Shown in pieces: positions 1 to 64,000 of a stretch of DNA of 64,000 nucleotides. How positions within the stretch are numbered: the stretch's first letter is position 1; each line of letters starts with the position of its first letter. The position numbers were made by a program, and so were the translations under genes. The stretch is from Rickettsiales bacterium. Its GTDB lineage: Bacteria > Pseudomonadota > Alphaproteobacteria > Rs-D84. The notes under the pieces are model-generated. The model ran no database searches. It was not told the DNA's origin and saw nothing but the letters and a program-made list of their open reading frames with translations. The stretch is taken from assembly GCA_031260805.1 (NCBI GenBank), contig JAISKV010000004.1:4227-68226 (forward strand). The letters run 5' to 3'.

Positions 1-207
1 GATGCACGGACAAAACCCATGCGGCGAACAGTCCGGCGATTGTTGACTTGCCCGAATGACGAAACGCCAGCAGCAGTCCGCGGCGCGGCGCGGTTTCCCA
101 CACGGATACCAGAAATTCCAGTATGCGCAAATGATGCCGGGGTGTTTTATTCCCCAGCATCCGGTTCCAAGAATTTACAAAAGATATTGCGGAATCCAGC
201 ATAAAAA

Positions 208-555
208 TTATGCCAGCAGCGACTCAAACTTTGCGATGAATGATTTCAGCAAGTTTGGCTTTTTCGTCTTTAATTTGGAAATCTTTTCCATGTTCGCCAA
301 TCGTTTTGACTGAAAAGGCTCTTCCGTTTCATCGCGCAGTCTTTTAAGAACCGCTTCATCGCTCATGCTGCGCCCTGATGCGCCGCTTGCGCCGTATTTG
401 GCGCGCTGGGCGGCCAAGGCTTTCTTTACCAGATTCGCCTTGGCTTTTTCGTCTTCGGCAATCTGCGCCAAGATTTTTGACTTCTCGGCCTTGGTCGCGT
501 TGTTTGCTTTTTTGTTTGTGATTATTTCCTGGATGTCGTTTACAATTGTTCCCAT
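208..555 (-). CDS. Hypothetical K/E-rich coiled-coil protein, last gene of the phage-like operon in this window (internal virion or scaffold-like)
   Basis: ORF directly downstream of the gp12-like gene; charged, low-complexity helical composition. Confidence 0.4.
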   Translation of the reverse strand: MGTIVNDIQEIITNKKANNATKAEKSKILAQIAEDEKAKANLVKKALAAQRAKYGASGASGRSMSDEAVLKRLRDETEEPFQSKRLANMEKISKLKTKKPNLLKSFIAKFESLLA

Positions 556-574
556 TTTTACACTCCTGTGTTTT

Positions 575-2287
575 TTATATTAAATACTGGCCTTCCATTT
601 TTATGGAAAGTATTGTCGCGCGCATGCCGCTGGTTCCTGAAATTTCCCACGGCGACGATGTCGCTGCGCGGTTCGTTCCCAGAAATACTGCTGACACGGC
701 ACCGGAAAACGGTTCCGTGAAAGTATGTTCAGATTCTGATTCGCAAACTGTGAATTTCAGATAATCCGATTCATGCAGCACGGCCGAGATTTTATTTATG
801 CGGACCTTTTCCGGCATGTGCCCGCCGCCCAGCATAGGCAGTCCGGATGCAGAGTATTGAAACGGCGGCTCGTCCGGGTCATCTGAAAATTTTTCCAGCC
901 AGAAATCGTCCCCGCGCCGCACGATGGCAAAAGTTTCATTGCCCAGGGTTACGACGGATCTGAATTGCCCGTCTGTTTCATACCGCGCCCAGCCCGAGAT
1001 TCCCATTTCGGAATTTTTATTCAAGACCGCCATGGTTCCGTCCGCCATCGCGACGAACAATTTTCTCGCCGCGCCGTTAAATGAAATGTCAACCGGCCCG
1101 TTCATCAAATGCCGCGCCGCCGCGCACAAATCGCGCGCGTTGTAATTCTGCTGCAAGTCATCCAGAACCAGTTCGCGCAATTCATCGCCTGTGCCGGCGA
1201 TGAAAACGGTGCAGTTTTCAATGCTCTGCGGTTCCAGATATTTTTCGCCGAAAGTGCCGATGGTGGCGTGCTGCTTGATGTCAATGGTTGAAGGCGTCAG
1301 CGGCTTGCTGGAAATCGCCCACACGCCGGCCGTGGTCAGAATCTGCAAGTTGTCGCAGGATACGGCCGTGCAGATTCTTTGCCTTTTGGATGCCAGCAGA
1401 GTCATGAAAATCGCTTCGTCATCCAATCCCGTTCCAGCGTTGAAATTATAGTGGTCGCCGACCTTGGACATCCAGATTCCGGCATCCCATTCGCGCGATC
1501 CGCCGAATACCAGACGGTTCTGATGGAATGTCGCGCAGCGCGGATATCCGCGGCGCGCGCTGAATGCCGATTCAGACCAGTCGCTCGTCTGCGTGCCTGG
1601 CGTCGTCCATCCGCCGTTCGTGTACGCGACGATCTGCGTCGGAGAAATGTATGACGAAATTATCCACTGCTTGCCCAGCGCCGTCAAATTCCCGTTAACA
1701 TTTCCGGCCGTCCAGAAATTACCGCTTGCGGTTATGGTGGCATAGTTCGTGCCTGCGCCGTTTTGCGCGAATGTCAGTTTAATATTCAGCGAATCGTCAA
1801 AGCGCATGAACGGGATATTGCGCGACATGTCGTCATTCACGCTGAAATAAAACTGCGCGATATCAAATGATTCGTCCGGCAGTTTTTTCAGCACCATCGG
1901 CGGATGATTTTCATGCGTGAAAATCATAGTGCCGAATCGCTGCGTGTACTGCACCGACGGGGTTTCGGCATCATTCCAAGGGGTCTGCAAATTTTGATAA
2001 AATTCGCCGTCCGGCGAAAAGATATCCACATGCCCGTCTGACAATGCCAGAATAAAATTGCTGCTGTCATCCGCGCAGTACGGGACCAGCACTGAATTTT
2101 CCGCAACGCCGTGCAGCCGCCGCAATCCGCGCCGCGGACGAATCGCTCCGCTGTCCGCGATGTCCATGTTGCACAGCCGCGCCAGCCCCGACGCCGCAAA
2201 TCCGTTGTCGCCGCGCCCCAGAAATTCCGGCGATATCTCGCCGTTTGCAAAAGAGTTTTGCGTCTTGATAAATTTTCCCATGTTCAC
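575..2287 (-). CDS. Phage tail tubular protein B-like (T7 gp12-like)
   Basis: N-terminus FIKTQNSFANGEISPEFLGRGDNG ... SGAIRPRRGL recalls T7 gp12 SIKNLKGGISQQPDILRYPDQG ... EGLQKRPPL; it follows the gp11-like gene with an ATGA overlap. Confidence 0.45.
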   Translation of the reverse strand: MNMGKFIKTQNSFANGEISPEFLGRGDNGFAASGLARLCNMDIADSGAIRPRRGLRRLHGVAENSVLVPYCADDSSNFILALSDGHVDIFSPDGEFYQNLQTPWNDAETPSVQYTQRFGTMIFTHENHPPMVLKKLPDESFDIAQFYFSVNDDMSRNIPFMRFDDSLNIKLTFAQNGAGTNYATITASGNFWTAGNVNGNLTALGKQWIISSYISPTQIVAYTNGGWTTPGTQTSDWSESAFSARRGYPRCATFHQNRLVFGGSREWDAGIWMSKVGDHYNFNAGTGLDDEAIFMTLLASKRQRICTAVSCDNLQILTTAGVWAISSKPLTPSTIDIKQHATIGTFGEKYLEPQSIENCTVFIAGTGDELRELVLDDLQQNYNARDLCAAARHLMNGPVDISFNGAARKLFVAMADGTMAVLNKNSEMGISGWARYETDGQFRSVVTLGNETFAIVRRGDDFWLEKFSDDPDEPPFQYSASGLPMLGGGHMPEKVRINKISAVLHESDYLKFTVCESESEHTFTEPFSGAVSAVFLGTNRAATSSPWEISGTSGMRATILSIKMEGQYLI

Positions 2288-2808
2288 CCCCGCACGCCGA
2301 TCAGCGGAAAGTTTTGTATGCCGCGAATCGGCGAATTGCTGCTGTCAATGAACTTGGCGTTCGCCAGTTCCAATTCATATAATCCGGACAGAGTTCTGAA
2401 TAAATTCTGATCGCCTGTCAGCGGCATGCAGAATTCCATGGCCAGTTTTGTCGCGGCGACCCCGATGAAATGACTGGGAAAAAATTCGCAGGATTTTTTC
2501 GCTATGGCGATTATTTTTATATTTTCCGCCGCGGTGAAAATCTCGTTTCCAATTATCTCGAAATTGCTTTCCGAACAAGAAATAATGCGCAGGACATCGG
2601 TCGGAATTGCAAATCCGCCGGATGCGCTGCGCGTCAAATCATATTTCATCGTCGCGAATCTCCAAGGATGCGCGGCGGTCAGATTGTCAATCGTCATGTC
2701 CCACACGGCGGCGGCCAGCATTGCGGCGGCCGAATTCTCATCCAGGGCCGCAATCGGCTTTTCCCCCAGTTTCAGCAAAGCCAGTGAAATTAAGTCAATT
2801 TGCGTCAT
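2284..2808 (-). CDS. Phage tail tubular protein A-like (T7 gp11-like)
   Basis: N-terminus IDLISLALLKLGEKPIAALDEN ... HPWRFA resembles T7 gp11 NDILASIGEPPVSTLEGD ... RGWTFN; gene order capsid, gp11, gp12 as in T7-like podoviruses. Confidence 0.45.
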   Translation of the reverse strand: MTQIDLISLALLKLGEKPIAALDENSAAAMLAAAVWDMTIDNLTAAHPWRFATMKYDLTRSASGGFAIPTDVLRIISCSESNFEIIGNEIFTAAENIKIIAIAKKSCEFFPSHFIGVAATKLAMEFCMPLTGDQNLFRTLSGLYELELANAKFIDSSNSPIRGIQNFPLIGVRG

Positions 2809-2809
2809 G

Positions 2810-3034
2810 TTAAATCCTTTTTATTTTTACGGCTGGCGCGGCGTCTGTTATCTTGAACAGCGCGGTGTCGTCCAAACCGCAGATTATTATTATGTCGCCG
2901 CCGTTCATCAGGCTTTTCATAGTGTTGAAAAATCCGTCGCAGCACAAAGCATCCATTTTGTCATGCGAACTGTAATGCCACAGCGTGAATCCGTTCGCGT
3001 ACGCGATGACGGACAGGTTTTTGTTTTGGAACAT
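2810..3034 (-). CDS. Small hypothetical phage-module protein
   Basis: 74 aa ORF packed between the hairpin and the gp11-like gene. Confidence 0.3.
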   Translation of the reverse strand: MFQNKNLSVIAYANGFTLWHYSSHDKMDALCCDGFFNTMKSLMNGGDIIIICGLDDTALFKITDAAPAVKIKRI

Positions 3035-3044
3035 GCTAAACTCC

Positions 3045-3133
3045 TTGGTTAAGTTTAAGGTTTGAGGTTTGAGGTTTAAGGTTTAAGGTAATTTTGTCAA
3101 TAACCTTAAACCCCAAACCTCAAACCTTAAACC
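3045..3133. terminator. Long near-perfect hairpin (aaggtttaagg / ccttaaacc arms, about 32 bp stem) immediately downstream of the capsid-like gene
   Basis: Inverted repeat seen directly; its position mirrors the T7 T-phi terminator after gene 10; the same aaggttt motif flanks host terminators elsewhere in the window. Confidence 0.5.
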
Positions 3134-3137
3134 TTGT

Positions 3138-3953
3138 TTATTCGCCGCACTTGATTTTAACGATGCCTTCGTTGTCAATCAGAACGCTGCCTTGGCTCAT
3201 GGAATTGCAGACAAAGTGCGAAGCGCGTTCGCCCACCCACGAGATGTCTGTTTTGACATCTTGGCCGACCGCGTGTCCGATTGCGGACGCGTGATACATA
3301 AAGCAGTCGCGCTCGTCATCGTCCACAGGCAATCCGTTGTGCAAAACCCAAATGACGCCCAGCCATTTCTTGGTCTCGAACCCAGACACCAGCGGTGTTT
3401 CGCCGCCGACATATTCCGCGGAAACGAATTCGTCCATGGACAGCAATTCATTCCACTGATGCACACCGACAACGGCGAACCTGCGCCCGTCATCAGGAAT
3501 GTCATTCGCGTTCAGCGATTCAATCGCGGACAAAATTCCGTCCTTGGTCAAACCGTCAGAGTAATCGCCGACAAAGTTGGTGGCGGCCGCCATTGAATTG
3601 ATAATCAATTCATCTGTCTTGCGCCCCAGCGCGTACGCGCCCGCGGACGCAACGACGCGCCGCTCGTCAATGTTGGTTTTGATTTCGTCCAACGCGTCAA
3701 CCCAGTCGCCGGCATAGTAATCCTGCAAGGCGCATTCAACGGATGTGTGCGCCAGATTCATGACGGGAACCAAGTCATGACGGGTTTTCGTGCTGGCGGT
3801 GCCGCGTCCGACTTTTTGGAAAGTCGTGCTGGAACCGACAATGCCGTCTTTGGAACGGATGGTGCTGCGCAGTTTTGTGCCCATCTGCTGGTATGCGAGA
3901 TGAACATCGGCCTCGAACTGCTTGACAAAGGCCTGGTTTATGCTTGTTGACAT
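3138..3953 (-). CDS. Putative phage major capsid protein
   Basis: 271 aa ORF at the capsid position, upstream of the gp11-like and gp12-like genes; no strong motif, so this is a positional call. Confidence 0.4.
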   Translation of the reverse strand: MSTSINQAFVKQFEADVHLAYQQMGTKLRSTIRSKDGIVGSSTTFQKVGRGTASTKTRHDLVPVMNLAHTSVECALQDYYAGDWVDALDEIKTNIDERRVVASAGAYALGRKTDELIINSMAAATNFVGDYSDGLTKDGILSAIESLNANDIPDDGRRFAVVGVHQWNELLSMDEFVSAEYVGGETPLVSGFETKKWLGVIWVLHNGLPVDDDERDCFMYHASAIGHAVGQDVKTDISWVGERASHFVCNSMSQGSVLIDNEGIVKIKCGE

Positions 3954-4106
3954 TATATTTTCCTTTGGTTGTAAAAAAACTTCGCGTATGCGAAGTCTGA
4001 TTGATTTGATTGTCCGTTATGCGTTGCCGCGCGGATTCTCAAATATCGCGGGTCCCAAAGATTTTCCGCAAATAGAAATGCAAAAAAATCGCCCGAAGGC
4101 GATTTT

Positions 4107-4373
4107 TTATTTTTTAACGACTTTTTTTGCCGCCGGTTTTTTCGCAACAACTTTCTTTGTGACCGGTTTTTTCACCGCGACTTTTTTCACCGCCGGTTTT
4201 TTCGCAACAACTTTCTTTGCGACCGGTTTTTTCACCGCGACTTTTTTCGCCGCCGGTTTTTTGGCGACAACTTTTTTCGCAGCCGGCTTTTTCGCGGCGA
4301 CTTTCTTTACTGCCGGTTTAGCAGCCGGTTTCGCGGCGGCTTTGACAACAGGTTTTTTTCCAAACAATGCCAT
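4107..4373 (-). CDS. Lys/Ala-rich basic repeat protein (histone H1-like), encoded by about 60 bp tandem DNA repeats
   Basis: AAKKPAAKKVVAKKP periodic repeats; tandem nucleotide repeats at 4121-4300; the plus-strand ORF 3922-4446 is its antisense artefact. Confidence 0.5.
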   Translation of the reverse strand: MALFGKKPVVKAAAKPAAKPAVKKVAAKKPAAKKVVAKKPAAKKVAVKKPVAKKVVAKKPAVKKVAVKKPVTKKVVAKKPAAKKVVKK

Positions 4374-4496
4374 TTTTCTCTCCTTTCAGGACTTAGTCAT
4401 TAGAAACAAATTTTATTGTTCCTTAACCACATTGTATCTGAAATAAAATTCGCGTGCAAGAGAAAAACATTTTTTGCGAATTATTTTTTATTTTTT

Positions 4497-5096
4497 TCAA
4501 CTGTATAATTTTCTGAAACCAGATTCTATTTTCCGGATGTGTTCGCCGTCGCGGTCGCGCCAGTATTTAGGATCCGCCATCATTTTTCGCAACGCCGCGT
4601 CATTCAGGGATTCCGCGGTGTTGGATGCGGTTTCAATTTTCGGTTCGGACGATCGCATCATCGCGAACACGGACTTGATTCCTTCCGCAGACCGCGACAA
4701 GTTTTCATACACATCGCCCGGCAGAAATTTTTCGCCGAAAGAATTTATTTCGCGCATCGCGTCATTCATTTTGTCTTCGCCGCCGAAAAATTTCTTTAAC
4801 TCTGCAAAATTTTCCGATTCGTATTGCGTTGAAAAAATGTTTTCCAGAACCGGCTGCAAAAATTCGTTCGCGATTTCATAAATTTTTTCCGCCTGGGCGC
4901 GGGACAGCCCCGCGTCCTTAAAGCGCTGCTTTAACTCTGCCGATGAAAACAGTTCGTGTTCCGGGTACTCGTTCGGGTCTTCGGGAATGTCGGCCGTTCT
5001 GGCCCCCAGTTTTTTTTCCAATTCGGCATAAGATTTAATCAGCATTTCATTGTTCAGCGAGCCGTCTTCATTCTGAAACTTTTTTGGGACTTCCAT
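4497..5096 (-). CDS. Acidic helical hypothetical protein (scaffold-like)
   Basis: 199 aa acidic, helical composition; sits upstream of the capsid-like gene as in T7 gene 9. Confidence 0.4.
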   Translation of the reverse strand: MEVPKKFQNEDGSLNNEMLIKSYAELEKKLGARTADIPEDPNEYPEHELFSSAELKQRFKDAGLSRAQAEKIYEIANEFLQPVLENIFSTQYESENFAELKKFFGGEDKMNDAMREINSFGEKFLPGDVYENLSRSAEGIKSVFAMMRSSEPKIETASNTAESLNDAALRKMMADPKYWRDRDGEHIRKIESGFRKLYS

Positions 5097-5292
5097 TTTT
5101 TCTCCTTTTGTTATCCATGCCGCGGCGCAGGAAATAAATCCCGGCCAGCGGATAAATTGCGTTCAGCATCTCGAATATGTTTTGCAATCCGGTTAGGTAC
5201 GCGCCGACGGCCGTCAAAATGCCGATGCCGGAAATTATAAAAGTGCGATGCCCGGCCAGCGCGCCGCCGGAAATTATCTGCTTTAATTTCAT
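5068..5292 (-). CDS. Small membrane protein (holin-like: hydrophobic segments plus a charged C-terminal tail)
   Basis: Start moved to MKLKQ so it abuts the stop of the upstream gene; hydrophobic segments and a basic tail. Confidence 0.35.
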   Translation of the reverse strand: MKLKQIISGGALAGHRTFIISGIGILTAVGAYLTGLQNIFEMLNAIYPLAGIYFLRRGMDNKRRKNGSPKKVSE

Positions 5293-5296
5293 AGAA

Positions 5297-5692
5297 TCAT
5301 CCTTTGTAGAATAAAAAATCGCCGACTTCGGCGATGTATCCAATATTGTAAGCCCAACTGGGGTTTTCGTTCTGGCGATGAAACCGCACCGCGCCGTTCA
5401 CACGATCGGGCAGTAGTTTTTTAAGCGATGCCTTTGCAACGCGCGTCGCCATTTTGATTTCCGGTGAATCGGAATCGGCGTACGCGAATCCGACCGGTGC
5501 GAACATGGGAATGATTTCTTCCCAGTCGCGGTCGTACTGTTCGCACAGATTATTTAACGCTGATGCGACGGCCTCGCATTCGGCCAGGGTCCTGGTCGCG
5601 CCCAGCGCGTTCAGTATCCGCGCTATCTTTGCGGCGGTTATGTCAAATTCGCTTTCATTTTCATAAACGGTCAGTTCCATTGGCGGCTCCAT
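5297..5692 (-). CDS. Hypothetical protein
   Basis: Start trimmed to MEPPMEL to avoid overlap with the divergent gene at 5808. Confidence 0.4.
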   Translation of the reverse strand: MEPPMELTVYENESEFDITAAKIARILNALGATRTLAECEAVASALNNLCEQYDRDWEEIIPMFAPVGFAYADSDSPEIKMATRVAKASLKKLLPDRVNGAVRFHRQNENPSWAYNIGYIAEVGDFLFYKG

Positions 5693-5807
5693 AAAAAAAA
5701 GCCGCGAATGCGGCGTAAAAAAAACGCGCCTTGCGCGCATCGTTGTTAAAAGCAGTATATCATAAAATGGCATTAAAATCAAGTCAAAAATATGATATAA
5801 TTGTATC

Positions 5808-8327
5808 GTGCTGAAAAATATACTCTGCGGTTTGCTGGTCGGAACCATGCTGTTCCAAAATATTTCATTCGCTGCGACGAACGCGCGCCGCGGGATTTCA
5901 GCGCCGGTCAGCGGGCCCAAGATTGTCGCGCGCGCGGCGGCAACCGCTTCCGTCGCGGGGGACGGGCAAAAGATACAGGTTGCGAAAACAAACTCGCTGG
6001 CGCCCCAAGAATGCCAGGATTATTGGTTCGGATGCATGGACGGATTCTGCATGTCTGATTCCGACAATGGCGGCCGCTGCATGTGCGGCGCGGATAAAGT
6101 CAAACTGGATGCGGAACTGCAAGGCATCAAAAATCAGATAAATGACAACGCGAATGCCGCATTGATTGCCAGCGACACCATAGCGGCCGGCGCAAATGCG
6201 GAAATCGTAAATTCCGGAACCGTGCGCCAGAATCGCGCCGCGGTCAAGGCGGCCGCCGCGTTGCGGACTTCGTCAAATGACGATGACATTTCCAGCATGA
6301 CCGGCATCCGGCGCCAGAACGCCGCCACGGAAATCTGCATGGAAAATCTGCCCGTCAATTGCGCGGATTCAATAACGATGACGAAAAGCCTGTATGCGAC
6401 GCAAATAGCGTCCGACTGCGGCGCGTATAAAAATTTCGTCGCGTCGCAGAATTTGGCGCTGCGCGATTCCAACTATGAAAAAGACAAAACGATTCGTGCC
6501 GCCGCGATGAAGAGTTTCGAGGATTCCAACAAATACACCCTGGGCGAATGCACGACTGAATTTATCAAGTGCATGCACACGCCGGACGCGTGCGGCGAAA
6601 ATTTGTGGGGCTGCATTTATCCTGACGAAAACGCGATGCAGACCGTCCTGCAAAGCAAAAAGTTGGTCTGCGATCACATAACAGCCAACTGTGTTCAATT
6701 CCGCGACGAAGTATGGCCGGCGGCGATGGCGGCGATGCGGGATGAATTTATCTTTGCGGCCCAGGCCAAGACCAGCGACGAATTGCAAAACTGCGGCGGC
6801 GAAATTGAAAAGTGCATACTGACGGCGTGCAATGAAAAAATCAACGGCGCGGACGCGAACGCATGCCTGGCGCGGCCGGAAATGGTGGAATCGTTTTGCA
6901 GGCCGCAGATAGAAAGATGCAACACGATAAACCCGCAGATTTACGAGTACAAACTGGCGGAATTGCAAGGCATGCGCAAAGATGCCTGTATGAAGGAATT
7001 TCAAGACTGCCTGTTGTCCGACAATGCCTGCGGCGAAAACATGTCCAATTGCATCGGGCTGGATCGTCCGCATATCCAGAAAATGTGCCCGCCGGAAAAG
7101 TTAGTAATTTGCAAAGGGTCAAATCCGAACTTTTCAATAAGCGACATAGACGACATGATAAACGGGATTTATCTGACGGCTGATAACGAAATGTGGAAAC
7201 TGTGCAGCAAAACAATCCAAGATAAAATGACTGAATTGTGCGGCGCGACGACCAGTTGCAATTACTTTGCGAGCACGGCGATTGGCAAAGACAATGTGAA
7301 TTATCAAAAAGTGAAAGACCAGCACTTGCTGACCGGAATGATAAATTGGGAAAGCGTTCCCGTGGTTGATGGAAAGATAGATACCGACGCGTACATCAAG
7401 ATGGTGCGCGGGATTGGCGATACAAAAAACACTGCGGATTCCGAAGCGGTGCTGGCCGGCATCCGCACGGGGCTGGACGATGCCCAGGGCTATGCGGACC
7501 GCGTGATAAATCTGTTGACCGCGGATCCGGGCGTCAGCGCCTGCATCAATGGGCGCGACATGTCCCAGGTGTCCGGTCGCAACAGCAAAATAGAAGGCCG
7601 CTTTCCAAATATTGCCGAGCCGTATAAAAATGTCATAACCCAATCAATATTGAACTATGCGCAGATGAATCAGAATGCCCGCGTTTTGGAATTGACGCAA
7701 AAGGCCAAGGAAGGCAAAAGCGCGGAAGAAATTGAAATGATGTGCCTGCAACTGCCCAGCCTGCTGGAAGGCGGCGCCAAGCAATTCAGCCAGGATCAGA
7801 ACAGCGAATTTATAACTGAAAGCAATTTTGCGACGACAAAGGTTATCGGAACAACGCTCAGTAATGTGCAGATGGCAAAGTTGAAAACGACAAAATTTCA
7901 ATTCACAAAGAACGATGTCATGTCGCGCGAGACATGGGCCGTGTACGAAGCCAGGGATAAAATATGCCATATTTATGGCAAGGATACTTTCTGCGGCAAG
8001 GAATCAACGGTCAAGGCGTATGTGCAGGCTGCGGAAAAGTCGTATGAAGACATCAAGAAAGAAGCGGCGAAAAACCTGAAAAAAGAAAGACTTGGTGAGG
8101 CAGGCGAAGCGGTCGCAATCGGTGCAGGAATCGCGATTGCCGCTGTTGCGGCGAATGCGGCGATTGTCGCGACATTCGGCGCGATTATAACGGTCGGCGC
8201 GTGCGTCCCGATTGTCGGCTGGATTGTGGCGGCGGCGGCGATTATAGTCGGCGCATTGCTGATAATATTCCGTAAAGAAAAAACGCTGTGCGAAACGCGC
8301 GATTGGGATAATCCGGTGCCGTTTTAA
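5808..8327 (+). CDS. Large secreted Cys-rich protein with C-terminal Ala/Gly-rich membrane anchor
   Basis: Signal peptide MLKNILCGLLVGTMLFQNISFA; recurring C..DACGEN..C motifs; hydrophobic C-terminus; antisense ORFs in this span are artefacts. Confidence 0.7.
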   Translation: MLKNILCGLLVGTMLFQNISFAATNARRGISAPVSGPKIVARAAATASVAGDGQKIQVAKTNSLAPQECQDYWFGCMDGFCMSDSDNGGRCMCGADKVKLDAELQGIKNQINDNANAALIASDTIAAGANAEIVNSGTVRQNRAAVKAAAALRTSSNDDDISSMTGIRRQNAATEICMENLPVNCADSITMTKSLYATQIASDCGAYKNFVASQNLALRDSNYEKDKTIRAAAMKSFEDSNKYTLGECTTEFIKCMHTPDACGENLWGCIYPDENAMQTVLQSKKLVCDHITANCVQFRDEVWPAAMAAMRDEFIFAAQAKTSDELQNCGGEIEKCILTACNEKINGADANACLARPEMVESFCRPQIERCNTINPQIYEYKLAELQGMRKDACMKEFQDCLLSDNACGENMSNCIGLDRPHIQKMCPPEKLVICKGSNPNFSISDIDDMINGIYLTADNEMWKLCSKTIQDKMTELCGATTSCNYFASTAIGKDNVNYQKVKDQHLLTGMINWESVPVVDGKIDTDAYIKMVRGIGDTKNTADSEAVLAGIRTGLDDAQGYADRVINLLTADPGVSACINGRDMSQVSGRNSKIEGRFPNIAEPYKNVITQSILNYAQMNQNARVLELTQKAKEGKSAEEIEMMCLQLPSLLEGGAKQFSQDQNSEFITESNFATTKVIGTTLSNVQMAKLKTTKFQFTKNDVMSRETWAVYEARDKICHIYGKDTFCGKESTVKAYVQAAEKSYEDIKKEAAKNLKKERLGEAGEAVAIGAGIAIAAVAANAAIVATFGAIITVGACVPIVGWIVAAAAIIVGALLIIFRKEKTLCETRDWDNPVPF

Positions 8328-8407
8328 TAAAAACCGCCTTTGTGCGGTTTTTTGACTTTAATTTCGGCTTGCAATATTGGATTTATCATTTATAATGTAC
8401 CGCGCAT

Positions 8408-8483
<76 letters not shown>

Positions 8484-8488
8484 ATATT

Positions 8489-8515
8489 CACCGCCATTTT
8501 CGGCGGTTTTTATTT
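8489..8515. terminator. Rho-independent terminator hairpin
   Basis: caccgccattttcggcggtt followed by a T-run. Confidence 0.5.
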
Positions 8516-8529
8516 CGCTGCTGGCATTC

Positions 8530-11147
8530 TCAAATATTGTCATAGATTGCGGTTATTTTATCGGCCATTGTTTTTGCGGTGAAATTATTCAGATAATGCC
8601 GGCGCGCGCATTCGCCAATTTTCACGCGCTGATTTTTGTCATTAATCAGCCCTATTATTTTATCCGCCAGATCATTCGTATCAACGCGCAGCCCCCGTTT
8701 TTCATCCCATACGGGGCTTATCTTTACCGCGGTGCCGGGCGCGAATATTTCGCCCAGGCCATCAATGTCCGTCGTGATAATCGGCAATCCGAACGACATC
8801 ATTTCAATTGCCGCGTACGAGCATTGCTCTTGCAGCGAAGCAATAATTCCGATATCCGCGGATTTATAATATTCGCACAATTTGTCAAATTCAATCGTTC
8901 CCAGAATATTAACCGGCAGATTTAATTTGTCTATTTTCTTTTTATATGTTCCGCTTATCGCGCCGGCGACATCCAGACGGACATCGTATCCGCGGGCAAT
9001 GACTTTCGCGACGGCTTCCACGATAAAGTGCAATCCCTTGCTGGGGATTTCGGATCCCGTGAACAGCAAATTGAACCGCCCGCTTGTTTTGTATTCGCGC
9101 GCAAAGTTTTCCGCGCGGTCTGCGATTCCATTATAAATGCATTCGGATTTGGCACCGCATAAATTTCTTGAAAAATCCGCGCCGTTTTTTGTGCAGCATA
9201 TTAACTTGTCGGAATTCAGGTAAGACATTTTCTCAAAGTTTTCAACAATGAATTCGTCGTTGCATATTCCGTTCTGCGCCATTTTGTACAATTTGTTAAA
9301 TTTGGCAGGATTGGAATTAAAATAACTTTTCCAAGGCATGCAATGCAGGTGCGATATGATTTTCGCGCCCGACTTGCCGCGTATGAATTCCGCAAAGCCC
9401 ATCAGGTTCAGCGTATGCAGATGCAAAATTATGTTTTGTTTATTATCAAACAAATGCCTTATCATGTGCCATACGAATTCAGGCTGGGAATCCAGCAAAT
9501 TAAAGTGAACTTGGTTTATCCCGATTATATATTCGTTTCCATTGTCGCGGAAAAACACATCCCGCCCGACAATTATTTTTATACTGCGAACGATAACATT
9601 GCCGCGGATTTGCAGTTCTTTTTGCAATTCATCAAGATATCTGACGACCCCGGATACCCCGGAATTAGAGATGTTCATGAAAAACACGGTTCGTTCCGGC
9701 GGCAATTTAGCAAGTTCCGCAGCGCACCAATTGGTTGTATTCTTATCGTCGCAGCCCTTTGCAATTCCGTCCAGATGCGCGCGGCGAATATTTTCGCTGA
9801 TATCAGACTTGTGCTTTTCCAAGACTGAAATAACGGAATTCACATTGATTTTGTATTTTTTCTGATGCAGAAAATAATGAACGGTTTGTTTGTTCAGAAT
9901 GGATAGTTTGTATTTTTTATGATATCGCGCCAGAAAATCCAGATCTTGATACCGTTCCAACTGTTCGTCCCAGAGAATATCCCGAACGCTGTCCGCCGTC
10001 ATGACCCAGGTTGATGTCTGGGCGACGAACGGTACGCGCAAAAGGAAATTTATCATAGGCTCGCCCAGCCCCGGCAATCGCGCCGGCACAAGTTGTTTTT
10101 GGTTGATGACCAGGTCGCCGTAAACGCCATCGGATTTATCCCGCATCAAAACACGCAGTGATTCTTCCAAATGTTCCGGCACCCATGAATCATCGGCGTC
10201 CAGGAAAGCGATATATCTGCCGCGCGCCGCCTGTATTCCGGCATTGCGCGCGACATTTGCATTCTTGTGCGGCAGTTTTATCAGCCTGATGCGCGGGTCG
10301 GTGTGGCGCGCGATTTCTGATACGGTTTTGTCCGTGCTGCCGTCGTCAACAATGATGATTTCGGTATTGAACAGCGTTTGACTTATAACGGATTGGATTG
10401 TATCAAATATAGTATCCTGGACATTAAAGGCCGGAATTATCACGCTGGTCAAAATGTCTGGGAAAAATAATTCGTTAATCCGCGCAATGGATTTCAATTG
10501 AATGTCTTTCTGCGTCGCGGATACGGATTTGTCAGACACGCGGTATGCGGTCAGCGGTTCGGCAATGCAGTGATGCCGGCCGCCATTCTTTGCAATATCG
10601 CACCATAATTTGTAATCTTCGGCGGCGGGGAAATCGCCGTATTCCAGATTGTGCGCGGTCAGGAAGTCTTTGCGGATAACCGTGGTCGGATGAAAAATGC
10701 AATTTCCAAATTGCAACTCAAAAAACAAATCGTCTGTTTCCGTCTTGGATTTGGCAAGCGTGCCGGATCCGATAATATTCATCCAGGAACTGCAAATCGC
10801 AATATCCGGATTGTTGTTCATGAAATGAAATTGTTTTTCCAGACGGTCCGCCCGCATGATGTCGTCAGCGTCATGCCGCGCGATTAAATTTGCGCGCGCG
10901 CGTTTGATACCGATATTTAATGATTCGGAAATCCCGCTGTGTTCTTTGTTAATCAAAACAATGCGCGGGTCGGTGTGGCGCGCGATTTCTGATACGGTTT
11001 TGTCCGTGCTGCCATCATTGACGATAATCAGTTCCAGTCCGGAAAATGTCTGATTTAATACAGAACGAATTGAATCCGCAATAGTTTCCTGCGCATTATA
11101 TGCCGGCATAATCACGGATATCTTAATTGCGTCAGAGTTCATCCGAA

Positions 11148-11151
<4 letters not shown>
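8530..11151 (-). CDS. Multidomain glycosyltransferase (two GT2 domains plus a C-terminal GT1/GT4-type domain)
   Basis: Two IVNDGSTDK / IVDDGSTDK DxD-type GT2 N-terminal motifs and a GT4-like C-terminal half; internal DNA duplication noted in findings. Confidence 0.8.
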
Positions 11152-11909
<758 letters not shown>

Positions 11910-12037
11910 TTTCAGCCCCTTAATATATCTCTAACTTTTGCATTTATAGCAAATAAAGACAGCCCTTAGCAATAGGAATTTTTATATTTATTTATATAAT
12001 TTTTATAAGATTTAAGGAAGGGATAACAAAATATATA

Positions 12038-12212
12038 CCACTACCCCGTCTGCCTGCGGCGTCCACCCCTTCGCTTGGCGAAGGGGATTTACTTGGCCTG
12101 TACCATACAATAAAACAACACTTATTGAAACGAAGTCGGGATAATTCCCCTTCGCCAAGCGAAGGGGTGGCATCACGCCGAAGCGAAGCGTAGGCGGATG
12201 ACGGGGTAGTGG
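12038..12212. repeat. Palindromic repeat element, family A (ccactaccccgtc ... gacggggtagtgg with ccccttcgctggcgaagggg hairpins)
   Basis: Terminal inverted repeats; other copies at 32178-32312, 35757-35893, 46630-46828, 62516-62665, partial at 32497-32560. Confidence 0.7.
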
Positions 12213-12303
12213 TAAAAAAAAGTGATAATAAAGTATAAAGAATGGCATAAAAATTCTTGATTTCACCAATGAAGTTTATTACAATAACGCGGCATTGAAA
12301 AAT

Positions 12304-12420
12304 ATGAAAAAAACAATCTTGATTTTAATGACTTTTCTGCTGGTTGCAGGATGCGGGATTAAATCCAAACTGGAACACCCGTCCGGCGATAAATTTCCGC
12401 GAAATTATCCGACTGATTAA
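12304..12420 (+). CDS. Small lipoprotein (38 aa)
   Basis: MKKTILILMTFLLVAGCG lipobox; below the ORF-track size cutoff. Confidence 0.3.
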   Translation: MKKTILILMTFLLVAGCGIKSKLEHPSGDKFPRNYPTD

Positions 12421-12537
12421 AAAAATAGTGGCGTGCAGCCGTCCGTCGTCACCCCGGGCTTGACCCGGGGTCCACTGCCGCGTAGCGGTAATTAAAAAAT
12501 AGTGGCGCGCAGCCGCTAATTTTTTTATACTGCTCCC

Positions 12538-14514
12538 ATGGCGAAATCACTTGATTTATTTCACGCCGCCCGGCATGCGGAACTGATGAAGCAGTTGCGC
12601 GAATGGGACGACGCGTACCATAAAAACGACGCTCCGCTGGTTGATGACGCGACATACGATGATGCCAAGCGGGCGGCAATTGCATTGGAAAACGAATATC
12701 CGGAATTGGCCGCGGATGCCGATTCGGTCGCCCGGCGCGTCGGCGGCGGATTGAAATCGGGATTCAATCAATTCGCGCACAGCATACCGATGTTGTCCAT
12801 CAGCGATGTCTTTGACGAATCGGAATTAAACAACTGGGTTGCCGGCGTCGGGGATCAGGAGTTTTTTATAGAGCCCAAGGTGGATGGCCTGGCATTTTCA
12901 GCGCGGTATGAAAACGGCGTGCTGGTTCGCGCATTGACGCGCGGAAACGGGGCGCTGGGCGAAGACATAACCGAAAATATAAAAACAATTTCGGACATCC
13001 CCCAGGAATTGCCACAGGCTGGGGGGGGGCTTGAAATCCGCGGCGAAGTTTACATGCCGCGCGAAGTATTTCTGCGCCTGAACGAAAACGGCGAAAACTT
13101 TGCGAATCCGCGCAACGCGGCGGCGGGCAGTCTGCGCCAGTTGAATCCGGAAATCACGCGCGCGCGGGGTCTCGGCGCATTCGCGTATACCTATGGCGCG
13201 GCGGACGAAACGCATTGGAAATCGCAGTCCGAATTCTTTGATTTTATTGAAAAATTGGGATTCCGGACGACGCGCAAGTGGTGCGCGCTGGCCCGCAATG
13301 CCGCGGAAATCCAACGGCATTACGAATATATAAACAGCATCCGCAGCGAGATTCCTTTTGACATTGACGGCCTGGTGATCAAGGTGAACAACATTGCGGC
13401 CCAGTCAAAGTTGGGCGCGACGGCGCACAGCCCGCGCTGGGAAATCGCGTATAAATTCCCTGCGGCGCGCGCGATTACAAAACTGAATGATATCGTGATC
13501 CAGGTGGGGCGCACGGGTGTCCTGACCCCGGTGGCGGAACTGGAACCGATTAATATCGGCGGCGTCGTCGTGTCGCGCGCGACGCTGCATAATGCGGACT
13601 TTATTGAAAAAAATGATTTCAGAATCGGCGATGCCGTTCTGGTGCAGCGGGCCGGCGATGTTATCCCGCAATTGATATCAGTCGCAGTGCGCGGCGGCGG
13701 GGATAAATATGTTTTCCCGGCGATTTGCCCTGTATGCGGCAGCGCGGTGGTCCAGGAAAGCGGGCTGGTCGCGCGCCGGTGCGTAAACTCTTTGTCTTGT
13801 CCGGCTCAAATTTCGGCCAGCCTGCGGCACTTTGTATCGCGGCACGGATTTGATATAGAAGGGCTGGGGCCGCGGCAATTGGAATTTTTCCTAGGATCCG
13901 GATGGATAAAAACTCCATCTGATATTTTCGCGCAAATCAAAAATCACAAATCGGAAATCATAAATGCGGACGGGTTCGGTCAAAAGAGTTTTGACAATTT
14001 AACCGCCGCGATTGACGCGCGGCGCGCGGTTGATTTTCACCGGTTCTTGTACGCGATTGGAATTCCGGAAATCGGATCGGCGACGGCGAAAATTCTGGCG
14101 CGCGAATTTATAAATCTGGATGCGCTGCGCGCCGCGGATTCCGCGCGGCTGCAAAAACTTGACGGCATCGGCGAAGTCATCGCGTCAGAAATAGTTTCGT
14201 TTTTCGCAGACGAACGAAATAAACAAGCGATTGATGATTTGTTGTCTGAAATTGAAATCATAAATCATAAATCTGAAATCATAAATCAAACGGTGTCCGG
14301 CAAGAAAATTGTGATAACCGGAACTCTGTCGCGTCCGCGCGAAGAGATAAAAGAGATTCTGGAAAGCATGGGGGCCAAGGTGCAAACCAGCGTCAGCGTC
14401 AAAACTGATATTTTGATAGCAGGTGAAAATGGCGGCAGCAAACTGGCGAATGCGGAAAAGTTCAGCGTGGAAATCTGGAATGAAGAAAAATTGCAAGAAG
14501 CAATTGGCGGTTAG
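12538..14514 (+). CDS. ligA: NAD-dependent DNA ligase
   Basis: KxDG adenylation motif region, Zn-finger Cys cluster CPVCGS, HhH and BRCT-like C-terminus. Confidence 0.9.
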   Translation: MAKSLDLFHAARHAELMKQLREWDDAYHKNDAPLVDDATYDDAKRAAIALENEYPELAADADSVARRVGGGLKSGFNQFAHSIPMLSISDVFDESELNNWVAGVGDQEFFIEPKVDGLAFSARYENGVLVRALTRGNGALGEDITENIKTISDIPQELPQAGGGLEIRGEVYMPREVFLRLNENGENFANPRNAAAGSLRQLNPEITRARGLGAFAYTYGAADETHWKSQSEFFDFIEKLGFRTTRKWCALARNAAEIQRHYEYINSIRSEIPFDIDGLVIKVNNIAAQSKLGATAHSPRWEIAYKFPAARAITKLNDIVIQVGRTGVLTPVAELEPINIGGVVVSRATLHNADFIEKNDFRIGDAVLVQRAGDVIPQLISVAVRGGGDKYVFPAICPVCGSAVVQESGLVARRCVNSLSCPAQISASLRHFVSRHGFDIEGLGPRQLEFFLGSGWIKTPSDIFAQIKNHKSEIINADGFGQKSFDNLTAAIDARRAVDFHRFLYAIGIPEIGSATAKILAREFINLDALRAADSARLQKLDGIGEVIASEIVSFFADERNKQAIDDLLSEIEIINHKSEIINQTVSGKKIVITGTLSRPREEIKEILESMGAKVQTSVSVKTDILIAGENGGSKLANAEKFSVEIWNEEKLQEAIGG

Positions 14515-14542
14515 TAGTTGCGTGGGCAGTTCCCATTCCATC

Positions 14543-14620
14543 GTCATTCCGGGGGAGCGCAGCGAAACCCGGAATCCATTGAGCCATGGACCCCGGGGCG
14601 TGGCCGGGGTGATGACGGAC
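14543..14620. repeat. RPE-like palindromic element (gtcattccggg ... cccggaatcc family)
   Basis: Other copies at 24745-24835, 26675-26790, 31730-31795, 45625-45765; partial at 15700-15745. Confidence 0.6.
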
Positions 14621-14662
14621 CACGAGTACCGAGTACGAATAACGAATAACAAAAAAAACGCG

Positions 14663-14690
14663 GCGTCGCCGCGTTTTTTATTTCTTGCTT
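14663..14690 (+). terminator. Rho-independent terminator after ligA
   Basis: aaaacgcggcgtcgccgcgtttttt. Confidence 0.6.
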
Positions 14691-14782
14691 TTTGTATGAA
14701 ATCTCTATACAATGCAGACGATACGGCGATTTGCTGTGTTTGGGCTTGATAACCCATCTTGAGTGTCCGCAGGGACAGAAAA

Positions 14783-14886
14783 AACTCCAACTGCTGGTTG
14801 GAGTGCGTTGAATATATTGAATACCACGCGCAATTCTCAAGATTGTTATCAAACTCCAACCACCATATCTGTTGGTGGTTTTTTAT
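14783..14886 (+). promoter_or_regulatory. Structured 5' leader, copy 1: hairpin A, conserved ttgaatatattgaata box, terminator hairpin B; the A 3' arm can alternatively pair with the B 5' arm
   Basis: Stems read directly; a second copy with compensatory changes at 16362-16468. Confidence 0.5.
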
Positions 14887-14905
14887 GTCGTCAAAGGAGT
14901 TGCGG

Positions 14906-15502
14906 ATGATTATGGGCGATTGGGGATCTGCGCATTACATAACCAGTCAGATTTTTATCAGTGTTGCGTACATGCTGCTGGCGTTCAGTTATTTTATCCG
15001 CGCCAGGACAAAATTGCTGGGCACGATTATAACCAGCAACTTGCTGATGGGCGTCGGGTTTTTATTATTGAACGCGTGGGTCGGATTGGGAATGTGCCTG
15101 GTTGCGACAGCCCGCGATATTGTCAGCGAAATTATATGGAATAAAAGAAATCCCGCGGACAGGGACAAAATAACCAGGTCTGACTGGTGGCTGCTGGGAT
15201 TATGGCTGGCGGCGATTTCGGCAATAACATTATTTACAATGGATGGATTTCCGACTTTGTTCGCATATTTTGCAACAATGTGCTTTACAATTTCAATATG
15301 GCAAAAGAATGGATTGGTATACAGATTGCTGGGGATTGCGGTCGGGGCATTCTGGATAATTTATAATATTGTAATCAGCAGTTTTATGGGACTGACGCTG
15401 GAAAGCGCATTGCTGGTCTTTGTAATTTTCGGGCTGGCCGCGTATATTAAAAAGAATTATCTGCGTACCGCATCGCGCATTGTTGACACTCGCGCTCTGT
15501 GA
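14906..15502 (+). CDS. Polytopic inner membrane protein
   Basis: Start placed at the ATG after the aaggag RBS; multiple hydrophobic helices. Confidence 0.6.
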   Translation: MIMGDWGSAHYITSQIFISVAYMLLAFSYFIRARTKLLGTIITSNLLMGVGFLLLNAWVGLGMCLVATARDIVSEIIWNKRNPADRDKITRSDWWLLGLWLAAISAITLFTMDGFPTLFAYFATMCFTISIWQKNGLVYRLLGIAVGAFWIIYNIVISSFMGLTLESALLVFVIFGLAAYIKKNYLRTASRIVDTRAL

Positions 15503-15745
15503 CCCCACCCCGGAAAATTCTAATGAATTTTCCGACCCGCCCTCAAGGGGCGGGTAGTGAGTTCGGAGCCACTTGAAACTCGGAGCAAATCACCCGCCCC
15601 TTGAGGGCGGGTCAAAACGCCATCGGCGTTTTGGGGTGGGGTTGCATCACGCCGAAGTGAAGCGTCGCGGGATGACCAGTATGGGTGGTTCTGCACGGCC
15701 ATAGACCCCGGGGCGTGGCCTGGGGTGACGATGGGATAAACATAT
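15503..15745. repeat. Complex nested palindromic element (ccccacccc/ggggtgggg and cccgccctcaaggggcggg arms) between convergent genes
   Basis: Inverted repeats seen directly; ORF 15520-15702 inside it rejected. Confidence 0.5.
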
Positions 15746-15773
15746 CAGACAATATATATTAATTCACTTGAAC

Positions 15774-16340
15774 TTAAAATTTTATGCTGATACTGGTATC
15801 AAGCGCGATTGCAGAACCGATTATATCAATATCAAATCCGTAGATTTTTGTTGACGAAGAAAATCCGCTGTATGACAATCCAACTTTAATGTTGGATGTA
15901 TCGGTCAAGTTATATTGGACCCCGGCGCCAATCCCATAAGAGAATCCTGTTGCAGAAATTTCTTCACCATAAACATCAGCATCTATGTTGATAGATGCTA
16001 TTCCGATATTTGTTGAAATATATGGGGTAAATTGAGTATCCATCAGCGCGTATGTCCAGCCGATATCAAATTCATTTATTGAAGTTGTATCGTCTGTTTC
16101 GCGCGCAAAAAAAACGCCGCCCATCATTTTATTATTCCCGTACCCTAATGCAAATCCTCCGTAATTGTTAAATCCGCCGCTTGTGTTTTTAGCGATATTT
16201 ACCCCTTCAATTGACATTTTTATGTCAGTTGAACTGAGAACATTCGCACCAGTTGAGACTATGAACCCGTAATCATTGGCGGCATTTGCCGCGCCTGCCG
16301 CAATCATTGCCCCAAAAGACATTAACATAACTTTATTCAT
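15774..16340 (-). CDS. Small outer membrane beta-barrel protein
   Basis: Signal peptide; alternating amphipathic beta strands; C-terminal F. Confidence 0.6.
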   Translation of the reverse strand: MNKVMLMSFGAMIAAGAANAANDYGFIVSTGANVLSSTDIKMSIEGVNIAKNTSGGFNNYGGFALGYGNNKMMGGVFFARETDDTTSINEFDIGWTYALMDTQFTPYISTNIGIASINIDADVYGEEISATGFSYGIGAGVQYNLTDTSNIKVGLSYSGFSSSTKIYGFDIDIIGSAIALDTSISIKF

Positions 16341-16361
16341 GAAGTATCTCCTTTGTTTTCA

Positions 16362-16468
16362 CAAAACAACCACCAAAAATGTTTGGTGGTTGGAGTTTTC
16401 TAACAATGTCTTGTGATATTGCTGGCTTTATTCAATATATTCAGCCAACTCCAACCGTTTGGTTGGAT
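16362..16468 (-). promoter_or_regulatory. Structured 5' leader, copy 2, upstream of the OMP gene
   Basis: Reverse complement aligns with 14783-14886: ggttggagt, tgaatatattgaata, aactccaaccacca ... tggtggtt plus T-run. Confidence 0.5.
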
Positions 16469-16631
16469 ATTTTTCGTAATCTCTTACGCACAAGATCTGG
16501 GTTAGAAAGCCCCCGTGCAATTATTTATTGCACTGATGCGAGTTTATAAAGTATTTGTCAGATTGTAAAGATAAAAATAACCCCTGTCCGCTGTGGCGGA
16601 CAGGGCGCGCGCAGGCATCGGCCTGCATTTT

Positions 16632-16913
16632 TTATTTCTTGCACATTTGCAATTCCCATGCCGCGGCCAGACCCGGGACCAGGAACAGCACTAGGCCCGC
16701 GATTTTCCACAATCCGATCATGGTGTATGTATAGTGCACAGCCGCTCCTTCGGTACAGATCATGACATTTTCAATCATACCCATGTACCAGCCGGTCTTG
16801 GACACCAGCCAGAATATTACGACCAGAATCAAGTTTATGACAAACGCGCGCAAGTACAGATTGCGTTTATGATGCAGTTTATGCATGATTTTTTCCATTT
16901 GGATTTTATCCAT
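16632..16913 (-). CDS. Small membrane protein
   Basis: Start at MDKIQMEK after an aaggag RBS; two hydrophobic helices; terminator hairpin just downstream. Confidence 0.45.
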   Translation of the reverse strand: MDKIQMEKIMHKLHHKRNLYLRAFVINLILVVIFWLVSKTGWYMGMIENVMICTEGAAVHYTYTMIGLWKIAGLVLFLVPGLAAAWELQMCKK

Positions 16914-16994
16914 GTTTTCTCCTTTTGGGGTTGCCGGTCGGATTTTATCAGAAATTATGGCAGTTTGGTCTAGGAATGAAGTCAAAGTTTGTTA

Positions 16995-17200
16995 GGCCAG
17001 TTCCCCTCCCTTGGAGGGGTGGCCGAAGGCCGGGGTGGTTTACAAAAGTAGAGTTCAGAGTACAGAGTTCAGTTTTTTACAAATCACGCAGTGAATTTAT
17101 AAAAATATTTATTATTTTCACTCTTTTCACTTTTTTTACTTAACTTTGGTAAACCACCCCGCCGCTACGCGGCACCCCTCCAAGGGAGGGGAACTGGCCA
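16995..17200. repeat. Palindromic repeat element, family B (ggccagttcccctcccttggagggg termini, internal ttcactcttttcac tract)
   Basis: Full copy also at 50653-50854; short hairpin-only copies at 38913-38942, 46863-46985, 57241-57275, 63601-63640. Confidence 0.7.
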
Positions 17201-17270
17201 CTCTCGCACCTTAAACCTTACACCTCAAACCTTATACCTCTAAAAAACGCGGCGTCCGCCGCGTTTTTTA

Positions 17271-18074
17271 TCAAACCGCGCTGATAAAAATGCCGCGGCG
17301 GTTTGCCGTTGCGATGACCGCGGCCCGATCAATAACAAAGCATGTTTTCGCATTGATTACAATTCCGTGCAGGCCCGCATCCGCCACCGCGTTCACGGTA
17401 TCAACGCCGATTGCGGGAATATCTATTTTCAGGTTTTGTCCGGGCTTGGTCATTTTCGCAAAGACGCCGGACTTCTTTTTTCCGCAATGAACCGCCGCGA
17501 CCCGTTCCAGCATTTTTGCAGTGCCTTCGGCCGCTTCCACCGCCAGGACCGCCCCGTCAACCGCAACGCTCTGACCAATGTCTTCGCGGCCGATCATATG
17601 CGACACCGCGATCGCGCGCGCACAGTTTGCCTGGTCTGACTTTGACGGCCGGGTTCGGGTATGAATTCCTGCATCCAGCGTCAGGTCGGGGCAAATATCC
17701 TGGGCCGCGACAACGCGAAACCCGCGTCGCTGCAATTCTGCGATTAATGCGGTTGACATTGAATCGTATCCCTTTGCATTTTTTGCTATTTTAGCCAGTA
17801 TTCCCAAACTGAACAAGTCCGGGCGAATGTCAGACAGATTTGGGTGTCCGATTGCGCCGACAAAGCACATTTGCGTTATGCCGCGCCGTTTCATTTCGCG
17901 TATCGCCGCGCCGCCGCCGCCCAACCGGACCACCATGTCTGTTTTCAGCGCGGAATCATAAAATCCGCGAAGCCCCACGGCCAGCACGGACCAGCCGTTT
18001 TCCCGCAGCGAATCAACCACCAGAAACGGCAGTTTTAATCCGCCGCAAAATACTGCAATGCGTTTGTCTTTCAT
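17271..18074 (-). CDS. lpxI: UDP-2,3-diacylglucosamine hydrolase LpxI-like (DUF1009)
   Basis: N-terminus RIAVFCGGLKLPFLV resembles the LpxI GGGxLPxLV motif; length about 270 aa. Confidence 0.5.
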   Translation of the reverse strand: MKDKRIAVFCGGLKLPFLVVDSLRENGWSVLAVGLRGFYDSALKTDMVVRLGGGGAAIREMKRRGITQMCFVGAIGHPNLSDIRPDLFSLGILAKIAKNAKGYDSMSTALIAELQRRGFRVVAAQDICPDLTLDAGIHTRTRPSKSDQANCARAIAVSHMIGREDIGQSVAVDGAVLAVEAAEGTAKMLERVAAVHCGKKKSGVFAKMTKPGQNLKIDIPAIGVDTVNAVADAGLHGIVINAKTCFVIDRAAVIATANRRGIFISAV

Positions 18075-18125
18075 GCTTTGATTTTAATCGCAAATTGTGA
18101 TAAAATCAAGGTAAATAGGTTGGCT

Positions 18126-18896
18126 ATGAAAAAAGCAATATTACTTTCACTTTTCACTTTTCACTTTTCACTTTGCGGCTTTGCCGCGAATGCTGTCTAT
18201 AATCCGGAACGATTTCGCGCGGAAATCCGCGATGGGCTGGACATCGTCGTCGCCGATACCGACCCGACGGATCGCCAGGCAGAGTTTAATGCGGGCGAAT
18301 TGGGCCGCGATGTTTACGGGCAATATGGCGCCAAGGAATATGATGGTCTGACCGTATTCGTTCCGACAGACGCGTATGTCCGCGGCGGAATTGGGTTGAA
18401 TCTGGGCGCGATTTCGGCAAAAATTGACGACAATGAATTGGAAAACGGAATGACAACCTGGCTGGGATTGGGTTGGGACTTGTCTTCGTATGTCAGATTG
18501 GAAGCGGATTTTCAGGCGCGCAGCCTGGCGTTCCAGGGGGCTGATGTCGGCGGCGGGCATGCGCGCGAATTGGCCGGAAATTTGTACTTTGACTTGGCGC
18601 GGCGGTTTGTGCGAACCGGGGACTTGACCGTGCGGCGGACATTTGTTCCGTACATCGGATTTGGGTTTGGCGTCGGGGACTTTCTGTTTGACGATGTTGG
18701 CGGCGTTGACGGGGGCCATGGCGGATTTATCGCCCCGCGCGGAATGGTTGGATTTAATGTCGCGCTGACCAGTTTGTTCAGCATTGATTTGTCGTGCCAG
18801 TATTCGCTGGTTGTGGCAAAAAATTACGGCTGGGGCGATGACCGGGCAACGCATGGGCTCAGTGATATTCGCGCATCAGTGCGGTTTGCATTCTAA
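18126..18896 (+). CDS. Outer membrane beta-barrel protein, paralog 1
   Basis: Signal peptide MKKAILLSLFTFHFSLCGFAANA; C-terminal VRFAF. Confidence 0.6.
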   Translation: MKKAILLSLFTFHFSLCGFAANAVYNPERFRAEIRDGLDIVVADTDPTDRQAEFNAGELGRDVYGQYGAKEYDGLTVFVPTDAYVRGGIGLNLGAISAKIDDNELENGMTTWLGLGWDLSSYVRLEADFQARSLAFQGADVGGGHARELAGNLYFDLARRFVRTGDLTVRRTFVPYIGFGFGVGDFLFDDVGGVDGGHGGFIAPRGMVGFNVALTSLFSIDLSCQYSLVVAKNYGWGDDRATHGLSDIRASVRFAF

Positions 18897-18905
18897 GGGA
18901 CAGTT

Positions 18906-19580
18906 ATGAAAAAAGCAATATTACTTTTACTTTTCACTTTTCACTTTTCACTTTGCGGCTTTGCCGCGAAAGCGGATCTGGTCTATGTCGCGCAAAGGGT
19001 GGAAGATGTTGATCCGAAAAACGCGAAAGAGCGCGGTCGTGAAGACCTGTCCCGGGATCGCCGGTATTATCTGGGCGGCGACTTTTCGTATTCGTTCTGG
19101 CAGTCAGAAAAACAGAACGGATTTGACATTGATGGGCGCGGCAATACCGGGTTTGATCTGATGGCCGGCATCCGCGTGTACGATACTTTCCGGTTAGAGG
19201 CGAACTATGCGAATACTGCGGCGAAGTACCGTGGATTTTCGGTATCTGAAAATATAGTCATGGTGAATGCGATTTGGGATGCACGAATTGATTACCTGTA
19301 TCGCTGGTTTCATCGCCAGTATGTTATGCCTTATGCCGGATTCGGCGTGGGATTGGCGTTTAACGATGCGTCAGGCGGTGCTGAAATTCGGCGCGAAACC
19401 AGCATTGCCGCGAATGCGATGGTCGGGCTGGGGATTGAATTCAACGAATGGTTTGCGCTGGATTTCGGATACCGGTATCTGTATGTGTCGTCGCCGGAAT
19501 TAAAAATCAGCGGCGTGAAAATCAGTTCTTTCGCGCCATCCGCGCATCAATTGCGGGCGGGCGTCCGTGTCAGTTTCTAG
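18906..19580 (+). CDS. Outer membrane beta-barrel protein, paralog 2
   Basis: Near-identical signal peptide MKKAILLLLFTFHFSLCGFAAKA; C-terminal VRVSF. Confidence 0.6.
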   Translation: MKKAILLLLFTFHFSLCGFAAKADLVYVAQRVEDVDPKNAKERGREDLSRDRRYYLGGDFSYSFWQSEKQNGFDIDGRGNTGFDLMAGIRVYDTFRLEANYANTAAKYRGFSVSENIVMVNAIWDARIDYLYRWFHRQYVMPYAGFGVGLAFNDASGGAEIRRETSIAANAMVGLGIEFNEWFALDFGYRYLYVSSPELKISGVKISSFAPSAHQLRAGVRVSF

Positions 19581-20493
19581 GTGCCCGTATTTTGGTCGGT
19601 GCGGCGGCTGCAAGTATGATTTTGCAGACCCCGATTATCGCCGCGCCAAAGCGGAAACATTAAAGAATTTTCCCATTGATGAATTCGTGTGGCTGCCCGC
19701 TGGAAATCGGCGCAGGGCTGATTTTGCCTTTGCCGGCGGCGCGGTCGGATTTTATGAATCCGGCACGAAAAACATAGTTGAAATTTTAGATTGCCAAATG
19801 CTGGACGACGAAATCAGGAAAATAATTCCGCAGTTAAAGCAATTGCCGGCATCCGGCGGCGCGCTGATTACCCGTTGCGACAACGGGCTGGATATCGCGA
19901 TAACTTCGCCGGTTCCGTATTTTTCGGGCAGATTGAGTTTTGATGCAATCCGCGTTTCATGGAATGGGCGCGTTGTTTCGCAGACCGCGCAGCCGACGGT
20001 TGATTTTGACGGCCGTAAAATTGATTATCCGGCCGGCGCGTTTTTGCAGCCGTCTGTCGCTGGTGAAAACGCAATCCGCGACTTGATTGCAGGCGGCGGG
20101 CGAGCGATTGATTTGTTCTGCGGATTGGGAACATGGACCGGAAAAATCAAAGGCATCGGGTACGATTCTTACGCGCCGGCAATCGCGGCCGGGCGGGCGG
20201 CGGGATTGCAGTTGAATGTCCGCGATTTGATGAAGAATCCGATTCCGGCGCGCGCCATTGCAAAATACGATTTGCTGGTAATGGATCCGCCGCGCGCCGG
20301 CGCGTCCGCGCAATGCGCCGAGATTGAAAAAGCCGCGCGCGGCGGACAGAAATTAATCTATGTTTCGTGCAACCCTGCCAGTTTCGCGCGCGATATGAAA
20401 ATATTGAGATCATGGAAATTGGAAAAACTGACCGCGATTGATCAATTCCCCGGCAGCGAACATATGGAACTGGTGGGGGTGATTGGAAAGTGA
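19567..20493 (+). CDS. SAM-dependent RNA (uracil-5)-methyltransferase, RlmD/TrmA family
   Basis: CPYFGRCGGC Fe-S Cys cluster as in RlmD; C-terminal class I methyltransferase fold with DPPR-type motif. Confidence 0.6.
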   Translation: MSVSRCPYFGRCGGCKYDFADPDYRRAKAETLKNFPIDEFVWLPAGNRRRADFAFAGGAVGFYESGTKNIVEILDCQMLDDEIRKIIPQLKQLPASGGALITRCDNGLDIAITSPVPYFSGRLSFDAIRVSWNGRVVSQTAQPTVDFDGRKIDYPAGAFLQPSVAGENAIRDLIAGGGRAIDLFCGLGTWTGKIKGIGYDSYAPAIAAGRAAGLQLNVRDLMKNPIPARAIAKYDLLVMDPPRAGASAQCAEIEKAARGGQKLIYVSCNPASFARDMKILRSWKLEKLTAIDQFPGSEHMELVGVIGK

Positions 20494-20620
20494 AAAGTGT
20501 AAAGTTAAAAGTGGAAATAATGTGCTTGCTGCGCTCACATAAAATAATCAATTAATGTGTCGGCTTGCGCGACCAGCCGCATTTCCACTTTTAACTTTAC
20601 ACTTTTCACTTTTGTATTGT
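20493..20620. repeat. Long inverted repeat (gtgaaaagtgtaaagttaaaagtggaaat arms) between convergent genes
   Basis: Seen directly; arms of about 30 nt. Confidence 0.7.
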
Positions 20621-22438
20621 CTGTTTTTTCCACATGCTGGCGTATGCGCCGCGCTGTTTTATCAGTTGTTCGTGCGTGCCGCTTTCCACTATGCGCCCGT
20701 TGCCCAACACGATTATCCGGTCCATCTTCATCAGCGTTGCCAGACGATGCGCGACGACCAGCATGGTTTTTCCGGATGAAATGTATTCCAGGCTTTGCTG
20801 AATTATCCCCTCGGTCTCGCTGTCCAGACTGCTGGTCGCTTCGTCAATCAGGATGATTGGCGCGTTCTGCAAGAAAGCCCGCGCGATGGCAATTCTCTGC
20901 CGCTGGCCGCCGCTCAATTTCACCCCGCGATCCCCGACGACGGTGTTGTATCCGTTCGGCTGCTGCATTATAAAGTCATGCGCGCCCGCAAACCGCGCCG
21001 CGCGAATGACTTCGCTTTTCGTCGCGCTTTCATTCGCGTATTTCAGGTTGTCCAGAATGCTGCGGTTAAACAGCGCGGTGTCTTGGGGAATATAAGATAT
21101 ATTCCTGCGCAGGCTGTCCAGTGAAACCGCGGAGATATCCTGGCCGTCAATGGTGATTTTGCCGCCGCAGACATCATACATGCGCAGCAGCAGTTTGATG
21201 ATTGTTGACTTGCCGCCGCCCGATTGCCCGACCAGCCCGATATGTTCCCCCGGCGATATGTTCAGATAAAAATCACTCAATACCAGATCCCCGCGCGATT
21301 CATAACTAAAATCAATATCGTCAAATTTTATCCGGCCGCGGCGGACAATTAATTCCGCCGGATTCTTTTTGTCATGAACCGAAATATTGCGGACCAATTC
21401 GGTGTAGTTCTGCGCTGTCTCGGCGCCGGACTCAAACAGTTCCGTCCACTTGAATACAAAGTTCCAACTGGCCGAATTCAATGAAACAAAAGTTCCGATT
21501 GCAAAGACCACCTGGCCAAGATCCATGGATCCCTGATAGAAAAACCAAACGCATAATCCGGCGATGACGACAAAGAATATTTCTTCCATGATTGACAGCG
21601 GCGCCCAGAATTTTCGGTCTGCGAAAACATGCCGTTGGTAATTGTCTTCGTATTTTTTCAAGACGCCGTTCAGCAGAAACAATTCTTTCAGCCGTCCGCC
21701 GAACGCGCGCACCGACAATCCGCCGCCCAGCGTGTCTGTTGTCGCGCCGTGGATTTCGCTGACCGCGGACGCGGTCTTTCTGTTTGTCGCGATCATGTTT
21801 CGGAAATTGAATCTGAACCAGATAAGGCGCAGCAGAATTTCAGCAAAAATGAATGCGGCGATAATCCAATGCAGTCTGGCAATCAATCCGAATCCCAAAA
21901 CCAGTATTATAAAATCCGACCCCATTGACGCGAATAATTTTTGCAGAATCAAAATGGAGTTAAGTGCGATGTTGTTTGACTGCTGGCTTAATTTCCCCAG
22001 CATTTTCTTGTTTATAAACCCCATGGACTGGCAGTGCAAATAGTTTACCAGATCCAATAAAACCCGGGACCGGGATTGGCATCGCACGCGCTGCCAGAAC
22101 CAGTTTTGCAAGATGTCCGCGAATTTCAGAATCAAACTGACGCATAGAATCATGGATAAAATTATGACCGCGGTCCGGCCTGAATGAATGCGCGCCGTGT
22201 CCAGCAAATCGGTAATCATCCGCATTGCGACCGGCGGGAACAGCGCGAATCCCACGCGCGATAAAATGTAAAAACAGCAATAGAAAATAAAGCCGACGCC
22301 GAAAAACCGGCCAAAGTTCTTGGCCAGATACCGCGTGAATGTTTTTGGATTTTTCACCAAGGAACATTCCATCGGATATGTTTCAGGTATTAATTGCCGA
22401 ACCATTTCTCTCTCTCTGGGCTGCGCGTTATTTTCCAA
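20606..22438 (-). CDS. ABC transporter fused permease/ATPase (exporter type)
   Basis: Walker [10 protein letters not shown], signature [15 protein letters not shown]-terminal TM domain. Confidence 0.85.
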
Positions 22439-24662
22439 ACTTGCCGCTGCGTGGAAATCCGACCGGCACCGGGCGTCCCTGGGCCGCGCGCCGTCCCATC
22501 CATATTTTCCATTCGTCCAACTTTGTCGTGCCGCGGCCCGTCGTCCATCCGAATCCGTCGCCTTCGTTAAAGAACGCGATGTCCATGACGCTGGTTTTTT
22601 CCGCTTTGTACTTTTGCAGCATGACGCCTTTGCCGCGCGCCATTTCTGGAATTTCGGATGCCGGGAATATCAAAAGATTATCATTGCTGCCCACAATCGC
22701 GACAGTATCGCCGTTTGCGGCGATGCAGTGCGTCGCAGGATTTTCCGCATCCACATTCATGACCTGCTTGCCATTGCGCGTTTGCGCCAGGCAATTTTCG
22801 CCCGGAATTATAAAGCCGTTTCCATGCCGCGATGCCAGCAGGTATTTTGCCCCCGCATCCAGCACGAATGCCGCGATAATTTTATCGTCCGCGCCGATGT
22901 CGCACAGCATGCGCACGCTTTCGCCAAAGCCGCGTGCCGACGGCAAATCGTTTGCGGCCAGAGTATACATTTTCCCATTGCTGGCGAACAGGTTGATTTT
23001 ATCCGTGGATTGCGCGTGGAACGCGGCGGAGAGCCCGTCGCCCTCCTTGTATTTAAGGTCCAGCGCATCCAGCGGCAGCGTCCCTTTGGCCGCGCGTATC
23101 CAGCCCAGTTCGGACAGAACGATTGTCAATGGCTCGCGCTCTATAAACTCTTCCGCGTTCACGACTGCTTCTTCCGTGGATGCCGCCCATTCCGTGCGCC
23201 GCCGCCCCAGCGCGGTATTTTTCGCAAATTGTTTTTTGATATCTGAAAACCATTCCCGCAGTTGATTGTTTTGGATTTCTTCACTGGCCAGCAATGCCCG
23301 CAACTCTGCCTGCTCTTTCAGCAAGTCTTCATTTTCGCGCCGGATTTCCATTTCTTCCAATTTGCGCAATTGGCGCAGGCGGGTGTTCAGGATTGATTCA
23401 ACCTGAACTTCCGTCAATGAAAACTCAGCCATCAAGACGCCCTTGGGCTCGTCTTCCGTGCGAATGATTTCAATAACGCGATCCAGGTTCAAGAACGCGA
23501 TAAGCAGACCGCCCAGGATTTCCAGCCGCCGCTCTATATTCATCAATCTGAAATTCGTCCGGCGCAATAAAACCGTTTTCTGATGCGCCAGAAATTCGCG
23601 CAAGACATCGCCGATCGGCATCAGACGCGGCGTGCCGGTTGAATCCACCACATTGAAATTCATGTTGAACCGGCATTCCAAATCGGTCGTCGCGAATAAG
23701 TGCGCCATCATTTTTTCAATCGGCACATTGCGAGATTTCGGCGTGATGACAATCCTGATTTCTGTCGTGGATTCGTCCGCGATGTCATCGCACAGCGGCA
23801 ACTTTTTAGCGTCTATCAGGCCGGCGATTTGTTCCACCAACTTCTGCTTGGTCGGGCCGTAGGGGATTTCGGTTATGATAACCTGGGACGCGCCGCGTTC
23901 CAGTTCTTCCGCATGCCAGCGCGCGCGGACGCGGAACGCCCCGCGTCCGGTTTCATAATTTTTCACAATCGTGTCAAAATCATCGCATAAAATTCCGCCG
24001 GTCGGAAAATCCGGCCCGACCATTTTCTTTATAATCTGCGCGGTTGTCGCATCGGGCCGATCAATCATCATGTTCAGCGCGTCGCAAACTTCCGATACAT
24101 TGTGCGTCGGAATGTTTGTCGCCATGCCGACCGCGATACCCATGCTGCCGTTCGCCAGCAGGTTCGGAAACGCGCCGGGCATGATGACAGGCTCGGTCGT
24201 GGTTCCGTCAAAGTTCGGAACCATCGGAACGCTGTCTTCGTCCAGCCCGTCCATGATCGCCATGGCCGCGTCCGTCATCTTGGATTCGGTGTACCGGTAC
24301 GCCGCCTGGGGATCGCCGTCAATATTGCCAAAGTTCCCTTGGCCGTCTATCAGCGGGTACCGCACGGAAAAGTCTTGGGCCAAGCGCACCATGGCGTCGT
24401 AAACGCTGCTGTCCCCGTGCGGATGATAATGCCCCAGCACATCGCCGACCACAGTCGCGCACTTGCGAAAACCGGCGTTCGGGCCCAACTTGTTCCGCAG
24501 CATGGAATACAAGATGCGGCGGTGCACAGGCTTTAACCCGTCGCGGACATCGGGCAGGGCGCGCGCGACAATCGTGCTGACCGCGTACGCCAGATACCGC
24601 TGGCCCAGTGCGTCGGACAGCGGCTGGCCGCTGATATTTTCATTGATAATTTCGTTTTTCAT
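22428..24662 (-). CDS. parC: DNA topoisomerase IV subunit A
   Basis: GyrA/ParC N-terminal domain with active-site [10 protein letters not shown]; a length of 744 aa favours ParC over GyrA. Confidence 0.7.
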
Positions 24663-24864
24663 AGCACGGATAATCTAAACCATTTGCATTAATTTCGCAA
24701 TCAAAAAATCATTGATAGTTATTCTGGACTTGTATTCTGTACCTGCGTCCCATCGTCATTCCGGGCAAGCGTAGCGCGCCCCGGAATCCATGCATACCGT
24801 CTGGATTGCGGGTCAAGCCCGCAATGACGAAGGAATGTGTGGGCATGAGTTCCGAATAACCAAA

Positions 24865-26667
24865 TCATTTTTTTCTGAACTGGATGTCGCGCAGTTTTTT
24901 ATATTCGCCGCGCAGTTCCGTCAATTCGGCGTCCGTGCCGCGCTCTATAATTTCGCCGCCCTTGACCACGCAGATTATATCCGCGTCAATGATGGTGGAC
25001 AGACGGTGCGCGATGACAAAAGTAGTCCGGTTTTTCATCAGATTTTTCAGCGCGCCCTGAATCAATTTCTCGCTCTGCGTGTCCAGCGCGCTGGTCGCTT
25101 CGTCCAGCAATAATATCGGTGCGTCTTTCAGAATCGCCCGCGCGATCGCGATGCGCTGTTTCTGGCCGCCTGACAGCAGCGCGCCGCGTTCGCCCACATC
25201 GGCGCGGTATTTGTGCGGCATTTTCATTATGAATTCATGCGCGTTCGCCATTTTTGCGGCCGCTTCCACCTGGGCCATTGTCGCGTCTTGATTTCCGTAT
25301 TTTATATTGTCGGCAATCGTGCCCTTGAACAGGAATACATCCTGCGAAACTTCCGCAATGTTTTCGCGCAGTGTCTGCAAAGTGTATTTTCTGATATCTT
25401 TGCCATTAATCAGGACGCGTCCCGAACCCGGATCGTAAAACCGCTGAATTATGTTAAATATCGTTGATTTTCCGCCGCCGGATTCGCCGACAAATGCGCA
25501 GACTTTGTTTGACGGAACCGCGAACGAGACCCGTTTTAACACATCGCCGTCCGTCTGGTTGTACGCGAATGAAACCCGGTCAAACGCGACTGAAAATTTA
25601 TTTCCGGTCAACGGCACCGCATTCGGCGCGTCAGTTATTTTTGATTCGCTGTCCAAGAAATTAAATAAAATTTCCGCAGACATCAGCCCGTTTACCAATG
25701 TCTGGCCAACGCCCGTAACACTCTTCAACGGTTTGTACGAAGCGGTCAGCGCCATGACAAATGCTGTGAAATCACCGATTGTCATCGCGCCGCTGGTAAT
25801 AAAATGTCCGCCCAGAATCAGGGTCATGCACAAGCCGATTGAAATGATTATTTCCATCAGCGGGCTGCGCAGCGCGGCGTACTTGGTTGTCTTTAATGCA
25901 ATTTTTGCGGACTGATCCAGTATTTTATCAAACTGCTGTGATTCAGATTCCGCGGTTCCAAATGATTGGATTGTTTTGATGCCTTGCAGACTCTGATTCA
26001 CATGCTGGGTTGACGCGTTCGCGACGCCAAAAGATTTCAGCGTTAATTTCTTGCGCTTGCGCGTGATCCAAACCATCGGCAGAACGACCCCCGGGACCAG
26101 CACCATCAAGGTCAGGAATAATTGCGGCGCTACCCACAGCATGACCCCCAGCATCATCAGCAATGTCGCGGTCTGCTGGACCAGGCTGATGATCGTCGTA
26201 GTAACCAGGCTTAACACCGCGCCGGAATACAGGCCGAAATAATTCAAGTATTTCCCGATTCCCTGGTCATAGAAATCCCCGATGTTGACCTGCATCATCT
26301 TGCGGTAAATTTTGGACTGCAAATTATTGGAAGCCATCAGACCGGTTTTTGACATAATCATGTCTTTGGCATAAGAGAATACATTTTTTCCGCCGAATGT
26401 CGCGATAATCAGCAGGCCGAAATGATACAGGTCCGCCATGTTTTTATCAACAAAACCCTTGTCAATAACCTGTTTCAGAATCAGCACTGAAAAAGACTCG
26501 CCCGTTGCGGCGATAATCGTGCAGATAATCCCGGCCAGCAGCCATTTCCAGTACGGCAGCCCCAGATCGCGCCATACGCGCAGGTACAGCGACCACTTTA
26601 TCTTGTGATCGTCCGCCGGCGCCCGGAATATGTTAATTTTTGATAAAATTCTTTTTATGCCCATCAT
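24865..26667 (-). CDS. ABC transporter fused permease/ATPase (MsbA-like)
   Basis: Walker A GESGGGKST, signature [14 protein letters not shown]; start set at the ATG after a ggaga RBS. Confidence 0.85.
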   Translation of the reverse strand: MMGIKRILSKINIFRAPADDHKIKWSLYLRVWRDLGLPYWKWLLAGIICTIIAATGESFSVLILKQVIDKGFVDKNMADLYHFGLLIIATFGGKNVFSYAKDMIMSKTGLMASNNLQSKIYRKMMQVNIGDFYDQGIGKYLNYFGLYSGAVLSLVTTTIISLVQQTATLLMMLGVMLWVAPQLFLTLMVLVPGVVLPMVWITRKRKKLTLKSFGVANASTQHVNQSLQGIKTIQSFGTAESESQQFDKILDQSAKIALKTTKYAALRSPLMEIIISIGLCMTLILGGHFITSGAMTIGDFTAFVMALTASYKPLKSVTGVGQTLVNGLMSAEILFNFLDSESKITDAPNAVPLTGNKFSVAFDRVSFAYNQTDGDVLKRVSFAVPSNKVCAFVGESGGGKSTIFNIIQRFYDPGSGRVLINGKDIRKYTLQTLRENIAEVSQDVFLFKGTIADNIKYGNQDATMAQVEAAAKMANAHEFIMKMPHKYRADVGERGALLSGGQKQRIAIARAILKDAPILLLDEATSALDTQSEKLIQGALKNLMKNRTTFVIAHRLSTIIDADIICVVKGGEIIERGTDAELTELRGEYKKLRDIQFRKK

Positions 26668-26792
26668 ATATTCTCCGTCGTCATTCCCGCACCGAACCAC
26701 ACCCCGTCGTCATTCCGGGGGAGCGCAGTGAAACCCGGAATCCATTGAGCCATGGACCCCGGGTCGTGGCCCGGGGCGACGATGGGGTATTA

Positions 26793-28151
26793 CTAAATTA
26801 ATATCTGCAACAATTTCCCCGGCAAGTCCGCAATCGCAACCCGCTCTTGTTGCATCGTGTCGCGATAGCGCACTGTCGCGGTTTTATCTTCCAGCGACTG
26901 ATGATCAATCGTTATGCATATCGGCGTTCCGATTTCGTCGTGGCGGCGGTAATTCTTGCCAATGTTCCCGCTGTTTTCCATCGCGATCCGGCCAATATTC
27001 AATTTGCGCAAACCGGCTTCAACAGATTCCGCCAGCGCGACCAGTTCCGGCACATTGCGCGCCAGCGGTATGACCGCCGCCTTGATCGGCGCCAACGCCG
27101 GTTTCAGTTTCAGAACAATGCGTGAATTTCCGTCGCCCAGGTCTTCATCCGTGTACGCGTTCAACAGCACGGCCAGCATGCAGCGCTGCACCCCCATCGC
27201 GGTTTCAATAACAAACGGTATAAAGTTCTCGCCGCTTTGCGCGTCGGCATAGTTCAGTTTCGCAATGCTGTCCTTGTTGTCCAGATGCGCGGCCGCAATC
27301 TTGAATTCCTTCTGCGATTTCGTATGCGACCCCAGGTCAAAGTCCTGGCGGTTGTGAATCCCCTCTACTTCGTCAAAGCCGTCCGGAAATTCGTATTCAA
27401 TGTCAAACGCGGCCTTGGCGTAGTGCGCCAGTTTGTCATGCGGCGTGAACCGCAGTTTTTCGGCTGGAATGCCCAGCGTGTCCACCCACCAGTCCATGCG
27501 CAGTTTTTTCCACATGTCAAAATACTTCGCGTCATCCGCCGGATTGACGAAGTATTGCATTTCCGCCTGCTCGAACTCGCGCATGCGGAAAATATAGCCG
27601 CGCGGGGAAATTTCGTTGCGGAACGCCTTGCCAATCTGGCAGATTCCAAAGGGCAGTTTGTGCGGCACGCTGTCCAAAACATTTCTGAAATTAGTATAAG
27701 TCGTTGTCGCTGTTTCCGGGCGCAGGTAAGCATTTATTTCGCCATCCGCGGTCGCCCCCAGCGACAATCCCATCATCAGTTGATATTCGCGGGCCGGCAA
27801 CAAATCAGCACTGGCGCACTTGTCGCATTTGGCCGGATCGGCCATCTTGTCCTGACGCATGCGGGCGCCGCATTTTTTGCATACGACCAGCGGGTCTGTG
27901 AAACCGGCTTCGTGCCCGGAATATTTCCACATCGCGCGATGGGAAATCTGGGCGGCGTCCAGGCCTTCCACATCGTCGCGCTGGTACACCATGGCGTTCC
28001 ACCAGGCGTTCCGAATATTGCGCAGCAATTCCGTGCCCAGCGGCCCGAAATCATAAATTCCGGCCAAACCGCCGTAGATTTCTGATCCTGTGAAAATAAA
28101 GCCGCGCCGCTTGGCCAGGCTTTCAATATCTTTTACTTCTTTTGCCGACAT
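26793..28151 (-). CDS. glyQS: Glycine--tRNA ligase (homodimeric type)
   Basis: N-terminus RRGFIFTGSEIYGGLAGIYDFGPLG and class II aaRS motifs. Confidence 0.85.
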   Translation of the reverse strand: MSAKEVKDIESLAKRRGFIFTGSEIYGGLAGIYDFGPLGTELLRNIRNAWWNAMVYQRDDVEGLDAAQISHRAMWKYSGHEAGFTDPLVVCKKCGARMRQDKMADPAKCDKCASADLLPAREYQLMMGLSLGATADGEINAYLRPETATTTYTNFRNVLDSVPHKLPFGICQIGKAFRNEISPRGYIFRMREFEQAEMQYFVNPADDAKYFDMWKKLRMDWWVDTLGIPAEKLRFTPHDKLAHYAKAAFDIEYEFPDGFDEVEGIHNRQDFDLGSHTKSQKEFKIAAAHLDNKDSIAKLNYADAQSGENFIPFVIETAMGVQRCMLAVLLNAYTDEDLGDGNSRIVLKLKPALAPIKAAVIPLARNVPELVALAESVEAGLRKLNIGRIAMENSGNIGKNYRRHDEIGTPICITIDHQSLEDKTATVRYRDTMQQERVAIADLPGKLLQILI

Positions 28152-28153
28152 GC

Positions 28154-28774
28154 TTATAAATCCCTTATGTCTAAAATATTTTCTTTTTGTATTTTATTGC
28201 AGCCGCCGCGCAATTGCAACAAATCATAAATCTCATCAACCGACTTGTTCACGGCGTATATTTTTAATCCGTATTTCAATACCAAATCGGAAATAGAAAT
28301 TGACTGGGTGCTGCGCACCGTATTGCCGGCCTTGAACCATTTTACTTTATCTTCCAGAAATTTGCCAATTTCTTTATTCCGCCCATAAACAATGAACAGC
28401 AATTCCGATGCCGCGCGCCATACTGACAAAGCCAGATAAATATTATCCTGCTTGAATACATCCGCCTTTTCCAGATTGGTATCATTGAATGTCGCCTGCC
28501 AGGATCGGGCGTCAAAACTGGCGGTTTTCACCTCTAAATAATCAAATCCGCTTTTGGATGCGCGCCGCGCGTCAAATCCATGCTTTTCAGTGTTCACATG
28601 GGTGTAATTCAGATATTTTGCGGCGATTGAATCGCGCACTTCATTTATGAAAGTATCTGTGTCCAGTTTGTCGTATTCGGTTTGTATTTTAGTCAGCGAT
28701 TGAAAAACATCCAAACTGCGCGATAGAAACACTTCATCTATTTTCTGAAAATTGCCTTTGTCCAGTAATTTCAT
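28154..28774 (-). CDS. Type II restriction endonuclease (PD-(D/E)xK)
   Basis: FDYLEVK catalytic motif; start ATG overlaps the methyltransferase stop (ATGA); the longer ORF extension to 28942 is rejected. Confidence 0.55.
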   Translation of the reverse strand: MKLLDKGNFQKIDEVFLSRSLDVFQSLTKIQTEYDKLDTDTFINEVRDSIAAKYLNYTHVNTEKHGFDARRASKSGFDYLEVKTASFDARSWQATFNDTNLEKADVFKQDNIYLALSVWRAASELLFIVYGRNKEIGKFLEDKVKWFKAGNTVRSTQSISISDLVLKYGLKIYAVNKSVDEIYDLLQLRGGCNKIQKENILDIRDL

Positions 28775-29649
28775 AATAAAGTCCCCGCCATATAATTCTT
28801 GACATTCTCGTTCGCCATTAGAACATAATCCGGATTGATTTCGAATGCTATATAATTTCCGCCGTTTTTCAGAACTGATATGCACTCGCTGCCGCTGCCG
28901 CAAAACGGGATGACGACATTGAAAGGAATGACGGGCTTGCACGATTTTATCAATTTGTCGGTCAATTCCAAGGGCTTCTGGGTAGGATGGATTATGATGT
29001 CATGCCCGTAATGCTCTTTGCGTTTTGACGGCGCGATAATTTTCCCGCAATCTTTGCAATACATGATGCGTTCTTTCAATGCCGCGCCGCCGGCCAGCGT
29101 TGACTGGCAGATTACATCCCGCGGCAGCGCGCCGCGCTCGTCCGCATTATAAAGTGTTTCGACGCCGCCGTCTTTGGCAAAACGGCCGTGCCCCGCCGGG
29201 CGAACCCTGCCGGCGCTGCCGCGCAAAAATCCATCCGTGTACGGTTCGCGCACTTCATCGCGATTGAATAGCGGCTTGCTGCGCCAATAGCAGATTATTG
29301 ATTCGTGGCTGCGCTGCCAAAAATTCAACGACGGGACATTTTTATTCGTATAATACCAAATCAGCCACCGTTGCTGGTCGATCGGCAGCAGTACGGAAAT
29401 ATGCGCCAGAATTTCATCAAATCCGTAAATGAACATGGTGCCGGTCGGCTTTAATATCCGAATGCATTCGCCCAGCCAGGATTTCACCCATTCTATATAA
29501 TCAGCATTGTTTCGTTTGTCTGAATCATTGCCAAAGTCTTTGCCAATATTATACGGTGGATCAGCGATAATTATATCTGCAAAAGCATCAGGCAGTTCTT
29601 TCATGCCGGCGACGCAGTCTTGCAAGATTATGCGGTTCTGATTATCCAT
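28771..29649 (-). CDS. DNA methyltransferase (N6-adenine or N4-cytosine, beta class)
   Basis: Motif IV DPPY precedes motif I FCGSGSE. Confidence 0.75.
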   Translation of the reverse strand: MDNQNRIILQDCVAGMKELPDAFADIIIADPPYNIGKDFGNDSDKRNNADYIEWVKSWLGECIRILKPTGTMFIYGFDEILAHISVLLPIDQQRWLIWYYTNKNVPSLNFWQRSHESIICYWRSKPLFNRDEVREPYTDGFLRGSAGRVRPAGHGRFAKDGGVETLYNADERGALPRDVICQSTLAGGAALKERIMYCKDCGKIIAPSKRKEHYGHDIIIHPTQKPLELTDKLIKSCKPVIPFNVVIPFCGSGSECISVLKNGGNYIAFEINPDYVLMANENVKNYMAGTLL

Positions 29650-29842
29650 TATTTTTCGGTGCGGTGGCGGCCTTGGCGATTGCCATTACGGGGCATACTG
29701 ACGCGCAGGTGCCGCAGTCTATGCATTTGTTCGCGTCAATCACGCACTTGCCGGCGTCCCCGATTGATATCGCCCCGACCGGGCACATCGCCATGCAGGT
29801 ATGGCATCCGATGCAGTTATTTTTATTTATTTCGTACGACAT
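29642..29842 (-). CDS. 2x[4Fe-4S] ferredoxin
   Basis: Two CxxCxxCxxxCP motifs. Confidence 0.8.
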   Translation of the reverse strand: MSYEINKNNCIGCHTCMAMCPVGAISIGDAGKCVIDANKCIDCGTCASVCPVMAIAKAATAPKNNG

Positions 29843-29881
29843 TGTTGGTCCTTGGTATAAATAGTTGGTAATTGGTATTTT

Positions 29882-30562
29882 TTATCTTCGGTTCAATAGC
29901 GACAGCACATACTGGAACATTGCGATGAACGAGATGTACAAGTGCAATGCGCCCAGCACCGCCAATTGGCCTTCGGATTCGCGCGGGACCGAGTTGTATG
30001 CGTTCTTCAAGAACTGCATGTCATACGCGGTGAACAGCGCGAATACCAAGACCCCGATGATGGATACTATCATATTCGCGGTGCTGCCAAAAGGCCAGAA
30101 CATGCTGATAATTCCGGTTATAATTAAACCAATCATCCCGATGAACAAGAATACGCCCATGAACGAAAGGTCTTTGGTCGTCTTGTACCCGAACAGCGCC
30201 ATGCATCCGAACATCAATGCCGCGATGACAAAGGCCTGCAACACGGATACAGGATTGACGGCCAGCGCGAACGCAACCAGCGGCGCGATGCAGAATCCCA
30301 TCGCGGCAGAATAAATGGCCAGACATCCCGCGCCGCCCGCAGCGGACATCTTGAACGCGCGCGCCTGGGCGAACAGCGACAGTCCGAATGCCGCGAACAA
30401 AACTATGTAAAACAGCGGCGAAACACTGCCCGATTCCGTGATTATCAGCGGCAATCCCCAGCGCAGCGTCGCATATGTCGTCAGCGCGGTCAGGCCGACC
30501 GCCGCAAACATGACTGCGAAAATCCTTTTCAGATATAATTCAATTCCTGATTTTTTGGCCAT
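29882..30562 (-). CDS. BAX inhibitor-1/YccA family membrane protein
   Basis: Seven hydrophobic helices with the family-typical layout; start at MAKKSG after a ggaga RBS. Confidence 0.6.
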   Translation of the reverse strand: MAKKSGIELYLKRIFAVMFAAVGLTALTTYATLRWGLPLIITESGSVSPLFYIVLFAAFGLSLFAQARAFKMSAAGGAGCLAIYSAAMGFCIAPLVAFALAVNPVSVLQAFVIAALMFGCMALFGYKTTKDLSFMGVFLFIGMIGLIITGIISMFWPFGSTANMIVSIIGVLVFALFTAYDMQFLKNAYNSVPRESEGQLAVLGALHLYISFIAMFQYVLSLLNRR

Positions 30563-30630
30563 ATTTTTCTCCTTGTAATTGCGACAACGAATATAATACA
30601 CTTTTGACTGGAAATCAAGGAAGATAAAAG

Positions 30631-31467
30631 ATGATAATTATTCACCCAATTTCGCCGATTGCGATTGATTTGTTCGGGCTGCCGATACGCTGGTACGCGA
30701 TTGCCTATATCCTTGGGTTTGTGCTGGGGTTCTGGCTGTTAAAGAAGATGACAAAATGGTCAAAAAAAGAATACGACGACCTGATGACGGCGATAATCCT
30801 GGGCGTGATTCTGGGCGGCCGGCTGGGATATTGCCTGATATATAACTTTTCGTATTACATCGCGCACCCGCTGGAAATACTTGCAATATGGCAAGGCGGG
30901 ATGAGTTTTCATGGAGGACTTATCGGGGTGATTGCCTCCGTTTTTTGCTTTGCCCGTCGCTCTGTCATCACCCAGGCGAAGGCCGGGGTCCATAGTGGAT
31001 TCCGGGTCGCGCTATCAATCCTTGATGCGTTAGCGGTTGTCGCGCCAATCGGCCTGTTTTTCGGGCGCGTCGCCAATTTTATAAATATGGAAGTCATGGG
31101 TCGCGAAACCAGCGGGCCGCTGGGAATTGTGTTCAGCGGCAGCGGCCAGCCGCCACGGTACCCCAGCCCGTTGTTCGAGGCCGCAACCGAAGGCCTGCTG
31201 CTGTTTTTGATAATGCTGGGCCTGTGGCGATGGACGAAATTGCGAGAGCGGGCAGGGGCGCTGTCAGGAGTGTTTGCAATTTTGTATGCGGTTTTCAGGA
31301 TATTCTGCGAACAATTCCGCGAACCGGATGCCCAGATTGGATTTTTGACAAATTGGGGCCTTACCATGGGGCAGTTGTTAAGCGGCCTGATGCTGGCAGT
31401 TGGAATAGTGATAATGTTATTTGCAAAATGTGCCACCAGCCCAAGAAAATCTGAAAAGATAAATTAG
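30631..31467 (+). CDS. lgt: Prolipoprotein diacylglyceryl transferase
   Basis: N-terminal pattern and GGMSFHGGLIGV signature-like segment. Confidence 0.75.
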   Translation: MIIIHPISPIAIDLFGLPIRWYAIAYILGFVLGFWLLKKMTKWSKKEYDDLMTAIILGVILGGRLGYCLIYNFSYYIAHPLEILAIWQGGMSFHGGLIGVIASVFCFARRSVITQAKAGVHSGFRVALSILDALAVVAPIGLFFGRVANFINMEVMGRETSGPLGIVFSGSGQPPRYPSPLFEAATEGLLLFLIMLGLWRWTKLRERAGALSGVFAILYAVFRIFCEQFREPDAQIGFLTNWGLTMGQLLSGLMLAVGIVIMLFAKCATSPRKSEKIN

Positions 31468-31544
31468 TTTTCAGAGTGCAGAGTTCAGAGTTCAGTAATT
31501 TGCCCCGACTCAAGATTCACCAACCGGGCAAAGCCCACACCCCG

Positions 31545-31652
31545 TCGTCATCCCCGCGCACTGAACCACACCCCGTCGTCATCCCCGCGCACTGAACCAC
31601 ACCCCGTCGTCATTCCCGTGCACTGAACCACACCCCGTCGTCATTCCCGCGC
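31545..31652. repeat. Tandem repeat, about 27 bp x 4 (caccccgtcgtcatccccgcgcactgaac), ending in an RPE-like palindrome
   Basis: Counted directly; no spacers, so not CRISPR. Confidence 0.85.
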
Positions 31653-31814
31653 AGGCGGGAATCCACTGTTAGCAATAAAATAAGTTAAGTATTGTTAACA
31701 AATGAATAAATTTTGAGATTGTTAACAATGGATTCCGGCCTTCGCCGGAATGACGCCTGCGCGGGGATGACGACGGGATGGCAATCTTGGGTGGGTGATT
31801 GTTTATAAAAATAT

Positions 31815-31899
31815 TGGTGCGGATAAGAAGACTCGAACTTCCAAGGGTTGCCCCACTAGTACCTGAAACTAGCGCGTCTACCAATTTCGCCATATCCGC
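31815..31899 (-). tRNA. tRNA-Leu (anticodon CAG)
   Basis: Hand-folded; long variable arm; loop TTCAGGT; CCA encoded. Confidence 0.8.
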
Positions 31900-32046
31900 A
31901 TAGAACGGCTGTAATTATAAATAAAAATTTAATAATTGCAAATGTTTATTTTTGCGCGTTTCACGCGCTAGTTTGTTCGCTTCGCTCATCATTCGTTCCC
32001 GCTCACTTCGTTCGCTGCGCTCGCCCATGGCTCGCTGACTCATACG

Positions 32047-32097
32047 CAGGTACTAGTGGGGCAACCCTTGGAAGTTCGAGTCTTCTTATCCGCACCA
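32047..32097 (+). pseudogene. Inverted partial copy (3' 51 nt) of the adjacent tRNA-Leu
   Basis: Identical to the 3' 51 nt of the tRNA at 31815-31865 but on the opposite strand. Confidence 0.8.
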
Positions 32098-32356
32098 GAA
32101 TTAGATAAAAATTAAAAGATAATAGATAAAAATTTCCGACTATCGTTCCGGCCTTTGCTGGAATAACAAAATATATACCACTACCCCGTCGCGCTGCGCG
32201 CGCCACCCCTTCGCCAGCGAAGGGGATTTATCCTTACTTCGTTTCAAGTGCAGGCCATCAAATTCCCCTTCGCTGGCGAAGGGGTGGCGCGCGCAGCGTG
32301 ACGGGGTAGTGGTATATAAAAAAACGCGCCGTACGGCGCGTTTTTTCGTTATTTAT

Positions 32357-32432
32357 TGGTGGAGTTGATGGGGCTCAAACCCACGACCTCTGCATTGCGA
32401 ACGCAGCGCTCTATCAACTGAGCTACAACCCC
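32357..32432 (-). tRNA. tRNA-Ala (anticodon CGC)
   Basis: Hand-folded; G3:U70; loop TTCGCAA; CCA encoded. Confidence 0.75.
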
Positions 32433-32692
32433 GACGGGTATGGATTATAAACAAATTCCCCGCGAATGCAAGTGAAAAAAGACGGCGCATCGCGCCGTTT
32501 TTTTGAGACATGTGAAATGAGATATGAAACATGAACCACTACCCCGTCCGCCTGCGGCGTCAATTTATGGGAGGAAAACTGGCCACTCTCACACCTTAAA
32601 CCTCACACCTAAAACCTTAAACCTAAAAAAACGGGCAACGCCCGTTTTTTTGTTTAGATTAATATCTACAAAAATGATATAATACCTACACA

Positions 32693-35263
32693 ATGATAAA
32701 AATTGCACGATTTTTGGCGTTTGCTTTGTCTGTATTTTATGGCGTTGGTGCGGTTGCCGATACGACATTGTCGGGCAGCGGCACCGGCAGCGCAAATATC
32801 AGCGAATCAGGAAATGTTTATTTGCAAGATTACACCCTTAACGCGGACAGCATCAGCGCGGGCATAAACATTGAATCTGTATCCGGGAAAAAGTTCGTTG
32901 TAAATCCAGATTTTGTCAATAATCCGGAAATGACCGCAACAAATGCCGTCATTATCGCCGATGGAATTTTTATGGGGAATGCCGGCGTCGGATCTGAATC
33001 AATTCATATAAATTCCGGTGCGGCCGGCAATATCTTTACCATAACGGGCGACACTATTGAAATAGACGGATTTGTTAATGCCGCGTTGGGGACGCTGGTT
33101 CTGAATGGACTGAACGGCATTAATATTGCCGGTGATATCCTGGGGAATGTCAATGGATACGCGTCTGATATAATTATTGGCGGTGGCGTTGACGGGGATA
33201 TAGATTTTAACCTGACCGGCGGAATGGAACTGGGCGGCGCGTCGCTGGCGCCGGGTTCGGTTGGCTCTTTTGCAGACTGGCGGGATAAATTTATATCTGG
33301 CGGCGGCGATGATGATTTGCGCGGCGGCGGCGCGATTGATGCGGTCGGCGATATTGTTATTGACAATAATATTGACGGGGACTTTGATATTTTCACCCTG
33401 GGGGATTTGTGGGTCGGCGGCAATCTGAACAACTTTTTTGATATAAATGCGGACAATGTTTATATTATCGGCGATGTAAACGGCGACGGTGTTATAAATG
33501 CCGATGATGATATTTACATTGGCGGAAATCTGGGCGGCAATGTGGATATGAACGCCGATGACATTTATGTCGGCGGCGATATCGTCGCAGGCGCGAAAAT
33601 TCGTCCAAATCTGCCGAATGGGCCTGGTTCTGATGCTTTGGGAAATTTTCATATGAGCCCCAGCGGCAATCCGGCGGATCCGTTCAAGACGCTGAATCTG
33701 CATATTGACGGGACTTATTATTTTGGAAACGATTCGTATCTGCAATTGGTCTTGAATCAAGATGTAGCGGATGCGGATGGGAACAGCGCGTATAATCCGG
33801 ATACTGATCGGGCTCTGCTGGAAGTAAGGAATTTTGTATCCCAAGTCAGTGTCAGTCCGAATTTTGTAGACATGAATACGACGCCGAATTTGGAAATCTT
33901 GGTTGACGGTCTGGGCCAGCAAAAGAAAATCTGGGTTATTCATGCGGATAACGCGATTGCAGGACTCGGCGACCTGGATGTTGCCGGCGTATGGTTTTAT
34001 GATGCCGCCCGTACCGAGCGGTTGTTCCAGGAAGCGGCCTTGATTTTAGAGAACGGCGATCATGATATCATGGCGATACTGGCGACAATGCGTCGGATGA
34101 AGGTTCTGGCGCTGAATGCGGCCGCCCATACCGGAAACGATGTCGCGATGGCGTCCGCAATGGATGACTTGATTGAATTGCGGTTGCGCGCTTACAATGG
34201 GTCTTCGGATATAGAGGATAATTTGACGAATATCATGGGATCGCTGTTCGGCAAAAGCGATGTGTATTACAAAATGATGGTTGCCGGCGGGTATCATGAT
34301 GACGCGGTTGATGTCATGGTGGCGAATATCGCAGGCAATGAAACGCCGGCCAGTTATGCGCGCGCGTTAAAGTATATCCGCGGATTCGGATTGGATTCAT
34401 CGGTTGGCTTGATAAAAAATATGGCTGTCGTTGCAACGCAGATGCGCGGCGCGGCGGTTGCGCAGTTGTTTAACGAATATACTTGGAACCGCTGGCGAGA
34501 TCCGCGCGGATTGTGGCTGAATTTTAATTCGTCCGGATTGGGCGATGACGATTATCTGTCGCTGAACGGCGGATTTGATTGGCAGTTCAACAAGAAGATA
34601 CTGGCCGGAATTAATTTCGGATACGCCGCCGGCGATGTATCAGAAATATTTGATTTCGGATTGTACGGAACATATCGGGTTAACAGCAAGATCAGGGCGT
34701 ACGCCAGTCTGAATCTGCTGTTTAATTCAGGAAAACTTGCCAGCGAAAATAAACTGATGGGCGAATTAAAGTCCGATTTCGGCGGCACCGATGTGTTCGT
34801 TGATGCTGGTATCATACATAATATTTTCAGCCCGTATATCAATGGGCGCGCTTCATTGGTCATCGGGAACCGCGGGGCGTTGGATTTGTCAAATCATATT
34901 TCCGACGGCCGCAACTTTATGGATATAAAATCGGACGGGGCGTTTGTGTTCGCGCCTGGATATGAAATAATGGTCGGCCGCGATGTGTGGCTGAATGTCA
35001 ATTCTTACATTCGTCCGATGGCAAAGTTTGGATTGGAATACAATCTGGCGGCGGGCGACGAACACTTGCGGTTCAAGTTCAGCGACGCGGGCAAATGGTA
35101 TAATTGGAATTACAGTTCGGATCCGCTGTGGGTGAAATACTCAATCGGAATTGATTACGCGCATTACGCACTGCGCACGACATTCAACTTGTCATACGAA
35201 GTTATCAAGAACGACAATATGAAAATGAACAACATAAAATTCGGCGGCACGGCACGATTTTAA
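32693..35263 (+). CDS. Autotransporter-like outer membrane protein (beta-helical Gly/Asp/Asn repeat passenger, C-terminal beta-barrel)
   Basis: Signal peptide; GD..I.GN repeat passenger; C-terminal alternating beta strands ending in F. Confidence 0.5.
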   Translation: MIKIARFLAFALSVFYGVGAVADTTLSGSGTGSANISESGNVYLQDYTLNADSISAGINIESVSGKKFVVNPDFVNNPEMTATNAVIIADGIFMGNAGVGSESIHINSGAAGNIFTITGDTIEIDGFVNAALGTLVLNGLNGINIAGDILGNVNGYASDIIIGGGVDGDIDFNLTGGMELGGASLAPGSVGSFADWRDKFISGGGDDDLRGGGAIDAVGDIVIDNNIDGDFDIFTLGDLWVGGNLNNFFDINADNVYIIGDVNGDGVINADDDIYIGGNLGGNVDMNADDIYVGGDIVAGAKIRPNLPNGPGSDALGNFHMSPSGNPADPFKTLNLHIDGTYYFGNDSYLQLVLNQDVADADGNSAYNPDTDRALLEVRNFVSQVSVSPNFVDMNTTPNLEILVDGLGQQKKIWVIHADNAIAGLGDLDVAGVWFYDAARTERLFQEAALILENGDHDIMAILATMRRMKVLALNAAAHTGNDVAMASAMDDLIELRLRAYNGSSDIEDNLTNIMGSLFGKSDVYYKMMVAGGYHDDAVDVMVANIAGNETPASYARALKYIRGFGLDSSVGLIKNMAVVATQMRGAAVAQLFNEYTWNRWRDPRGLWLNFNSSGLGDDDYLSLNGGFDWQFNKKILAGINFGYAAGDVSEIFDFGLYGTYRVNSKIRAYASLNLLFNSGKLASENKLMGELKSDFGGTDVFVDAGIIHNIFSPYINGRASLVIGNRGALDLSNHISDGRNFMDIKSDGAFVFAPGYEIMVGRDVWLNVNSYIRPMAKFGLEYNLAAGDEHLRFKFSDAGKWYNWNYSSDPLWVKYSIGIDYAHYALRTTFNLSYEVIKNDNMKMNNIKFGGTARF

Positions 35264-35288
35264 TAGAGATTAAAAGATAAAAGATTTA

Positions 35289-35699
35289 ATGAAGAAAATA
35301 ATATTATTTTCACTTTTCGCTTTTTCCGTTTCACTTTGCGGCTTTGCCGCGGTGGATCCGACGCTGTTGTGCGACGGGTCGCCGAAATGGGATAAATATC
35401 TGGTGAATGAACAGGATGTGAACTTTGCGATAAATGCAACCGGCTGCGGGAACGATTATAAACCGGACAGCGTGTACTCGCAGATACGCGTGCAGTCCGG
35501 CCGGGATGAAACCGTGGCCGGATATGGAACTGGCGCCGGTGGCAATGGTTATGGAAAACAAACACCGGCTGGATACGGCGGATACGGCGGATACGGCGGG
35601 GGATACGGAATCGACGGAATGTACGATAAATACCGTATGGATCCGTCAAAGCCAATGTACGGCCGCCCCGAAGAAGTCGGGATAGTCGTAAAGAAATAA
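35289..35699 (+). CDS. Secreted Gly/Tyr-rich protein
   Basis: Signal peptide MKKIILFSLFAFSVSLCGFAA shared with the OMP family; GYGGYGGYGGGYG tract. Confidence 0.5.
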   Translation: MKKIILFSLFAFSVSLCGFAAVDPTLLCDGSPKWDKYLVNEQDVNFAINATGCGNDYKPDSVYSQIRVQSGRDETVAGYGTGAGGNGYGKQTPAGYGGYGGYGGGYGIDGMYDKYRMDPSKPMYGRPEEVGIVVKK

Positions 35700-35952
35700 A
35701 AAACGCGGCATCGCCGCGTTTTTTTGAGACATGTGAAATGAGATATGAAACATGAACCACTACCCCGTCCGGCTGCGCAGTCCACCCCTTCGCTTAGCGA
35801 AGGGGAGTTGTCCGAACTTCGTTTTAATGTGCAGGCCAACGAATTCCCCTTCGCTGGCGAAGGGGTGGACGCCGCAGGCGGACGGGGTAGTGGTAAAAGA
35901 AGTGAAAAAACATTTGTAAAATTTGGAATGATGATATAATATTGCCGTAAAT

Positions 35953-36029
35953 CGGGGCGTAGTTCAGTCTGGTAGAATGCTTGCATGGGGTGCAAGTGGT
36001 CGTCCGTTCAAATCGGGTCGCCCCGACCA
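35953..36029 (+). tRNA. tRNA-Pro (anticodon GGG)
   Basis: Hand-folded; loop ATGGGGT; CCA encoded. Confidence 0.7.
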
Positions 36030-36172
36030 TCCTTTGCGTTGCCGCACCACATAAAATGTAATTGATTTTTGCATCAATTTATGATACAATTCCAAGCAAG
36101 AAAAGCGGTTTTGCCGCTATTTATTTTGCCCCTTAAAGGGGCTTTTTTATTTACAACAAGAAAGGAAAAATT

Positions 36173-36751
36173 ATGGAACCTATTTATGTGTCGGCTTTCC
36201 CTGGTATTGGGACTAACAGAATGTATGTTGGATCAAACGGAAATATTTATGAAGCCAGTGGCGGAGACCGCGCTTGGCGCAACAATAATCCTGGTAATAT
36301 AGAAGACGGAAAGTTTGCAAGAAACAATGGAGCAATAGGATCTGATGGCAGATTTGCTATATTTCCAGATAGAAATACTGGCTGGAATGCAATGGTAGGG
36401 CTGCTGTCAACGGACGCATACCAAAATCTAACCATTGAAGGTGCAATAAATCGTTATGCTTCACCCAATGAAAACAATGTTAACGACTATCTGAAATCTA
36501 TTGAAAATCAGACTGGTTTCCCACGCATTACCCCTATGAACAATTTATCCAAAGATAATTTATTGAATCTTGCGAAAGCGATGAAAGCGCATGAAGGTAA
36601 TAAGCCTGGCAAGAAACGGCTTGTGCCTAGAAATGAAACATATATCTGGATTACACAAGGTGATGATAAAGTTCGTCCTGAACATGAAGGACTGGACGGG
36701 GAAGAAAGAAGTTGGTATGATAGTCCGCATCTGGGTGAAGAATATGGGTGA
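36173..36751 (+). CDS. Hypothetical protein with C-terminal phage Mu F-like motif (VRPEHEGLDGE)
   Basis: The RPxH..LDG motif resembles the head morphogenesis (SPP1 gp7 / Mu F) family; low-GC context next to tRNA-Pro. Confidence 0.4.
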   Translation: MEPIYVSAFPGIGTNRMYVGSNGNIYEASGGDRAWRNNNPGNIEDGKFARNNGAIGSDGRFAIFPDRNTGWNAMVGLLSTDAYQNLTIEGAINRYASPNENNVNDYLKSIENQTGFPRITPMNNLSKDNLLNLAKAMKAHEGNKPGKKRLVPRNETYIWITQGDDKVRPEHEGLDGEERSWYDSPHLGEEYG

Positions 36752-37280
36752 AGATGCAGTGCAAAATCGGCTTATTAAATATTTTTCAGTTTTACTGTTT
36801 TGTGCATCTTGCGCAAGCAAACCGGTATATATTAATCATGATAATATGGATTATGGATTGCCGAAAGTGCCAGATGAAAAGGAAATTTTTAATATAGAAA
36901 CCGAAAATTGGGATATTTATGGCATTTCAAGCATAGAGACATTTTATATAGATGTAAATAATGATGGCAAAAAAGATAAAATTATCCGCGGGCGTTTCTC
37001 TAACATAAGCGCTCATGGATATGATTTTTATGAAATATACTCTGACAACGGCACAGAAATAGCGAAATTCAGAACTGTTGAGGGTGCGGATTGTTTTCTA
37101 GAAGCCTATAAATTTCAATTTAATCCATTCTTGTTGATAAAAGCATCTCGTCCTTGGCATAAGACTTGGGCCACACCGATGCCTGCAAAAATAGAACGAT
37201 ATCAAATTATTGACGATAAATTGGAAAAAATATCTGAAACTGTCGGCGGAATAATTTGTGATGTCAGAGAATTGCTATAA
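36744..37280 (+). CDS. Lipoprotein
   Basis: LLFCASCAS lipobox; overlaps the upstream gene by 8 nt. Confidence 0.45.
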   Translation: MGEDAVQNRLIKYFSVLLFCASCASKPVYINHDNMDYGLPKVPDEKEIFNIETENWDIYGISSIETFYIDVNNDGKKDKIIRGRFSNISAHGYDFYEIYSDNGTEIAKFRTVEGADCFLEAYKFQFNPFLLIKASRPWHKTWATPMPAKIERYQIIDDKLEKISETVGGIICDVRELL

Positions 37281-37359
37281 TGTATAAAATCCCGACCATA
37301 ATAATTCACATATAAAATAACTGTTGAATCTGGCGGATTTATTTTTTAATATTCAACGC

Positions 37360-38364
37360 ATGGGGATTGTATGGAAATTTTTTCATAATGCCAGATTTCG
37401 CAATATGGCTGTTTGGGTTGCGGCGCCCATAATTTTTAGTATTAATTTTGCATGTGCAGATATTGCCGGCACAGGATATGTTCATGACTTGGCGCAGAGT
37501 TATACCGGGACGCCAATCCCTGTTGTGCCGGCCGGGATTGCCAGCACAAAATACGCGATGGAGTTTGCAGAATCTTACGGCGGCCGCAGCGCGTGTTATT
37601 CAGCCAAGATGTCAAACAATATATTGACTGCAAGAATCGCATCGGTTGATTTCGCAAACAGCGCGTTTCGGCGAAATATCGCGGATTACTGCTATATTGA
37701 TTCAGATAGTCTGATTATGGATATCCGGGCAAATAATGACGGGCGTGAATTGCTGGATATCAGCGGGTATTATAATGACATCACAATGTACAATGGCGCG
37801 GCGGTTGATGTATCTGAAAATGCGGTGAAAATAGACACGCCCGGATACGGGCGCACATCGCGATACATTGACTTGTCCCAGTATTCCAGCATCACGGTAG
37901 AAGTCCGATTCCTGGCGCTGGACCCGACAAAAAGCGGCGACATATTTGAGTCCAGTATAAATTGGAACAATCAATCCGGCGGATTCGGATGCTATTACAA
38001 TCTGAACAGTTCCGTGTATCGGGCGGATATGGTGCACTGCAATCATAACGGAACTGATGTGCTGAACATAACGGTCCCGATAAATACCGGCTCGTCGCAT
38101 ACGATAACCAAGGTTTTATCCAGCAGCGCGGCGACGAATAATCATAAATTGTATTGGGATGGATTATTGATAAATCAGGCGACATCAAACAGACCGCTGC
38201 GGAATGACTATATGTTCTTTGGCTGCCGCGCCGGCGAATCATGCACGCCATTTCTTAATTATTATTCTATAAGAATATACAAGCGCGAGTTAACCGCGGT
38301 GGAAATTTGCGATAACGCCTGGGCGGACTATAACGCATTCGGCGGCGCGGTGCCGAATTGCTAG
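37360..38364 (+). CDS. Secreted hypothetical protein (beta-rich, lectin/jelly-roll-like composition)
   Basis: Signal peptide AVWVAAPIIFSINFACA; no recognisable catalytic motif. Confidence 0.45.
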   Translation: MGIVWKFFHNARFRNMAVWVAAPIIFSINFACADIAGTGYVHDLAQSYTGTPIPVVPAGIASTKYAMEFAESYGGRSACYSAKMSNNILTARIASVDFANSAFRRNIADYCYIDSDSLIMDIRANNDGRELLDISGYYNDITMYNGAAVDVSENAVKIDTPGYGRTSRYIDLSQYSSITVEVRFLALDPTKSGDIFESSINWNNQSGGFGCYYNLNSSVYRADMVHCNHNGTDVLNITVPINTGSSHTITKVLSSSAATNNHKLYWDGLLINQATSNRPLRNDYMFFGCRAGESCTPFLNYYSIRIYKRELTAVEICDNAWADYNAFGGAVPNC

Positions 38365-38588
38365 GCTTTTTTGTTAACTTGCTCGCACATTCTATTGTGT
38401 TTGTAGATATTGCGCGCCAAATCGTCGCTGATAATGTCCCAGTCTGAATCGCGCCCGTAAATCGGATCGCATGTCTGCTTGACCGCGGCGCGCGCGGCCG
38501 GCGCGGATACGGTCTCAGGCCCGGATGGTGTACTTTGCGCGCAGGCGGTCGCGAATATCACGGACGCCAGTATTATAAGTTTCTGCAT
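38361..38588 (-). CDS. Small lipoprotein
   Basis: ILASVIFATACAQ lipobox. Confidence 0.35.
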   Translation of the reverse strand: MQKLIILASVIFATACAQSTPSGPETVSAPAARAAVKQTCDPIYGRDSDWDIISDDLARNIYKHNRMCEQVNKKA

Positions 38589-38954
38589 TTATTGCCCCTT
38601 TGGTATCTATAATTTCTTCGGTTATCGCGATTTGTGTCGCGCCGCTGCTGGCGGCGTTCGCGGCCAGGCATTTGACTTCGCCCACCCGTCCGCCGGACCA
38701 GTAAGCCGCGGCGACCACGGCGGCGACGCCGATCGCCATAAATAAGTAAATTGTCTTCATGATTTTTTTCTTTTTCTGCATGCCGTCATTTTATCATGCC
38801 GGCAATATGATTTTAATAGGAATGATTGCCCAAAAGATTAAAGCCAGGGGTGAATCTTTTGGGGGCAGTTATTAATTATTAGTTGTTAGTTATTATACTT
38901 TTGTTTGTTGTGGCCAGTTTCCCTCCAAGGGAGGGGAACTGCGCGCCGTTTTTT

Positions 38955-40223
38955 TCACCCGTTCATTGAATTGAAAAAGTCCGTGTTGGTTTTTGTATTC
39001 CGCATTTTATCCAGCAAGAACTCCATCGCTTCCAGTGTCCCCATCGGATTGATAATACGGCGCAGGACCCACATTTTCGCCAGCGTTTCCTTGGACACCA
39101 GCAAGTCTTCCTTGCGCGTGCCGGACCGTGTTATATCAATCGCCGGGTACACGCGTTTGTCGGCCAGTTTGCGGTCCAGAATGATTTCACTGTTGCCGGT
39201 CCCCTTGAATTCCTCAAATATTATTTCATCCATCTTGGATCCGGTTTCAACCAGCGCGGTTGCGATGATGGTCAGGCTGCCCCCGTCTTCAATATTCCGC
39301 GCCGCGCCAAAAAATCTTTTCGGCCGTTGCAAAGCCTGGGCGTCCACGCCGCCGGTCAAGACCTTGCCCGATGACGGCATAACTGTATTGTACGCGCGCG
39401 CCAGGCGGGTTATGGAATCCAGCAGAATGACGACATTTTCGCCGCCTTCAACCAATCGCTTGGCCTTTTCAATAACCATTTCCGCGACCTGGATATGCCG
39501 CGCGGCCGGTTCATCAAATGTAGACGAGATTACTTCGCCCTTGACGCTGCGCTTCATATCCGTAACTTCTTCGGGCCGTTCGTCAATCAGCAGCACGATT
39601 AATTTTATTTCAGGATAATTTGATGAAATTGAGTTTGCAATGTTTTGCAGCATGACCGTTTTTCCGGTGCGCGGCGGCGCGACGATTAACGATCGCTGGC
39701 CCTTGCCGGTCGGCGATATCAGGTCAATGACGCGCGCGGACAGCGAACGGCCGCGATCTTTTTCCGTTTCAACTTCCATTTTTAACATTTCGTCGGGGTA
39801 CAGCGGCGTCATGTCGTCAAACGAGACGCGGTGGCGCAGTTTTTCCGGCACATTGCCATTGACGCGCTCTATCGTTTCCAATGCAAAGTACCGCTCTGAT
39901 TCGTTCTGCGGGGCCTGGATTCGGCCTTCTACATAATCGCCGGTTTTCAGACCGAACTTCTTTATCAGATTCGGCGCGACATACAGATCGTCCGGCCCGG
40001 CCAGATAATTCGCTTCCGCGCTGCGCAGAAAGCCAAAGCCGTCCTGCATTTTTTCCAATACCCCGTCGCCGACCAGAGTGGTCTTTTTATCCGCGGCAAT
40101 GATGGACAGCACGGCAAAGCGCAACTGTTGAACATTCAACTGCGACGCATTGTCCAGACCCATGTCTTCCGCCATTTTCAGCAATTGCTGCGGCGATTTC
40201 GCCTTTAATTCATTTACATGCAT
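38955..40223 (-). CDS. rho: Transcription termination factor Rho
   Basis: N-terminus [15 protein letters not shown]; P-loop APPRTGKT; start trimmed from the longer ORF. Confidence 0.9.
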
Positions 40224-40321
40224 AAAAATTTCCTTTGGAAAGTTCAACGGGCGATTGCCCGAGACCTTCATCATACCGCATTTTTTGTTAAAAGTCAAGT
40301 TTTCTGATATAATGGCGTATC

Positions 40322-42088
40322 ATGGATAAAAAAGACAAAAAGGAAAAAAAGCGCGGGTTCGGCATATGGATGCTGACCGTCGCGTCAAACGCTGTGCTGG
40401 CGGTCGTGATTGCCGTCGCTTTTTATGTCTTTATCGTGTTTTTGCAAATGCCGTCCCTGGACGCGATTCTGCGCGAAACCCGCGCGCCCAGCATTTCATT
40501 TCTGGACCGCAGCGGCGCGGAAATTCAATCGCGGAATAAAATCATGGAAACGCCTGTGTCAGTTTTGTCTCTGCCGCCGCATGTGTGGCAGTCGGTTGTC
40601 GCGATTGAAGACCGCCGCTTTTTCAATCATGGCCCGATTGATTTCCGCGGACTGTCCCGCGCGGTGTTTTCCAATCTGCGTGCGGGACATGTCGCCGCCG
40701 GGGGCAGCACGATTACCCAGCAGACGGCGAAAAACATTTTCTTGAACCGCAACCGCACCATGTCGCGCAAGGTGCAGGAAGTAATTTTATCGTATTGGCT
40801 GGAAAACAGGTTTGATAAAAATCAAATTCTGGATTTGTATCTGAACCGGGTGAGTCTGGTTGGCGGCCTGCGCGGGATTGACGCCGCATCGCGAACTCTG
40901 TTCGGGCATGGCGCGGACAAGATGACGGTGGCGGAAAGCGCGACCATCGCCGCGATGTTAAAGGCCCCCACGACTTACAATCCGCAGAAAAATCCGGAAC
41001 TGGCCGCCGCGCGCGCGAAACTGGTATTAAAAGAAATGGTGCGGCAGAATTATATCAGCCTGGGCGATGCGCGCGCCGCGGCATCGCAGTTGAACAAATT
41101 TTCCGCCGTTCGCCGCGATATGAACATTTACCGGTATTGGACGGACTTTGTATTGGACGAAGTTCATTCGCAGATTGGCGATGAAATAACAAGCGACATC
41201 ATCGTTCATACGACTCTGGACGGCGAATTGCAATCGCGCATCGCAAATGTCGTCGCGCGCGGCATCGCGGCCGCGCGTGATAAAAATGCGGGCCAGGGCG
41301 CGGCGGTATCGCTGGATCCGAACGGCGCGATTCGCGCCATGGTCGGCGGCGGCGATTATCAGGCCAGCCAGTTCAACCGCGTTCTGGCCCCGCGCCAGCC
41401 GGGCAGCGCGTTCAAGCCGATTGTGTACCTGGTCGCGTTGGAAAACGGCATGACGCCGGACAGCATTGCAAACGATTCCCCGTTCAGCATCGGCGATTAC
41501 AATCCGAAGAATTATAATGAAAAATATTACGGCGACATCACGCTGGGCGCGGCGTTTGCAAAAAGCGTGAATTCGGTCCCGTTAAAACTGACACAGCAAT
41601 TCGGCATAGACAGCGTCTTGAAAATGGCGGGACGGCTGGGCGTCGGCGCGCGCTTGCGGCGCGAATACTCCACAGTGCTGGGGTCCAGCGAAATGAGCCT
41701 GATGGATCTGGCCACCATGTACGGCGTGATTTGGAATAATGGAAATTCAGTACGGCCGTACGGCATAGAAAAAATAACGACGATTGACGGCCGCGTTTTG
41801 TATGCTCATGGCGACGGCGATAAAATAAAATTGCTGGACGATGATGCCGTCGCATACATGCAGGAACTATTGCGCGATGTTGTCGCGGCCGGTGGAACCG
41901 GCGCGCGCAGCGGCGCGGCCGGCGGCAAGACCGGAACCAGCAACGATTACCGCGATGCTTGGTTCATCGGATTTGACGGACAGAAAGTTATTGGAATCTG
42001 GGTCGGCAACGACGACAACAGCCCGATGAAGAACATAACCGGCGGCACCATCCCGGCAGAGATTTTTAATAAAGTTATTAGTTATTAA
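40322..42088 (+). CDS. mrcA: Class A penicillin-binding protein (transglycosylase plus transpeptidase)
   Basis: GT51 motifs EDRRFFNHGPID and TITQQTAKN; transpeptidase SAFKP and KTGTS. Confidence 0.8.
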   Translation: MDKKDKKEKKRGFGIWMLTVASNAVLAVVIAVAFYVFIVFLQMPSLDAILRETRAPSISFLDRSGAEIQSRNKIMETPVSVLSLPPHVWQSVVAIEDRRFFNHGPIDFRGLSRAVFSNLRAGHVAAGGSTITQQTAKNIFLNRNRTMSRKVQEVILSYWLENRFDKNQILDLYLNRVSLVGGLRGIDAASRTLFGHGADKMTVAESATIAAMLKAPTTYNPQKNPELAAARAKLVLKEMVRQNYISLGDARAAASQLNKFSAVRRDMNIYRYWTDFVLDEVHSQIGDEITSDIIVHTTLDGELQSRIANVVARGIAAARDKNAGQGAAVSLDPNGAIRAMVGGGDYQASQFNRVLAPRQPGSAFKPIVYLVALENGMTPDSIANDSPFSIGDYNPKNYNEKYYGDITLGAAFAKSVNSVPLKLTQQFGIDSVLKMAGRLGVGARLRREYSTVLGSSEMSLMDLATMYGVIWNNGNSVRPYGIEKITTIDGRVLYAHGDGDKIKLLDDDAVAYMQELLRDVVAAGGTGARSGAAGGKTGTSNDYRDAWFIGFDGQKVIGIWVGNDDNSPMKNITGGTIPAEIFNKVISY

Positions 42089-42089
42089 T

Positions 42090-42178
42090 TATTAGTTATT
42101 ATACTCTTGTGAGTGTTGCAAAAATTCCGCCACCACAAACAGAAGTATAATAACTAATAATTAATAACTATTGAAAAT
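42090..42178. repeat. Palindromic AT-rich repeat element, family C (ttattaattattagttattatac ... gtataataactaataattaataa)
   Basis: Second copy at 43449-43557 on the other side of the M16 peptidase gene; partial at 38866-38905. Confidence 0.7.
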
Positions 42179-43439
42179 TATCAATCCATGCTTTGCGCAG
42201 GTCCGCGTCAAATTCCGGCCCTTGGGTGATGATTGAAAAATCCCCGTCAAAGTAATTCATACTGAATTTTTTTATGTCGCCTGCCGCAACGCTATCCGCC
42301 ATTTTGACCGCCGCGTCAAAGTCATACAGCACGCCGTGCTTGCGATAAAATCCGATAAGGCGGTCGCGCCGCGATGCCGCGTTTTCCAGAAAGTTGGCAT
42401 CGCCCAATTTCCCATAGTTCTTGTACCGCTGCAACTCGCTTTCCGTAATCCCGTTTGTCAGCGAATCGCGGCATACGCGCGCGATTTGGGCAACGCACTT
42501 TTCCAAATTTTCCGGCGCGGTTTCTGTATCTATGATGCTGACTCCGGCGTTTTCATTGCCCAGCGTGTCCAGCCCGATGCTGTATACCAATCCATGTTTC
42601 TGGCGGACTGTTTCATTCAGGTTGCGGCGCAGCATCATGTCGTATTTCCCGACGCACATGTTCTGATACTGGCCGCTTAAATCGCGCGGCGTTTTGTCTG
42701 TGAATGCAATGGACAATTTCACATTCTTCTGCCCGGGCTTGCGATTATGCCAAGCGCCGTGCGTGATCGGCAGCGCGTCGTTCGGCGCAAACGGCGTTCG
42801 CGGCGCCCATCCGTACAGCCGTTCCAAATCGGCCAGCAGTTTGTCGCAGTCTTCCATCTTGCCGGAAATTCCGATAATGCAATTCGCGGCGGATAAATGC
42901 GATTTGGCATAAGCAATCAACTGATCGCGGCTAAACGAATTTATGTTTTGGACCGTGCCGACAATTTCATGGGCCATCCCGCTGCCCGCAAACAAGCGCT
43001 CGACCGCAAAGTCATACATCTGGGTATCAGGATCATCCAGACGGCGATTCAATTCATCGGTAATAATTTTCTTTTCTGTCTCTATCTTCTTTTCATCAAA
43101 CAGCGAATGTCCTATCATGTCTGCGAATACTGACGCCAATTCCCCGATATTTTCCGACAATATCCGCCCGTAAACGCGCACCCCGCGGCTGGTCGTGCTG
43201 GCATTGCGCGTTCCGCCCAGATTTTCCAGATAATCAGCAATCGCCCTGGCGCTGGGCAAACGCGCCGTTCCGTTGTTCAGTATGTGTTCCAAGAAATGAG
43301 CGATGCCGAATTCATGCAGCGCTTCGTCGCGCGATCCGGTTCCAAAAGAAACAGACATGCATGCCGTCGCGATATCCATCGGATCAATGATAACCGGAAT
43401 ACCGTTGGAAAGTTTGTGAAGTGTCGGAACAAATTGCAC
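42168..43439 (-). CDS. M16 family zinc peptidase
   Basis: Inverted zinc motif HFLEH. Confidence 0.75.
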   Translation of the reverse strand: MQFVPTLHKLSNGIPVIIDPMDIATACMSVSFGTGSRDEALHEFGIAHFLEHILNNGTARLPSARAIADYLENLGGTRNASTTSRGVRVYGRILSENIGELASVFADMIGHSLFDEKKIETEKKIITDELNRRLDDPDTQMYDFAVERLFAGSGMAHEIVGTVQNINSFSRDQLIAYAKSHLSAANCIIGISGKMEDCDKLLADLERLYGWAPRTPFAPNDALPITHGAWHNRKPGQKNVKLSIAFTDKTPRDLSGQYQNMCVGKYDMMLRRNLNETVRQKHGLVYSIGLDTLGNENAGVSIIDTETAPENLEKCVAQIARVCRDSLTNGITESELQRYKNYGKLGDANFLENAASRRDRLIGFYRKHGVLYDFDAAVKMADSVAAGDIKKFSMNYFDGDFSIITQGPEFDADLRKAWIDNFQ

Positions 43440-43560
43440 TGTAATTATCCTTAGTTATTAATTATTAGTTATTAATTATTATACATTGGTGCGTATTATG
43501 AAAATTCTGCCGCCACAAACAGAAGTATAATAACTAACAACTAATAATTAATAACTATTT

Positions 43561-45609
43561 TCAGTCTTCTAAAAATGACCGCAGTTTGCGCGCGCGCGTC
43601 GGGTGTTTTAACTTCTGCAACGCTTTTTGCTCTATCTGCCGTATGCGTTCGCGCGTCACGCCGATGTATTCGCCGACTTCTTCCAAGGTGCTGGTTTTAT
43701 TTGACGACATCCCGAACCGCATGCGGATAACCGATTCTTCCTTGCCGTCCAGTTCCGACAATATCTGCGTGACGATTTTGCGCAAGTTCTTCTGCGTCGC
43801 CGACACAAACGGATTTTTCGCCGTTTCGTCCGCGATTGTTTCTATGCGTGAAGAATCGTCGTCCGTGCCGATCGGCCCTTCCAGCGATACCGGTTTGAGG
43901 TTCACCTTTTTCGCCTTTTGGATTTTTTCCACCGGCAGATAGATTATCTTGGACAATTCTTCGTCTGTCGGCTGGCGCGAGTGCTTGTGCACGAAAAGGC
44001 GCGTCGCCTTTTGTATCTTGTGAATGTTGTCAATCATGTGGACGGGAATGCGGATCGTCCGCGCCTGGTCCGCGATAGACCGGTTGATTCCCTGCTGAAT
44101 CCAATGCGTCGCGTATGTTGAAAACTTGTTCCCCAAACGATAGTCAAATTTGTCAACCGCCTTCATCAATCCCAGATTGCCGTCCTGGATTAAATCTGAC
44201 AGGTCCAGACCCAGCCCGCGATTGCTGTGCTTTTTCGCAAAGTTGATAACCAGGCGCAGATTCGCCTCTATCATTTCGCGCTTGGCCCGCGCGGTTTCAG
44301 CCTGGCCCAGACGCACCAGTTCCACGACGCGCCGGTATTCGGATGTCGGCTGGCCAATCTCGTTCGCGATTTCAATAATGCTGTCCTGGATCTTTTCAAT
44401 GTCCGCGCCATGCTTGGTCGCAAATCTCACCAATGCCGGATTTTTGTGTTTTAATAATTTCTTGACCCAGTTCCGATTTAATTCATTTCCGCTGTATTCT
44501 GCCAGAAAGTCATCGCGCTTGACCCGAATCCCGACTGCCAGGCGCAACAGTTTTCCTTCCAGCCCGACCAGCAGTTGATTGCGTTTGATTAATTGATCCA
44601 GAATTTCTTCCACGCGGTCTTCGTTAAGTTTAAGTTTATTAATCTGGTCAAACAAATCAAACCGCAATTTTTCGTATTTCTTTTCCAGCGCATCGTCCAA
44701 TTTCGCCGTTTTCAGCAAGTTGTCCATGCGCATCTTCTGAAACTTGACCATCTGGTTGAAAATCTTTTTTATCTTGGTAAAAGTTTCCGTGATGACCGGC
44801 ATCAAGGATTCTTCCATAACAGGAATCGGCACGCCGGATGACCCGCGGGCATTTTCTTTGCCGGTGTTTTCTTCTGCGGCTTCTTCCTCTTCCTCGAACT
44901 CTTCTTCCACTTCGTCAAGATCTTCGTCGCCCAGGTCTTCTATGCTGTCCACGCCCTTGGATTTCAAGACATTGGAAATCGCCGCCAGGGACCGCTTCTC
45001 GAAATCATTGGAATACATCAGTTCCAGATTGACGATGTATCGCAGCCGGATTTCGTCGGCCAGCAGTTGTTCGTACCATTCCAGCAAAGTTTTTATGGTC
45101 AGAGGACTCTCGCACAGGCTGTACACCAGCAGGCACGATGCCGTCTCTATCCGTTTGGCAATCGCAACTTCGCCGGCCGCGGTCAGCAGTTGCACCCCGC
45201 CGATTTGTTTCAGGTACGATTGCACGCTGTCCTGGGCCCCCAGAACCAAATTCCCCAATTGCGACCGCTCTAACTGTTTGGCGTAAAAGTCGTAATCGTC
45301 GCTGTTTACATCAACCTGTTCCGGTTCTATATCATCACGGGTGTCTTTTTCAGAATCATCTTCGTCTTCGTATCTGGTGATTTTTTCATCAAAAATAGAG
45401 GTTTCCAGGATTTCAACGCCCAAATCTTTCTGGAAAAAGGATAAAACTTCATCCTGCTCGTTGTCCGGGATTTCATCCAGAGATACCGCGGCGTCAAATT
45501 CCATCTGGGACAGATAGCCCAGGCTTAACGCGCTGTCAGCCAACTTTTTCAAGTTTTTCGGCAAATTGTCTTTCAGAAAAGTTGTTGCGTCATCAATGAT
45601 TTTCGGCAT
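43561..45609 (-). CDS. rpoD: RNA polymerase sigma factor RpoD (sigma-70) with acidic insertion
   Basis: Regions 1.2 to 4 recognisable (for example IRIPVHMIDNIHK and the region 4 HTH); poly-Glu insertion. Confidence 0.9.
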   Translation of the reverse strand: MPKIIDDATTFLKDNLPKNLKKLADSALSLGYLSQMEFDAAVSLDEIPDNEQDEVLSFFQKDLGVEILETSIFDEKITRYEDEDDSEKDTRDDIEPEQVDVNSDDYDFYAKQLERSQLGNLVLGAQDSVQSYLKQIGGVQLLTAAGEVAIAKRIETASCLLVYSLCESPLTIKTLLEWYEQLLADEIRLRYIVNLELMYSNDFEKRSLAAISNVLKSKGVDSIEDLGDEDLDEVEEEFEEEEEAAEENTGKENARGSSGVPIPVMEESLMPVITETFTKIKKIFNQMVKFQKMRMDNLLKTAKLDDALEKKYEKLRFDLFDQINKLKLNEDRVEEILDQLIKRNQLLVGLEGKLLRLAVGIRVKRDDFLAEYSGNELNRNWVKKLLKHKNPALVRFATKHGADIEKIQDSIIEIANEIGQPTSEYRRVVELVRLGQAETARAKREMIEANLRLVINFAKKHSNRGLGLDLSDLIQDGNLGLMKAVDKFDYRLGNKFSTYATHWIQQGINRSIADQARTIRIPVHMIDNIHKIQKATRLFVHKHSRQPTDEELSKIIYLPVEKIQKAKKVNLKPVSLEGPIGTDDDSSRIETIADETAKNPFVSATQKNLRKIVTQILSELDGKEESVIRMRFGMSSNKTSTLEEVGEYIGVTRERIRQIEQKALQKLKHPTRARKLRSFLED

Positions 45610-45797
45610 AAGCGGCTCCGTTATATCCCATCCCCATCGTCATTGCGGGCTTGACCCGCAATCCAGGTCATTATTGTCAATTTTGCCGCCGGCAAAATTG
45701 GGCTTTATTTTACCTGGATTCCGGGTTTCGCGTTGCTCCCCCGGAATAACCAAGCAAGGGGCACTCACCTCTCTAATAGAGGATAACTGCAATTTTA

Positions 45798-46322
45798 TTA
45801 TTTCTTTCTTCCGGCTTTGGCCAATTGATCTTGCAGCGCGGATTCAGATGCCAGCCCCAAAACAATCGGATTCTGCACCACGATAGAACTGTAATTTTTA
45901 TGCGTTTTGTTCCGTATGGACGCGACTGTCGGATTCGTGCTGCGCATCAGGCGCGCAATCTGGCCATCTGACAGGTCCGGATAGTTTTTGACAATCCACA
46001 AAATCCCGCCCAGGCGGTTTTGACGATGCAGTTTCGGCGTATACCCGACGCCTTTTTTGTTCATAGACTTTTGCGCGTCAACGATGACGGTGCGCAAATG
46101 CAGTTCCGCCGTCGGATCTGCTTCGGCCGCTTCAATGTCTTCCTTGGTCAATTGGCCGGAAATTATAGGGTTCAGGCCATTGATTTTGTGCTTTTCTGCA
46201 TCGGCAATGGATTTAACCTCTAACTCGTGCATGCCGCAGAACTTGGCAATCTGGTCAAAGTTCAGGGCAGTGTTTTCAATCAGCCACAAAGCAGTGGATT
46301 TTGGCATATACGGGTAATTCAT
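45798..46322 (-). CDS. DUF1013 family protein
   Basis: N-terminus MPKSTALWLIENTALNFDQIAKFCGMHELEV matches the conserved DUF1013 N-terminus. Confidence 0.6.
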   Translation of the reverse strand: MNYPYMPKSTALWLIENTALNFDQIAKFCGMHELEVKSIADAEKHKINGLNPIISGQLTKEDIEAAEADPTAELHLRTVIVDAQKSMNKKGVGYTPKLHRQNRLGGILWIVKNYPDLSDGQIARLMRSTNPTVASIRNKTHKNYSSIVVQNPIVLGLASESALQDQLAKAGRKK

Positions 46323-46610
46323 AGGGAACCTTTCTTATTAGCGGATAGAATATAATACAAAGTTTTTGATTTTTCAAGACTTTTATGAAAAAAGAAACCC
46401 GCCTTGCGGCGGGTTTCTTCCGAGTATCCAAAAGGAAGGAAGGAAGGAGAAAACGGACACTCTAAACTGTAAAAGGTGCAGCACGGATCAGAGGAGAGAG
46501 AATGTAGGAGGGAGTCTGAATCCGTGCTGCTTGTTGATTGGTTTCCCATCCAACGAATCGTAATATAATACATAAAATCCGTTTGTCAAGTATTTTCTTG
46601 ACAAAATATT
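46323..46610 (-). promoter_or_regulatory. Promoter (TTGACA-N16-TATATT) with overlapping palindromic operator ttgtcaag-N6-cttgacaa, then a leader of about 230 nt holding a 13 bp hairpin and an intrinsic terminator (possible attenuator, riboswitch or sRNA)
   Basis: Read directly on the minus strand; terminator aaacccgccgcaaggcgggtttcttttttc about 60 nt upstream of the ATG. Confidence 0.5.
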
Positions 46611-46987
46611 TTTTATCGTCGTTGTTTTACCACTGCCCCGTCATCCGCCTACGCTTTGCTTCGGCGTGATGCCACCCCTTCCCCGGGCCCCGCGAAAAAC
46701 TTCGTTTTTCGTGGGTGGGTCCCAGCGAAGGGGATTTAATGGCCTGCATCACACAGTATTAAAACGAAGTCGGGATAATTCCCCTTCGCTGGCGAAGGGG
46801 TGGCCGCCGCAGGCGGACGGGGTAGTGGTAATATATTTTGTCATCCCATCCTTAAATCATACTTCATAAATCCTGTAAACCACCCCGCCGCTGCGCGCCA
46901 CCCCTCCAAGGGAGGGGAATTGGCCGCTCTCGCACCTCAAACCTAACACCTTGAACCTCAAAAAAACAGGCGCCTGCGCGCCGTTTT

Positions 46988-47866
46988 TTAATGCCGCTTG
47001 CGCCACCAAATCGTGGCAAATATGCCTACAAATCCCAGTATCATCAAGAATATCCACAATGCGGCATGACTATGCCCGGCAAATGGCAGCGCGACATTCA
47101 TCCCATAATACCCGACAATTATTGTCGGTATCATCAGTATGATATTCCAAATTGTCAGCCGGTTAATATATAAATTCGCGTCAATCTGGGTGGCGCTGTA
47201 AAAAGTATCCTTGACCGCGCGCAGCATTTTGGAATAACTGGTAATAATCTCGCTGGCCTGGCTAAGTTCAATTTTCACATCTTCCAGCAAATCTTCCAAA
47301 TCTTCTGTTGCCTTGAAGGCCCGGATTTTCTCTAATTTTTCCACAACCCCGATATTTCCCTTGATGCCGGACATATACAGCGTGTAAGAGTTCTCTATTT
47401 CCAGCAATTGCATCAGATCGGATTTGCTGATTTTCTTTTGCAGATTGGTTTTGGCGGTGAACACCTTGCGATTCAGTTCTTTCAGCGATTTCAAGTAAGA
47501 TTCTGAAATATAATACAGCGCGTTCAGAATCAGCATTTCGCGGCTGTCTTTTTCGCGCGATTTGATTTTGTCCAGCGCGTCGCACCGCTTGCGGCAGATG
47601 GTTATTACGCGGTTTGGCGCATAGATTATGGATAAAGGTTCTGTATGCCAGGCTGTTTCCGTCTCGCGGTTTACGATTGGAAAGCGAACAATGATGTTTT
47701 TGTAATCGTCTTCGGTTTCCACGCGCGATTGTTCGTCCGGGTCCAGAATGTCTGTAATGGTGTCTTCTTCAATGTCATAGTATCGTTGCAGGCGCGAAAA
47801 GTCATCATGGTCCGGGTGCGCCACATTAATCCAATTGAAAGAATTTAATTTATCGGTGTCAAACAT
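46988..47866 (-). CDS. corA: Magnesium/cobalt transporter CorA
   Basis: YGMNV (GMN) motif and two C-terminal TM helices. Confidence 0.85.
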   Translation of the reverse strand: MFDTDKLNSFNWINVAHPDHDDFSRLQRYYDIEEDTITDILDPDEQSRVETEDDYKNIIVRFPIVNRETETAWHTEPLSIIYAPNRVITICRKRCDALDKIKSREKDSREMLILNALYYISESYLKSLKELNRKVFTAKTNLQKKISKSDLMQLLEIENSYTLYMSGIKGNIGVVEKLEKIRAFKATEDLEDLLEDVKIELSQASEIITSYSKMLRAVKDTFYSATQIDANLYINRLTIWNIILMIPTIIVGYYGMNVALPFAGHSHAALWIFLMILGFVGIFATIWWRKRH

Positions 47867-47997
47867 GCCTGCATTCTACCGCGAAACCCGCATATTTGCA
47901 AATTTAAGTGCAGGTGTAGGTGAAGGTGTAGGGTGAAGGCCATTAACTTTCACATGCACCTACACCTGCACTAAAAAAACGGGCTTGCGCCCGCTTT

Positions 47998-48402
47998 TTA
48001 TTTCTTCCAGAAACCCCAGCCCTTGCGGTCGTCGCCATCGCGTCCACCGCCACGACGGTCGCCGCCGCGATCATCACGACGGTCATATCCGCCGCGCCGT
48101 TCGCCGCGATCACCGCCACCACGACGGTCGCCGCCGAATTCGCTGCGTCTTTCCTGAAACTTTTTCGCGCTTTCTTCGTCGCGTTTCACCATTTCAATTG
48201 TTGTAACGGACAGTTTTCCGTTTCTGACTTCGGTATCAAACTTAACAATATCGTTTTCGTTCAAGAAACGAATATCTGCATTTTTCAGAGCAGTTGCGTG
48301 AACAAATACATCTTCTGTGCTGTTGTTGGCATCCGGTTCATCAGGTGTTATGAAACCGAAACATTTTTTACCATTGTACCATTTTACTTTACCTTGACGC
48401 AT
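47998..48402 (-). CDS. cspA: Cold-shock protein with C-terminal Arg/Gly/Asp-rich tail
   Basis: CSD motifs KWYNGKKCFGFI and VFVHATAL; RGG/RGD repeat tail. Confidence 0.8.
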   Translation of the reverse strand: MRQGKVKWYNGKKCFGFITPDEPDANNSTEDVFVHATALKNADIRFLNENDIVKFDTEVRNGKLSVTTIEMVKRDEESAKKFQERRSEFGGDRRGGGDRGERRGGYDRRDDRGGDRRGGGRDGDDRKGWGFWKK

Positions 48403-48543
48403 AATTGTAATCCTTTACTATGCTTGTTATGACCTGGCTGCGCCAGACCTGAACAGAGTGTAGTCTTTCTTTTTGACAAAAGCAAGATATTTAATTAAGA
48501 TAAAAATCTGCGCAGGTATGGTATATATACACTGGCAGATAAT

Positions 48544-48628
48544 GCGTCCATGGTGGAATTGGTAGACACGCTACCTTGAGGTGGTAGTGGGGCAACCCTT
48601 GGGAGTTCGAGTCTCCCTGGACGCACCA
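48544..48628 (+). tRNA. tRNA-Leu (anticodon GAG)
   Basis: Hand-folded; loop TTGAGGT; long variable arm; CCA encoded. Confidence 0.8.
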
Positions 48629-48636
48629 TTAAAAGA

Positions 48637-50652
48637 ATGAATAAAGAGTTTCTATCTTCCGATTTGCAGTTCATACGGGGTATCGGGCCGGTTCTGGCGG
48701 CGCGGTTTGATGAACTGCTGGGCGGCCGCCGCGTGCTGGATTTCCTGCTGCATGCGCCGTCTTATGTCAAGCCGCGCGGCATGACGGACACCATAATCGG
48801 CGCGCCTGCGGGCGAATCAATAACTGTCCCCGTGCTGGTCAAATCTGTACGGCGTGCGGCGGTTGCGCGATCGGGGCGGCGGCTGCCGACCCAGGTTATC
48901 TGCGCCGACAAACTGGGCGGCGAACTGACTATCCAATTTTTCGGGTCGTCATTTTTGGATTACTGGCTGGAAAAACTGCCGGTGGGCGGGTGGCGGATTG
49001 TCAGCGGAAAACTGGACATGTCCGGATCGCGCGCAGTCATGAATCATCCGGACTTTATTGAAAAACCCGAAGACGCCGGAAAAATCCCGGAATTCCAGGC
49101 AATTTATCCATCCAGCAACGGACTGACCCAGAAAATATTCGCAAACGCGCGCGATCAGATTTTTGCAAAGTTGGAATGCAATACGGACTTTCTGGGCGCG
49201 TTGAAGAAAATTCATTATCCGACCAGCAATGAAGACCTTTCGCCGGAAAACCGCAATATTCAGACGCTGGCGTATGCGGAACTGTTAAGCCATCAGATGG
49301 CGATTTATCTGACGCGTGAAAAGCGGAAAGTCGGCGAAGTCGCAACGCCAATTGCGGGCGATGGGCATCTGCGCGGAAAATATTATGCTTCGCTGCCATT
49401 CAGACTGACCGCCGCGCAGAGTCGCACAATTGAAGAAGCCGAGCGCGACATGGCCTGCGCGACGCCAATGTTCCGCCTGGTCCAGGGCGATGTGGGCAGC
49501 GGTAAAACCGCGGTCGCGGTCGCGGCGATGCTGAACGCGGCAGAGTGCAAATTTCAATCGGCATTGCTGGCGCCGACGGACACGCTGGCCAAGCAGCATT
49601 ATGAAAAGATTAAGCCTGCGTGCGACGGACTGGGGCTGGAATGCGATTTGTTGACGGGCAGGGACAAGGGCAAAATCCGGACAGAAAAATTAATAGCCCT
49701 GCGATCGGGGCGGACAAATATTGTTATTGGAACGCACGCGCTGTTTTCCGAAGATGTGGCGTATAAGAATCTGGGCTTGGTTGTTATTGACGAACAGCAC
49801 CGGTTTGGCGTGGCCCAGCGCGAGGCATTGCGGGCCAAGGGCCATTGCCCGCATGTTCTGGCGCTGTCCGCGACGCCGATACCGCGAACGCTGTCCATGA
49901 CCGCGTTCGGCGACATGGATATTTCAGTTATAAATGAAAAGCCTGCGAATAGAAAGCCAATCATTACGACGGCATTGCCGTTGAACAGATTGAATGCGTT
50001 GGTTGACCGGGTGAAAACGATAGGCAAGACTTTCTGGGTATGCCCGCTGGTGGAACAGTCGGAAACCAGCGACATGATGGCGGCGGTATCGCGCGCCGAC
50101 GCGCTGCGCGAAATCTTTGGCGACAATGCGGTCGGCCTGGTGCACGGCAAGATGCCCAAGGACGAGCGCGATAAAATCATGGAAAAATTTGCGGATGAAA
50201 AATCGCAGATGAAAATACTGGTTTCAACGACGGTTATAGAAGTCGGCATAGATGTCCCGTCCGCGACGGTCATGGTTATTGAAAATGCCGAGCGGTTTGG
50301 TCTGTCGGCGCTGCATCAGTTGCGCGGCCGGGTCGGACGCGGCGCTGCGCAGTCGTTTTGCATCCTGCTGCATGGATACGCGGTTGGTGAAGACGGGCAG
50401 AAGCGGCTGCAAATCCTGACCGAGACGGACGACGGATTTGTTATCGCGGAACAGGATTTGATGATGCGCGGCGCGGGCGAATTGCTGGGCGCGCGGCAGA
50501 GCGGATGGATGAATTACCACTTTGTAGACTTTCGCGCGCACCGCGATTTGTTCAAGTTGGCGCAGGGCAATGTCCGCGATAAAAGGTACGATGCGGCAAT
50601 GATTGCGGACTTGATGTGGTTCTTTGGACAAAACTTGACAATGGGCGCATAA
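48637..50652 (+). CDS. recG: ATP-dependent DNA helicase RecG
   Basis: Helicase motifs GDVGSGKT, DEQHRFG and QLRGRVGRG; start uncertain (9 nt after the tRNA). Confidence 0.85.
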   Translation: MNKEFLSSDLQFIRGIGPVLAARFDELLGGRRVLDFLLHAPSYVKPRGMTDTIIGAPAGESITVPVLVKSVRRAAVARSGRRLPTQVICADKLGGELTIQFFGSSFLDYWLEKLPVGGWRIVSGKLDMSGSRAVMNHPDFIEKPEDAGKIPEFQAIYPSSNGLTQKIFANARDQIFAKLECNTDFLGALKKIHYPTSNEDLSPENRNIQTLAYAELLSHQMAIYLTREKRKVGEVATPIAGDGHLRGKYYASLPFRLTAAQSRTIEEAERDMACATPMFRLVQGDVGSGKTAVAVAAMLNAAECKFQSALLAPTDTLAKQHYEKIKPACDGLGLECDLLTGRDKGKIRTEKLIALRSGRTNIVIGTHALFSEDVAYKNLGLVVIDEQHRFGVAQREALRAKGHCPHVLALSATPIPRTLSMTAFGDMDISVINEKPANRKPIITTALPLNRLNALVDRVKTIGKTFWVCPLVEQSETSDMMAAVSRADALREIFGDNAVGLVHGKMPKDERDKIMEKFADEKSQMKILVSTTVIEVGIDVPSATVMVIENAERFGLSALHQLRGRVGRGAAQSFCILLHGYAVGEDGQKRLQILTETDDGFVIAEQDLMMRGAGELLGARQSGWMNYHFVDFRAHRDLFKLAQGNVRDKRYDAAMIADLMWFFGQNLTMGA

Positions 50653-50906
50653 AGTTCCCCTCCCTTGGAGGGGTGGCCGCAGGGCGGGGTGGTTTACAAA
50701 ATTAAAGTTCAGAGTACAGAGTTCAGTTTTTTACAAATCACGCAGTGAATTTATAATTTCACTCTTTTCACTCTTTTCACTCTTTTCACTTTTTTTACTT
50801 AACTTTGGTAAACCACCCCGGCGGCTATGCCGCCACTCCTCCAAGGGAGGGGAATACGCTTGACAATGGGCGCATAGTTGGTAAACTGCCCGCAAAGGGA
50901 AGCGCG

Positions 50907-52442
50907 ATGGAATTTCAGAATACAAATCTGCCGACAAATTTGGAAGCCGAACAGGCCGTCTTGGCCGCAATTCTGGTGAATAACCGCGCTTTGGAACGAT
51001 TGGACTTTCTGCGCCCCGAACACTTTACGCATCCGGCGCACATGGAAATTTACAAACTGGCATTGCGTCAATTCGCGGCCGGAATTCCTTTTGATTTAAT
51101 CACTGCTAAAAACTATTTGGAACAGGGCGGAACGCTGGAATCTGTCGGCGGCGTCAAGTATCTGGCCGATTTATCCGGCGCGGGGCTGGGCATCATGAAT
51201 GTTGAAGGGTACGGCCGGGTTATTTATGAAAACTTTATGCGGCGCGAACTGATATCGCTGGGCAAGGAAATTGCCGACAGCGCGTTTGTGGAAGATTTGG
51301 ACAATGGCATAGACAAACAGATTTCCAGTGCGGAAGCGAAATTGTTTGACCTGGGCACCAGCGGGACGATTGATCGCGGCGCTTCGTCAATGGGCGACGC
51401 GCTGCGCGCTGCATTGATCGAGGCTGAAATCGCGTATAAATCCGACGGCGGACTGTCCGGATTGACAACGGGGCTCCGCGATTTGGACAAGCAGATTGGC
51501 GGATTGCACAAATCGGACTTGGTAATTATCGCGGGCCGGCCGGCAATGGGGAAAACGACGGTTGCGATGAACATCGCGTTCAATGCCGCGCGCGAGATTT
51601 ATGAAAAACGCGCGAACAAGAATTTTACCGGCGCGGTCGTGTTTTTCAGTTTGGAAATGTCGGCGTCCCAGTTGGCGGGACGCATCCTGTCATCCACGAC
51701 TGAAATCCCTGGCGATGCAATGCGCAAGGGAACGATTAACGACACTGAATTCATGAAGATGTCCCAGGCGTCCGAATACTTGGCGAACATCCCGCTGTTT
51801 ATTGACGACACCCCTGGGATGAGTGTTTCAATGATGCGCACTCGTTCGCGGCGGCTGCATCGGAAACATGGCGGATTGGCCTTGATTGTTATTGACTATC
51901 TGCAATTGATGCAGTCGGACGGCGGGCGCAAGTCTGACAACCGCGTCCAGGAATTGTCTGAAATCACGCGAAAATTAAAAATGCTGGCCAAGGAATTGGA
52001 AGTCCCGGTAATCGCGCTGTCGCAACTTTCGCGAAATGTTGAATCCAAGGACCGCAGCGACAAGCGGCCGCAACTTTCCGATCTGCGCGATTCCGGATCC
52101 ATTGAACAGGACGCGGATATCGTAATGTTCACTTACCGTGAAGAATACTATTTGCAGGGGCGTGATCCGGCGGAAAAATTGGGCGGCCGCGGGGAACTGT
52201 CATTGGCCAAGGAACACGATACCTGGATTAAGCGATTGGCGGCGGCGCGTGGCAAGGGTGAACTTATCATCGGCAAGCAGCGCCATGGCCCCATCGGCAG
52301 CGTCTTGTTGCGGTACCAGGCGGAATACAGTTTGTTCAGCGATCTGAATATGGGGCCGGTTTATGATGCGCCTGGCGCAGCGCCCGCAGGCGCGTCCATT
52401 GCGCCGATTCCGGATATGGCCGATATCCCCGAAGATTTATAG
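50907..52442 (+). CDS. dnaB: Replicative DNA helicase DnaB
   Basis: N-terminus LEAEQAVLAAILVNN; Walker A GRPAMGKT; start trimmed to MEFQNT. Confidence 0.9.
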   Translation: MEFQNTNLPTNLEAEQAVLAAILVNNRALERLDFLRPEHFTHPAHMEIYKLALRQFAAGIPFDLITAKNYLEQGGTLESVGGVKYLADLSGAGLGIMNVEGYGRVIYENFMRRELISLGKEIADSAFVEDLDNGIDKQISSAEAKLFDLGTSGTIDRGASSMGDALRAALIEAEIAYKSDGGLSGLTTGLRDLDKQIGGLHKSDLVIIAGRPAMGKTTVAMNIAFNAAREIYEKRANKNFTGAVVFFSLEMSASQLAGRILSSTTEIPGDAMRKGTINDTEFMKMSQASEYLANIPLFIDDTPGMSVSMMRTRSRRLHRKHGGLALIVIDYLQLMQSDGGRKSDNRVQELSEITRKLKMLAKELEVPVIALSQLSRNVESKDRSDKRPQLSDLRDSGSIEQDADIVMFTYREEYYLQGRDPAEKLGGRGELSLAKEHDTWIKRLAAARGKGELIIGKQRHGPIGSVLLRYQAEYSLFSDLNMGPVYDAPGAAPAGASIAPIPDMADIPEDL

Positions 52443-52491
52443 CAAAATATTCTTATTTTTATAGCGCGCCGTAAATGCCAGAATTCAATCC

Positions 52492-53394
52492 ATGGAATGG
52501 GTGGTTTTAATTATCGGCCTGGCTGCAATGATACTGGGCTCGGACCAATTGGTGCGCGGCTGCGTCCGCTTTGCGCGCAGGGTTCAATTATCTGAATTTA
52601 TCACCAGCATCCTGATTATCGGAATCGGGACTTCGCTGCCGGAATTGGTTATCTCAATCTTGTCGTCGTTTCGCGGAATCGGCGGATTGGCTTTGTCAAA
52701 TACGATTGGATCAAATATCATAAATGTCTTGGGAATAATGGGGCTGGGCTTTGTGCTGCATGCAGTGCCGACGGATGCCCGCGCGCGGCGGCTGGATATC
52801 GCATTCGTCATGATTGCCGGCGTCGCGCTGGTTGTCATGATGATGACTGGGATTTTGGGACGGTTGGACGCGGCGATACTGTTTTCAATGTTTTTGATTT
52901 ATTCAGTCCTGGCGACGCGGCGGCCGGCGCGCAAACCCGAAGCGCACAAAATCCACGCATTAAAGATAGCGATTCCGATTGCAATCGGCGGATTGGCGTT
53001 GTATCTGGGCAGCAAGTATTTCATGGACGCGCTGACAGTTATAACGCGCAGCCTGCACATGGGCGATCGCTTGGCGGGGATTCTGATAACCGCGCCCGGG
53101 ACATCCGTTCCGGAATTGCTGGTTACGATTGTAGCCGCGATTCACAGGCGGCCCGGAATTGCGTTGGGGAACATTCTGGGCTCTAACTTGGCGAACATAT
53201 TGCTGGTCGTGGCGGCTGCGGCGGTAATCAGGCCGATAACGGTTTCGCCGGAATTGATGCGCCTGGACATCTGGGTTATGATTGCGTCAACAACAATGCT
53301 GTGCGCGCAATTGTGCGTCGCGAAAAAATTGGGGCGCAAAACAGGAATCTTGTACCTGCTGCTGCTGGCCGTGTATTTTTACTGGCTGATATAA
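52492..53394 (+). CDS. Ca2+/Na+ antiporter (CaCA family, YrbG-like)
   Basis: Two alpha-repeat GTSLPEL / GTSVPEL motifs. Confidence 0.75.
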   Translation: MEWVVLIIGLAAMILGSDQLVRGCVRFARRVQLSEFITSILIIGIGTSLPELVISILSSFRGIGGLALSNTIGSNIINVLGIMGLGFVLHAVPTDARARRLDIAFVMIAGVALVVMMMTGILGRLDAAILFSMFLIYSVLATRRPARKPEAHKIHALKIAIPIAIGGLALYLGSKYFMDALTVITRSLHMGDRLAGILITAPGTSVPELLVTIVAAIHRRPGIALGNILGSNLANILLVVAAAAVIRPITVSPELMRLDIWVMIASTTMLCAQLCVAKKLGRKTGILYLLLLAVYFYWLI

Positions 53395-53395
53395 A

Positions 53396-53420
53396 AAAAT
53401 CGGGCGATGCCCGATTTTTT
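53396..53420. terminator. Bidirectional rho-independent terminator
   Basis: aaaaaaatcgggcgatgcccgattttttt between convergent genes. Confidence 0.65.
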
Positions 53421-54052
53421 TATCTTGAATAGAATTCAATGACCAAGTGCGGCTGCATCGCGACCGGATACGGCACATCTTCAAACGCGGGAACGCGGAC
53501 GAATGTCGCGACAAAGTTCGCGCTGTCCACTTTCACATAATCCGGTGTCTGGCGTTCCGCGCTTTCCAGTGCCAAAACGACCAGCGGCATTTGCTTTGCC
53601 TTGTCCGAAATAGTGATTTCGTCGCCCGGCTTGACCTGATAACTGGCGATTTTCACCCGCTTGCCATTGACATTGACATGCCCGTGCGAAATCAATTGAC
53701 GCGATGAAAAGACAGTCGGCGCCAGTTTTGCGCGATAAATCACGGCGTCCAAGCGGCGTTCCAACAGACCGATCATGTTCTGCGGCGTATCGCCCTTCAT
53801 GTTCAGGGCTTCTTCATAATATTTGTGGAATTTCTTTTCGCCGATGTTGCCGTAATAGCCTTTCAGCGTTTGTTTCGCGCGCATTTGTTTCGCATAATCG
53901 GAAGAGTTTCCGCCACGCGCGGTCGGACCGTGCTGGCCCGGCTTGTACTTGCGTTTGTTGAACGGGGATTTTGCCTGGCCCCACAGGTTGACGCCCAGAC
54001 TGCGTCCGATTTTAAGTTTTTTTGTACTGCGCTTTGCGCCGAGTCTTGCCAT
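53420..54052 (-). CDS. rpsD: 30S ribosomal protein S4
   Basis: Conserved N-terminus and S4 domain. Confidence 0.9.
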   Translation of the reverse strand: MARLGAKRSTKKLKIGRSLGVNLWGQAKSPFNKRKYKPGQHGPTARGGNSSDYAKQMRAKQTLKGYYGNIGEKKFHKYYEEALNMKGDTPQNMIGLLERRLDAVIYRAKLAPTVFSSRQLISHGHVNVNGKRVKIASYQVKPGDEITISDKAKQMPLVVLALESAERQTPDYVKVDSANFVATFVRVPAFEDVPYPVAMQPHLVIEFYSR

Positions 54053-54217
54053 TTTGTTTTCCTTTGGTTATGCCGGTGTCTTTCAGAATCCTTATTAATG
54101 GCGTTAATCAGTTCTGGTTGACCAGCCGGGCAATTTTATACATATTTTTATGAAAACGCAAGTTTTTTCTTGCAAAACTGCGGCGGAATTTGTAATTTTG
54201 CGCAAAAGGAAGTAAAA

Positions 54218-55601
54218 ATGCTTGAATATTTAAGAAACGCGTCGGAAAAACCGCTGGCCAAAGTTTTGATGTTTTTGTTGATTTTCTCGTTCGTGGGCTG
54301 GGGCGTGGCCGATTGGATTCTGGGCCAGTCTGCATCTAACACGACCATCGTGAACGCGGGCGGGGCAAAAATTGAAATCGCGCAGTTCGAAGCGGTGCGC
54401 AGCCGCGCCATCGGCGAACTTACCCGCGCCCAGCAGAAAGAACTGTACGCGGACAAATACGCCCAAGCCCGGTTAAACCGCCAGATTTTATCTGAATTGG
54501 TCAGCCGGACTCTGCTGGACAACCGCGGGGCGGACTTGAAATACACTGTGTCAAATGCGGCGCTGGCCGGGATAATCCGCACTAATCCGCTGTTTATGGA
54601 AAATGGAAAGTTCAGCGCGCAGAAATTTGACTATGCGCTGATGCAAAGCGGCATGACCGAAGCGCAGTACTCGGCCAGCCTGCGCGACCAGGCCATCCGC
54701 GCGCTGGTGGTTTCCGGATTCGTCGCGAAAATGCCGGCTGCAAAATTCACTGAACAGTCCTTGTACAACGGGCGCAACCTGCAAAAGAAAATATCGTATG
54801 CGACTGTGAAGTTCGCGGATTTCAATGCGGCGAATCCGACGGATAAACAACTGGCCGAACTGCACGCGCAAAATCCTATACGGGTTCCGGAAAGCCGGGT
54901 TGTGAACTATGTCTTGCTGGAAGTCAAAATGGATGTGCCGGACGCGTACGACCGCGGCTATAAAACCGCCATCGCGATGGAAGACATGATTGTCAGCGGG
55001 GAAAGCATGAGGGCCGCTAGCGATAAAAGCCATGCAAAATTCGTATCCGTAAAACTGACAGCCGGACAGCCGGCCGCGGATGCTGTTCTGGCCGGCCGCG
55101 ATGCGGAAATCTTTGCGATGGACAGCGGGGTTGAATCCGAAATTATTGAAACCAGTCGCGGGTTTGCAATCATCCGCGTGGAATCAGTCGCGCCGCAGCA
55201 TAACGCGGAATTGTCGGCCGTGCGCGGCGATCTGGCCAAAATCTGGAAAATGAACGAGCAGAAAAAGCAGGCGTACCTGCGCGCGAATGAATTGCTGAAC
55301 GCAAAGAAATTCGGGACCGCCGCGACAGTGTCGCGCGCGGGCGGCGCGCCGCTGGAAGTCTTGAACGCGGCGTTTGCGAACGGGGCAGGGACCCAGACCA
55401 TAGTGCCGGGTGCGAGCGCGTTTTTCGTTCTGAATATTGAATCTGAAATCGTGCCGAAAACGGACGCGGCGAAGTTGGACGCGCTGCGGGGCGAAGCGCA
55501 AAAAATGCTGAACCTGAATCTGACCGAAGATTATACGGCATGGCTGAATCGTCAGTACAAAACGAAAGTAAATCAGAAATTGTATAACCGAATTTTCGGG
55601 G

Positions 55602-55606
<5 letters not shown>
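54218..55606 (+). CDS. ppiD: Periplasmic chaperone / peptidyl-prolyl isomerase PpiD-like
   Basis: N-terminal TM anchor, SurA-N-like domain and parvulin-like region; start at MLEYLRN after an RBS. Confidence 0.6.
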
Positions 55607-55688
<82 letters not shown>

Positions 55689-55781
55689 GCCCCACCAATA
55701 ATTCCCATCCTGTGGAGGGGTGGAAATTTTGCAAAGCAAAATTGACGGGGAGGGTTTAATAGTTCCGAAATCGTCCGCAGT

Positions 55782-56096
55782 ATGTTAAAAAAATCAGCAA
55801 TATTTTCACTGTCCGGGATTATGATGGTTCTGCCGCATTTGTTTTGCTGCGTTTTGCCCGCGGTTCTGGCCGTCATCGGCGCGGCATCGCCGGCAGCGAT
55901 TGAAATTATCCCGCACAGGGCCGAGATATGGCTGCTGGCATTTTCCGGAATTTTTCTGGCAATCAGTTTTTATATTTTATACTTCAACGATTGTCCTTGC
56001 GGAAATCACGGTCATCGGTGGCAGAAGTTATTGCTGTGGATTTCTATAATCATTTATGCTGGCGGTCTGTGCCACTTTCTGTTCGGCGGGCATTGA
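55782..56096 (+). CDS. Small membrane protein with Cys pairs
   Basis: Three hydrophobic helices; motifs LFCCVLP and CPCGNHGH. Confidence 0.4.
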   Translation: MLKKSAIFSLSGIMMVLPHLFCCVLPAVLAVIGAASPAAIEIIPHRAEIWLLAFSGIFLAISFYILYFNDCPCGNHGHRWQKLLLWISIIIYAGGLCHFLFGGH

Positions 56097-56723
56097 TTTC
56101 GGCGCATTCGCAACAACAGGCGCGATGCGCAATTCAATTCTGCGATTCATCTTCCGTCCAATGATTTCCTGGCCTGCAATCGGTTTGTCGCTGCCGCGGC
56201 CGACGATAAACAGCCGCTGGGCCGCCACAGAGTTTTTAACAAGGAATATTCCCGCGCGCTGCGCCATGTCCGTGGTCATCAGGCCGGCCGCGGTCTTGTC
56301 CCGCATCGCATCGGCATATCCTGAAATCTCAATCATCGTGTCGTTGTATTTTTTCAGGATTTTTGCGACCGCGCCCAGCGTCCTTTCCCCATTTTCAGAA
56401 ATTTCCGCCGCGTCAGTGTACATGAAGGCATCGCGCACGATTAAAACGATTACTTCGGTTCCGACGCGCTGGACGCTGACGCCGCTGACGCGCAGCGCGT
56501 CGTACAATTCGTTTTCCAGAATTACGGCGCGGGCGCGGGCGTCGCCGCTGAATATTTTTCCGCCCGCGCCCAGATAAACAGGCCGCGTCGCAACCTGCAT
56601 TTCCGGGGTCATATCGGTGAAATTCGCGCCACTTAAAACAGTTCCCCATTCGGCGCGCGGCGGCGTTTCATATTTCGCGCACGCGCAGAGAAAAAATAAG
56701 AAAGAATAAAGAATAAATTTCAT
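56028..56723 (-). CDS. OmpA-family lipoprotein (peptidoglycan-associated)
   Basis: FFLCACA lipobox; C-terminal OmpA-like domain NRRIELRI. Confidence 0.65.
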   Translation of the reverse strand: MKFILYSFLFFLCACAKYETPPRAEWGTVLSGANFTDMTPEMQVATRPVYLGAGGKIFSGDARARAVILENELYDALRVSGVSVQRVGTEVIVLIVRDAFMYTDAAEISENGERTLGAVAKILKKYNDTMIEISGYADAMRDKTAAGLMTTDMAQRAGIFLVKNSVAAQRLFIVGRGSDKPIAGQEIIGRKMNRRIELRIAPVVANAPKSMPAEQKVAQTASINDYRNPQQ

Positions 56724-57199
56724 TGCGCGATGAATGTCAACTGGTTCGGTCCATCCTGGCAGTGATTGTCGCCGCTGTCGCCGGTATAGCCGTTGATTAC
56801 GGTTTGCGCGACGCCGTCAATTTTCTTTATCGCCCAAAAAGAGCAGTCGCCGTAATTCATGTTTGCAAAGTTTACTGCAAACGCGATATTCCCGCTCATC
56901 GGCGAAACAGACCACTCTGTGTTTTTTACCGGGCTGGCTGAATTCCGCAACGCCCCGGCATTCACCAGATAATCAACGGATATGTTTTTATAGTCCCCGC
57001 CGCCGCGGAACAAGACGCGCGCATTGGTTATTGTTTCGGAAATTTGCGCGGCGGCGGTCGTTCGCGCGATGCGCGTGCGGACAGTGTTGTAAACTGCGAT
57101 TGTCCCGGCCAATAAAATTCCGGCAATCGCCAGATATCCGATTGTTTCCATCAGGCTGCGCCCGGATTCTGTGTGTGATTCTTTCATCTTTCTCTCCAT
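56720..57199 (-). CDS. Type IV pilin / pseudopilin-like protein
   Basis: N-terminus GRSLMETIGYLAIAGILLAGTIAVY with Glu at +5; atypical residue at +1. Confidence 0.5.
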   Translation of the reverse strand: MERKMKESHTESGRSLMETIGYLAIAGILLAGTIAVYNTVRTRIARTTAAAQISETITNARVLFRGGGDYKNISVDYLVNAGALRNSASPVKNTEWSVSPMSGNIAFAVNFANMNYGDCSFWAIKKIDGVAQTVINGYTGDSGDNHCQDGPNQLTFIAQ

Positions 57200-57264
57200 T
57201 ATAAACTCGTTAATATTTAATTAAAGCCGCCCATTCGGGCGGCACCCCTCCAAAGGAGGGGAAC

Positions 57265-58764
57265 TTAAATTATTGTTGCGCCGAAAAGGTCTATTGCGGC
57301 CGCGACCGCAGGATCGCTGGCGATTTCGGCCCTTTTTTCTTCTGCAATCGTCGGCTTGTTCTGCGATTCAACAGCGGTTAAAATCCAGTCGCGGCCGGTT
57401 TTATCGCGCAGGAATTTTTTAAGGCGCGCCATGAATTCCGCATCGTTCTTGCGATCGCAGTACCTGATATTCCCATCTGAAAATTCCATTATTTCCAGAT
57501 TGTTGTTCCAATGCGACAACAGCATCAATTCTTTGTCTTCTTGCAACGCCGCCGTCAGATTTTCGGCGGTTGAAATTCCATTTGGTTCTTTTATTTCCAC
57601 TTTCAACTTTTCATTTTTCACTTTGTCCTGCGCCAGCAAGACAGAAAAATCCGGGATTTCCGCAATGTTTATCAGGCGCACGACCAGCATGTCAAAAGCC
57701 TGCTTTTGATTTCCGGCCGTCTGGATTTCCAAAGTGCTGGACACCATGACCTGCCACAATCGGGACAGAGTATTCAGTGAAACGGTCTTTAAGATTGCAG
57801 CAATCTGTTCCCGTCCGTCCGCGGTGTACGGCGTGTTCTGCGAATTGTCCATGCGCAGCGCCGGATGCATTCGCGTCGCCCAGTGCGTCCATTCCATGAT
57901 GTCGGTCAGCAGCAGGGCCATGTCAGCGCCGCTGTTGTACAGTTCGTCGGTTTTGGTCAGCGCCGCCGCCGTGTCGCCGGACAAAATTGTTTTCATAAAA
58001 TCCAGAACCACAGCGCGATCGGCGCGTTTCAGCATTCCCAGCACGGCGGCTTCGTCAACATGGCCGCCCGTCTGCGCGATTGCCTGGTCCAGCAGGCTTA
58101 ATCCGTCGCGAACCGACCCGTCCGCCGCGCGCGCGATTAATTCGTCTGCGGCGTCGGACAGTTCAACCTGTTCCGAATCCGCAATCATCGCGAAATGCTT
58201 TTTAAGAGTTTCCACCGGCACGCGCGCCAAATCAAACCGCTGGCACCGAGATAAAATCGTGACAGGCACTTTGCGGATTTCGGTCGTCGCCAGGATAAAG
58301 ACCACATGGGCGGGCGGTTCTTCCAGCGTTTTCAGCAGCGCGTTGAACGCGCCCGTGGACAGCATGTGAACTTCGTCGATGATGTAAACTTTGTACCGGC
58401 CGTTTGTCGGGCGGTATCCTGCGGATTCCAGCATGTCGCGCATGTTGTCAACGCCCGTGTGCGATGCGGCGTCAATTTCAATAACATCAATGTGCTGGCC
58501 CGCGGCGATTGCACGGCAGTTGTCGCATGTCCCGCACGGCGTCGCGGTCGCGCGGTCTGATGACAAACAGTTCAATGCCTTGGCCAGAATTCGCGCGGTG
58601 GATGTCTTGCCGGTTCCGCGAATGCCGGTCAGCATGTACGCATGCGCGATGCGGTCGGTTTTTATCGCAGTGGTCAGCGTCTTGACCAAAACATCCTGAC
58701 CGATTAAAGACTCAAAATTCTGACTTCTGTATTTCCGTGCCAGAACAGTGTAATTCTCACTCAT
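57265..58764 (-). CDS. dnaX: DNA polymerase III subunit gamma/tau
   Basis: GIRGTGKTS P-loop; Zn-binding CxxC cluster; clamp-loader motifs. Confidence 0.9.
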   Translation of the reverse strand: MSENYTVLARKYRSQNFESLIGQDVLVKTLTTAIKTDRIAHAYMLTGIRGTGKTSTARILAKALNCLSSDRATATPCGTCDNCRAIAAGQHIDVIEIDAASHTGVDNMRDMLESAGYRPTNGRYKVYIIDEVHMLSTGAFNALLKTLEEPPAHVVFILATTEIRKVPVTILSRCQRFDLARVPVETLKKHFAMIADSEQVELSDAADELIARAADGSVRDGLSLLDQAIAQTGGHVDEAAVLGMLKRADRAVVLDFMKTILSGDTAAALTKTDELYNSGADMALLLTDIMEWTHWATRMHPALRMDNSQNTPYTADGREQIAAILKTVSLNTLSRLWQVMVSSTLEIQTAGNQKQAFDMLVVRLINIAEIPDFSVLLAQDKVKNEKLKVEIKEPNGISTAENLTAALQEDKELMLLSHWNNNLEIMEFSDGNIRYCDRKNDAEFMARLKKFLRDKTGRDWILTAVESQNKPTIAEEKRAEIASDPAVAAAIDLFGATII

Positions 58765-58774
58765 TTCGTACTCG

Positions 58775-59140
58775 TTACTCGTTATTCGGACTCGGGACTC
58801 GTGGTTTAATCATGCCACTCAGCATTTGTCCGATGTCATTAGTTTGTTTTATTAAATTACTTGCGATTTCACGATCCATAAACCCCAAGTCTCGCGCAAG
58901 TATTATATGATATTTTAATTCAGATGCAGAACCACGGGATATTCCTATGAATTGAATTCTCTCATTTATCGTTCGTCTTGCGCCGCCTTCCATCAAATTA
59001 GCGTTTATTGATGATGCGGATCTTCGCATCTGCGATACAAGTCCGTATAATTCGCTTCTTGGAAATGACTCGGTTAATTTATAAATGCTTAAAGTTAATG
59101 CATGTGCTTTCTTATAAACATCTAATTCTTCGGTAAACAT
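58775..59140 (-). CDS. Four-helix-bundle protein (23S rRNA intervening-sequence protein family)
   Basis: Family-typical N-terminus LDVYKKAHALTLSIYKLTESFP. Confidence 0.6.
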   Translation of the reverse strand: MFTEELDVYKKAHALTLSIYKLTESFPRSELYGLVSQMRRSASSINANLMEGGARRTINERIQFIGISRGSASELKYHIILARDLGFMDREIASNLIKQTNDIGQMLSGMIKPRVPSPNNE

Positions 59141-59150
59141 TTTTGCACCA

Positions 59151-60713
59151 TTATTTACGAGTCCCGAGTACGAGTCCCGAATTACGCTTAATCACCTGCA
59201 TCTGTAAAATTCCGAACAAGTTTGACACAGTCCAGTACAGGACCAGTCCAGCCGGCATCCATGCGAACATAATCGTGAATATGAACGGCATGTACTTCAT
59301 AGCCTTGCCCATCGGATTCGTGCTGTCGGATTGGGATGCGGATTGCAACCTTTGCTGCCACCACATGGTCGCGCCCATCAGTATCGGCAGGATAAAGTAC
59401 GGGTCCTTGACCGCCAGATCCGTCATCCATAAAAAGTCAGCCGCGCGCATCGGAACGCTGATTAGCAACGCCTTGTACAGCGCAAAGAAAATCGGAATCT
59501 GCAACAGCATCGGCAGACATCCGCCCATCGGGGATACCTTGTTCGTCTGGTACAGTTTCAGCATTTCCTGCTGCTGGCGGATTTTATCGTTAGCGTACAA
59601 TTTCTGGATGCGTTGCATTTCCGGCTGGATCTTCTGCATCGCCGCCATGGAAGAAAAACTTTTGCGCGTCAGCGGCCACATGATGATGCGCAGCAGAATC
59701 GTAAACAGAATAATCGCGATTCCATAGTTCGCGACGAACACGGCCAGATAATTTATTGACCATAAAAACGGCCGCGCCAAGAAACCGAACCATCCGTAAT
59801 CAATCGTGCGCGTGATGCCAGAAATCGCGGCCGCCGCGGTTTTCAGATCGCTTTGATTTTTCGGTCCGGCATAGATTGTGGTTGTGAACTCGCGCGTGCC
59901 GCCCGCAGGAATTGCGACAGAGTTCGCGGTTGTGTCGGTTTGGTATCTGGAAAATTCATTCAGCCGCATGCGCACGGTTTGATCGTTTCCGGAAACCGCC
60001 GCGATTGTTTCCCAGTACTGGTCTTCAAACCCTATGAATCCGCTGCGCGTGGACCATGCGTATGACCGCTTGTCCAGGTCATCCCAGTCCTGGCGCGTGA
60101 TGCTGTCCGCAATCAGCGCGATTCCGCCGGTCGCGACGCCCATGGTTGACTCAGTATTCTTGGCGCGGACAACGCGCGCGGTTGGCGCGACGGATATGTC
60201 GCGGCGCGACTTGTTCACGACGGTGTCGCGGACGGTTATCACATATCCGGAAATATCGTGCGAGCGGTTGAATTCAACGCCGTCGCTGTTGCGCCAAGAC
60301 ATCAGATTTCCGGCCGCATTGCGTGATTGCTTCCACAGCGTCGTCGCAATCGGCGCGGTCGTTCCGTTCGCGGTCAGACCGACTTCTATAAATTCATTTT
60401 CGCCGCCCAGCAGTTTTTCGCCGTACTGTTTCAGTGCGATATCGCTGATGCGCAGCCCTTGCAAATGAAAGTCAATATTTTCAGCATCAACGCGCGCCGC
60501 CGGAACATTGGACACATCCGCCGCGATTTCCGCGCGCAGATTTGTCATTGGCGCGGGCTGCTTTTTCGGCGTTAAAAATAATGACGCAGCGAACCATGCC
60601 GCGCAGATTATCACCAGCCAGCCAAAGAATCCGATGCCTTTTTTCTGCGCCGCTTCCTGTTTGGATTGAAATTGTCCGAATCCGCTTACCTTGTTATCAA
60701 TGTATTTCACCAT
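59151..60713 (-). CDS. yidC: Membrane protein insertase YidC
   Basis: Large periplasmic domain then conserved TM core. Confidence 0.85.
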   Translation of the reverse strand: MVKYIDNKVSGFGQFQSKQEAAQKKGIGFFGWLVIICAAWFAASLFLTPKKQPAPMTNLRAEIAADVSNVPAARVDAENIDFHLQGLRISDIALKQYGEKLLGGENEFIEVGLTANGTTAPIATTLWKQSRNAAGNLMSWRNSDGVEFNRSHDISGYVITVRDTVVNKSRRDISVAPTARVVRAKNTESTMGVATGGIALIADSITRQDWDDLDKRSYAWSTRSGFIGFEDQYWETIAAVSGNDQTVRMRLNEFSRYQTDTTANSVAIPAGGTREFTTTIYAGPKNQSDLKTAAAAISGITRTIDYGWFGFLARPFLWSINYLAVFVANYGIAIILFTILLRIIMWPLTRKSFSSMAAMQKIQPEMQRIQKLYANDKIRQQQEMLKLYQTNKVSPMGGCLPMLLQIPIFFALYKALLISVPMRAADFLWMTDLAVKDPYFILPILMGATMWWQQRLQSASQSDSTNPMGKAMKYMPFIFTIMFAWMPAGLVLYWTVSNLFGILQMQVIKRNSGLVLGTRK

Positions 60714-61216
60714 TATTTTTTGTTCCTTTGTATAATCCAGCTTAAAATATAAACCGCGACGCCGGCGCAGATGAAAACATCGGCCAGGTTAAATGCGGGC
60801 CAATGCCAGTCGCCAATGTGCCAGTCAATGAAATCCGCCACCGCGCCAAAGCGCAACCGGTCTATCAAGTTCCCCAACGCCCCGCCGACAATCAATGCCA
60901 GCGCGTACTTTTCAGTTGTCTTGCTTGCGCGGAAAATCAACTGGTGCAATAAAAATAGAATAATCAATCCCGTCAGAACCACAATGATAATCGGCGCGGA
61001 TTCGCCCAGATTTCTGAATAATGAAAACGAAGTCCCCGGATTCCATGTGAAAACCAAGTTAAACCAATCGGTTATCCGCGCAATCATGTACGGGTAAGGC
61101 AAAATCTGAAATGCGTCCCCGGTTAATGGCACGGTCCCGGTCAGCATATATACAAGGCCGCTTTTGGTCAGGGCATCCAACAAAACCGCAATAATTGCGA
61201 TAATTATAAATCTCAT
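60713..61216 (-). CDS. lspA: Lipoprotein signal peptidase
   Basis: Conserved Asp-containing motifs; start at ATG after an aaagga RBS. Confidence 0.8.
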   Translation of the reverse strand: MRFIIIAIIAVLLDALTKSGLVYMLTGTVPLTGDAFQILPYPYMIARITDWFNLVFTWNPGTSFSLFRNLGESAPIIIVVLTGLIILFLLHQLIFRASKTTEKYALALIVGGALGNLIDRLRFGAVADFIDWHIGDWHWPAFNLADVFICAGVAVYILSWIIQRNKK

Positions 61217-61272
61217 CTTGCATTCCTTTGGCAACTATAATAAACTTTTTACGAATAAAGTAAAGGAAGAAA

Positions 61273-62514
61273 ATGACATACATACTCGCGCTCAATTGTG
61301 GCAGCAGCACGCTGAAATACCAGATTTTTGATGTTGATTCGCACAAAATCGTTATCAGCGGAAATGTGCAGAAAATCGGAAATCCGGGGTCTTTCATAGT
61401 CCAGAAATATACGGACGGAACAAAACAGCAAAAAGATACTCAAATCGCAAATCATAACGAAGCGTTGAACCTGGTGTCATTCATGATGCGCGAAGCGTCC
61501 ATAGACTTGACGCAAATCGTCGGCGTAGGGCACCGCGTTGTCCATGGCGGGGAGAAGTTTTCTTCGTCTGTTGAAATAACGGACGAAGTCATCCGTACTA
61601 TTTCTGAACTTTCGCCGCTGGCCCCATTGCATAATCCTGCGAATCTGGTCGGGATTGTCGCTGCCCAGCAGTTGTTGCCGAATGCAAAGCAGGTCGCGGT
61701 TTTTGACACCGCGTTCCATCAGAGCATGCCCGACTTTGCATACCGGTATGCCGTGCCGCGCGCATGGTATACGGAATTGGGCGTGCGCAGGTATGGATTT
61801 CACGGAACTTCGCATTTGTATGTTTCCAAGCGGGCGGCCGCCATGCTGGGCAAGCCCGCATCGCAATGCAATCTGATAACCATGCACATCGGCAGCGGGG
61901 CGTCCGCGGCCGCAATCCGGGGCGGGCGCAGCGTGGATACTTCGCTGGGCCTGACGCCGCTGTCCGGACTGACCATGGGAACGCGGCCAGGGGATCTGGA
62001 TCCGGGCGTGATAATGTATGTCATGGACAGGTTGAAAATTGACAGCAAAACAATGCAAACGATACTTAACAAGCAGAGCGGTATTTTGGGAATCACCGGA
62101 TGCTATGAAGACCGCCGCGATATTCTGGAACATCTGGGCGACAACGACGACTGCCGTCTGGCGCATGACATAGAAGTTAACAACGCCAAGAAATTCATCG
62201 GCGCGTACATGGCGGAACTGGGGCATGTTGACGCGATTGTATGGACAGCCGGTGTAGGCGAAAACGGATCGCTGCTGCGCGCGAAAATAATGGCCGGATT
62301 GGAAGATTACGGAATAAAGATTGATGCGGAGAAAAACGATGGCACCGCGACAATGTGGGGCAGCGGCGAAACAGAAATCAGCGCGCCTGATTCGCGTGTG
62401 AAAGTATTTATGATTCCGACGAATGAAGAATTGGTCTTGGTTGAAGATACGATTGCGATAATCAACGGCACATACAATCCAAATCACTTGGAAATGAATT
62501 ATAGTTTTGTGTAA
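61273..62514 (+). CDS. ackA: Acetate kinase
   Basis: Acetokinase motifs NCGSSTLKY, VHGG and HLGNG-like. Confidence 0.9.
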   Translation: MTYILALNCGSSTLKYQIFDVDSHKIVISGNVQKIGNPGSFIVQKYTDGTKQQKDTQIANHNEALNLVSFMMREASIDLTQIVGVGHRVVHGGEKFSSSVEITDEVIRTISELSPLAPLHNPANLVGIVAAQQLLPNAKQVAVFDTAFHQSMPDFAYRYAVPRAWYTELGVRRYGFHGTSHLYVSKRAAAMLGKPASQCNLITMHIGSGASAAAIRGGRSVDTSLGLTPLSGLTMGTRPGDLDPGVIMYVMDRLKIDSKTMQTILNKQSGILGITGCYEDRRDILEHLGDNDDCRLAHDIEVNNAKKFIGAYMAELGHVDAIVWTAGVGENGSLLRAKIMAGLEDYGIKIDAEKNDGTATMWGSGETEISAPDSRVKVFMIPTNEELVLVEDTIAIINGTYNPNHLEMNYSFV

Positions 62515-62681
62515 AATCCCCTTCGCTGGCGAAGGGGTGGCGTCCCGCCAAAGCAAAGCGTAGGCGGACGACGGGGTAGTGGTAAATAAGATTAAGTTTC
62601 TGTATCCACTACCCCGTCTTGCCGCTGACGCGTCAATCCACCCCTTCGCCAGCGAAGGGGAATTAAAACAGAGGTTTTCTT

Positions 62682-63584
62682 ATGAATATTGGGATAATAG
62701 GGCTGGGCAGCGTGGGCGGCGCGATTGCGACCGCCGTGCACAACACAGGGGTCGTTCGCGAAATGGTTTTGTTTGACCGCGATCCGGCGCGTTCTTATGC
62801 GGCCGCCGAAGATCTGGGGCACGCGTCAATTTTCGGATTCAATGTTGATATCCGCAGCGGGCAATACAGCGACTTCAAGGGTTGCGACATTGTTATAATC
62901 GCGGCCGGCGCGAATCAAAAACCGGGCGAAACGCGAACTGATTTATTGCAAAAAAACGCCGTTGTGATTCAGGATATCATTCCAAAGTTAATGCGGCATG
63001 CTGACAAGAAAAAGGTTGTTCTGATTATTGTTTCCAACCCGCTGGATGTCATGACAAAACTGGCCGCGGAATTGTCCGGATTGCCGGCTGGCCGGGTTAT
63101 TGGCACCGGAACCATGCTGGACAGCGCGCGGTTCAAGATTATTTTATCGCGGCAACTGGGGGTGTCGGCGACTTCGCTGCACGCGATGATTCTGGGAGAG
63201 CATGGCGATTCTTCGGTCGCGGCATGGTCTGCGGTGCGCATCGGTGGATTGGAACTGGACGAATTCTGCCGGCAGACAAAGCATGGAATGACCGCGGCGA
63301 CCAAGAAAACGATAGAGCGGCGCGTCAAAACGGCGGCATACGAAATTATCAAAGGCCGCGGCGCGACCTGGGACGGGATCGGCGCGGCGGCGGCGGATCT
63401 GGTGCGATGCGTCGCGCGGGACGAGCGGCGGATTCTGACCGTGTCATTGGGCGACGGATCATTGCCGCGAATTGTAGGCGGCAGCGGGGTGGCGGCAACG
63501 CTGCATCCGAAATTGGACCGCGCGGAAACGGCGGCATTGAAAAACAGTTTTCGCGTGATAGACGGGAATTGGAAAAAGTTGTAA
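62682..63584 (+). CDS. ldh: L-lactate dehydrogenase
   Basis: Rossmann GLGSVGG and LDH-type GEHGDS motif. Confidence 0.75.
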   Translation: MNIGIIGLGSVGGAIATAVHNTGVVREMVLFDRDPARSYAAAEDLGHASIFGFNVDIRSGQYSDFKGCDIVIIAAGANQKPGETRTDLLQKNAVVIQDIIPKLMRHADKKKVVLIIVSNPLDVMTKLAAELSGLPAGRVIGTGTMLDSARFKIILSRQLGVSATSLHAMILGEHGDSSVAAWSAVRIGGLELDEFCRQTKHGMTAATKKTIERRVKTAAYEIIKGRGATWDGIGAAAADLVRCVARDERRILTVSLGDGSLPRIVGGSGVAATLHPKLDRAETAALKNSFRVIDGNWKKL

Positions 63585-63678
63585 TTTGTTATTCGGGACT
63601 CGTGGCCAGTTCCACTCCAAGGGAGGGGAACTGGCCGTACCAAAGTTTTTTTATTGACGCGGTTTATGCAAAATTTGT

Positions 63679-64000
63679 ATGATTTTTCACATAGTGAAAC
63701 GCGTATTTATCTTTTATCTTTCATCTTTTATTTTTCTGACGGCAATGCCCGCATTCGCCGCGTCGCGCGCGACCGACACTGGGCGCGCGGCCGCGACAAT
63801 CACCCGCGCGGCCGGACCGCAGAATATTTCCGCGCGGACTGCGGCCGCGCCGTCAAAAACCGTATCGGCGCGGGTTGCGCAAACGGCCGCGCCGGCCAAG
63901 GCGGTTGTCGCGCGCGCGGCGGATGCGGCCAGCGCTATGTCTGAATCCAGAACAGGGGCGGAATACGAGCAATGCAAGTCCGCCTATGTATCATGCATGG
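63679..64000 (+). CDS. Partial (5' end) paralog of the Cys-rich surface protein family
   Basis: Signal peptide MIFHIVKRVFIFYLSSFIFLTAMPAFA; Ala-rich linker then EYEQCKSAYVSCM, matching PQECQDYWFGCMDGFCM of the 5808 gene; truncated by the window end. Confidence 0.4.
   Translation, partial: MIFHIVKRVFIFYLSSFIFLTAMPAFAASRATDTGRAAATITRAAGPQNISARTAAAPSKTVSARVAQTAAPAKAVVARAADAASAMSESRTGAEYEQCKSAYVSCM

What the first reader, a model, noticed from the sequence alone, without database searches (positions are those of the whole stretch)
1..5700. T7-like podovirus structural module without portal or terminase: prophage remnant or domesticated module
The 174 aa protein resembles T7 gp11 (IGEPP / LGEKP and WTFN / WRFA N-terminal patterns). 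The 570 aa protein resembles T7 gp12 (GGISQQPDIL / NGEISPEFLG and KRPPL / RPRRGL). These lie downstream of a capsid-like gene and a long hairpin sited like T7 T-phi, with an acidic scaffold-like protein and a holin-like protein upstream. No portal or terminase lies between this cluster and the host gene at 5808, so the element may continue left of the window, be degraded, or be a co-opted particle-forming locus.
Basis: partly seen in the sequence, partly recalled or inferred. Interest (0 to 1): 0.6.

Follow-up and report, generated by a model that had tools for sequence, protein, structure and literature searches.

The report
Domesticated T7-like particle genes, gut Alphaproteobacteria
The window holds one operon of phage head and tail genes that tiny-genome gut Alphaproteobacteria (order Rs-D84, Candidatus Enterousia and relatives) have inherited vertically and kept intact in at least 79 species-representative genomes, so it is most likely a co-opted virus-like particle, probably a gene transfer agent, not a dying prophage.

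Summary
Window 1-5790 (minus strand) is one operon: lysin-like protein, small membrane protein, T7-type scaffold, poly-lysine protein, HK97-type capsid, 74-aa protein, tail adaptor (gp11-like), nozzle (gp12-like), 115-aa protein and the start of a terminase gene cut by the window edge.

An identical contig shows that this gene encodes only the ATPase half of TerL (198 aa). Housekeeping genes follow (Era, QueA, Tgt). There is no integrase, att repeat or GC anomaly.

All 80 related loci examined (79 MAGs, one genome per species) keep the block in the same order. ORFs are intact, dN/dS is 0.08-0.32, and divergence tracks DnaB (Mantel r 0.75-0.79). There, the nuclease half of TerL, a T7-type portal and two small genes form a second operon. 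No such operon lies in this window.

The operon starts with a near-consensus promoter followed by two intrinsic terminators. A new covarying RNA motif sits before the capsid gene.

Best reading: a domesticated, GTA-like podovirus particle under antitermination control. DNA packaging and transfer are untested. Whether this genome has the portal and the second terminase half is unknown.

The parts
1..202 (-). 5' part (codons 1-67) of TerL-N, the ATPase half of a split large terminase. The gene runs off the left edge of the window; the full product is 198 aa.
   Evidence: L004 is 100% identical to window 1-3086 and gives the whole ORF, followed by Era. phrog_38 terminase large subunit, E=3.8e-41, profile positions 276-458/760. 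T7 gp19 (PDB 8DGC) residues 53-211, E=5e-19, with Walker A FRHSGKST and Walker B LIICDDVE.
208..555 (-). 115-aa conserved helical, charged protein of unknown role. It sits where T7-like phages encode internal virion proteins.
   Evidence: Intact orthologue in 78/80 loci, dN/dS 0.23. Only a weak Pfam T7_gp14 match, E=0.022.
575..2287 (-). Tail nozzle, tail tubular protein B (gp12-like). 570 aa from the GTG; more likely 568 aa from the ATG at 2281.
   Evidence: phrog_376, 1.3e-74; PDB 8CK1_A 'Tail Nozzle', 5.8e-23; phage hits annotated tail tubular protein B. Intact in 79/80 loci.
2284..2808 (-). Tail adaptor, tail tubular protein A (gp11-like), 174 aa.
   Evidence: phrog_394, 3e-30; Pfam Tube 21.8 bits against a cut-off of 22.3. 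Weak matches to solved adaptor/connector chains 8CK1_E and 9S5J_X. Intact in 80/80 loci.
2810..3034 (-). 74-aa conserved small protein, also found between capsid and adaptor genes in related phages.
   Evidence: phrog_18004, 1.1e-7. Homologue in the phage-like scaffold MT838907 at the same position. dN/dS 0.11.
3053..3135 (-). Long imperfect hairpin built from GGTTTRA heptamers, between the capsid and 74-aa genes. It is specific to this lineage.
   Evidence: dG -51.6 kcal/mol; inverted repeat I3/I5. Among 80 relatives only L070 has a comparable hairpin. Similar repeat-built hairpins occur elsewhere in the window.
3138..3953 (-). Major capsid protein, 271 aa.
   Evidence: Pfam PF19821, 1.5e-68; PDB 9EG4_A phage major capsid protein, 9.5e-23. 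76-81% identical to the 80 related loci. dN/dS 0.08.
3973..3996 (-). Terminator-like hairpin plus T7 run, immediately before the capsid ribosome-binding site.
   Evidence: Sequence read. A site of this kind lies between the RNA motif and the capsid ATG in 43/77 loci.
4013..4071 (-). Conserved structured RNA motif in the capsid leader: two GG/CC-closed hairpins with AYAA internal loops. No Rfam family matches.
   Evidence: Covariance model R1 hits here at E=1.2e-7. It hits exactly once per related locus, always upstream of the capsid gene, 79 sources. 93% of cells paired and 11/13 pairs with compensatory changes. No Rfam match.
4083..4108 (-). Palindromic GC hairpin flanked by A and T runs at the end of the poly-lysine gene (terminator-like on both strands).
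   Evidence: 70/77 loci have at least one such site between the K-rich stop codon and the RNA motif.
4107..4373 (-). 88-aa poly-(AKKPA) protein, about 37% Lys, histone-H1/HC2-like in composition.
   Evidence: Pfam HC2, 5.5e-9, below its cut-off. An ORF of at least 60 aa with more than 25% K+R lies between the scaffold and capsid genes in 67/67 loci. It is absent from the phage relatives L001 and L002.
4497..5096 (-). Scaffolding protein (T7 gp9 family), 199 aa, acidic.
   Evidence: Pfam Phage_T7_Capsid, 3.5e-12. 32% identical to the scaffold of MT838907. dN/dS 0.22.
5068..5292 (-). Small membrane protein, about 74 aa, in a holin-like position next to the lysin homologue.
   Evidence: No family match. 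Orthologue present next to the lysin homologue in the relatives. The role is inferred.
5297..5680 (-). SleB/Hydrolase_2-like lysin homologue, 127 aa, first gene of the operon.
   Evidence: Weak Pfam Hydrolase_2 match, 0.0036. The L027 orthologue hits phrog_938 endolysin at 1.2e-7. There is a homologue in Pelagibacter phage Hodr. The conserved Glu is Leu here; among relatives it is E 37, Q 21, H 1, S 1 of 60.
5693..5738 (-). Two tandem intrinsic-terminator hairpins, each followed by T8, lying between the promoter and the first start codon.
   Evidence: Two such sites within 120 nt upstream of the first gene in 58/67 loci and one in the other 9; background is 0.07 per 120 nt.
5759..5787 (-). Promoter-like site TTGACT-17-TATGAT, conserved in position and sequence in the relatives.
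   Evidence: 10 of 12 matches. The same CTTGACTTTT ... TGTGATAnTAT arrangement is seen in 24 other loci.

Best explanation
Window 1-5790 is the main operon of a domesticated, chromosomally fixed, T7-type podovirus particle system. It is shared by gut Alphaproteobacteria of the reduced-genome order Rs-D84 (Candidatus Enterousia and relatives; this copy comes from a MAG deposited as 'Rickettsiales bacterium', locus tag LBO08). I commit to a gene-transfer-agent-like reading.

Proposed mechanism:
1. A near-consensus promoter fires into two tandem terminators, so the operon stays silent until an unidentified antitermination signal lets RNA polymerase read through. It must then also pass the terminators after the poly-lysine gene and before the capsid gene, where a conserved structured RNA sits.
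2. Read-through yields a lysin-like protein plus a small membrane protein (release by lysis), scaffold plus capsid (procapsid), adaptor plus nozzle (short tail), a 115-aa protein, a poly-lysine protein (DNA charge neutralisation or condensation) and the ATPase half of TerL.
3. In the relatives, a second operon supplies the lid-plus-nuclease half of TerL, the portal, a Bbp19-like protein and a membrane/coiled-coil protein.
4. The two TerL halves would assemble on the portal and, with no recognisable small terminase, package DNA without sequence specificity.

Shown: gene identities; operon limits; the TerL split; fixed synteny; intact ORFs; purifying selection; co-divergence with the host; conserved promoter, terminators and RNA motif.

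Inferred: particle assembly; antitermination control; host-DNA packaging and transfer; the roles of the membrane, poly-lysine and 115-aa proteins.

Rough odds: a selected, vertically inherited functional module, about 0.85. That its function is GTA-like DNA packaging and transfer, about 0.5.
For: Identity of the parts.

Limits of the block:
- L004, 100% identical to the window over 3086 bp, shows the TerL-N stop and then Era, QueA and Tgt.
- On the right are a divergent Cys-rich gene, a tRNA, a glycosyltransferase, LigA and LpxI.
- No direct repeat of 9 nt or more at the two junctions.
- GC is 0.500 inside against 0.501 outside.
- No other phage-like gene in the 64 kb.

Breadth:
- 3109 capsid clusters at 90% identity.

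Synteny:
- All 80 loci examined keep the same gene order, lysin to TerL-N.
- About 64-78 of them also keep p93-p151-BirA upstream and p213-xre-DnaB-TerL-C-portal-p66-p86 downstream.
- The window and L148 have different flanks but the same block.

Selection and inheritance:
- Intact ORFs: tubeA 80/80, tubeB 79, capsid 79, TerL-N 78 of 80 loci. For TerL-C (72 loci), portal (64), p115 (78) and the 74-aa gene (78), every hit covering at least 90% of the query lacked a stop.
- dN/dS is 0.08-0.32, against DnaB 0.06 and BirA 0.17.
- Mantel r against DnaB is 0.75-0.79, p=0.001, equal to BirA against DnaB at 0.74.

Split TerL:
- The halves map to phrog_38 positions 276-458 and 468-704.
- Concatenated, they align as one piece over 94-97% of contiguous TerL genes of T7-like phages.
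- Walker A is kept in 78/78, Walker B in 74/78, HDDG[LI]DA in 68/72.

Regulation.

Host genomes are only 0.75-1.0 Mb, so retaining about 9 kb of phage genes argues for function (PMC12306168).
Against: - No particle, packaged DNA or transfer has been observed. All genomes are MAGs.
- Parts a T7-like virion needs were not found in the window or in the 10-kb flanks of relatives: internal core/ejection proteins (gp14-16), a small terminase and a receptor-binding fibre. Only a 182-aa fibre N-terminal domain exists, in 59/80 loci, and this window lacks it.
- The portal and TerL-C are absent from this 64-kb window and from 5 kb downstream in the closest relative, L148. This genome could hold an incomplete set.
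- The lysin's conserved Glu is Leu here and Gln in a third of the relatives, so enzymatic lysis is doubtful.
- Several module proteins are 4-11 identity points more diverged in this lineage than in L148, whereas DnaB, capsid and TerL-N are not.
- I know of no split TerL shown to work in trans.
- dS is close to saturation (medians 0.9-1.4), so the dN/dS values are approximate.
- No antiterminator was identified.
Confidence: 0.6

Rival explanations
1. The module is domesticated, but not for DNA transfer. Candidate functions are a particle that delivers protein or nucleoprotein, a bacteriocin-like killing particle, a capsid-based compartment, or a decoy against related phages. The poly-lysine protein, not host DNA, might be the main cargo partner.
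For: Conservation and selection prove function but not which function. Ejection proteins, a small terminase and a full fibre are missing. A universal poly-lysine gene has been added that phage relatives lack. The lysin's catalytic residue is not conserved.
Against: Both TerL halves keep their ATPase and nuclease motifs under purifying selection (dN/dS 0.11 and 0.19). The portal is among the most conserved genes (0.08). This is hard to explain unless DNA is packaged. I recall no known tailocin or compartment that retains portal plus terminase.
Confidence: 0.22
2. The system works in Enterousia, but the copy in this genome is on its way out. It was left behind after a rearrangement that separated it from, or lost, TerL-C and the portal, and it is only recently non-functional.
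For: No portal or TerL-C in 64 kb. Flanks differ from the common synteny. There is no fibre N-terminal gene. The lysin has Leu for the conserved Glu plus a 13-residue deletion. The lysin, scaffold, 74-aa, adaptor, nozzle and 115-aa proteins are 4-11 points more diverged than in L148.
Against: All nine complete genes, and the part of the tenth (TerL-N) that the window holds, are intact, including the 568-aa nozzle. Capsid and TerL-N are as conserved as in L148. The promoter, both leader terminators and the RNA motif are retained, the motif with two compensatory pair changes. GTA genes are commonly scattered, so absence from 64 kb of a genome of roughly 1 Mb proves little.
Confidence: 0.12
3. 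The module is a mobile element: an integrated defective prophage or phage satellite (PICI-like or capsid-forming) that targets one site and relies on a helper phage for the missing functions.
For: IMG/VR lists about 47 10-kb cut-outs of this locus as viral contigs. A phage-like scaffold from human faeces (MT838907) carries portal, scaffold, capsid, adaptor and nozzle with a 61.5% identical capsid. The gene set is incomplete, as in satellites.
Against: No integrase, replication module or att repeats. Divergence tracks DnaB as tightly as BirA does. The element is interrupted by the DnaB gene, and the TerL-C and DnaB start codons overlap. GC matches the host. The same block occurs with three different sets of flanks and no element-like ends.
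Confidence: 0.04
4. The module is a non-functional prophage remnant decaying neutrally.
For: It lacks many virion genes. MAG annotation calls most of the proteins hypothetical.
Against: At 41-53% amino-acid identity for the scaffold, adaptor and nozzle proteins, the ORFs are still intact in 78-80 of 80 loci, with dN/dS 0.08-0.32. The host genomes are under strong reductive pressure. The non-coding signals are conserved and show covariation.
Confidence: 0.02

Closest known systems
RcGTA-type gene transfer agents of Alphaproteobacteria (Rhodobacter capsulatus RcGTA and relatives)
   Same: Phage-derived head, tail and packaging genes fixed in the chromosome, inherited vertically, under purifying selection, with no integrase or replication genes and with genes in more than one locus. 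Lysis genes are associated with the system. The host class is the same.
   Different: RcGTA is siphovirus-like, with a tail tube, tape measure, a different (non-PF19821) HK97-fold capsid, a prohead protease and an intact TerL plus TerS. This element is podovirus, T7-type (scaffold, adaptor, nozzle, gp8-type portal). It has a TerL split into two genes, no protease, no recognisable TerS and an added poly-lysine protein. No DNA transfer has been shown.
FpGTA of Faecalibacterium prausnitzii (PMC12946183)
   Same: A gut bacterium with GTA-like loci split into two operons and probably podovirus-like morphology. [quoted passage not shown]
   Different: FpGTA is in Firmicutes and has experimental evidence of host-DNA encapsidation. 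I did not test homology to it. Here there is no experiment, but conservation is much broader.
Bacteriophage T7 virion and packaging module (gp8, gp9, gp10, gp11, gp12, gp19)
   Same: Homologues of the scaffold (PF05396), adaptor, nozzle, portal (PF12236, 1.3e-80 in relatives) and TerL (T7 gp19, PDB 8DGC, E=5e-19). The gene order scaffold-capsid-adaptor-nozzle is the same.
   Different: No gp14/15/16 core, no gp17 fibre body, no gp18. The capsid belongs to the small PF19821 family found in Pelagibacter and Vibrio podoviruses (47% to Pelagibacter phage Hodr), not to T7 gp10. The portal is about 100 residues shorter than in phage relatives. TerL is split. The element is not a virus genome.
Lambdoid late-operon control by processive antitermination (Q protein; HK022 put RNA)
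   Same: A strong promoter is followed directly by terminator(s) ahead of lysis and structural genes. Further terminators lie inside the operon. A two-hairpin RNA element lies upstream of a terminator.
   Different: No Q-like protein or put homologue was identified, and T7-like phages do not use this scheme. The resemblance is architectural and recalled from general knowledge. Function is untested.
Cryptic or defective prophages
   Same: An incomplete phage gene set in a bacterial chromosome, flagged as provirus by IMG/VR.
   Different: Cryptic prophages are patchy among strains, carry pseudogenes and often keep an integrase, att sites and deviant composition. None of these applies here.

Membership tests
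T7-type podovirus structural/packaging module | HK97-fold major capsid protein plus gp9-type scaffolding protein | tested here: met
   PF19821, 1.5e-68; PF05396, 3.5e-12; PDB 9EG4_A, 9.5e-23.
T7-type podovirus structural/packaging module | gp11-like adaptor and gp12-like nozzle | tested here: met
   phrog_394, 3e-30; phrog_376, 1.3e-74; PDB tail nozzle 8CK1_A, 5.8e-23. Pfam Tube is 0.5 bit under its cut-off.
T7-type podovirus structural/packaging module | gp8-type portal | tested here: not met
   No portal in the 64-kb window. A portal is present in a second operon in 69 of the 80 related loci (PF12236, 1.3e-80).
T7-type podovirus structural/packaging module | gp19-type large terminase as one polypeptide | tested here: not met
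   The homologue is split. TerL-N (198 aa) matches T7 gp19 residues 53-211. TerL-C (287 aa) is a separate gene in the relatives and is absent from the window.
T7-type podovirus structural/packaging module | Internal core/ejection proteins gp14-gp16 and the gp17 tail fibre | tested here: not met
   Only a weak gp14 hint for the 115-aa protein (E=0.022). No other phage-like gene in the window. The relatives have only a 182-aa fibre N-terminal domain, in 59/80 loci.
T7-type podovirus structural/packaging module | Single-subunit phage RNA polymerase (defines Autographiviridae) | not tested
   No dedicated search was made. The operon carries a sigma-70-type promoter.
Gene transfer agent (viriform) | Phage-derived particle genes fixed in the chromosome, without integrase, replication genes or att sites | tested here: met
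   GC equals that of the host.
Gene transfer agent (viriform) | Vertical inheritance with the host and purifying selection across species | tested here: met
   Synteny in 80 loci; dN/dS 0.08-0.32; Mantel r 0.75-0.79 against DnaB.
Gene transfer agent (viriform) | Particles package more or less random host DNA, not their own genes | not testable with these tools
   Needs sequencing of DNase-protected particles. The only indirect hint is that no TerS was recognised.
Gene transfer agent (viriform) | Packaged DNA is delivered to recipient cells | not testable with these tools
   These bacteria are uncultured. Ejection proteins and a receptor-binding protein were not found.
Gene transfer agent (viriform) | Production controlled by host regulation | tested here: inconclusive
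   The promoter, tandem terminators and RNA motif are conserved, but no regulator was identified.
Cryptic prophage remnant | Pseudogenes, patchy distribution, att sites or integrase, deviant composition | tested here: not met
Phage satellite (PICI, capsid-forming PICI) | Integrase, att sites, own replication module, mobility among strains | tested here: not met
   None were found within the block or its flanks. Co-divergence with DnaB.
Antitermination-controlled late operon (lambdoid type) | Promoter followed by terminator(s) upstream of the lysis/structural genes | tested here: met
   Window 5787-5693. Two terminators in 58/67 relatives and one in the other 9.
Antitermination-controlled late operon (lambdoid type) | A dedicated antiterminator (Q-like protein or put-like RNA) | tested here: inconclusive
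   No protein candidate has family support. A new two-hairpin RNA lies before the capsid gene, but its function is unknown and it does not precede the leader terminators.

The most novel reading that the evidence does not exclude
An entire order of genome-reduced gut Alphaproteobacteria (Rs-D84) runs a podovirus-derived gene transfer agent of a type not described before. It would be T7-like, driven by a terminase that works as two separately encoded polypeptides, carrying a poly-lysine DNA-condensing protein, and gated by processive antitermination that involves a new RNA motif. In lineages of 0.75-1 Mb with few other routes of exchange, it could be the main means of recombination.
Probability: 0.35. 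Interest if true: 0.9.

Novelty: new variant of a known kind. Interest (0 to 1): 0.78.

Why it matters
Only a handful of domesticated phage particle systems are characterised. All the well-studied alphaproteobacterial ones are siphovirus-like, and the first podovirus-like candidate (FpGTA, Firmicutes) was reported only in 2026 (PMC12946183).

If this reading holds, it matters in four ways:
- A T7-type module retained under selection across many species of bacteria with genomes under 1 Mb would be a strong natural case that such particles pay their way. It offers a testable answer to how genome-reduced, probably host- or partner-dependent gut bacteria exchange DNA.
- It offers a natural experiment on whether a viral packaging motor can work with its ATPase core and its lid-plus-nuclease part as separate chains.
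- It adds a new covarying RNA motif and a multi-terminator operon design to study.
- Virus-detection pipelines already count this locus as a provirus (about 47 IMG/VR entries), which inflates estimates of lysogeny for this clade.

Tried and rejected
- Exact-protein look-up of the nozzle protein found nothing. The capsid look-up returned only a 1.1-kb contig. The adaptor look-up gave the useful 7-kb extension L004.
- I first took the 501-aa ORF of Pelagibacter phage Hodr as a TerL reference. It has no similarity to TerL-N or TerL-C, so T7 gp19 and T7-like phages served as the reference instead.
- A single-sequence PDB search with TerL-C found nothing. Its identity rests on phrog_38 and on Pfam Terminase-T7_RNaseH-like.
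- RNAalifold on a MAFFT alignment of the operon leader predicted no pairs, because the hairpins differ in length and sequence. The tandem terminators were therefore counted sequence by sequence against a background rate.
- The idea that the post-capsid hairpin is a conserved T-phi analogue was rejected.
- The idea that the window's Glu-to-Leu change in the lysin marks decay unique to this genome was weakened, because a third of the relatives carry Gln there.
- A loose DNA pattern for the RNA motif, scanned against IMG/VR, gave 120 stretches. All 80 that I re-scored with the covariance model failed, so they are chance matches.
- A tail-fibre-like 169-aa gene downstream of the portal (L118) occurs in only 3 loci with enough sequence, so it is not a general component.
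- Rfam has no family for either leader.
- Literature searches found no description of this element. The 2023 Enterousia paper is not in the library.
- I could not determine whether the LBO08 genome encodes a portal or TerL-C elsewhere.

Full report
**1. What is in the window**

On the minus strand, bases 5787 down to 1 form one co-directional gene block. In order of transcription it contains:
- a promoter-like site, TTGACT-17-TATGAT (5787-5759);
- two intrinsic-terminator hairpins, each followed by eight T (5738-5693);
- an SleB/Hydrolase_2-like lysin homologue (5680-5297);
- a small hydrophobic protein (5292-5068);
- a T7 gp9-family scaffolding protein (5096-4497; Pfam PF05396, 3.5e-12);
- an 88-aa poly-(AKKPA) protein (4373-4107);
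- a 153-nt structured leader;
- the major capsid protein (3953-3138; PF19821, 1.5e-68);
- a long hairpin (3135-3053);
- a 74-aa protein (3034-2810; phrog_18004);
- the tail adaptor (2808-2284; phrog_394, 3e-30);
- the tail nozzle (2287-575; phrog_376, 1.3e-74; PDB 8CK1 'Tail Nozzle', 5.8e-23);
- a 115-aa protein (555-208);
- from base 202 to the window edge, the start of a large-terminase gene.

**2. Where it ends**

A 7-kb Logan contig (L004) is 100% identical to window 1-3086 and extends the sequence to the left. The terminase ORF stops after 198 codons. It is followed by Era, QueA, a 132-aa gene and Tgt.

On the right lie a divergently transcribed 839-aa Cys-rich protein, a tRNA, a glycosyltransferase, LigA and LpxI.

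- No integrase is present.
- The two junctions share no direct repeat of 9 nt or more.
- GC is 0.500 inside the block and 0.501 outside.
- ORFs of related phages match nothing else in the 64 kb.

The element is about 6.2 kb and is bounded by housekeeping genes on both sides.

**3. The terminase is split**

The 198-aa product matches phrog_38 (terminase large subunit, 3.8e-41), but only profile positions 276-458 of 760. It also matches T7 gp19 (PDB 8DGC) residues 53-211, with Walker A (FRHSGKST), Walker B (LIICDDVE) and the GTP motif.

In related genomes a separate 287-aa gene matches positions 468-704 of the same profile and Pfam Terminase-T7_RNaseH-like. Joined end to end, the two products align as a single piece over 94-97% of their length to the uninterrupted TerL of T7-like phages, with 540 phage records covering at least 80%.

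The split falls after the Rossmann core of the ATPase, before the lid and nuclease. Both halves keep their catalytic motifs: Walker A in 78/78, Walker B in 74/78, HDDG[LI]DA in 68/72.

**4. Relatives**

The best 80 loci (79 MAGs, capsid 76-81% identical) are gut, rumen and termite Alphaproteobacteria, many named Candidatus Enterousia. A protein search found 3109 capsid clusters at 90% identity. It also identified the source of the window as an NCBI MAG, 'Rickettsiales bacterium' LBO08_01330, on a 70.8-kb contig.

Enterousia belongs to order Rs-D84. Its genomes are 0.75-1.0 Mb and lack the TCA cycle and respiration. The paper describing them never mentions phage, capsid or gene transfer (PMC12306168).

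All 80 loci carry the same genes in the same order, from lysin to TerL-N. In about 64-78 of them the surroundings are also fixed:
- upstream: p93 (HTH), p151, BirA;
- downstream, on the opposite strand: p213, an Xre/S24-like regulator, DnaB;
- then a second operon: TerL-C, a T7 gp8-type portal (PF12236, 1.3e-80), a Bbp19-like 66-aa protein and an 86-aa membrane/coiled-coil protein.

The DnaB and TerL-C start codons overlap head to head in a CATG. A 182-aa protein consisting only of a T7 fibre N-terminal domain precedes TerL-N in 59/80 loci and is absent from the window.

The window, and its closest relative L148 (capsid 83%), have other flanks but exactly the same block. The block is thus kept as a unit through rearrangements. 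No portal or TerL-C is present in the 64-kb window.

**5. Evolution**

- Despite 41-53% identity for the scaffold, adaptor and nozzle proteins, ORFs are intact: adaptor 80/80, nozzle 79, capsid 79, TerL-N 78. For TerL-C (72 loci) and the portal (64), every hit covering at least 90% of the query lacked a stop.
- Nei-Gojobori dN/dS, for pairs with dS below 1.5: capsid 0.08, portal 0.08, TerL-N 0.11, 74-aa 0.11, nozzle 0.18, adaptor 0.19, TerL-C 0.19, scaffold 0.22, p115 0.23, lysin 0.32. Host genes give DnaB 0.06 and BirA 0.17. dS is near saturation, so these are rough values, but all are far below 1.
- Pairwise distances of module proteins correlate with DnaB distances (Mantel r 0.75-0.79, p=0.001) as well as BirA does (0.74).

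This pattern indicates vertical inheritance under selection. It fits neither a decaying remnant nor a mobile element.

Within the window lineage, DnaB, capsid and TerL-N are as conserved as in L148. The lysin, scaffold, 74-aa, adaptor, nozzle and p115 proteins are 4-11 identity points more diverged. The lysin carries Leu at the conserved Glu and a 13-residue deletion, but a third of the Enterousia copies carry Gln there.

**6. Regulation**

The operon leader is conserved in design. CTTGACTTTT, about 17 nt and an extended -10 (TGTGATAnTAT) are followed within about 30 nt by two hairpins, each with a T7-9 run, and then directly by the ribosome-binding site. Two such sites lie within 120 nt of the first gene in 58/67 loci and one in the remaining 9. 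The background rate is 0.07 per 120 nt. This holds whatever gene lies upstream.

No room is left for a promoter after the terminators. Transcription must therefore read through them, which points to antitermination control. That step is an inference.

More terminator-like sites follow the poly-lysine gene (70/77 loci) and precede the capsid start (43/77). The window has one of each.

Between them lies a 60-75-nt motif of two GG/CC-closed hairpins with AYAA internal loops:
- On a 24-sequence seed, 92% of cells pair against 81% in shuffles, and 10/13 pairs show changes on both sides.
- A covariance model built from the seed hits exactly once per locus, always upstream of the capsid gene, in 79 sources including the window (4013-4071, E=1.2e-7). 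It hits nowhere else in 1.6 Mb and not in the phage records.
- On the 77 distinct hits, 93% of cells pair and 11/13 pairs are compensatory.
- The window copy carries two compensatory swaps in one helix.
- Rfam has no match.

The long hairpin after the capsid gene is not conserved. Only L070 has a comparable one, and it resembles other repeat-built hairpins in this window.

**7. Most likely mechanism**

Shown: a T7-type set of scaffold, capsid, adaptor, nozzle and split terminase, plus (in relatives) a portal. The set is fixed in the chromosome and selected.

Inferred: on an unknown signal, RNA polymerase becomes terminator-resistant and expresses the lysin-like and membrane proteins together with the structural proteins. 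Procapsids form on the portal. TerL-N and TerL-C assemble into a motor that, with no recognisable small terminase, packages DNA without sequence specificity. The poly-lysine protein, which is universal here (67/67) and absent from the phage relatives L001 and L002, may neutralise or condense DNA. Particles are released by lysis. This amounts to a GTA-like viriform.

Arguments against:
- no ejection proteins, full fibre or TerS were found in the loci;
- the lysin's catalytic residue is not conserved;
- no split TerL is known to function;
- nothing has been observed experimentally;
- this particular genome may lack the second operon.

**8. Comparison and novelty**

- It works like an alphaproteobacterial GTA but is not an RcGTA homologue (podovirus versus siphovirus parts).
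- It resembles FpGTA of Faecalibacterium in probable morphology and two-operon layout (PMC12946183), but it is in another phylum and has no experimental evidence.
- Its parts are T7-type, but it fails the membership test for a T7-like virus genome: no core proteins, no fibre body, a split TerL and a sigma-70 promoter.
- Its leader resembles lambdoid late-operon control in architecture only.
- Searches of the held literature found no description of it.
- IMG/VR lists about 47 cut-outs of the locus as viral contigs.

I class it as a new variant of a known kind (domesticated phage particle, GTA-like).

**9. Caveats**

- All genomes are MAGs. A few are mislabelled (some as Muribaculaceae), and one MAG contributes two loci.
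- I inspected only the best 80 of at least 485 loci.
- E-values from the shortened covariance-model calibration are rough.
- The covariation counts on the model-fitted alignment lean towards the model, although the MAFFT seed gave the same picture.

Noticed in passing
window 4013-4071 (-); L005-L084 about 60-140 nt upstream of the capsid ATG: A new conserved structured RNA motif: two hairpins closed by GG/CC helices, with AYAA internal loops. It occurs once per locus, always in the capsid leader. It is absent from Rfam and from the phage relatives.
   Followed up: yes
window 5693-5787 (-); the same position in 67/67 related loci: A near-consensus promoter is followed by two tandem intrinsic terminators placed directly before the first gene of the operon. 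This implies read-through (antitermination) control.
   Followed up: yes
L027:18160-19023 and the equivalent region in about 118 loci; L004:2885-3481: The large terminase is encoded as two genes. Three opposite-strand genes, including DnaB, separate them. The DnaB and TerL-C start codons overlap head to head in a CATG.
   Followed up: yes
window 4107-4373 (-): A poly-(AKKPA) protein, about 37% lysine, lies between the scaffold and capsid genes in every locus examined (67/67). It is absent from the related phages Hodr and MT838907. Its origin and role are unknown.
   Followed up: partly
L027:9790-9870 and most Enterousia loci, between the K-rich stop codon and the RNA motif: A sequence-conserved palindrome, TCAGTCAGAT...ATCTGACTGA, followed by a T run. 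Conservation of sequence rather than only of pairing suggests a protein operator. It is missing from the window, L148 and L005.
   Followed up: no
window 42079-42170, 43452-43557, 47903-47976, 32172-32318, 15534-15613: Several long intergenic hairpins, some built from short tandem repeats, like the one after the capsid gene. This looks like a genome-wide habit of this organism.
   Followed up: partly
window 5297-5680 (-); alignment A1: The lysin homologue has Leu at the Glu of the GEA/AET motif and a 13-residue deletion. Among 60 relatives that column reads E 37, Q 21, H 1, S 1, so the protein may often be non-catalytic.
   Followed up: partly
window 5808-8327 (+): An 839-aa Cys-rich protein with an N-terminal signal-like segment and a C-terminal hydrophobic tail. 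It has no significant Pfam or PHROG family and is transcribed divergently from the module.
   Followed up: no
L027:14885-15526 (-) and 15555-16583 (-); L148:14917-16608: A 213-aa protein of unknown family and a double-HTH regulator with a possible S24-like C-terminal part (seen by eye, no Pfam hit) stay next to TerL-N even where DnaB and the portal have moved away (L148). They are candidate regulators of the system. The window lacks them.
   Followed up: partly
L002 (MT838907.1, human faeces, 5084 bp): A phage-like scaffold with contiguous portal, Bbp19-like, scaffold, capsid, 87-aa, adaptor and nozzle genes, and a capsid 61.5% identical to the window's. It is the closest undomesticated-looking relative found.
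   Followed up: partly
L118:11648-12157; also L108, L112: A 169-aa tail-fibre-like gene (IQIRRG...GE motif) lies about 1.3 kb downstream of the portal in three loci. It may be a receptor-binding component in some lineages.
   Followed up: partly
L085-L131 (IMG/VR UViGs): About 47 IMG/VR 'viral genomes' of roughly 10 kb are cut-outs of this chromosomal locus, so the clade's apparent proviruses are largely this element.
   Followed up: partly
L010, L030, L070, L083: These MAGs are deposited as 'uncultured Muribaculaceae bacterium' but carry the Enterousia-type locus and synteny. They are probably mislabelled or mis-binned.
   Followed up: no

Follow-up and report, generated by a model that had tools for sequence, protein, structure and literature searches.

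A cysteine-rich protein family of tiny-genome gut Alphaproteobacteria with a candidate role in a disulfide-bonded cell envelope

The gene at positions 5808-8327 of a 64,000-nucleotide stretch of a Rickettsiales genome assembly (the whole stretch that was analysed, hereafter the window) encodes a large cysteine-rich protein of a family that has no public name and no model in the copies of Pfam and NCBIfam that we searched. We propose, with a probability of about 45%, that this protein is a Sec-exported, heavily disulfide-bonded envelope protein of an undescribed fold, which represents subfamily A and works with its paralogs. The family falls into three subfamilies, A, B, and C, and seems to be confined to tiny-genome gut Alphaproteobacteria (Ca. 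Enterousia or the order Rs-D84, and relatives).

The ORF, which a first-pass annotation of the DNA had read as an 839-aa protein, is real: the ORF call agrees with an identical protein at NCBI (MDR0803722.1, LBO08_01355), which comes from a Rickettsiales MAG and is annotated as "hypothetical protein". The best matches of the protein were A-type orthologs (L054:9857-12358, 33% identity, E 1e-116). A candidate promoter ends 7 nt before the GTG start codon; a transcript made from it would have a very short leader or none. A terminator-like hairpin begins 3 nt past the stop codon; it is absent from the listing of the automated terminator/promoter scan. The features of the gene and its surroundings are as follows.

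5773..5801, + strand: candidate promoter-like site, TTAAAA, 17 nt, TG-n-TATAAT, extended -10 (consensus scan alone, 10/12)
5808..8327, + strand: gene for the 839-aa A-subfamily Cys-rich protein, export predicted (ORF, GTG start)
5808..5873, + strand: predicted Sec signal peptide, residues 1-22, cleavage after S-F-A (sequence reading, alignment to the AxA sites of homologs, hydrophobicity)
5874..6005, + strand: basic Ala/Arg/Thr-rich low-complexity linker, residues 23-66, disordered in the model (pLDDT <50 at 20-55)
6006..7259, + strand: helical Cys-rich core, residues 67-484, 28 Cys (AlphaFold model, mostly pLDDT 85-95)
6543..6620, + strand: internal repeat module 1, C248-x6-C255-x6-C262 GEN-x3-C269 (hhalign)
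6981..7058, + strand: internal repeat module 2, C394-x6-C401-x6-C408 GEN-x3-C415 (hhalign)
7260..8102, + strand: mixed alpha/beta domain, residues 485-765 (AlphaFold secondary structure, pLDDT 80-97 over much of the region)
8103..8273, + strand: hydrophobic two-helix hairpin, residues 766-822, turn P-I-V-G-W, putative membrane anchor (Kyte-Doolittle up to 2.87)
8274..8327, + strand: C-terminal tail, residues 823-839, with conserved C828, then the stop codon (Cys conservation and model)
8330..8353, + strand: intrinsic-terminator-like hairpin, AAAACCGC ctttgt GCGGTTTT plus T run (read from the sequence)
63679..64000, + strand: 5' part, 107 codons, of a paralog assigned to the C subfamily, MDR0803769.1, LBO08_01630 (translation)

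The N terminus of the protein has the look of a Sec signal peptide, in agreement with the first reading: K3 is followed by the hydrophobic ILCGLLVGTMLF and by S-F-A|A, both in the sequence and in the alignment with homologs. No lipobox of the type [LVI][ASTVI][GAS]C was found at the end of the signal peptide, the sole early cysteine (C7) being preceded by N-I-L and kept in just 2 of 343 sequences; for want of this motif, it does not count as a lipoprotein. The linkers are Arg-rich and non-acidic, and examples with repeated (V/I/T)(S/A)R motifs were seen in all three subfamilies. The core, which the model renders as all-helical except for a low-confidence stretch at residues 130-158, opens with the family signature C-x6-C-M-D-x-F-C ... 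R-C-x-C. This signature follows the signal peptide and linker, occupies residues 69-93 of the target, and is invariant in the 9- and 110-sequence alignments. The recurring motifs described earlier stood in part. DACGEN and CMDGFCM each occur once; DACGEN (residue 260) has a sister, NACGEN, at around residue 406, and thus it is the C-x6-C-x6-CGxN-x3-C module that is present twice. The two modules are alike, with an hhalign probability of 94.9% and E 4e-8 for the sub-alignments of residues 236-300 and 380-440.

Past the core, the alpha/beta domain contains the conserved residues C579, C646, C720, and C729. The C-terminal Ala/Gly-rich hydrophobic segment that had been noted is indeed present: residues 767-822, made up of Ala, Gly, Ile, and Val in the main, are strongly hydrophobic, and AlphaFold builds helices 773-795 and 805-821 here with low confidence. 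A hydrophobic hairpin of this kind was found in 22 of 204 A-types, while all 78 B-types examined carry a glycine-zipper hairpin at the same position; all C-types and most A-types are without a hydrophobic one. Because just 22 of the 204 A-types have it, the hydrophobic hairpin is not the general mode of attachment. Its flanks in the target are Lys-rich at both ends (KKERLGE..., FRKEK), which is awkward, by the positive-inside rule, for a hairpin with both ends in the periplasm. In the model, the strand at residues 826-832 of the tail returns to the alpha/beta domain, and C828 is kept in 89% of 343 sequences, hairpin-less ones included.

The target contains 36 cysteines and not the approximately 50 first reported. 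The enrichment itself stands and lies far past chance expectation, with cysteine at 4.3% as compared to 1.01% across the 43 remaining window ORFs that reach 150 aa (binomial tail 1e-12). Among the 343 sequences, conservation is 95% or higher in about 30 Cys columns, with 95-100% for those of the core, and cysteine accounts for 13 of the 16 invariant columns of the 110-sequence alignment. Cysteines are also lost in pairs. C341 and C353 are both missing in 68 of the 343 sequences, the counts for each taken singly being 69 and 68, and joint loss was likewise found for 329-371, 255-288, and 720-729. The candidate disulfide partners are taken from this analysis of co-loss. Counted past residue 30, 267 of the 343 sequences (78%) have an even number of cysteines, and on the predicted helices of the target the cysteines stand at heptad spacing. 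The target contains no CxxC, CxxCH, or ferredoxin-type motif and just 5 His. In 23 loci, a gene within 10 kb encodes a DsbA-like protein that is membrane-anchored and carries a CPFC motif; a search of the window and of selected related loci, termite ones included, for genes of DsbA, BOF, and the conserved 243-aa neighbour gave none. No DsbB or VKOR partner of DsbA was identified, and the lineage is reported to be without respiratory chains.

The earlier description of a family of large Cys-rich proteins holds, and the family is far larger than the first reading could reveal. A word-indexed homology search returned 9-12 relatives, a strong underestimate that was corrected by an exhaustive search and a genome scan. 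In the exhaustive profile search, 1057 clusters formed at 50% identity matched at E<=1e-3, and 601 of these still matched at E<=1e-30; the scan of species-representative genomes gave 414 genomic loci. The best 80 of these 414 loci are almost all from gut Alphaproteobacteria or Ca. Enterousia MAGs, and the MAGs that carry family loci were obtained from rumen, human, chicken, and termite. The target matches the full-length family profile at 1000 bits; other Cys-rich neighbours in the loci L002 and L003 are not family members. The top identity of the target to Enterousia orthologs is 35%, as compared to 36-40% for the OMP beta-barrels of the window, 58% for LigA, and 89% for ribosomal protein S4. 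Published work (PMC12306168) describes the members of the lineage as fermenters without flagella that have genomes of <1 Mb and many membrane proteins of unexplained role. We found no mention of the A/B/C family in the literature on Enterousia, RF32, and Rs-D84.

The second family gene of the window, at 63679, opens much as the first-pass annotation had stated: a signal peptide is followed by a linker rich in Ala and Arg and then by EYEQCKSAYVSCM. It proved to be a family member at the profile level. Its version of the N-terminal family signature is CKSAYVSCMDQFC. A Logan contig (L001:1043-3403) supplied the paralog in full; it has 786 aa and 30 Cys, without a C-terminal hydrophobic anchor. 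In BLASTP, the match between target and paralog is confined to the N-terminal motif (E 5e-4). The paralog matches the target-type HMM at E 1.4e-36 and the C-subfamily HMM at E 2.7e-156. Recurrence of the Cys motifs in the paralog past the N terminus had been set beforehand as a test. We found 21 Cys columns common to the two proteins, at 16% identity, reaching residue 466 of the target; therefore, the objection that the motifs do not recur beyond the N terminus fails. The closeness of the two copies that had been implied was not borne out, as they fall into different ancient subfamilies. Judged by sequence, the target is assigned to subfamily A and the paralog to subfamily C, as very distant true relatives.

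Members of the subfamilies are often neighbours. The gene order C(-) B(+) A(+) was found in 57 loci and is carried by most Enterousia loci, and A occurs alone in 20 loci of termite/UBA/RUG type. A gene of the periplasmic BOF family lies about 107 nt downstream of A, in the same orientation, in 38 loci. The C(-) B(+) A(+) BOF cluster is not found here, where 55 kb separate A (5808) from C (63679), the window has no B-type ORF, and no BOF neighbour was seen. Near the ortholog in L054 are genes for a PMP-repeat autotransporter, OmpA-domain proteins, and small Cys-rich secreted proteins. The neighbours in Enterousia loci also include a small protein whose Cys-rich domain is ephrin-receptor-like/TNFR-like. 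In the three relatives examined (P0002, P0005, P0006), rplQ is directly upstream of the family gene. The window also encodes a class A PBP.

AlphaFold with the 110-sequence alignment gave a model with a mean pLDDT of 79 and most of the core above 85; an earlier, poorer model (pLDDT 62) had no Foldseek match in the PDB. Foldseek searches of the better model against PDB and BFVD gave nothing at E<=0.001, with TM-scores <=0.17, and the weak matches, to dynein, spectrin, and phage internal virion and tape-measure proteins, were rejected as generic long-helix proteins. Scans of the target against Pfam, NCBIfam, and PHROGs gave no match above threshold, and sequence-profile searches of the PDB with the 9- and 110-sequence profiles gave nothing below E 0.7. 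In Pfam scans of the paralog and 49 family members, the only matches were sub-threshold ones at hydrophobic/glycine-zipper C termini. Those of B-types reach 14-17 bits for Gly-zipper_YMGG (cut-off 28.9) and at best E 5e-4 for Gly-zipper_Omp, and also weakly match class IIc bacteriocin profiles below the curated cut-offs. The target itself has no match to the glycine-zipper profiles (PF13488 / PF13441). Its C terminus is helical and hydrophobic, and no autotransporter or other adhesin profile of Pfam or NCBIfam matches it. The first-pass annotation had allowed that the family might turn out to be a known characterised adhesin; searches of Pfam, NCBIfam, PHROGs, and PDB, and with Foldseek, returned no such match.

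Several known systems resemble the family in part. Chlamydial OmcB and OmcA, of the outer membrane complex, are large Sec-exported proteins with dozens of Cys and a presumed role in stiffening or organising the envelope via disulfides. The bacterium that makes them has a small genome and depends on a host; their N-terminal segment is basic, and PMP-type autotransporters occur alongside them. The Enterousia cluster, too, is adjoined by a PMP-repeat autotransporter. The likeness is one of analogy alone. OmcB is beta-rich, whereas the target is predicted to consist mainly of long helices, and no chlamydial OMP/DUF11-type profile matched in the Pfam/NCBIfam scans of the target or the Pfam scans of 49 members. 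Because the Rs-D84 lineage retains MreB, RodA, and PBP genes and the window encodes a class A PBP, the target is not a substitute for peptidoglycan. The Helicobacter Hcp proteins (Sel1-like repeat) are likewise exported and helical, with evenly spaced Cys pairs that staple adjacent helices. In contrast to these, the target has C-x6-C spacing, often chained three or four times, and with 839 aa it includes an added alpha/beta domain and a putative membrane hairpin; the Sel1/SLR profile matched neither the target nor the 49 family members, and neither sequence nor fold searches of the PDB gave a match. The glycine-zipper outer-membrane lipoproteins of SlyB/Pcp type (Gly-zipper_Omp, Gly-zipper_YMGG) share a Gly/Ala-rich two-helix hairpin that inserts in the membrane. 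The target differs from them in having no lipobox and a hairpin that is C-terminal, after a Cys-rich ectodomain of ~700-740 residues, and its hairpin is more hydrophobic than the B-type glycine-zipper hairpins at the same position. Finally, eukaryotic parasites have surface coats of Cys-rich proteins, the VSPs of Giardia being an example; these too evolve fast on an invariant Cys framework, start with a signal peptide, and are anchored by a hydrophobic C terminus. However, the target has no CxxC and no match to EGF/furin/TNFR-type profiles, and its family is bacterial, with no detectable homology.

The envelope role suggested by the first reading agrees with the predicted signal peptide and membrane hairpin, with the disulfide signature, with neighbours of envelope type, and with an OMP-like rate of divergence. 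The data establish the gene, the family and its subfamilies, the conserved Cys scaffold, the conserved gene cluster, and the absence of known relatives. We infer export, disulfide bonding, the topology of the hairpin, complex formation, and a structural role. After cleavage of the signal peptide, the ectodomain of ~700-740 residues would fold in the periplasm, where ~17 disulfides, made by a DsbA-like oxidase, would hold the long helices and the alpha/beta domain together as a rigid scaffold. At the C terminus, the two-helix hairpin would dip into a membrane, most likely the inner one for this very hydrophobic version, and the short tail would return to the ectodomain and be tied there via C828. 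The protein would then be a structural or organising component of the envelope alongside its paralogs, here the C-type at 63679 and in Enterousia the members of the C-B-A cluster, with B supplying a glycine-zipper anchor. From synteny alone, A, B, and C may form a complex.

The protein could instead be a surface adhesin or partner-interaction protein, which we regard as possible if rather unlikely. Its Cys-stapled ectodomain would lie outside the cell and bind host epithelium, a protist, or another bacterium, the bound cell being one relied on by these metabolically dependent bacteria, and the basic N-terminal linker would contact acidic surface polymers. A proposal that the lineage consists of obligate symbionts or parasites drawing metabolites from other cells, together with its unexplained membrane proteins, speaks for such a role (PMC12306168). 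So do the fast divergence on an invariant Cys scaffold, as in many exposed proteins, the Arg-rich and non-acidic linkers, a disulfide-rich architecture typical of extracellular proteins, and the Chlamydia-PMP-type autotransporter and ephrin-receptor-like/TNFR-like protein among the Enterousia neighbours. However, the target has no recognisable route across an outer membrane (no beta-barrel, autotransporter domain, or lipobox) and no adhesin family match, the conserved adjoining gene encodes a periplasmic BOF protein, and the hairpin (KD 2.9) is hydrophobic enough for inner-membrane retention. A periplasm-facing, membrane-anchored placement fits the hairpin and the adjacent BOF gene at least as well as a surface one. 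We give little credence to a secreted or contact-delivered effector, whose hairpin would insert in a partner membrane as a pore or bridge for nutrients, with the Cys-rich body as a delivery scaffold. Glycine zippers serve some pore formers, B-types weakly match glycine-zipper and class IIc bacteriocin profiles, and intercellular connections have been speculated for the lineage in the literature. Yet all of these profile matches are below curated cut-offs, no secretion system genes were seen adjoining the cluster, most A-types and all C-types have no hydrophobic hairpin, and the conserved tail Cys after the hairpin suggests a fixed anchor loop and not a deployable element.

That the cysteines bind a metal or cofactor (Zn, Fe-S, or similar), in a periplasmic redox or metal-handling protein for the anoxic gut, appears very improbable. 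In its favour, the habitat lacks oxygen and the lineage is reported to be without respiratory quinone-dependent chains, which makes classical DsbB-driven oxidation questionable; the window, too, yielded no DsbA. The motif search in the target, with its 5 His and lack of CxxC, CxxCH, and ferredoxin-type motifs, argues against metal binding, as do the heptad spacing, the paired losses, the even counts in 78% of sequences, and the DsbA-like gene near the cluster in 23 loci. Scarcely credible, finally, is an origin in a phage. Given its place between the structural module of a podovirus and a tRNA-Ala, the gene could be prophage cargo for lysogenic conversion or could encode a long helical internal virion protein. 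Genes for scaffold, major capsid, tail tube A, and tail tube B are immediately upstream (575-5096, - strand), the tRNA-Ala is at 8408-8483, and internal virion and tape-measure proteins are among the weak Foldseek matches in BFVD. Against this, these matches have TM-scores <=0.17 and none at E 0.001, no PHROG matches the target, and no relative was found in IMG/VR viral contigs. The gene is also divergent from the phage module, with its own putative terminator, while its relatives lie downstream of rplQ (P0002, P0005, P0006) or in the conserved C-B-A cluster of Enterousia, and the phage proteins of the window have no homolog in any related locus by blastp. No attachment-site repeats of the tRNA-Ala were found in the first 12 kb of the window. 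The prophage-cargo reading is thus largely refuted, given the family loci outside a phage context and the lack of PHROG or IMG/VR relatives.

The guts of humans, livestock, poultry, and termites commonly harbour Ca. Enterousia and related small-genome Alphaproteobacteria, which are all uncultured and are suspected of living off other cells. Because three paralogs of ~2.4 kb are kept over much of the lineage despite severe genome reduction, with conservation mainly at ~30 Cys and no known relative or fold, they are strong candidates for a structure that defines the envelope or contacts a partner. In the boldest version, which we consider doubtful as a whole, A, B, and C together would be a lineage-defining, disulfide-locked envelope machine of a new fold, with helical glycine-zipper anchors, for attachment to cells and metabolite uptake from them. 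The family may provide antibody targets for localisation and enrichment, markers for metaproteomics, and a disulfide-stapled helical fold for structural biology, as well as a test case for extensive periplasmic disulfide upkeep in strict fermenters without respiratory quinones. Even if it forms a periplasmic scaffold only, it is a large family that still deserves a name and a profile model; if the bolder version is true, it would be a signature organelle of widespread uncultured gut 'parasitic' Alphaproteobacteria, the <1-Mb, transporter-poor Rs-D84/Enterousia.

The target ORF, 5808-8327 (+), begins with GTG; it codes for 839 aa, as the first-pass annotation had proposed, and its product is identical to MDR0803722.1 (LBO08_01355, 'hypothetical protein'), found on a 70,768-bp contig of a MAG labeled Rickettsiales bacterium. 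We found 36 cysteines in it (4.3%) rather than the roughly 50 claimed, while the other window ORFs of at least 150 aa (n=43) average 1.01% Cys with a maximum of ≤3.1% (binomial tail for the target's excess, 1e-12). The signal peptide noted before holds up: the N terminus read from the sequence follows the Sec pattern (K3, hydrophobic core, S-F-A↓A) without a lipobox, and its cleavage site lines up with the AxA sites of homologs in the alignment. The Ala/Gly-rich hydrophobic stretch described at the C terminus is also present, at residues 767-822 (Ala/Gly/Ile/Val-rich, strongly hydrophobic, Kyte-Doolittle up to 2.87). As for the recurring motif, 'DACGEN' itself occurs just once; because 'NACGEN' also occurs once, the module C-x6-C-x6-CG-x-N-x3-C is counted as present twice (residues 248-269 and 394-415), and profile-profile comparison with hhalign relates the two (probability 94.9%, E 4e-8). 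The sole good promoter-like site, an extended -10 within 5773-5808 (+), ends 7 nt 5' of the GTG, and no Shine-Dalgarno is visible before this start. The position of the site points to a transcript that is leaderless or has a very short leader. Downstream of the target lie:
8330-8353, a terminator-like hairpin, read from the sequence
8408-8483, tRNA-Ala(GGC)

A second gene of the same family had been proposed to start at 63679, and it does so exactly as described. The window covers its first 107 codons; the full-length product (786 aa, 30 Cys), from Logan contig L001 of the same sample, is MDR0803769.1 (LBO08_01630, annotated 'hypothetical protein'). BLASTP against the target picked up nothing beyond the N-terminal motif (E 5e-4) and a weak C..CGxN..C match. 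An HMM built on the target's nearest relatives matched the paralog at E 1.4e-36, and in a 343-sequence alignment the two proteins have 21 Cys columns in common at 16% overall identity. Because of this, the family claim holds, but by sequence the two genes are ancient paralogs, not recent copies.

To sort the family, ORFs of all fetched loci were taken through a local HMM search and then compared by BLAST with three reference proteins from OZ007020.1 (L054), a complete Candidatus Enterousia chromosome. The sequences fell into three subfamilies:
A, 86 sequences in the fetched loci
B, 66 sequences
C, 59 sequences
The order C(-) B(+) A(+) was found in 57 loci, B A in 8, and A alone in 20 (termite, UBA, and RUG types); in the three A-alone relatives examined (P0002, P0005, P0006), A lies directly 3' of rpoA-rplQ. 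The target belongs to A (33% identity, E 1e-116) and its window paralog to C (31% identity, E 2e-71; C-type HMM E 2.7e-156), and the window has no B-type ORF. In a termite-gut relative (L002:7265-8329), an RVT_1 reverse-transcriptase gene and several small ORFs sit between rpoA and rplQ and interrupt the ribosomal protein operon at its end, which is otherwise conserved.

In Enterousia, a periplasmic BOF-family gene is co-oriented 3' of A in 38 loci (median 107 nt), a conserved 243-aa Cys-containing secreted protein is encoded beside C in 53, and 23 loci encode, no more than 10 kb away, a DsbA-like protein that is membrane-anchored and has a CPFC motif. In L054, the stretch 3' of A (12419-15588) carries, in order, the periplasmic BOF (OB-fold) gene, a gene for a secreted protein of 212 aa and 16 Cys with Cys-rich ephrin-receptor-like/TNFR-like repeats, recO, and the gene for the membrane-anchored, CPFC-containing DsbA-like oxidoreductase. 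Further L054 neighbors encode a PMP-repeat autotransporter, two OmpA-domain proteins, and a polysaccharide pyruvyl transferase. Separately, two relatives' loci (L002:14293-21014 and L003:15863-18174) encode large Cys-rich hypothetical proteins (3.6-7.3% Cys), and because these fall outside A/B/C by HMM, their lineages may carry several independent Cys-rich exported families.

Several observations bear on the state of the cysteines. Across the 343 sequences of all subfamilies, some 30 Cys columns show conservation of at least 95%, and 13 of the 16 invariant columns in a 110-sequence alignment are Cys. Co-loss analysis showed that family cysteines disappear in pairs:
341-353, both absent in 68, first in 69, second in 68
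329-371, both absent in 5, first in 6, second in 5
255-288, both absent in 61, first in 63, second in 62
720-729, both absent in 77, first in 77, second in 101
Beyond the first 30 residues, the Cys count is even in 267/343 sequences, and many target cysteines are spaced i, i+7 along predicted helices. Taken with the DsbA-like genes nearby in Enterousia and the lack of CxxC/CxxCH motifs in the target, the conservation, paired loss, and even counts favor a putative all-disulfide scaffold rather than metal binding. The alternative of a metal or redox protein, which would put the cysteines to another use, is very improbable; the target has only 5 His. As caveats to the disulfide reading, the Rs-D84/Enterousia lineage is without respiratory chains (PMC12306168), and DsbA was not found in the window or in the related loci checked, termite ones included.

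The target divides as follows:
residues 1-22, predicted signal peptide
to about residue 66, basic, disordered, Ala/Arg/Thr-rich linker
residues 67-484, helical Cys-rich core
residues 485-765, alpha/beta domain
after residue 765, variable C terminus
Linkers of all subfamilies contain repeated (V/I/T)(S/A)R motifs and are longest in C-types. On the enlarged 343-sequence set, the C termini were typed as:
B (78/78), glycine-zipper hairpin around P-G-W-G, then a tail ...CQEIESCEDINM
A (most), Gly-rich, non-hydrophobic segment ending ...C-T-x-M...I-K-M
A (22/204, the target among them), truly hydrophobic two-helix hairpin with the same P-x-x-G-W turn
C, Thr/Ser/Asn-rich tails
The window paralog has no hydrophobic C terminus. 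The tail cysteine (target C828) is kept in 89% of the 343 sequences, with or without the hairpin, and in the AlphaFold model residues 826-832 form a strand that runs back to the alpha/beta domain. The most plausible reading of the hydrophobic element is therefore a loop-like hairpin with both ends on the same membrane side. The model, built from the 110-sequence alignment, reaches a mean pLDDT of 79 (>85 for most of the core) and a pTM of 0.53. Because Foldseek against PDB and BFVD gave nothing at E≤0.001 (TM-scores ≤0.17), the modeled fold is not recognizably related to any solved structure. PDB sequence-profile searches were empty, and Pfam, NCBIfam, and PHROG gave no family match for the target or 49 diverse members, the sole exceptions being sub-threshold glycine-zipper and bacteriocin IIc matches at B-type C termini. 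The closest analogies, to chlamydial OmcB/OmcA, Helicobacter Hcp Sel1-repeat proteins, SlyB-type glycine-zipper anchors, and Cys-rich parasite coat proteins, are of function and not of descent.

Our leading reading, tentative at roughly 45%, is that Sec would export the target, DsbA would oxidize its rigid helical and alpha/beta ectodomain, and the C-terminal hairpin would hold this ectodomain at the membrane, where target and paralogs would form a structural or organizing component of the envelope. The very hydrophobic target version would probably sit in the inner membrane, facing the periplasm. This reading is based on the periplasmic BOF partner gene, the envelope-type neighbors, the lack of a surface-export module, and an OMP-like divergence: identity to Enterousia counterparts is 35% for the target, 36-40% for OMP barrels, and 58-89% for housekeeping proteins. 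The main rival, a surface adhesin or partner-interaction protein as the first-pass annotation had it, would suit a lineage presumed to depend on other cells, and also a fast-evolving sequence on a fixed Cys frame, but lacks an export route, and we regard it as unlikely. That the protein is instead a membrane-inserting effector seems quite improbable.

The target is also adjacent to phage genes. A podovirus (T7/pelagiphage-like) structural module, 211-5096 (-), lies directly upstream:
4497-5096 (-), scaffold (PF05396)
4107-4373 (-), 88-aa Lys/Ala/Pro-repeat protein between scaffold and capsid
3138-3953 (-), major capsid (PF19821)
2284-2808 (-), tail tube A
575-2287 (-), tail tube B
Because the portal gene is missing from its expected place upstream of the scaffold, we take the module as a probable prophage remnant. 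Its capsid shares 61.5% identity with human fecal phage contig MT838907.1 and 46.7% with Pelagibacter phage EXVC031P. The 88-aa protein consists nearly entirely of AKKPAAKKV-type repeats, encoded by tandem DNA repeats of 15/30 nt (4118-4319); it could serve as a DNA-binding protein of the histone-H1 kind or as a decoration protein. The proximity could mean that the target is phage cargo, but it has no PHROG match and no relatives in IMG/VR, it is divergent in orientation from the module, its orthologs elsewhere sit after rplQ or inside the C-B-A cluster, and blastp with the window phage proteins turned up no homologs in the related loci. We reject this explanation as having almost no chance of being right, and the adjacency looks incidental.

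Elsewhere in the window, 8530-11151 (-) encodes an 873-aa fusion glycosyltransferase with two GT2 domains and one GT4/GT1 domain, the duplicated GT2 domains being reflected in a 74-nt direct repeat (10289 and 10961, 89% identical). The 253-aa ORF at 11148-11909 (-), without match in Pfam and PHROG, begins with an (ER)x9 dipeptide repeat (MIKNRGTLERERERERERERE...). Three small OMP_b-brl outer-membrane beta-barrel genes lie at 15777-16340 (-), 18078-18893 (+), and 18906-19577 (+); their products are 36-40% identical to Enterousia counterparts, and the second and third form a tandem pair of paralogs whose signal peptides are nearly identical. In contrast to the Cys-rich family, a secreted-looking 856-aa protein without Pfam family (32693-35260, +) has zero cysteines and may be another lineage-specific envelope protein.

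The family's size depended strongly on the search. A word-indexed homology search returned only 9-12 proteins; when 1.84 billion representatives were searched exhaustively with HMMER, 1057 clusters came up at E≤1e-3 (601 at E≤1e-30). Scanning one genome per GTDB species for the signature [YFW]x[GA]CMDxFC[MLT] gave 414 confirmed loci; the best 80 of these are nearly all from gut MAGs (humans, ruminants, horses, chickens, rabbits, termites), labeled Candidatus Enterousia, Alphaproteobacteria bacterium, or Rickettsiales bacterium. Ca. Enterousia belongs to the alphaproteobacterial order Rs-D84, has genomes <1 Mb, is fermentative, without respiration or flagella and with few recognizable transporters, and is a suspected obligate symbiont or parasite (PMC12306168); Rs-D84 occurs in lower and higher termites alike (PMC11257099). 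LigA and ribosomal protein S4 of the window are 58% and 89% identical to Enterousia proteins. Literature searches on Enterousia, RF32, and Rs-D84 turned up no mention of the family. Cys-rich exported envelope proteins are a kind already known in bacteria; what is undescribed is this family, with its modeled fold, three-paralog cluster, and apparent restriction to small-genome gut Alphaproteobacteria. The finding is well supported, the family exceeds the size first supposed, and it could matter for this uncultured gut lineage.

Follow-up and report, generated by a model that had tools for sequence, protein, structure and literature searches.

The window, by which we mean the whole 64-kb stretch of DNA analysed, carries two related leaders on opposite strands, each ahead of a gene for a membrane protein. 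Copy 1 (plus strand; full unit 14685-14884) is followed by an RBS, AAGGAG (14894-99), and a gene whose product belongs to the YgjV family of membrane proteins (ATG 14906, stop 15502; Pfam PF10688, E 1.9e-20), RBS and gene together spanning 14894-15502. Copy 2 (minus strand; full unit 16569-16363) precedes the gene of an outer-membrane beta-barrel protein (OMP; 15774-16340, minus strand; Pfam PF13505, E 3e-8). Both units run in the same order: a putative promoter, a 5' hairpin (P0), a multi-helix core of ~120 nt, an intrinsic terminator, and then the RBS and the gene, the whole leader measuring ~165 nt. The copies are 80% identical across about 190 nt. An earlier note on this DNA had proposed such a pair of leaders, and both are present where it placed them; it had the location right, but the true start lies ~60 nt further upstream than it stated. 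The portion that it missed comprises the promoter, the 5' hairpin and the long-range helices P1 and P1b, which enclose its hairpin A.

In copy 1 (all features on the plus strand) a putative sigma-70 promoter can be read from the sequence at 14685-14713, between the ligA terminator (14653-14679) and P0. It consists of TTGCTT (14685-14690), a 17-nt spacer and TACAAT (14708-14713), and is absent from the promoter-scan listing because its -35 box has only 3/6 matches. P0, at the predicted transcript start, was located by the MFE fold (14720-14740), and the core (14742-14861) by covariance model R1, the MFE fold and covariation. The core begins with GGG (14742-44) and comprises P1 (14747-53 with 14845-51), P1b (14756-63 with 14836-43), P2 (14764-77), P3, which is the hairpin A of the earlier note (14784-14804), P4 (14805-29, loop 14809-23), a pseudoknot pair (C14745-G14830), P5, which belongs to fold B only (14831-34 with 14842-45), and the box ACUCCAACC (14853-61). 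The terminator, hairpin B with its U-run, occupies 14858-14884 according to the terminator scan (14858-14880 called) and the MFE fold, and its 5' arm overlaps the box.

Copy 2 has the same layout on the minus strand. Its putative promoter (16541-16569; TTTACA, 17-nt spacer, TAAACT; 9/12 matches in the promoter scan) sits between the preceding terminator (minus strand, 16605-16582) and P0 (16515-16533; GUGCAAU-AAAUA-AUUGCAC, MFE fold). Model R1 and the MFE fold place the core at 16388-16512, with P1 at 16508-01 and 16404-16397, P1b at about 16495-89 and 16415-09, P2 at 16488-75, P3 at 16467-16448, the P4 loop at 16443-29 and the box ACUCCAACC at 16396-88. The terminator with its U-run follows at 16363-16392 (hairpin 16392-16367 called by the scan). 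In both copies a G+C-rich hairpin is followed by a U-run, and the scan called an intrinsic terminator, as had been suggested for hairpin B; it also showed both copies to be insulated by terminators of the upstream genes.

The two copies share exact sequence blocks. The 15-mer TGAATATATTGAATA occurs exactly twice in the 64 kb, at 14809-14823 (plus) and 16429-16443 (minus), where about 0.28 matches would be expected by chance even with 2 mismatches tolerated, and AACTCCAACCACCA is identical in both copies. The predicted complementarity between the 3' arm of hairpin A and the 5' flank of hairpin B is exact: GGTTGGAGT (14796-14804) is the reverse complement of ACTCCAACC (14853-14861), a relation also found in copy 2. 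The difference between the copies in hairpin A, described earlier as compensatory, proves to be of another kind, as the 3' arm is the same in both and the variation is confined to the 5' arm, where it shifts the end of the helix; true compensatory changes between the copies are found in P1, P1b, P2 and P4. The box that had been described as conserved and single-stranded is conserved, but it is the loop of hairpin P4 rather than a plain single strand. Folding z-scores of -5.5 and -7.7 for the two copies lie far outside chance. Model R1 scores copy 1 at 100.6 bits (E 1.5e-22) and copy 2 at 100.9 bits (E 1.3e-22), the next-best score within the window being 17 bits. Two models, run unfiltered across the window, turned up no additional or divergent copy beyond these two; a match at 3059-3126 is an unrelated octamer-repeat palindrome.

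A family of leaders upstream of co-oriented genes

Pattern scans and a covariance model recovered at least 226 distinct relatives, the genome-wide search of this type having been recommended along with the original observation. Covariance-model matches with E < 1e-8 numbered 100/100 and included copies that the pattern scans had missed. The members come almost entirely from gut and rumen alphaproteobacterial MAGs and metagenomes (Candidatus Enterousia and similar), with several copies per genome, at times in tandem. Little is understood of the uncultured host clade (order Rs-D84, Candidatus Enterousia), whose genomes are < 1 Mb (PMC12306168). Against Rfam 15 (4227 families), at gathering and permissive thresholds, only tRNAs reached threshold in the window and eight related loci, in keeping with the earlier impression of an unrecognised family. 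The mir-28 and mir-9229 matches at 15533-15613 correspond to a REP-like palindrome and not to a leader; other palindromic repeats are plentiful in the window. We attribute the weak c4-a1b1 and isrK matches close to some leaders to chance. A literature search on the host genus, on structured RNAs in gut metagenomes and on a cis-acting role of Xcc1 found no prior description of the motif; 200/408 files of the PMC8040213 supplement were covered, so that an unnamed earlier prediction is possible. The leaders form a large family of structured 5' leader RNAs, not catalogued before, whose hosts are uncultured gut Alphaproteobacteria.

The position of the leaders relative to genes is regular. A -10-like hexamer lies at a fixed distance upstream in 202/226 members, in most of them 25-34 nt before P1, and a terminator (hairpin and U-run) is present in 183/222. 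A co-oriented ORF with a Shine-Dalgarno sequence follows in 157 of the 192 testable members (82%), its start lying at a median of 50 nt past the box. The gap between terminator and start codon is 20-45 nt, which leaves no room for another promoter before the gene; the downstream genes therefore depend on read-through. With the -10 boxes upstream and so short a gap, a transcription start downstream of hairpin B, which would have spoken against attenuation, is not indicated.

Genes for secreted cysteine-rich proteins, small XRE regulators, an OMP and YgjV follow the leaders, along with many singletons; XRE-type HTH proteins account for 30 of ~100. None of the products is metabolic and the genes do not form a coherent pathway, so that nothing points to a ligand. 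Placement is kept across species, for example ahead of a small HTH gene adjoining accC, and a homologous OMP gene in another genome is likewise preceded by a leader of the family. Upstream of ygjV orthologues from four lineages (proteins 78-60% identical) the leader was absent, and the element is thus not tied to ygjV.

This absence, together with the near-identical sequence blocks of a multi-copy element and the abundance of other palindromic repeats in the window, is what would be expected of a selfish or neutral repeat (a MITE-, REP- or RPE-like palindromic element) that spread through genomes without a regulatory role. We regard this as extremely unlikely: compensatory changes in five helices separate copies within and between genomes, orientation and spacing to the downstream start codon are fixed, promoter and terminator belong to the unit, orthologous positions such as that by accC are kept across species, and neither terminal inverted repeats nor target duplications were seen.

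The units might also be stand-alone genes for a trans-acting sRNA of ~165 nt, with its own promoter and terminator, for which gene position and occasional read-through would be secondary. Each unit does have its own promoter and a strong terminator, termination being the default fold; the 5' hairpin is a typical mark of stable RNAs, the units contain CCUCC (anti-Shine-Dalgarno-like) motifs, tandem copies exist with no ORF between them, and the related sRNA-Xcc1 has been detected as an 88-nt RNA (PMC2996969). Such genes would not account for the co-oriented ORF with its Shine-Dalgarno sequence in 82% of testable members, the ORF starting 50 nt (median) from the box with no space for a separate promoter, nor for the covariation and triple covariation that keep an antiterminator which a pure sRNA does not need. 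This makes the sRNA explanation distinctly improbable.

Two mutually exclusive folds

Two mutually exclusive folds are conserved across the family, as the alternative terminator and antiterminator pairings noticed in the two copies had suggested, and covariation supports both. Fold A consists of P1, P1b, P2, P3, P4 and the pseudoknot pair, and leaves the terminator free to form. In fold B the 3' arm of P3 pairs with the pre-terminator box, giving a three-way junction with P4 and P5. Covariation in relatives had been named beforehand as a test of the idea. The covariation score of fold A is 0.522 as against 0.165 in shuffled alignments, a value reached by 0/500 shuffles, and falls to <=0.067 when the partners are slid; the nested structure is paired at 93.2% versus 73.3% in shuffles. 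Fold A was reached by energy alone in 108/116 members. The pairs of P1 include four pair types and no unpaired cells, and the pseudoknot pair (alignment positions 4-239, Y4-R239) covaries between UA (43) and CG (37). P0 covaries strongly, and a P0-like hairpin is present in 221/226 members. One candidate pair at the base of P1, G3-C276, was discarded, since it is not kept when position 276 is A; this position covaries with the 3' arm of P3 instead.

On the side of fold B, the antiterminator helix is 99.7% paired, with covariation in its terminal pair (GC 78, UA 14, UG 7), and it was also picked independently by RNAalifold. A P5 pair is divided evenly between AU (45) and UA (45), and pair 1-18 of the 5' hairpin of fold B covaries. 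In five divergent variants the 5' arm of P3, its 3' arm and the box change in concert. Plain MAFFT and RNAalifold on whole leaders recovered P0 and the antiterminator only, and a model-based alignment was needed for the remaining helices. The switching helices are nearly invariant in sequence and the other helices vary freely; most of the invariant nucleotides fall within the three-way junction. The P4 loop is, across the family, a conserved internal loop, GAAUA...(G/A)AAUAA, in which an inserted hairpin is possible. Calculated folding energies are -61.4 kcal/mol for fold A against -51.7 for fold B in copy 1, and -65.8 against -49.7 kcal/mol in copy 2. The leaders thus possess a structured domain supported by covariation and an expression platform of mutually exclusive terminator and antiterminator, both of which are expected of riboswitches. 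This supports the original proposal of a terminator/antiterminator leader of a previously unrecognised family.

Such alternatives are equally a hallmark of leader-peptide attenuators, in which a ribosome mediates the choice, and AATATATT is palindromic, which, with 30 of ~100 downstream genes encoding XRE-type HTH proteins, might suggest a DNA operator for these proteins. Either reading is very unlikely. The leaders contain no conserved short ORF: an ORF of >=6 codons with Shine-Dalgarno sequence and ATG occurs in only 35/226, its position not being fixed, and core lengths show no preference for any value modulo 3. The P4 motif can accommodate additional hairpins whose stems change in a compensatory way, a constraint at the level of RNA and not of DNA. 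Leader peptide, DNA operator and selfish repeat were rejected on the scarcity of ORFs, the RNA-level constraint, and compensatory change with fixed placement, respectively.

A proposed transcription attenuator

The leaders appear to act as a widespread genetic switch. The reading that we favour, and to which we give an even chance, is that each copy forms the leader at the 5' end of a separate transcription unit and works as a bistable cis-acting transcription attenuator, OFF by default and turned ON by an effector. The family, folds, terminators, promoter position and gene linkage were established computationally, and transcription of the leader units is presumed from sequence. During RNA synthesis fold A would form first, in the presumed co-transcriptional order, segments of the 5' half pairing with three separate segments of the 3' half, in addition to pair Y4-R239: P3 would pair CUCCAACC with GGUUGGAG, P1b would pair with the later P5 loop, and P1 with the strand just before the box. 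The box, (A/C)CUCCAACC, would be left free to start the terminator hairpin, and RNA polymerase would halt 20-45 nt ahead of the start codon. In fold B, the 3' arm of P3 would re-pair with the box into a 9-bp antiterminator closing the three-way junction that holds P5 and P4, the latter bearing the conserved GAAUA/AAUAA internal loop; the 5' end would collapse into a GGG...CCC hairpin, the terminator would be precluded and the gene transcribed.

Because fold A is ~10 kcal/mol more stable, the default state in vivo is presumably OFF. An effector, perhaps a small molecule, a protein or an RNA, would bind and stabilise the three-way junction, turning the genes ON; conservation and the likeness to Xcc1 suggest that this junction is the conserved sensor core. 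That CUCCAACC/GGUUGGAG hardly changes between species is as compatible with recognition by a protein or RNA as with recognition by a ligand, and the calculated gap of 10 kcal/mol would be a wide one for a ligand to bridge unless switching is kinetically controlled. We infer the direction of switching solely from the location of conservation and the analogy with Xcc1. Fold A is itself elaborately shaped, as its Y4-R239 pseudoknot pair demonstrates, and could equally be the effector-bound state.

With the opposite logic, an effector would bind the four-way junction of fold A (Y4-R239 pseudoknot, P4 loop) and enforce termination, read-through being the state without it. Of the two folds, A is more elaborate and covaries more strongly, and it has a pseudoknot-type tertiary pair typical of ligand-bound aptamers; the ligands of most transcriptional riboswitches stabilise the fold that contains P1. 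An OFF ligand would, however, add little to a fold already favoured by ~10 kcal/mol, and the conserved nucleotides cluster in the three-way junction common to sRNA-Xcc1, which itself lacks the partner strands of fold A. We consider this arrangement unlikely.

An attenuator turned ON by its effector would give coordinated control of surface and secreted proteins and small XRE regulators in gut bacteria with reduced genomes. At ~165 nt and several copies per genome, two of them in this 64-kb window, the leader would be a major regulatory circuit in its Rs-D84 hosts; the secreted and surface proteins and small transcription factors encoded downstream of it probably serve contact with the host or other microbes. 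As a new and well-populated RNA family, it offers unusually clear evidence of two conserved alternative folds, including the concerted changes in three segments, and as an orphan switch it is one whose effector can now be sought.

Relation to sRNA-Xcc1 and other known systems

Fold B resembles sRNA-Xcc1 (RF02221). Both have a 9-bp G/C-rich outer helix, two hairpins and a U-rich joining strand, that is, the three-way junction of sRNA-Xcc1, which covaries in fold B as well; hairpin 1 of sRNA-Xcc1 contains, as in fold B, an A/U-rich internal loop with the 3' strand GAAUAA. The matches are reciprocal and in register, and below threshold in both directions. With RF02221 the window copies gave no match at E <= 10, the best canonical leader (L038) scored 37 bits and a divergent leader (in L046) 43.8 bits, short of the gathering score of 53 bits, as against 72.6 and 69.7 bits for true members. 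A model of fold B, R2, scores the window copies at 73.3 and 70.0 bits and finds true Xcc1 elements in register as its top match, at 14.8 and 11.8 bits. In the hairpin-1 loop, AAUACAAU / GAAUAA in Xcc1, the leaders share the 3' strand, (G/A)AAUAA, but have GAAUA(A/U) and not AAUACAA as the 5' strand; a variant leader (L023) carries UAUACAA there. The distal CCC-GAAA-GGG hairpin of Xcc1 is optional in the leaders.

Both families are multi-copy, and Xcc1 elements, like the leaders, lie directly upstream of a co-oriented gene (bioRxiv 10.1101/2025.06.18.660453; bioRxiv 10.1101/2020.03.17.996009; PMC12189769). Unlike the leaders, true Xcc1 elements have neither the 5' competitor domain (P0, P1, P1b, P2 and the 5' arm of P3) nor a U-run terminator. 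Their hosts are Gamma- and Betaproteobacteria and Desulfovibrionia, where they are carried on mobile elements and precede toxin or antirepressor-type genes, and the literature describes them as trans-acting sRNAs; Northern analysis and end mapping of the ~88-nt RNA are published for Xanthomonas only (PMC2996969). Our tentative suggestion, which goes further than the likeness itself and which we hold as possible rather than probable, is that the common junction senses a cellular signal and defines a new, widespread class resembling riboswitches. In gut Alphaproteobacteria with reduced genomes it would be wired to a terminator and govern a regulon of surface and secreted proteins and small regulators, and Xcc1, which is found in integrons, prophages and plasmids, would be a cis switch for toxin and antirepressor genes. 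If true, sRNA-Xcc1, which is annotated as a small RNA in many pathogens and mobile elements, would turn out to be a cis-regulatory sensor.

Among other systems, REP, MITE and Rickettsia-palindromic-element repeats are likewise short, multi-copy, strongly self-complementary and intergenic in small alphaproteobacterial genomes. Unlike them, the leader is strand-specific, carries a promoter and terminator, is fixed relative to start codons, and has helices that change compensatorily. T-box, PyrR, TRAP and BglG-type attenuation and transcriptional riboswitches also combine a structured 5' leader, its helices covarying, with anti-antiterminator, antiterminator and terminator pairings that exclude one another, and have several copies per genome that make up a regulon, at times in tandem. 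The present leaders differ from these in matching none of the 4227 Rfam families at threshold, in preceding genes for secreted and surface proteins and small regulators and not those of a metabolic pathway, and in having switching helices that are almost invariant while the remaining helices are free to vary. What is new is the family; its general kind, the terminator/antiterminator leader, is known.

Two facing leaders in the window

The window carries two leaders at the sites proposed for them, one on each strand and pointing towards each other. Copy 1 (14685-14884, plus strand) precedes the gene of a YgjV-family inner-membrane protein (14906-15502, plus strand; PF10688, E 1.9e-20), and copy 2 (16569-16363, minus strand) that of an outer-membrane beta-barrel protein (OMP; 16340-15774, minus strand; PF13505). 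The copies are 80% identical across ~190 nt. The conserved box described in the earlier note, TGAATATATTGAATA, is identical in both and absent elsewhere in the 64 kb; AACTCCAACCACCA is also identical in the two copies. The preceding gene's terminator and the leader's own gene flank each copy, and this interval also holds a promoter-like site: TTGCTT, 17 nt, TACAAT for copy 1 (plus strand, read from the sequence) and TTTACA, 17 nt, TAAACT for copy 2 (minus strand, promoter scan).

When 170-180 nt are folded, both copies are predicted to adopt a common architecture (z-scores -5.5 and -7.7): hairpin P0 at the 5' end; the hairpins P2, P3 and P4, all three enclosed by a long helix in two parts, P1 and P1b; and lastly the terminator. 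The conserved 15-mer is the loop of P4. The 5' strand of P1/P1b lies upstream of where the leader was first thought to start, and the extent originally assigned was too short. A terminator scan called hairpin B an intrinsic terminator in both copies, as had been proposed, and GGTTGGAGT is exactly complementary to ACTCCAACC, as the claimed mutual exclusion of pairings requires. Differences between the copies are fully compensatory in P1, P1b, P2 and P4 (in P2, UGUCC/GGACA versus CGUAA/UUACG). The compensatory change claimed for hairpin A, which corresponds to P3, has to be withdrawn because its 3' arm is the same in both copies.

The surrounding DNA contains other repeats. A palindrome with 35-nt arms (GACCCGCCCTCAAGGGGCGGG...) lies at 15534-15613 (also ~15620-15740), where the ygjV and OMP genes converge, and produced spurious Rfam matches to mir-28 and mir-9229. 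Similar CCCCTTCGC...GCGAAGGGG palindromes occur at three more minus-strand sites (offsets on the window's reverse complement: 17200, 31717 and 51835); these sites and 15534-15613 look like a REP-like repeat family. Direct repeats of 27 nt, 93% identical (GCCATGGACCCCGGGGCGTGGCCGGGG; 14583-14609 and 15698-15724), bracket the whole leader-plus-ygjV unit and may be a further hairpin repeat or a vestige of cassette arrival. An intergenic gap at 3048-3136 holds a long perfect palindrome of tandem octamers, (GGTTTRAG)n facing (CYTAAACC)n, whose weak match to both of our RNA models is false.

A widespread family of leaders

In the window, Rfam 15 at gathering thresholds returned tRNAs only, in agreement with the view that the leaders belong to no recognised family; at E <= 10 either leader was overlapped solely by an 18-bit UptR match at chance level (E = 8). 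ARAGORN called six tRNAs, including tRNA-Pro(GGG) at 35953-36029 and tRNA-Leu(GAG) at 48544-48628, and only four of the six appear in the gathering-threshold scan.

Scanning one genome per species for the exact pattern gave at least 120 matches. Those listed come nearly all from gut and rumen alphaproteobacterial MAGs (Candidatus Enterousia, 'Rickettsiales bacterium', RUG/RGIG bins), and among them several copies per assembly are common. Together with a second scan of metagenomes by a loop-independent pattern, whose matches are likewise a lower bound, this yields at least 226 unique elements; the earlier note had named a lack of further copies as a refutation. R1, a covariance model of the family, found additional copies beyond those of the pattern scans and, in the 64-kb window, none besides the two. 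The host clade Rs-D84 is an uncultured order with genomes < 1 Mb (PMC12306168).

Of 226 members, 202 have a -10-like hexamer, most often 25-34 nt ahead of P1, and 221 have P0; a terminator with U-run is present in 183 of 222, and energy alone recovers P1, P3 and P4 in 108/116. Among metagenome matches not selected on the P4 box, the exact 13-mer occurs in just 31/128. What does not vary is stem-GAAUA(A/U)...(G/A)AAUAA-stem, and its middle is ~4 nt or an inserted hairpin with a compensated stem: the conserved box is an internal-loop motif.

A less likely rival reading takes the element for a stand-alone sRNA; a co-oriented SD+ORF follows in 157 of 192 members, at a median of 50 nt past the strand preceding the terminator (the pre-terminator box). 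Another, improbable, invokes a leader peptide or a DNA operator; no conserved leader ORF was found among the family leaders examined. A third, equally improbable, regards the element as a selfish repeat. Several loci carry tandem arrays of two or three leaders: in L086 (three copies), L063, L115 and L186 the cores lie 93-152 nt apart without an ORF between, reminiscent of tandem riboswitches and T-boxes. The downstream genes encode secreted cysteine-rich proteins of no Pfam family (n=22), small XRE-type HTH proteins (n=19; a second small family adds 11), further proteins with signal peptides, an OMP, YgjV and numerous singletons, with no metabolic theme among them. The small HTH genes stand alone as monocistronic units whose position is conserved, for example adjoining accC, and the window's leader-linked OMP is conserved in L086. 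Upstream regions of YgjV orthologues from four related lineages are unrelated to the leader, which is therefore not tied to ygjV.

Two alternative folds

Covariation was tested on a model-based alignment of 100 sequences, and the check proposed earlier came out positive. The nested structure of fold A (P1, P1b, P2, P3 and P4, leaving the terminator free) is 93.2% paired, versus 73.3% in shuffles; its covariation score of 0.522 (shuffled mean 0.165) is reached by 0/500 shuffles, and slid controls score <= 0.067. The P1 pair 7-273 (alignment columns) is AU:42, CG:34, GC:14 and UA:10, with zero unpaired cells.

Beyond these nested pairs, a mutual-information scan detected only four more strong couplings. 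Pair 171-276 (GC:78 / UA:14 / UG:7) ends the antiterminator, a helix of the P3 3' arm with the pre-terminator box that is 99.7% paired overall. Pair 241-264 (AU:45 / UA:45) belongs to P5, a hairpin with the P1b 3' strand as its loop. Pair 5-275 is mostly G·A or U-A. Pair 4-239 (UA:43 / CG:37; C14745 and G14830 in copy 1, C16509 and the G just after the P4 3' strand in copy 2) is long-range and outside every nested helix; our interpretation is a pseudoknot-type pair, which in fold A would be stacked against the end of P1.

A GGG...CCC hairpin at the 5' end likewise covaries, at pair 1-18. Enforcing the antiterminator yields a prediction made up of just P2, P4, P5 and this 5' hairpin (fold B, a three-way junction with P4 and P5). 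Two alternative conformers that exchange partners are thus supported by the data; for instance, G3-C240 and C14-G267 of fold A are exchanged for G3-C14 and C240-G267 in fold B.

The strongest evidence for the putative switch is that the P3 5' arm, P3 3' arm and pre-terminator box vary in concert in divergent members: CUCCUGACC, GGUCAGGAG and CUCCUGACC; UCCCGACC, GGUCGGGA and UCCCGACC; CCCGACC, GGUCGGGG and CCCCGACC; CCUGACC, GGUCGGGUG and CACCCGACC. Divergent leaders of the same clade, L046 (665-855, minus), L023, L090 and L134 (minus, reverse-complement offsets 4250, 5456 and 3685) and L041 (3482, plus), have altered P3 arms/box and keep mutual complementarity.

By energy prediction, fold A plus terminator is more stable than fold B by ~10-16 kcal/mol, and termination should therefore be the default (OFF) state. 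Under the mechanism with the best support, the 5' half, made beforehand, would compete for three segments of a three-way junction that acts as sensor, and a putative effector would stabilise this junction, leading to read-through into the gene. That the family is a cis-acting bistable attenuator we consider quite probable; for the full statement of a default-OFF transcription attenuator, including the effector-driven ON direction, the chances appear evenly balanced, the less probable rival being an effector-driven OFF switch.

Likeness to sRNA-Xcc1

Terminator/antiterminator leaders are already known as a kind of element. We found no earlier description of this family in the literature, and an unnamed computational prediction elsewhere is possible; new are the family, the two-fold design, the regulon and the link to sRNA-Xcc1.

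At permissive thresholds, Rfam matched sRNA-Xcc1 (RF02221) in related loci, with 37 bits for a canonical and 43.8 bits for a divergent leader, both below the gathering score of 53 and thus outside RF02221. In the L046 and L023 variants P4 is closer to sRNA-Xcc1 (UAUACAA / AUAUAAGA). The sRNA-Xcc1 consensus is a three-way junction that corresponds one-to-one with fold B: its outer helix to the antiterminator, hairpin 1 with its GAAUAA 3' loop strand to P4, hairpin 2 to P5, and the U-rich joiner to the P1 3' strand. R2, the covariance model of fold B, scores 73 and 70 bits on the window copies, and its top match in two plasmid loci is the true Xcc1 element, in register and weak (14.8 and 11.8 bits).

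Unlike the leaders, true Xcc1 elements have neither a U-run terminator nor the 5' domain. A co-oriented gene follows 40-55 nt downstream: that of a hypothetical protein on a Nitratidesulfovibrio vulgaris plasmid (L251, 882-972), that of a BRO-family protein on a Pseudomonas aeruginosa plasmid (L252, 898-980), symE in Xanthomonas integrons (bioRxiv 10.1101/2025.06.18.660453) and an ORF6N protein gene in APSE phage (bioRxiv 10.1101/2020.03.17.996009). On the two plasmids the element stands directly before its gene, and one strand of its outer helix is SD-like (GGGAG), the other anti-SD-like (CUCCC). Gene position and the SD/anti-SD-like strands suggest that Xcc1, annotated as an sRNA family, may have a cis-regulatory role. 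Distant kinship between sRNA-Xcc1 and the leader family, or a convergent junction, is plausible.
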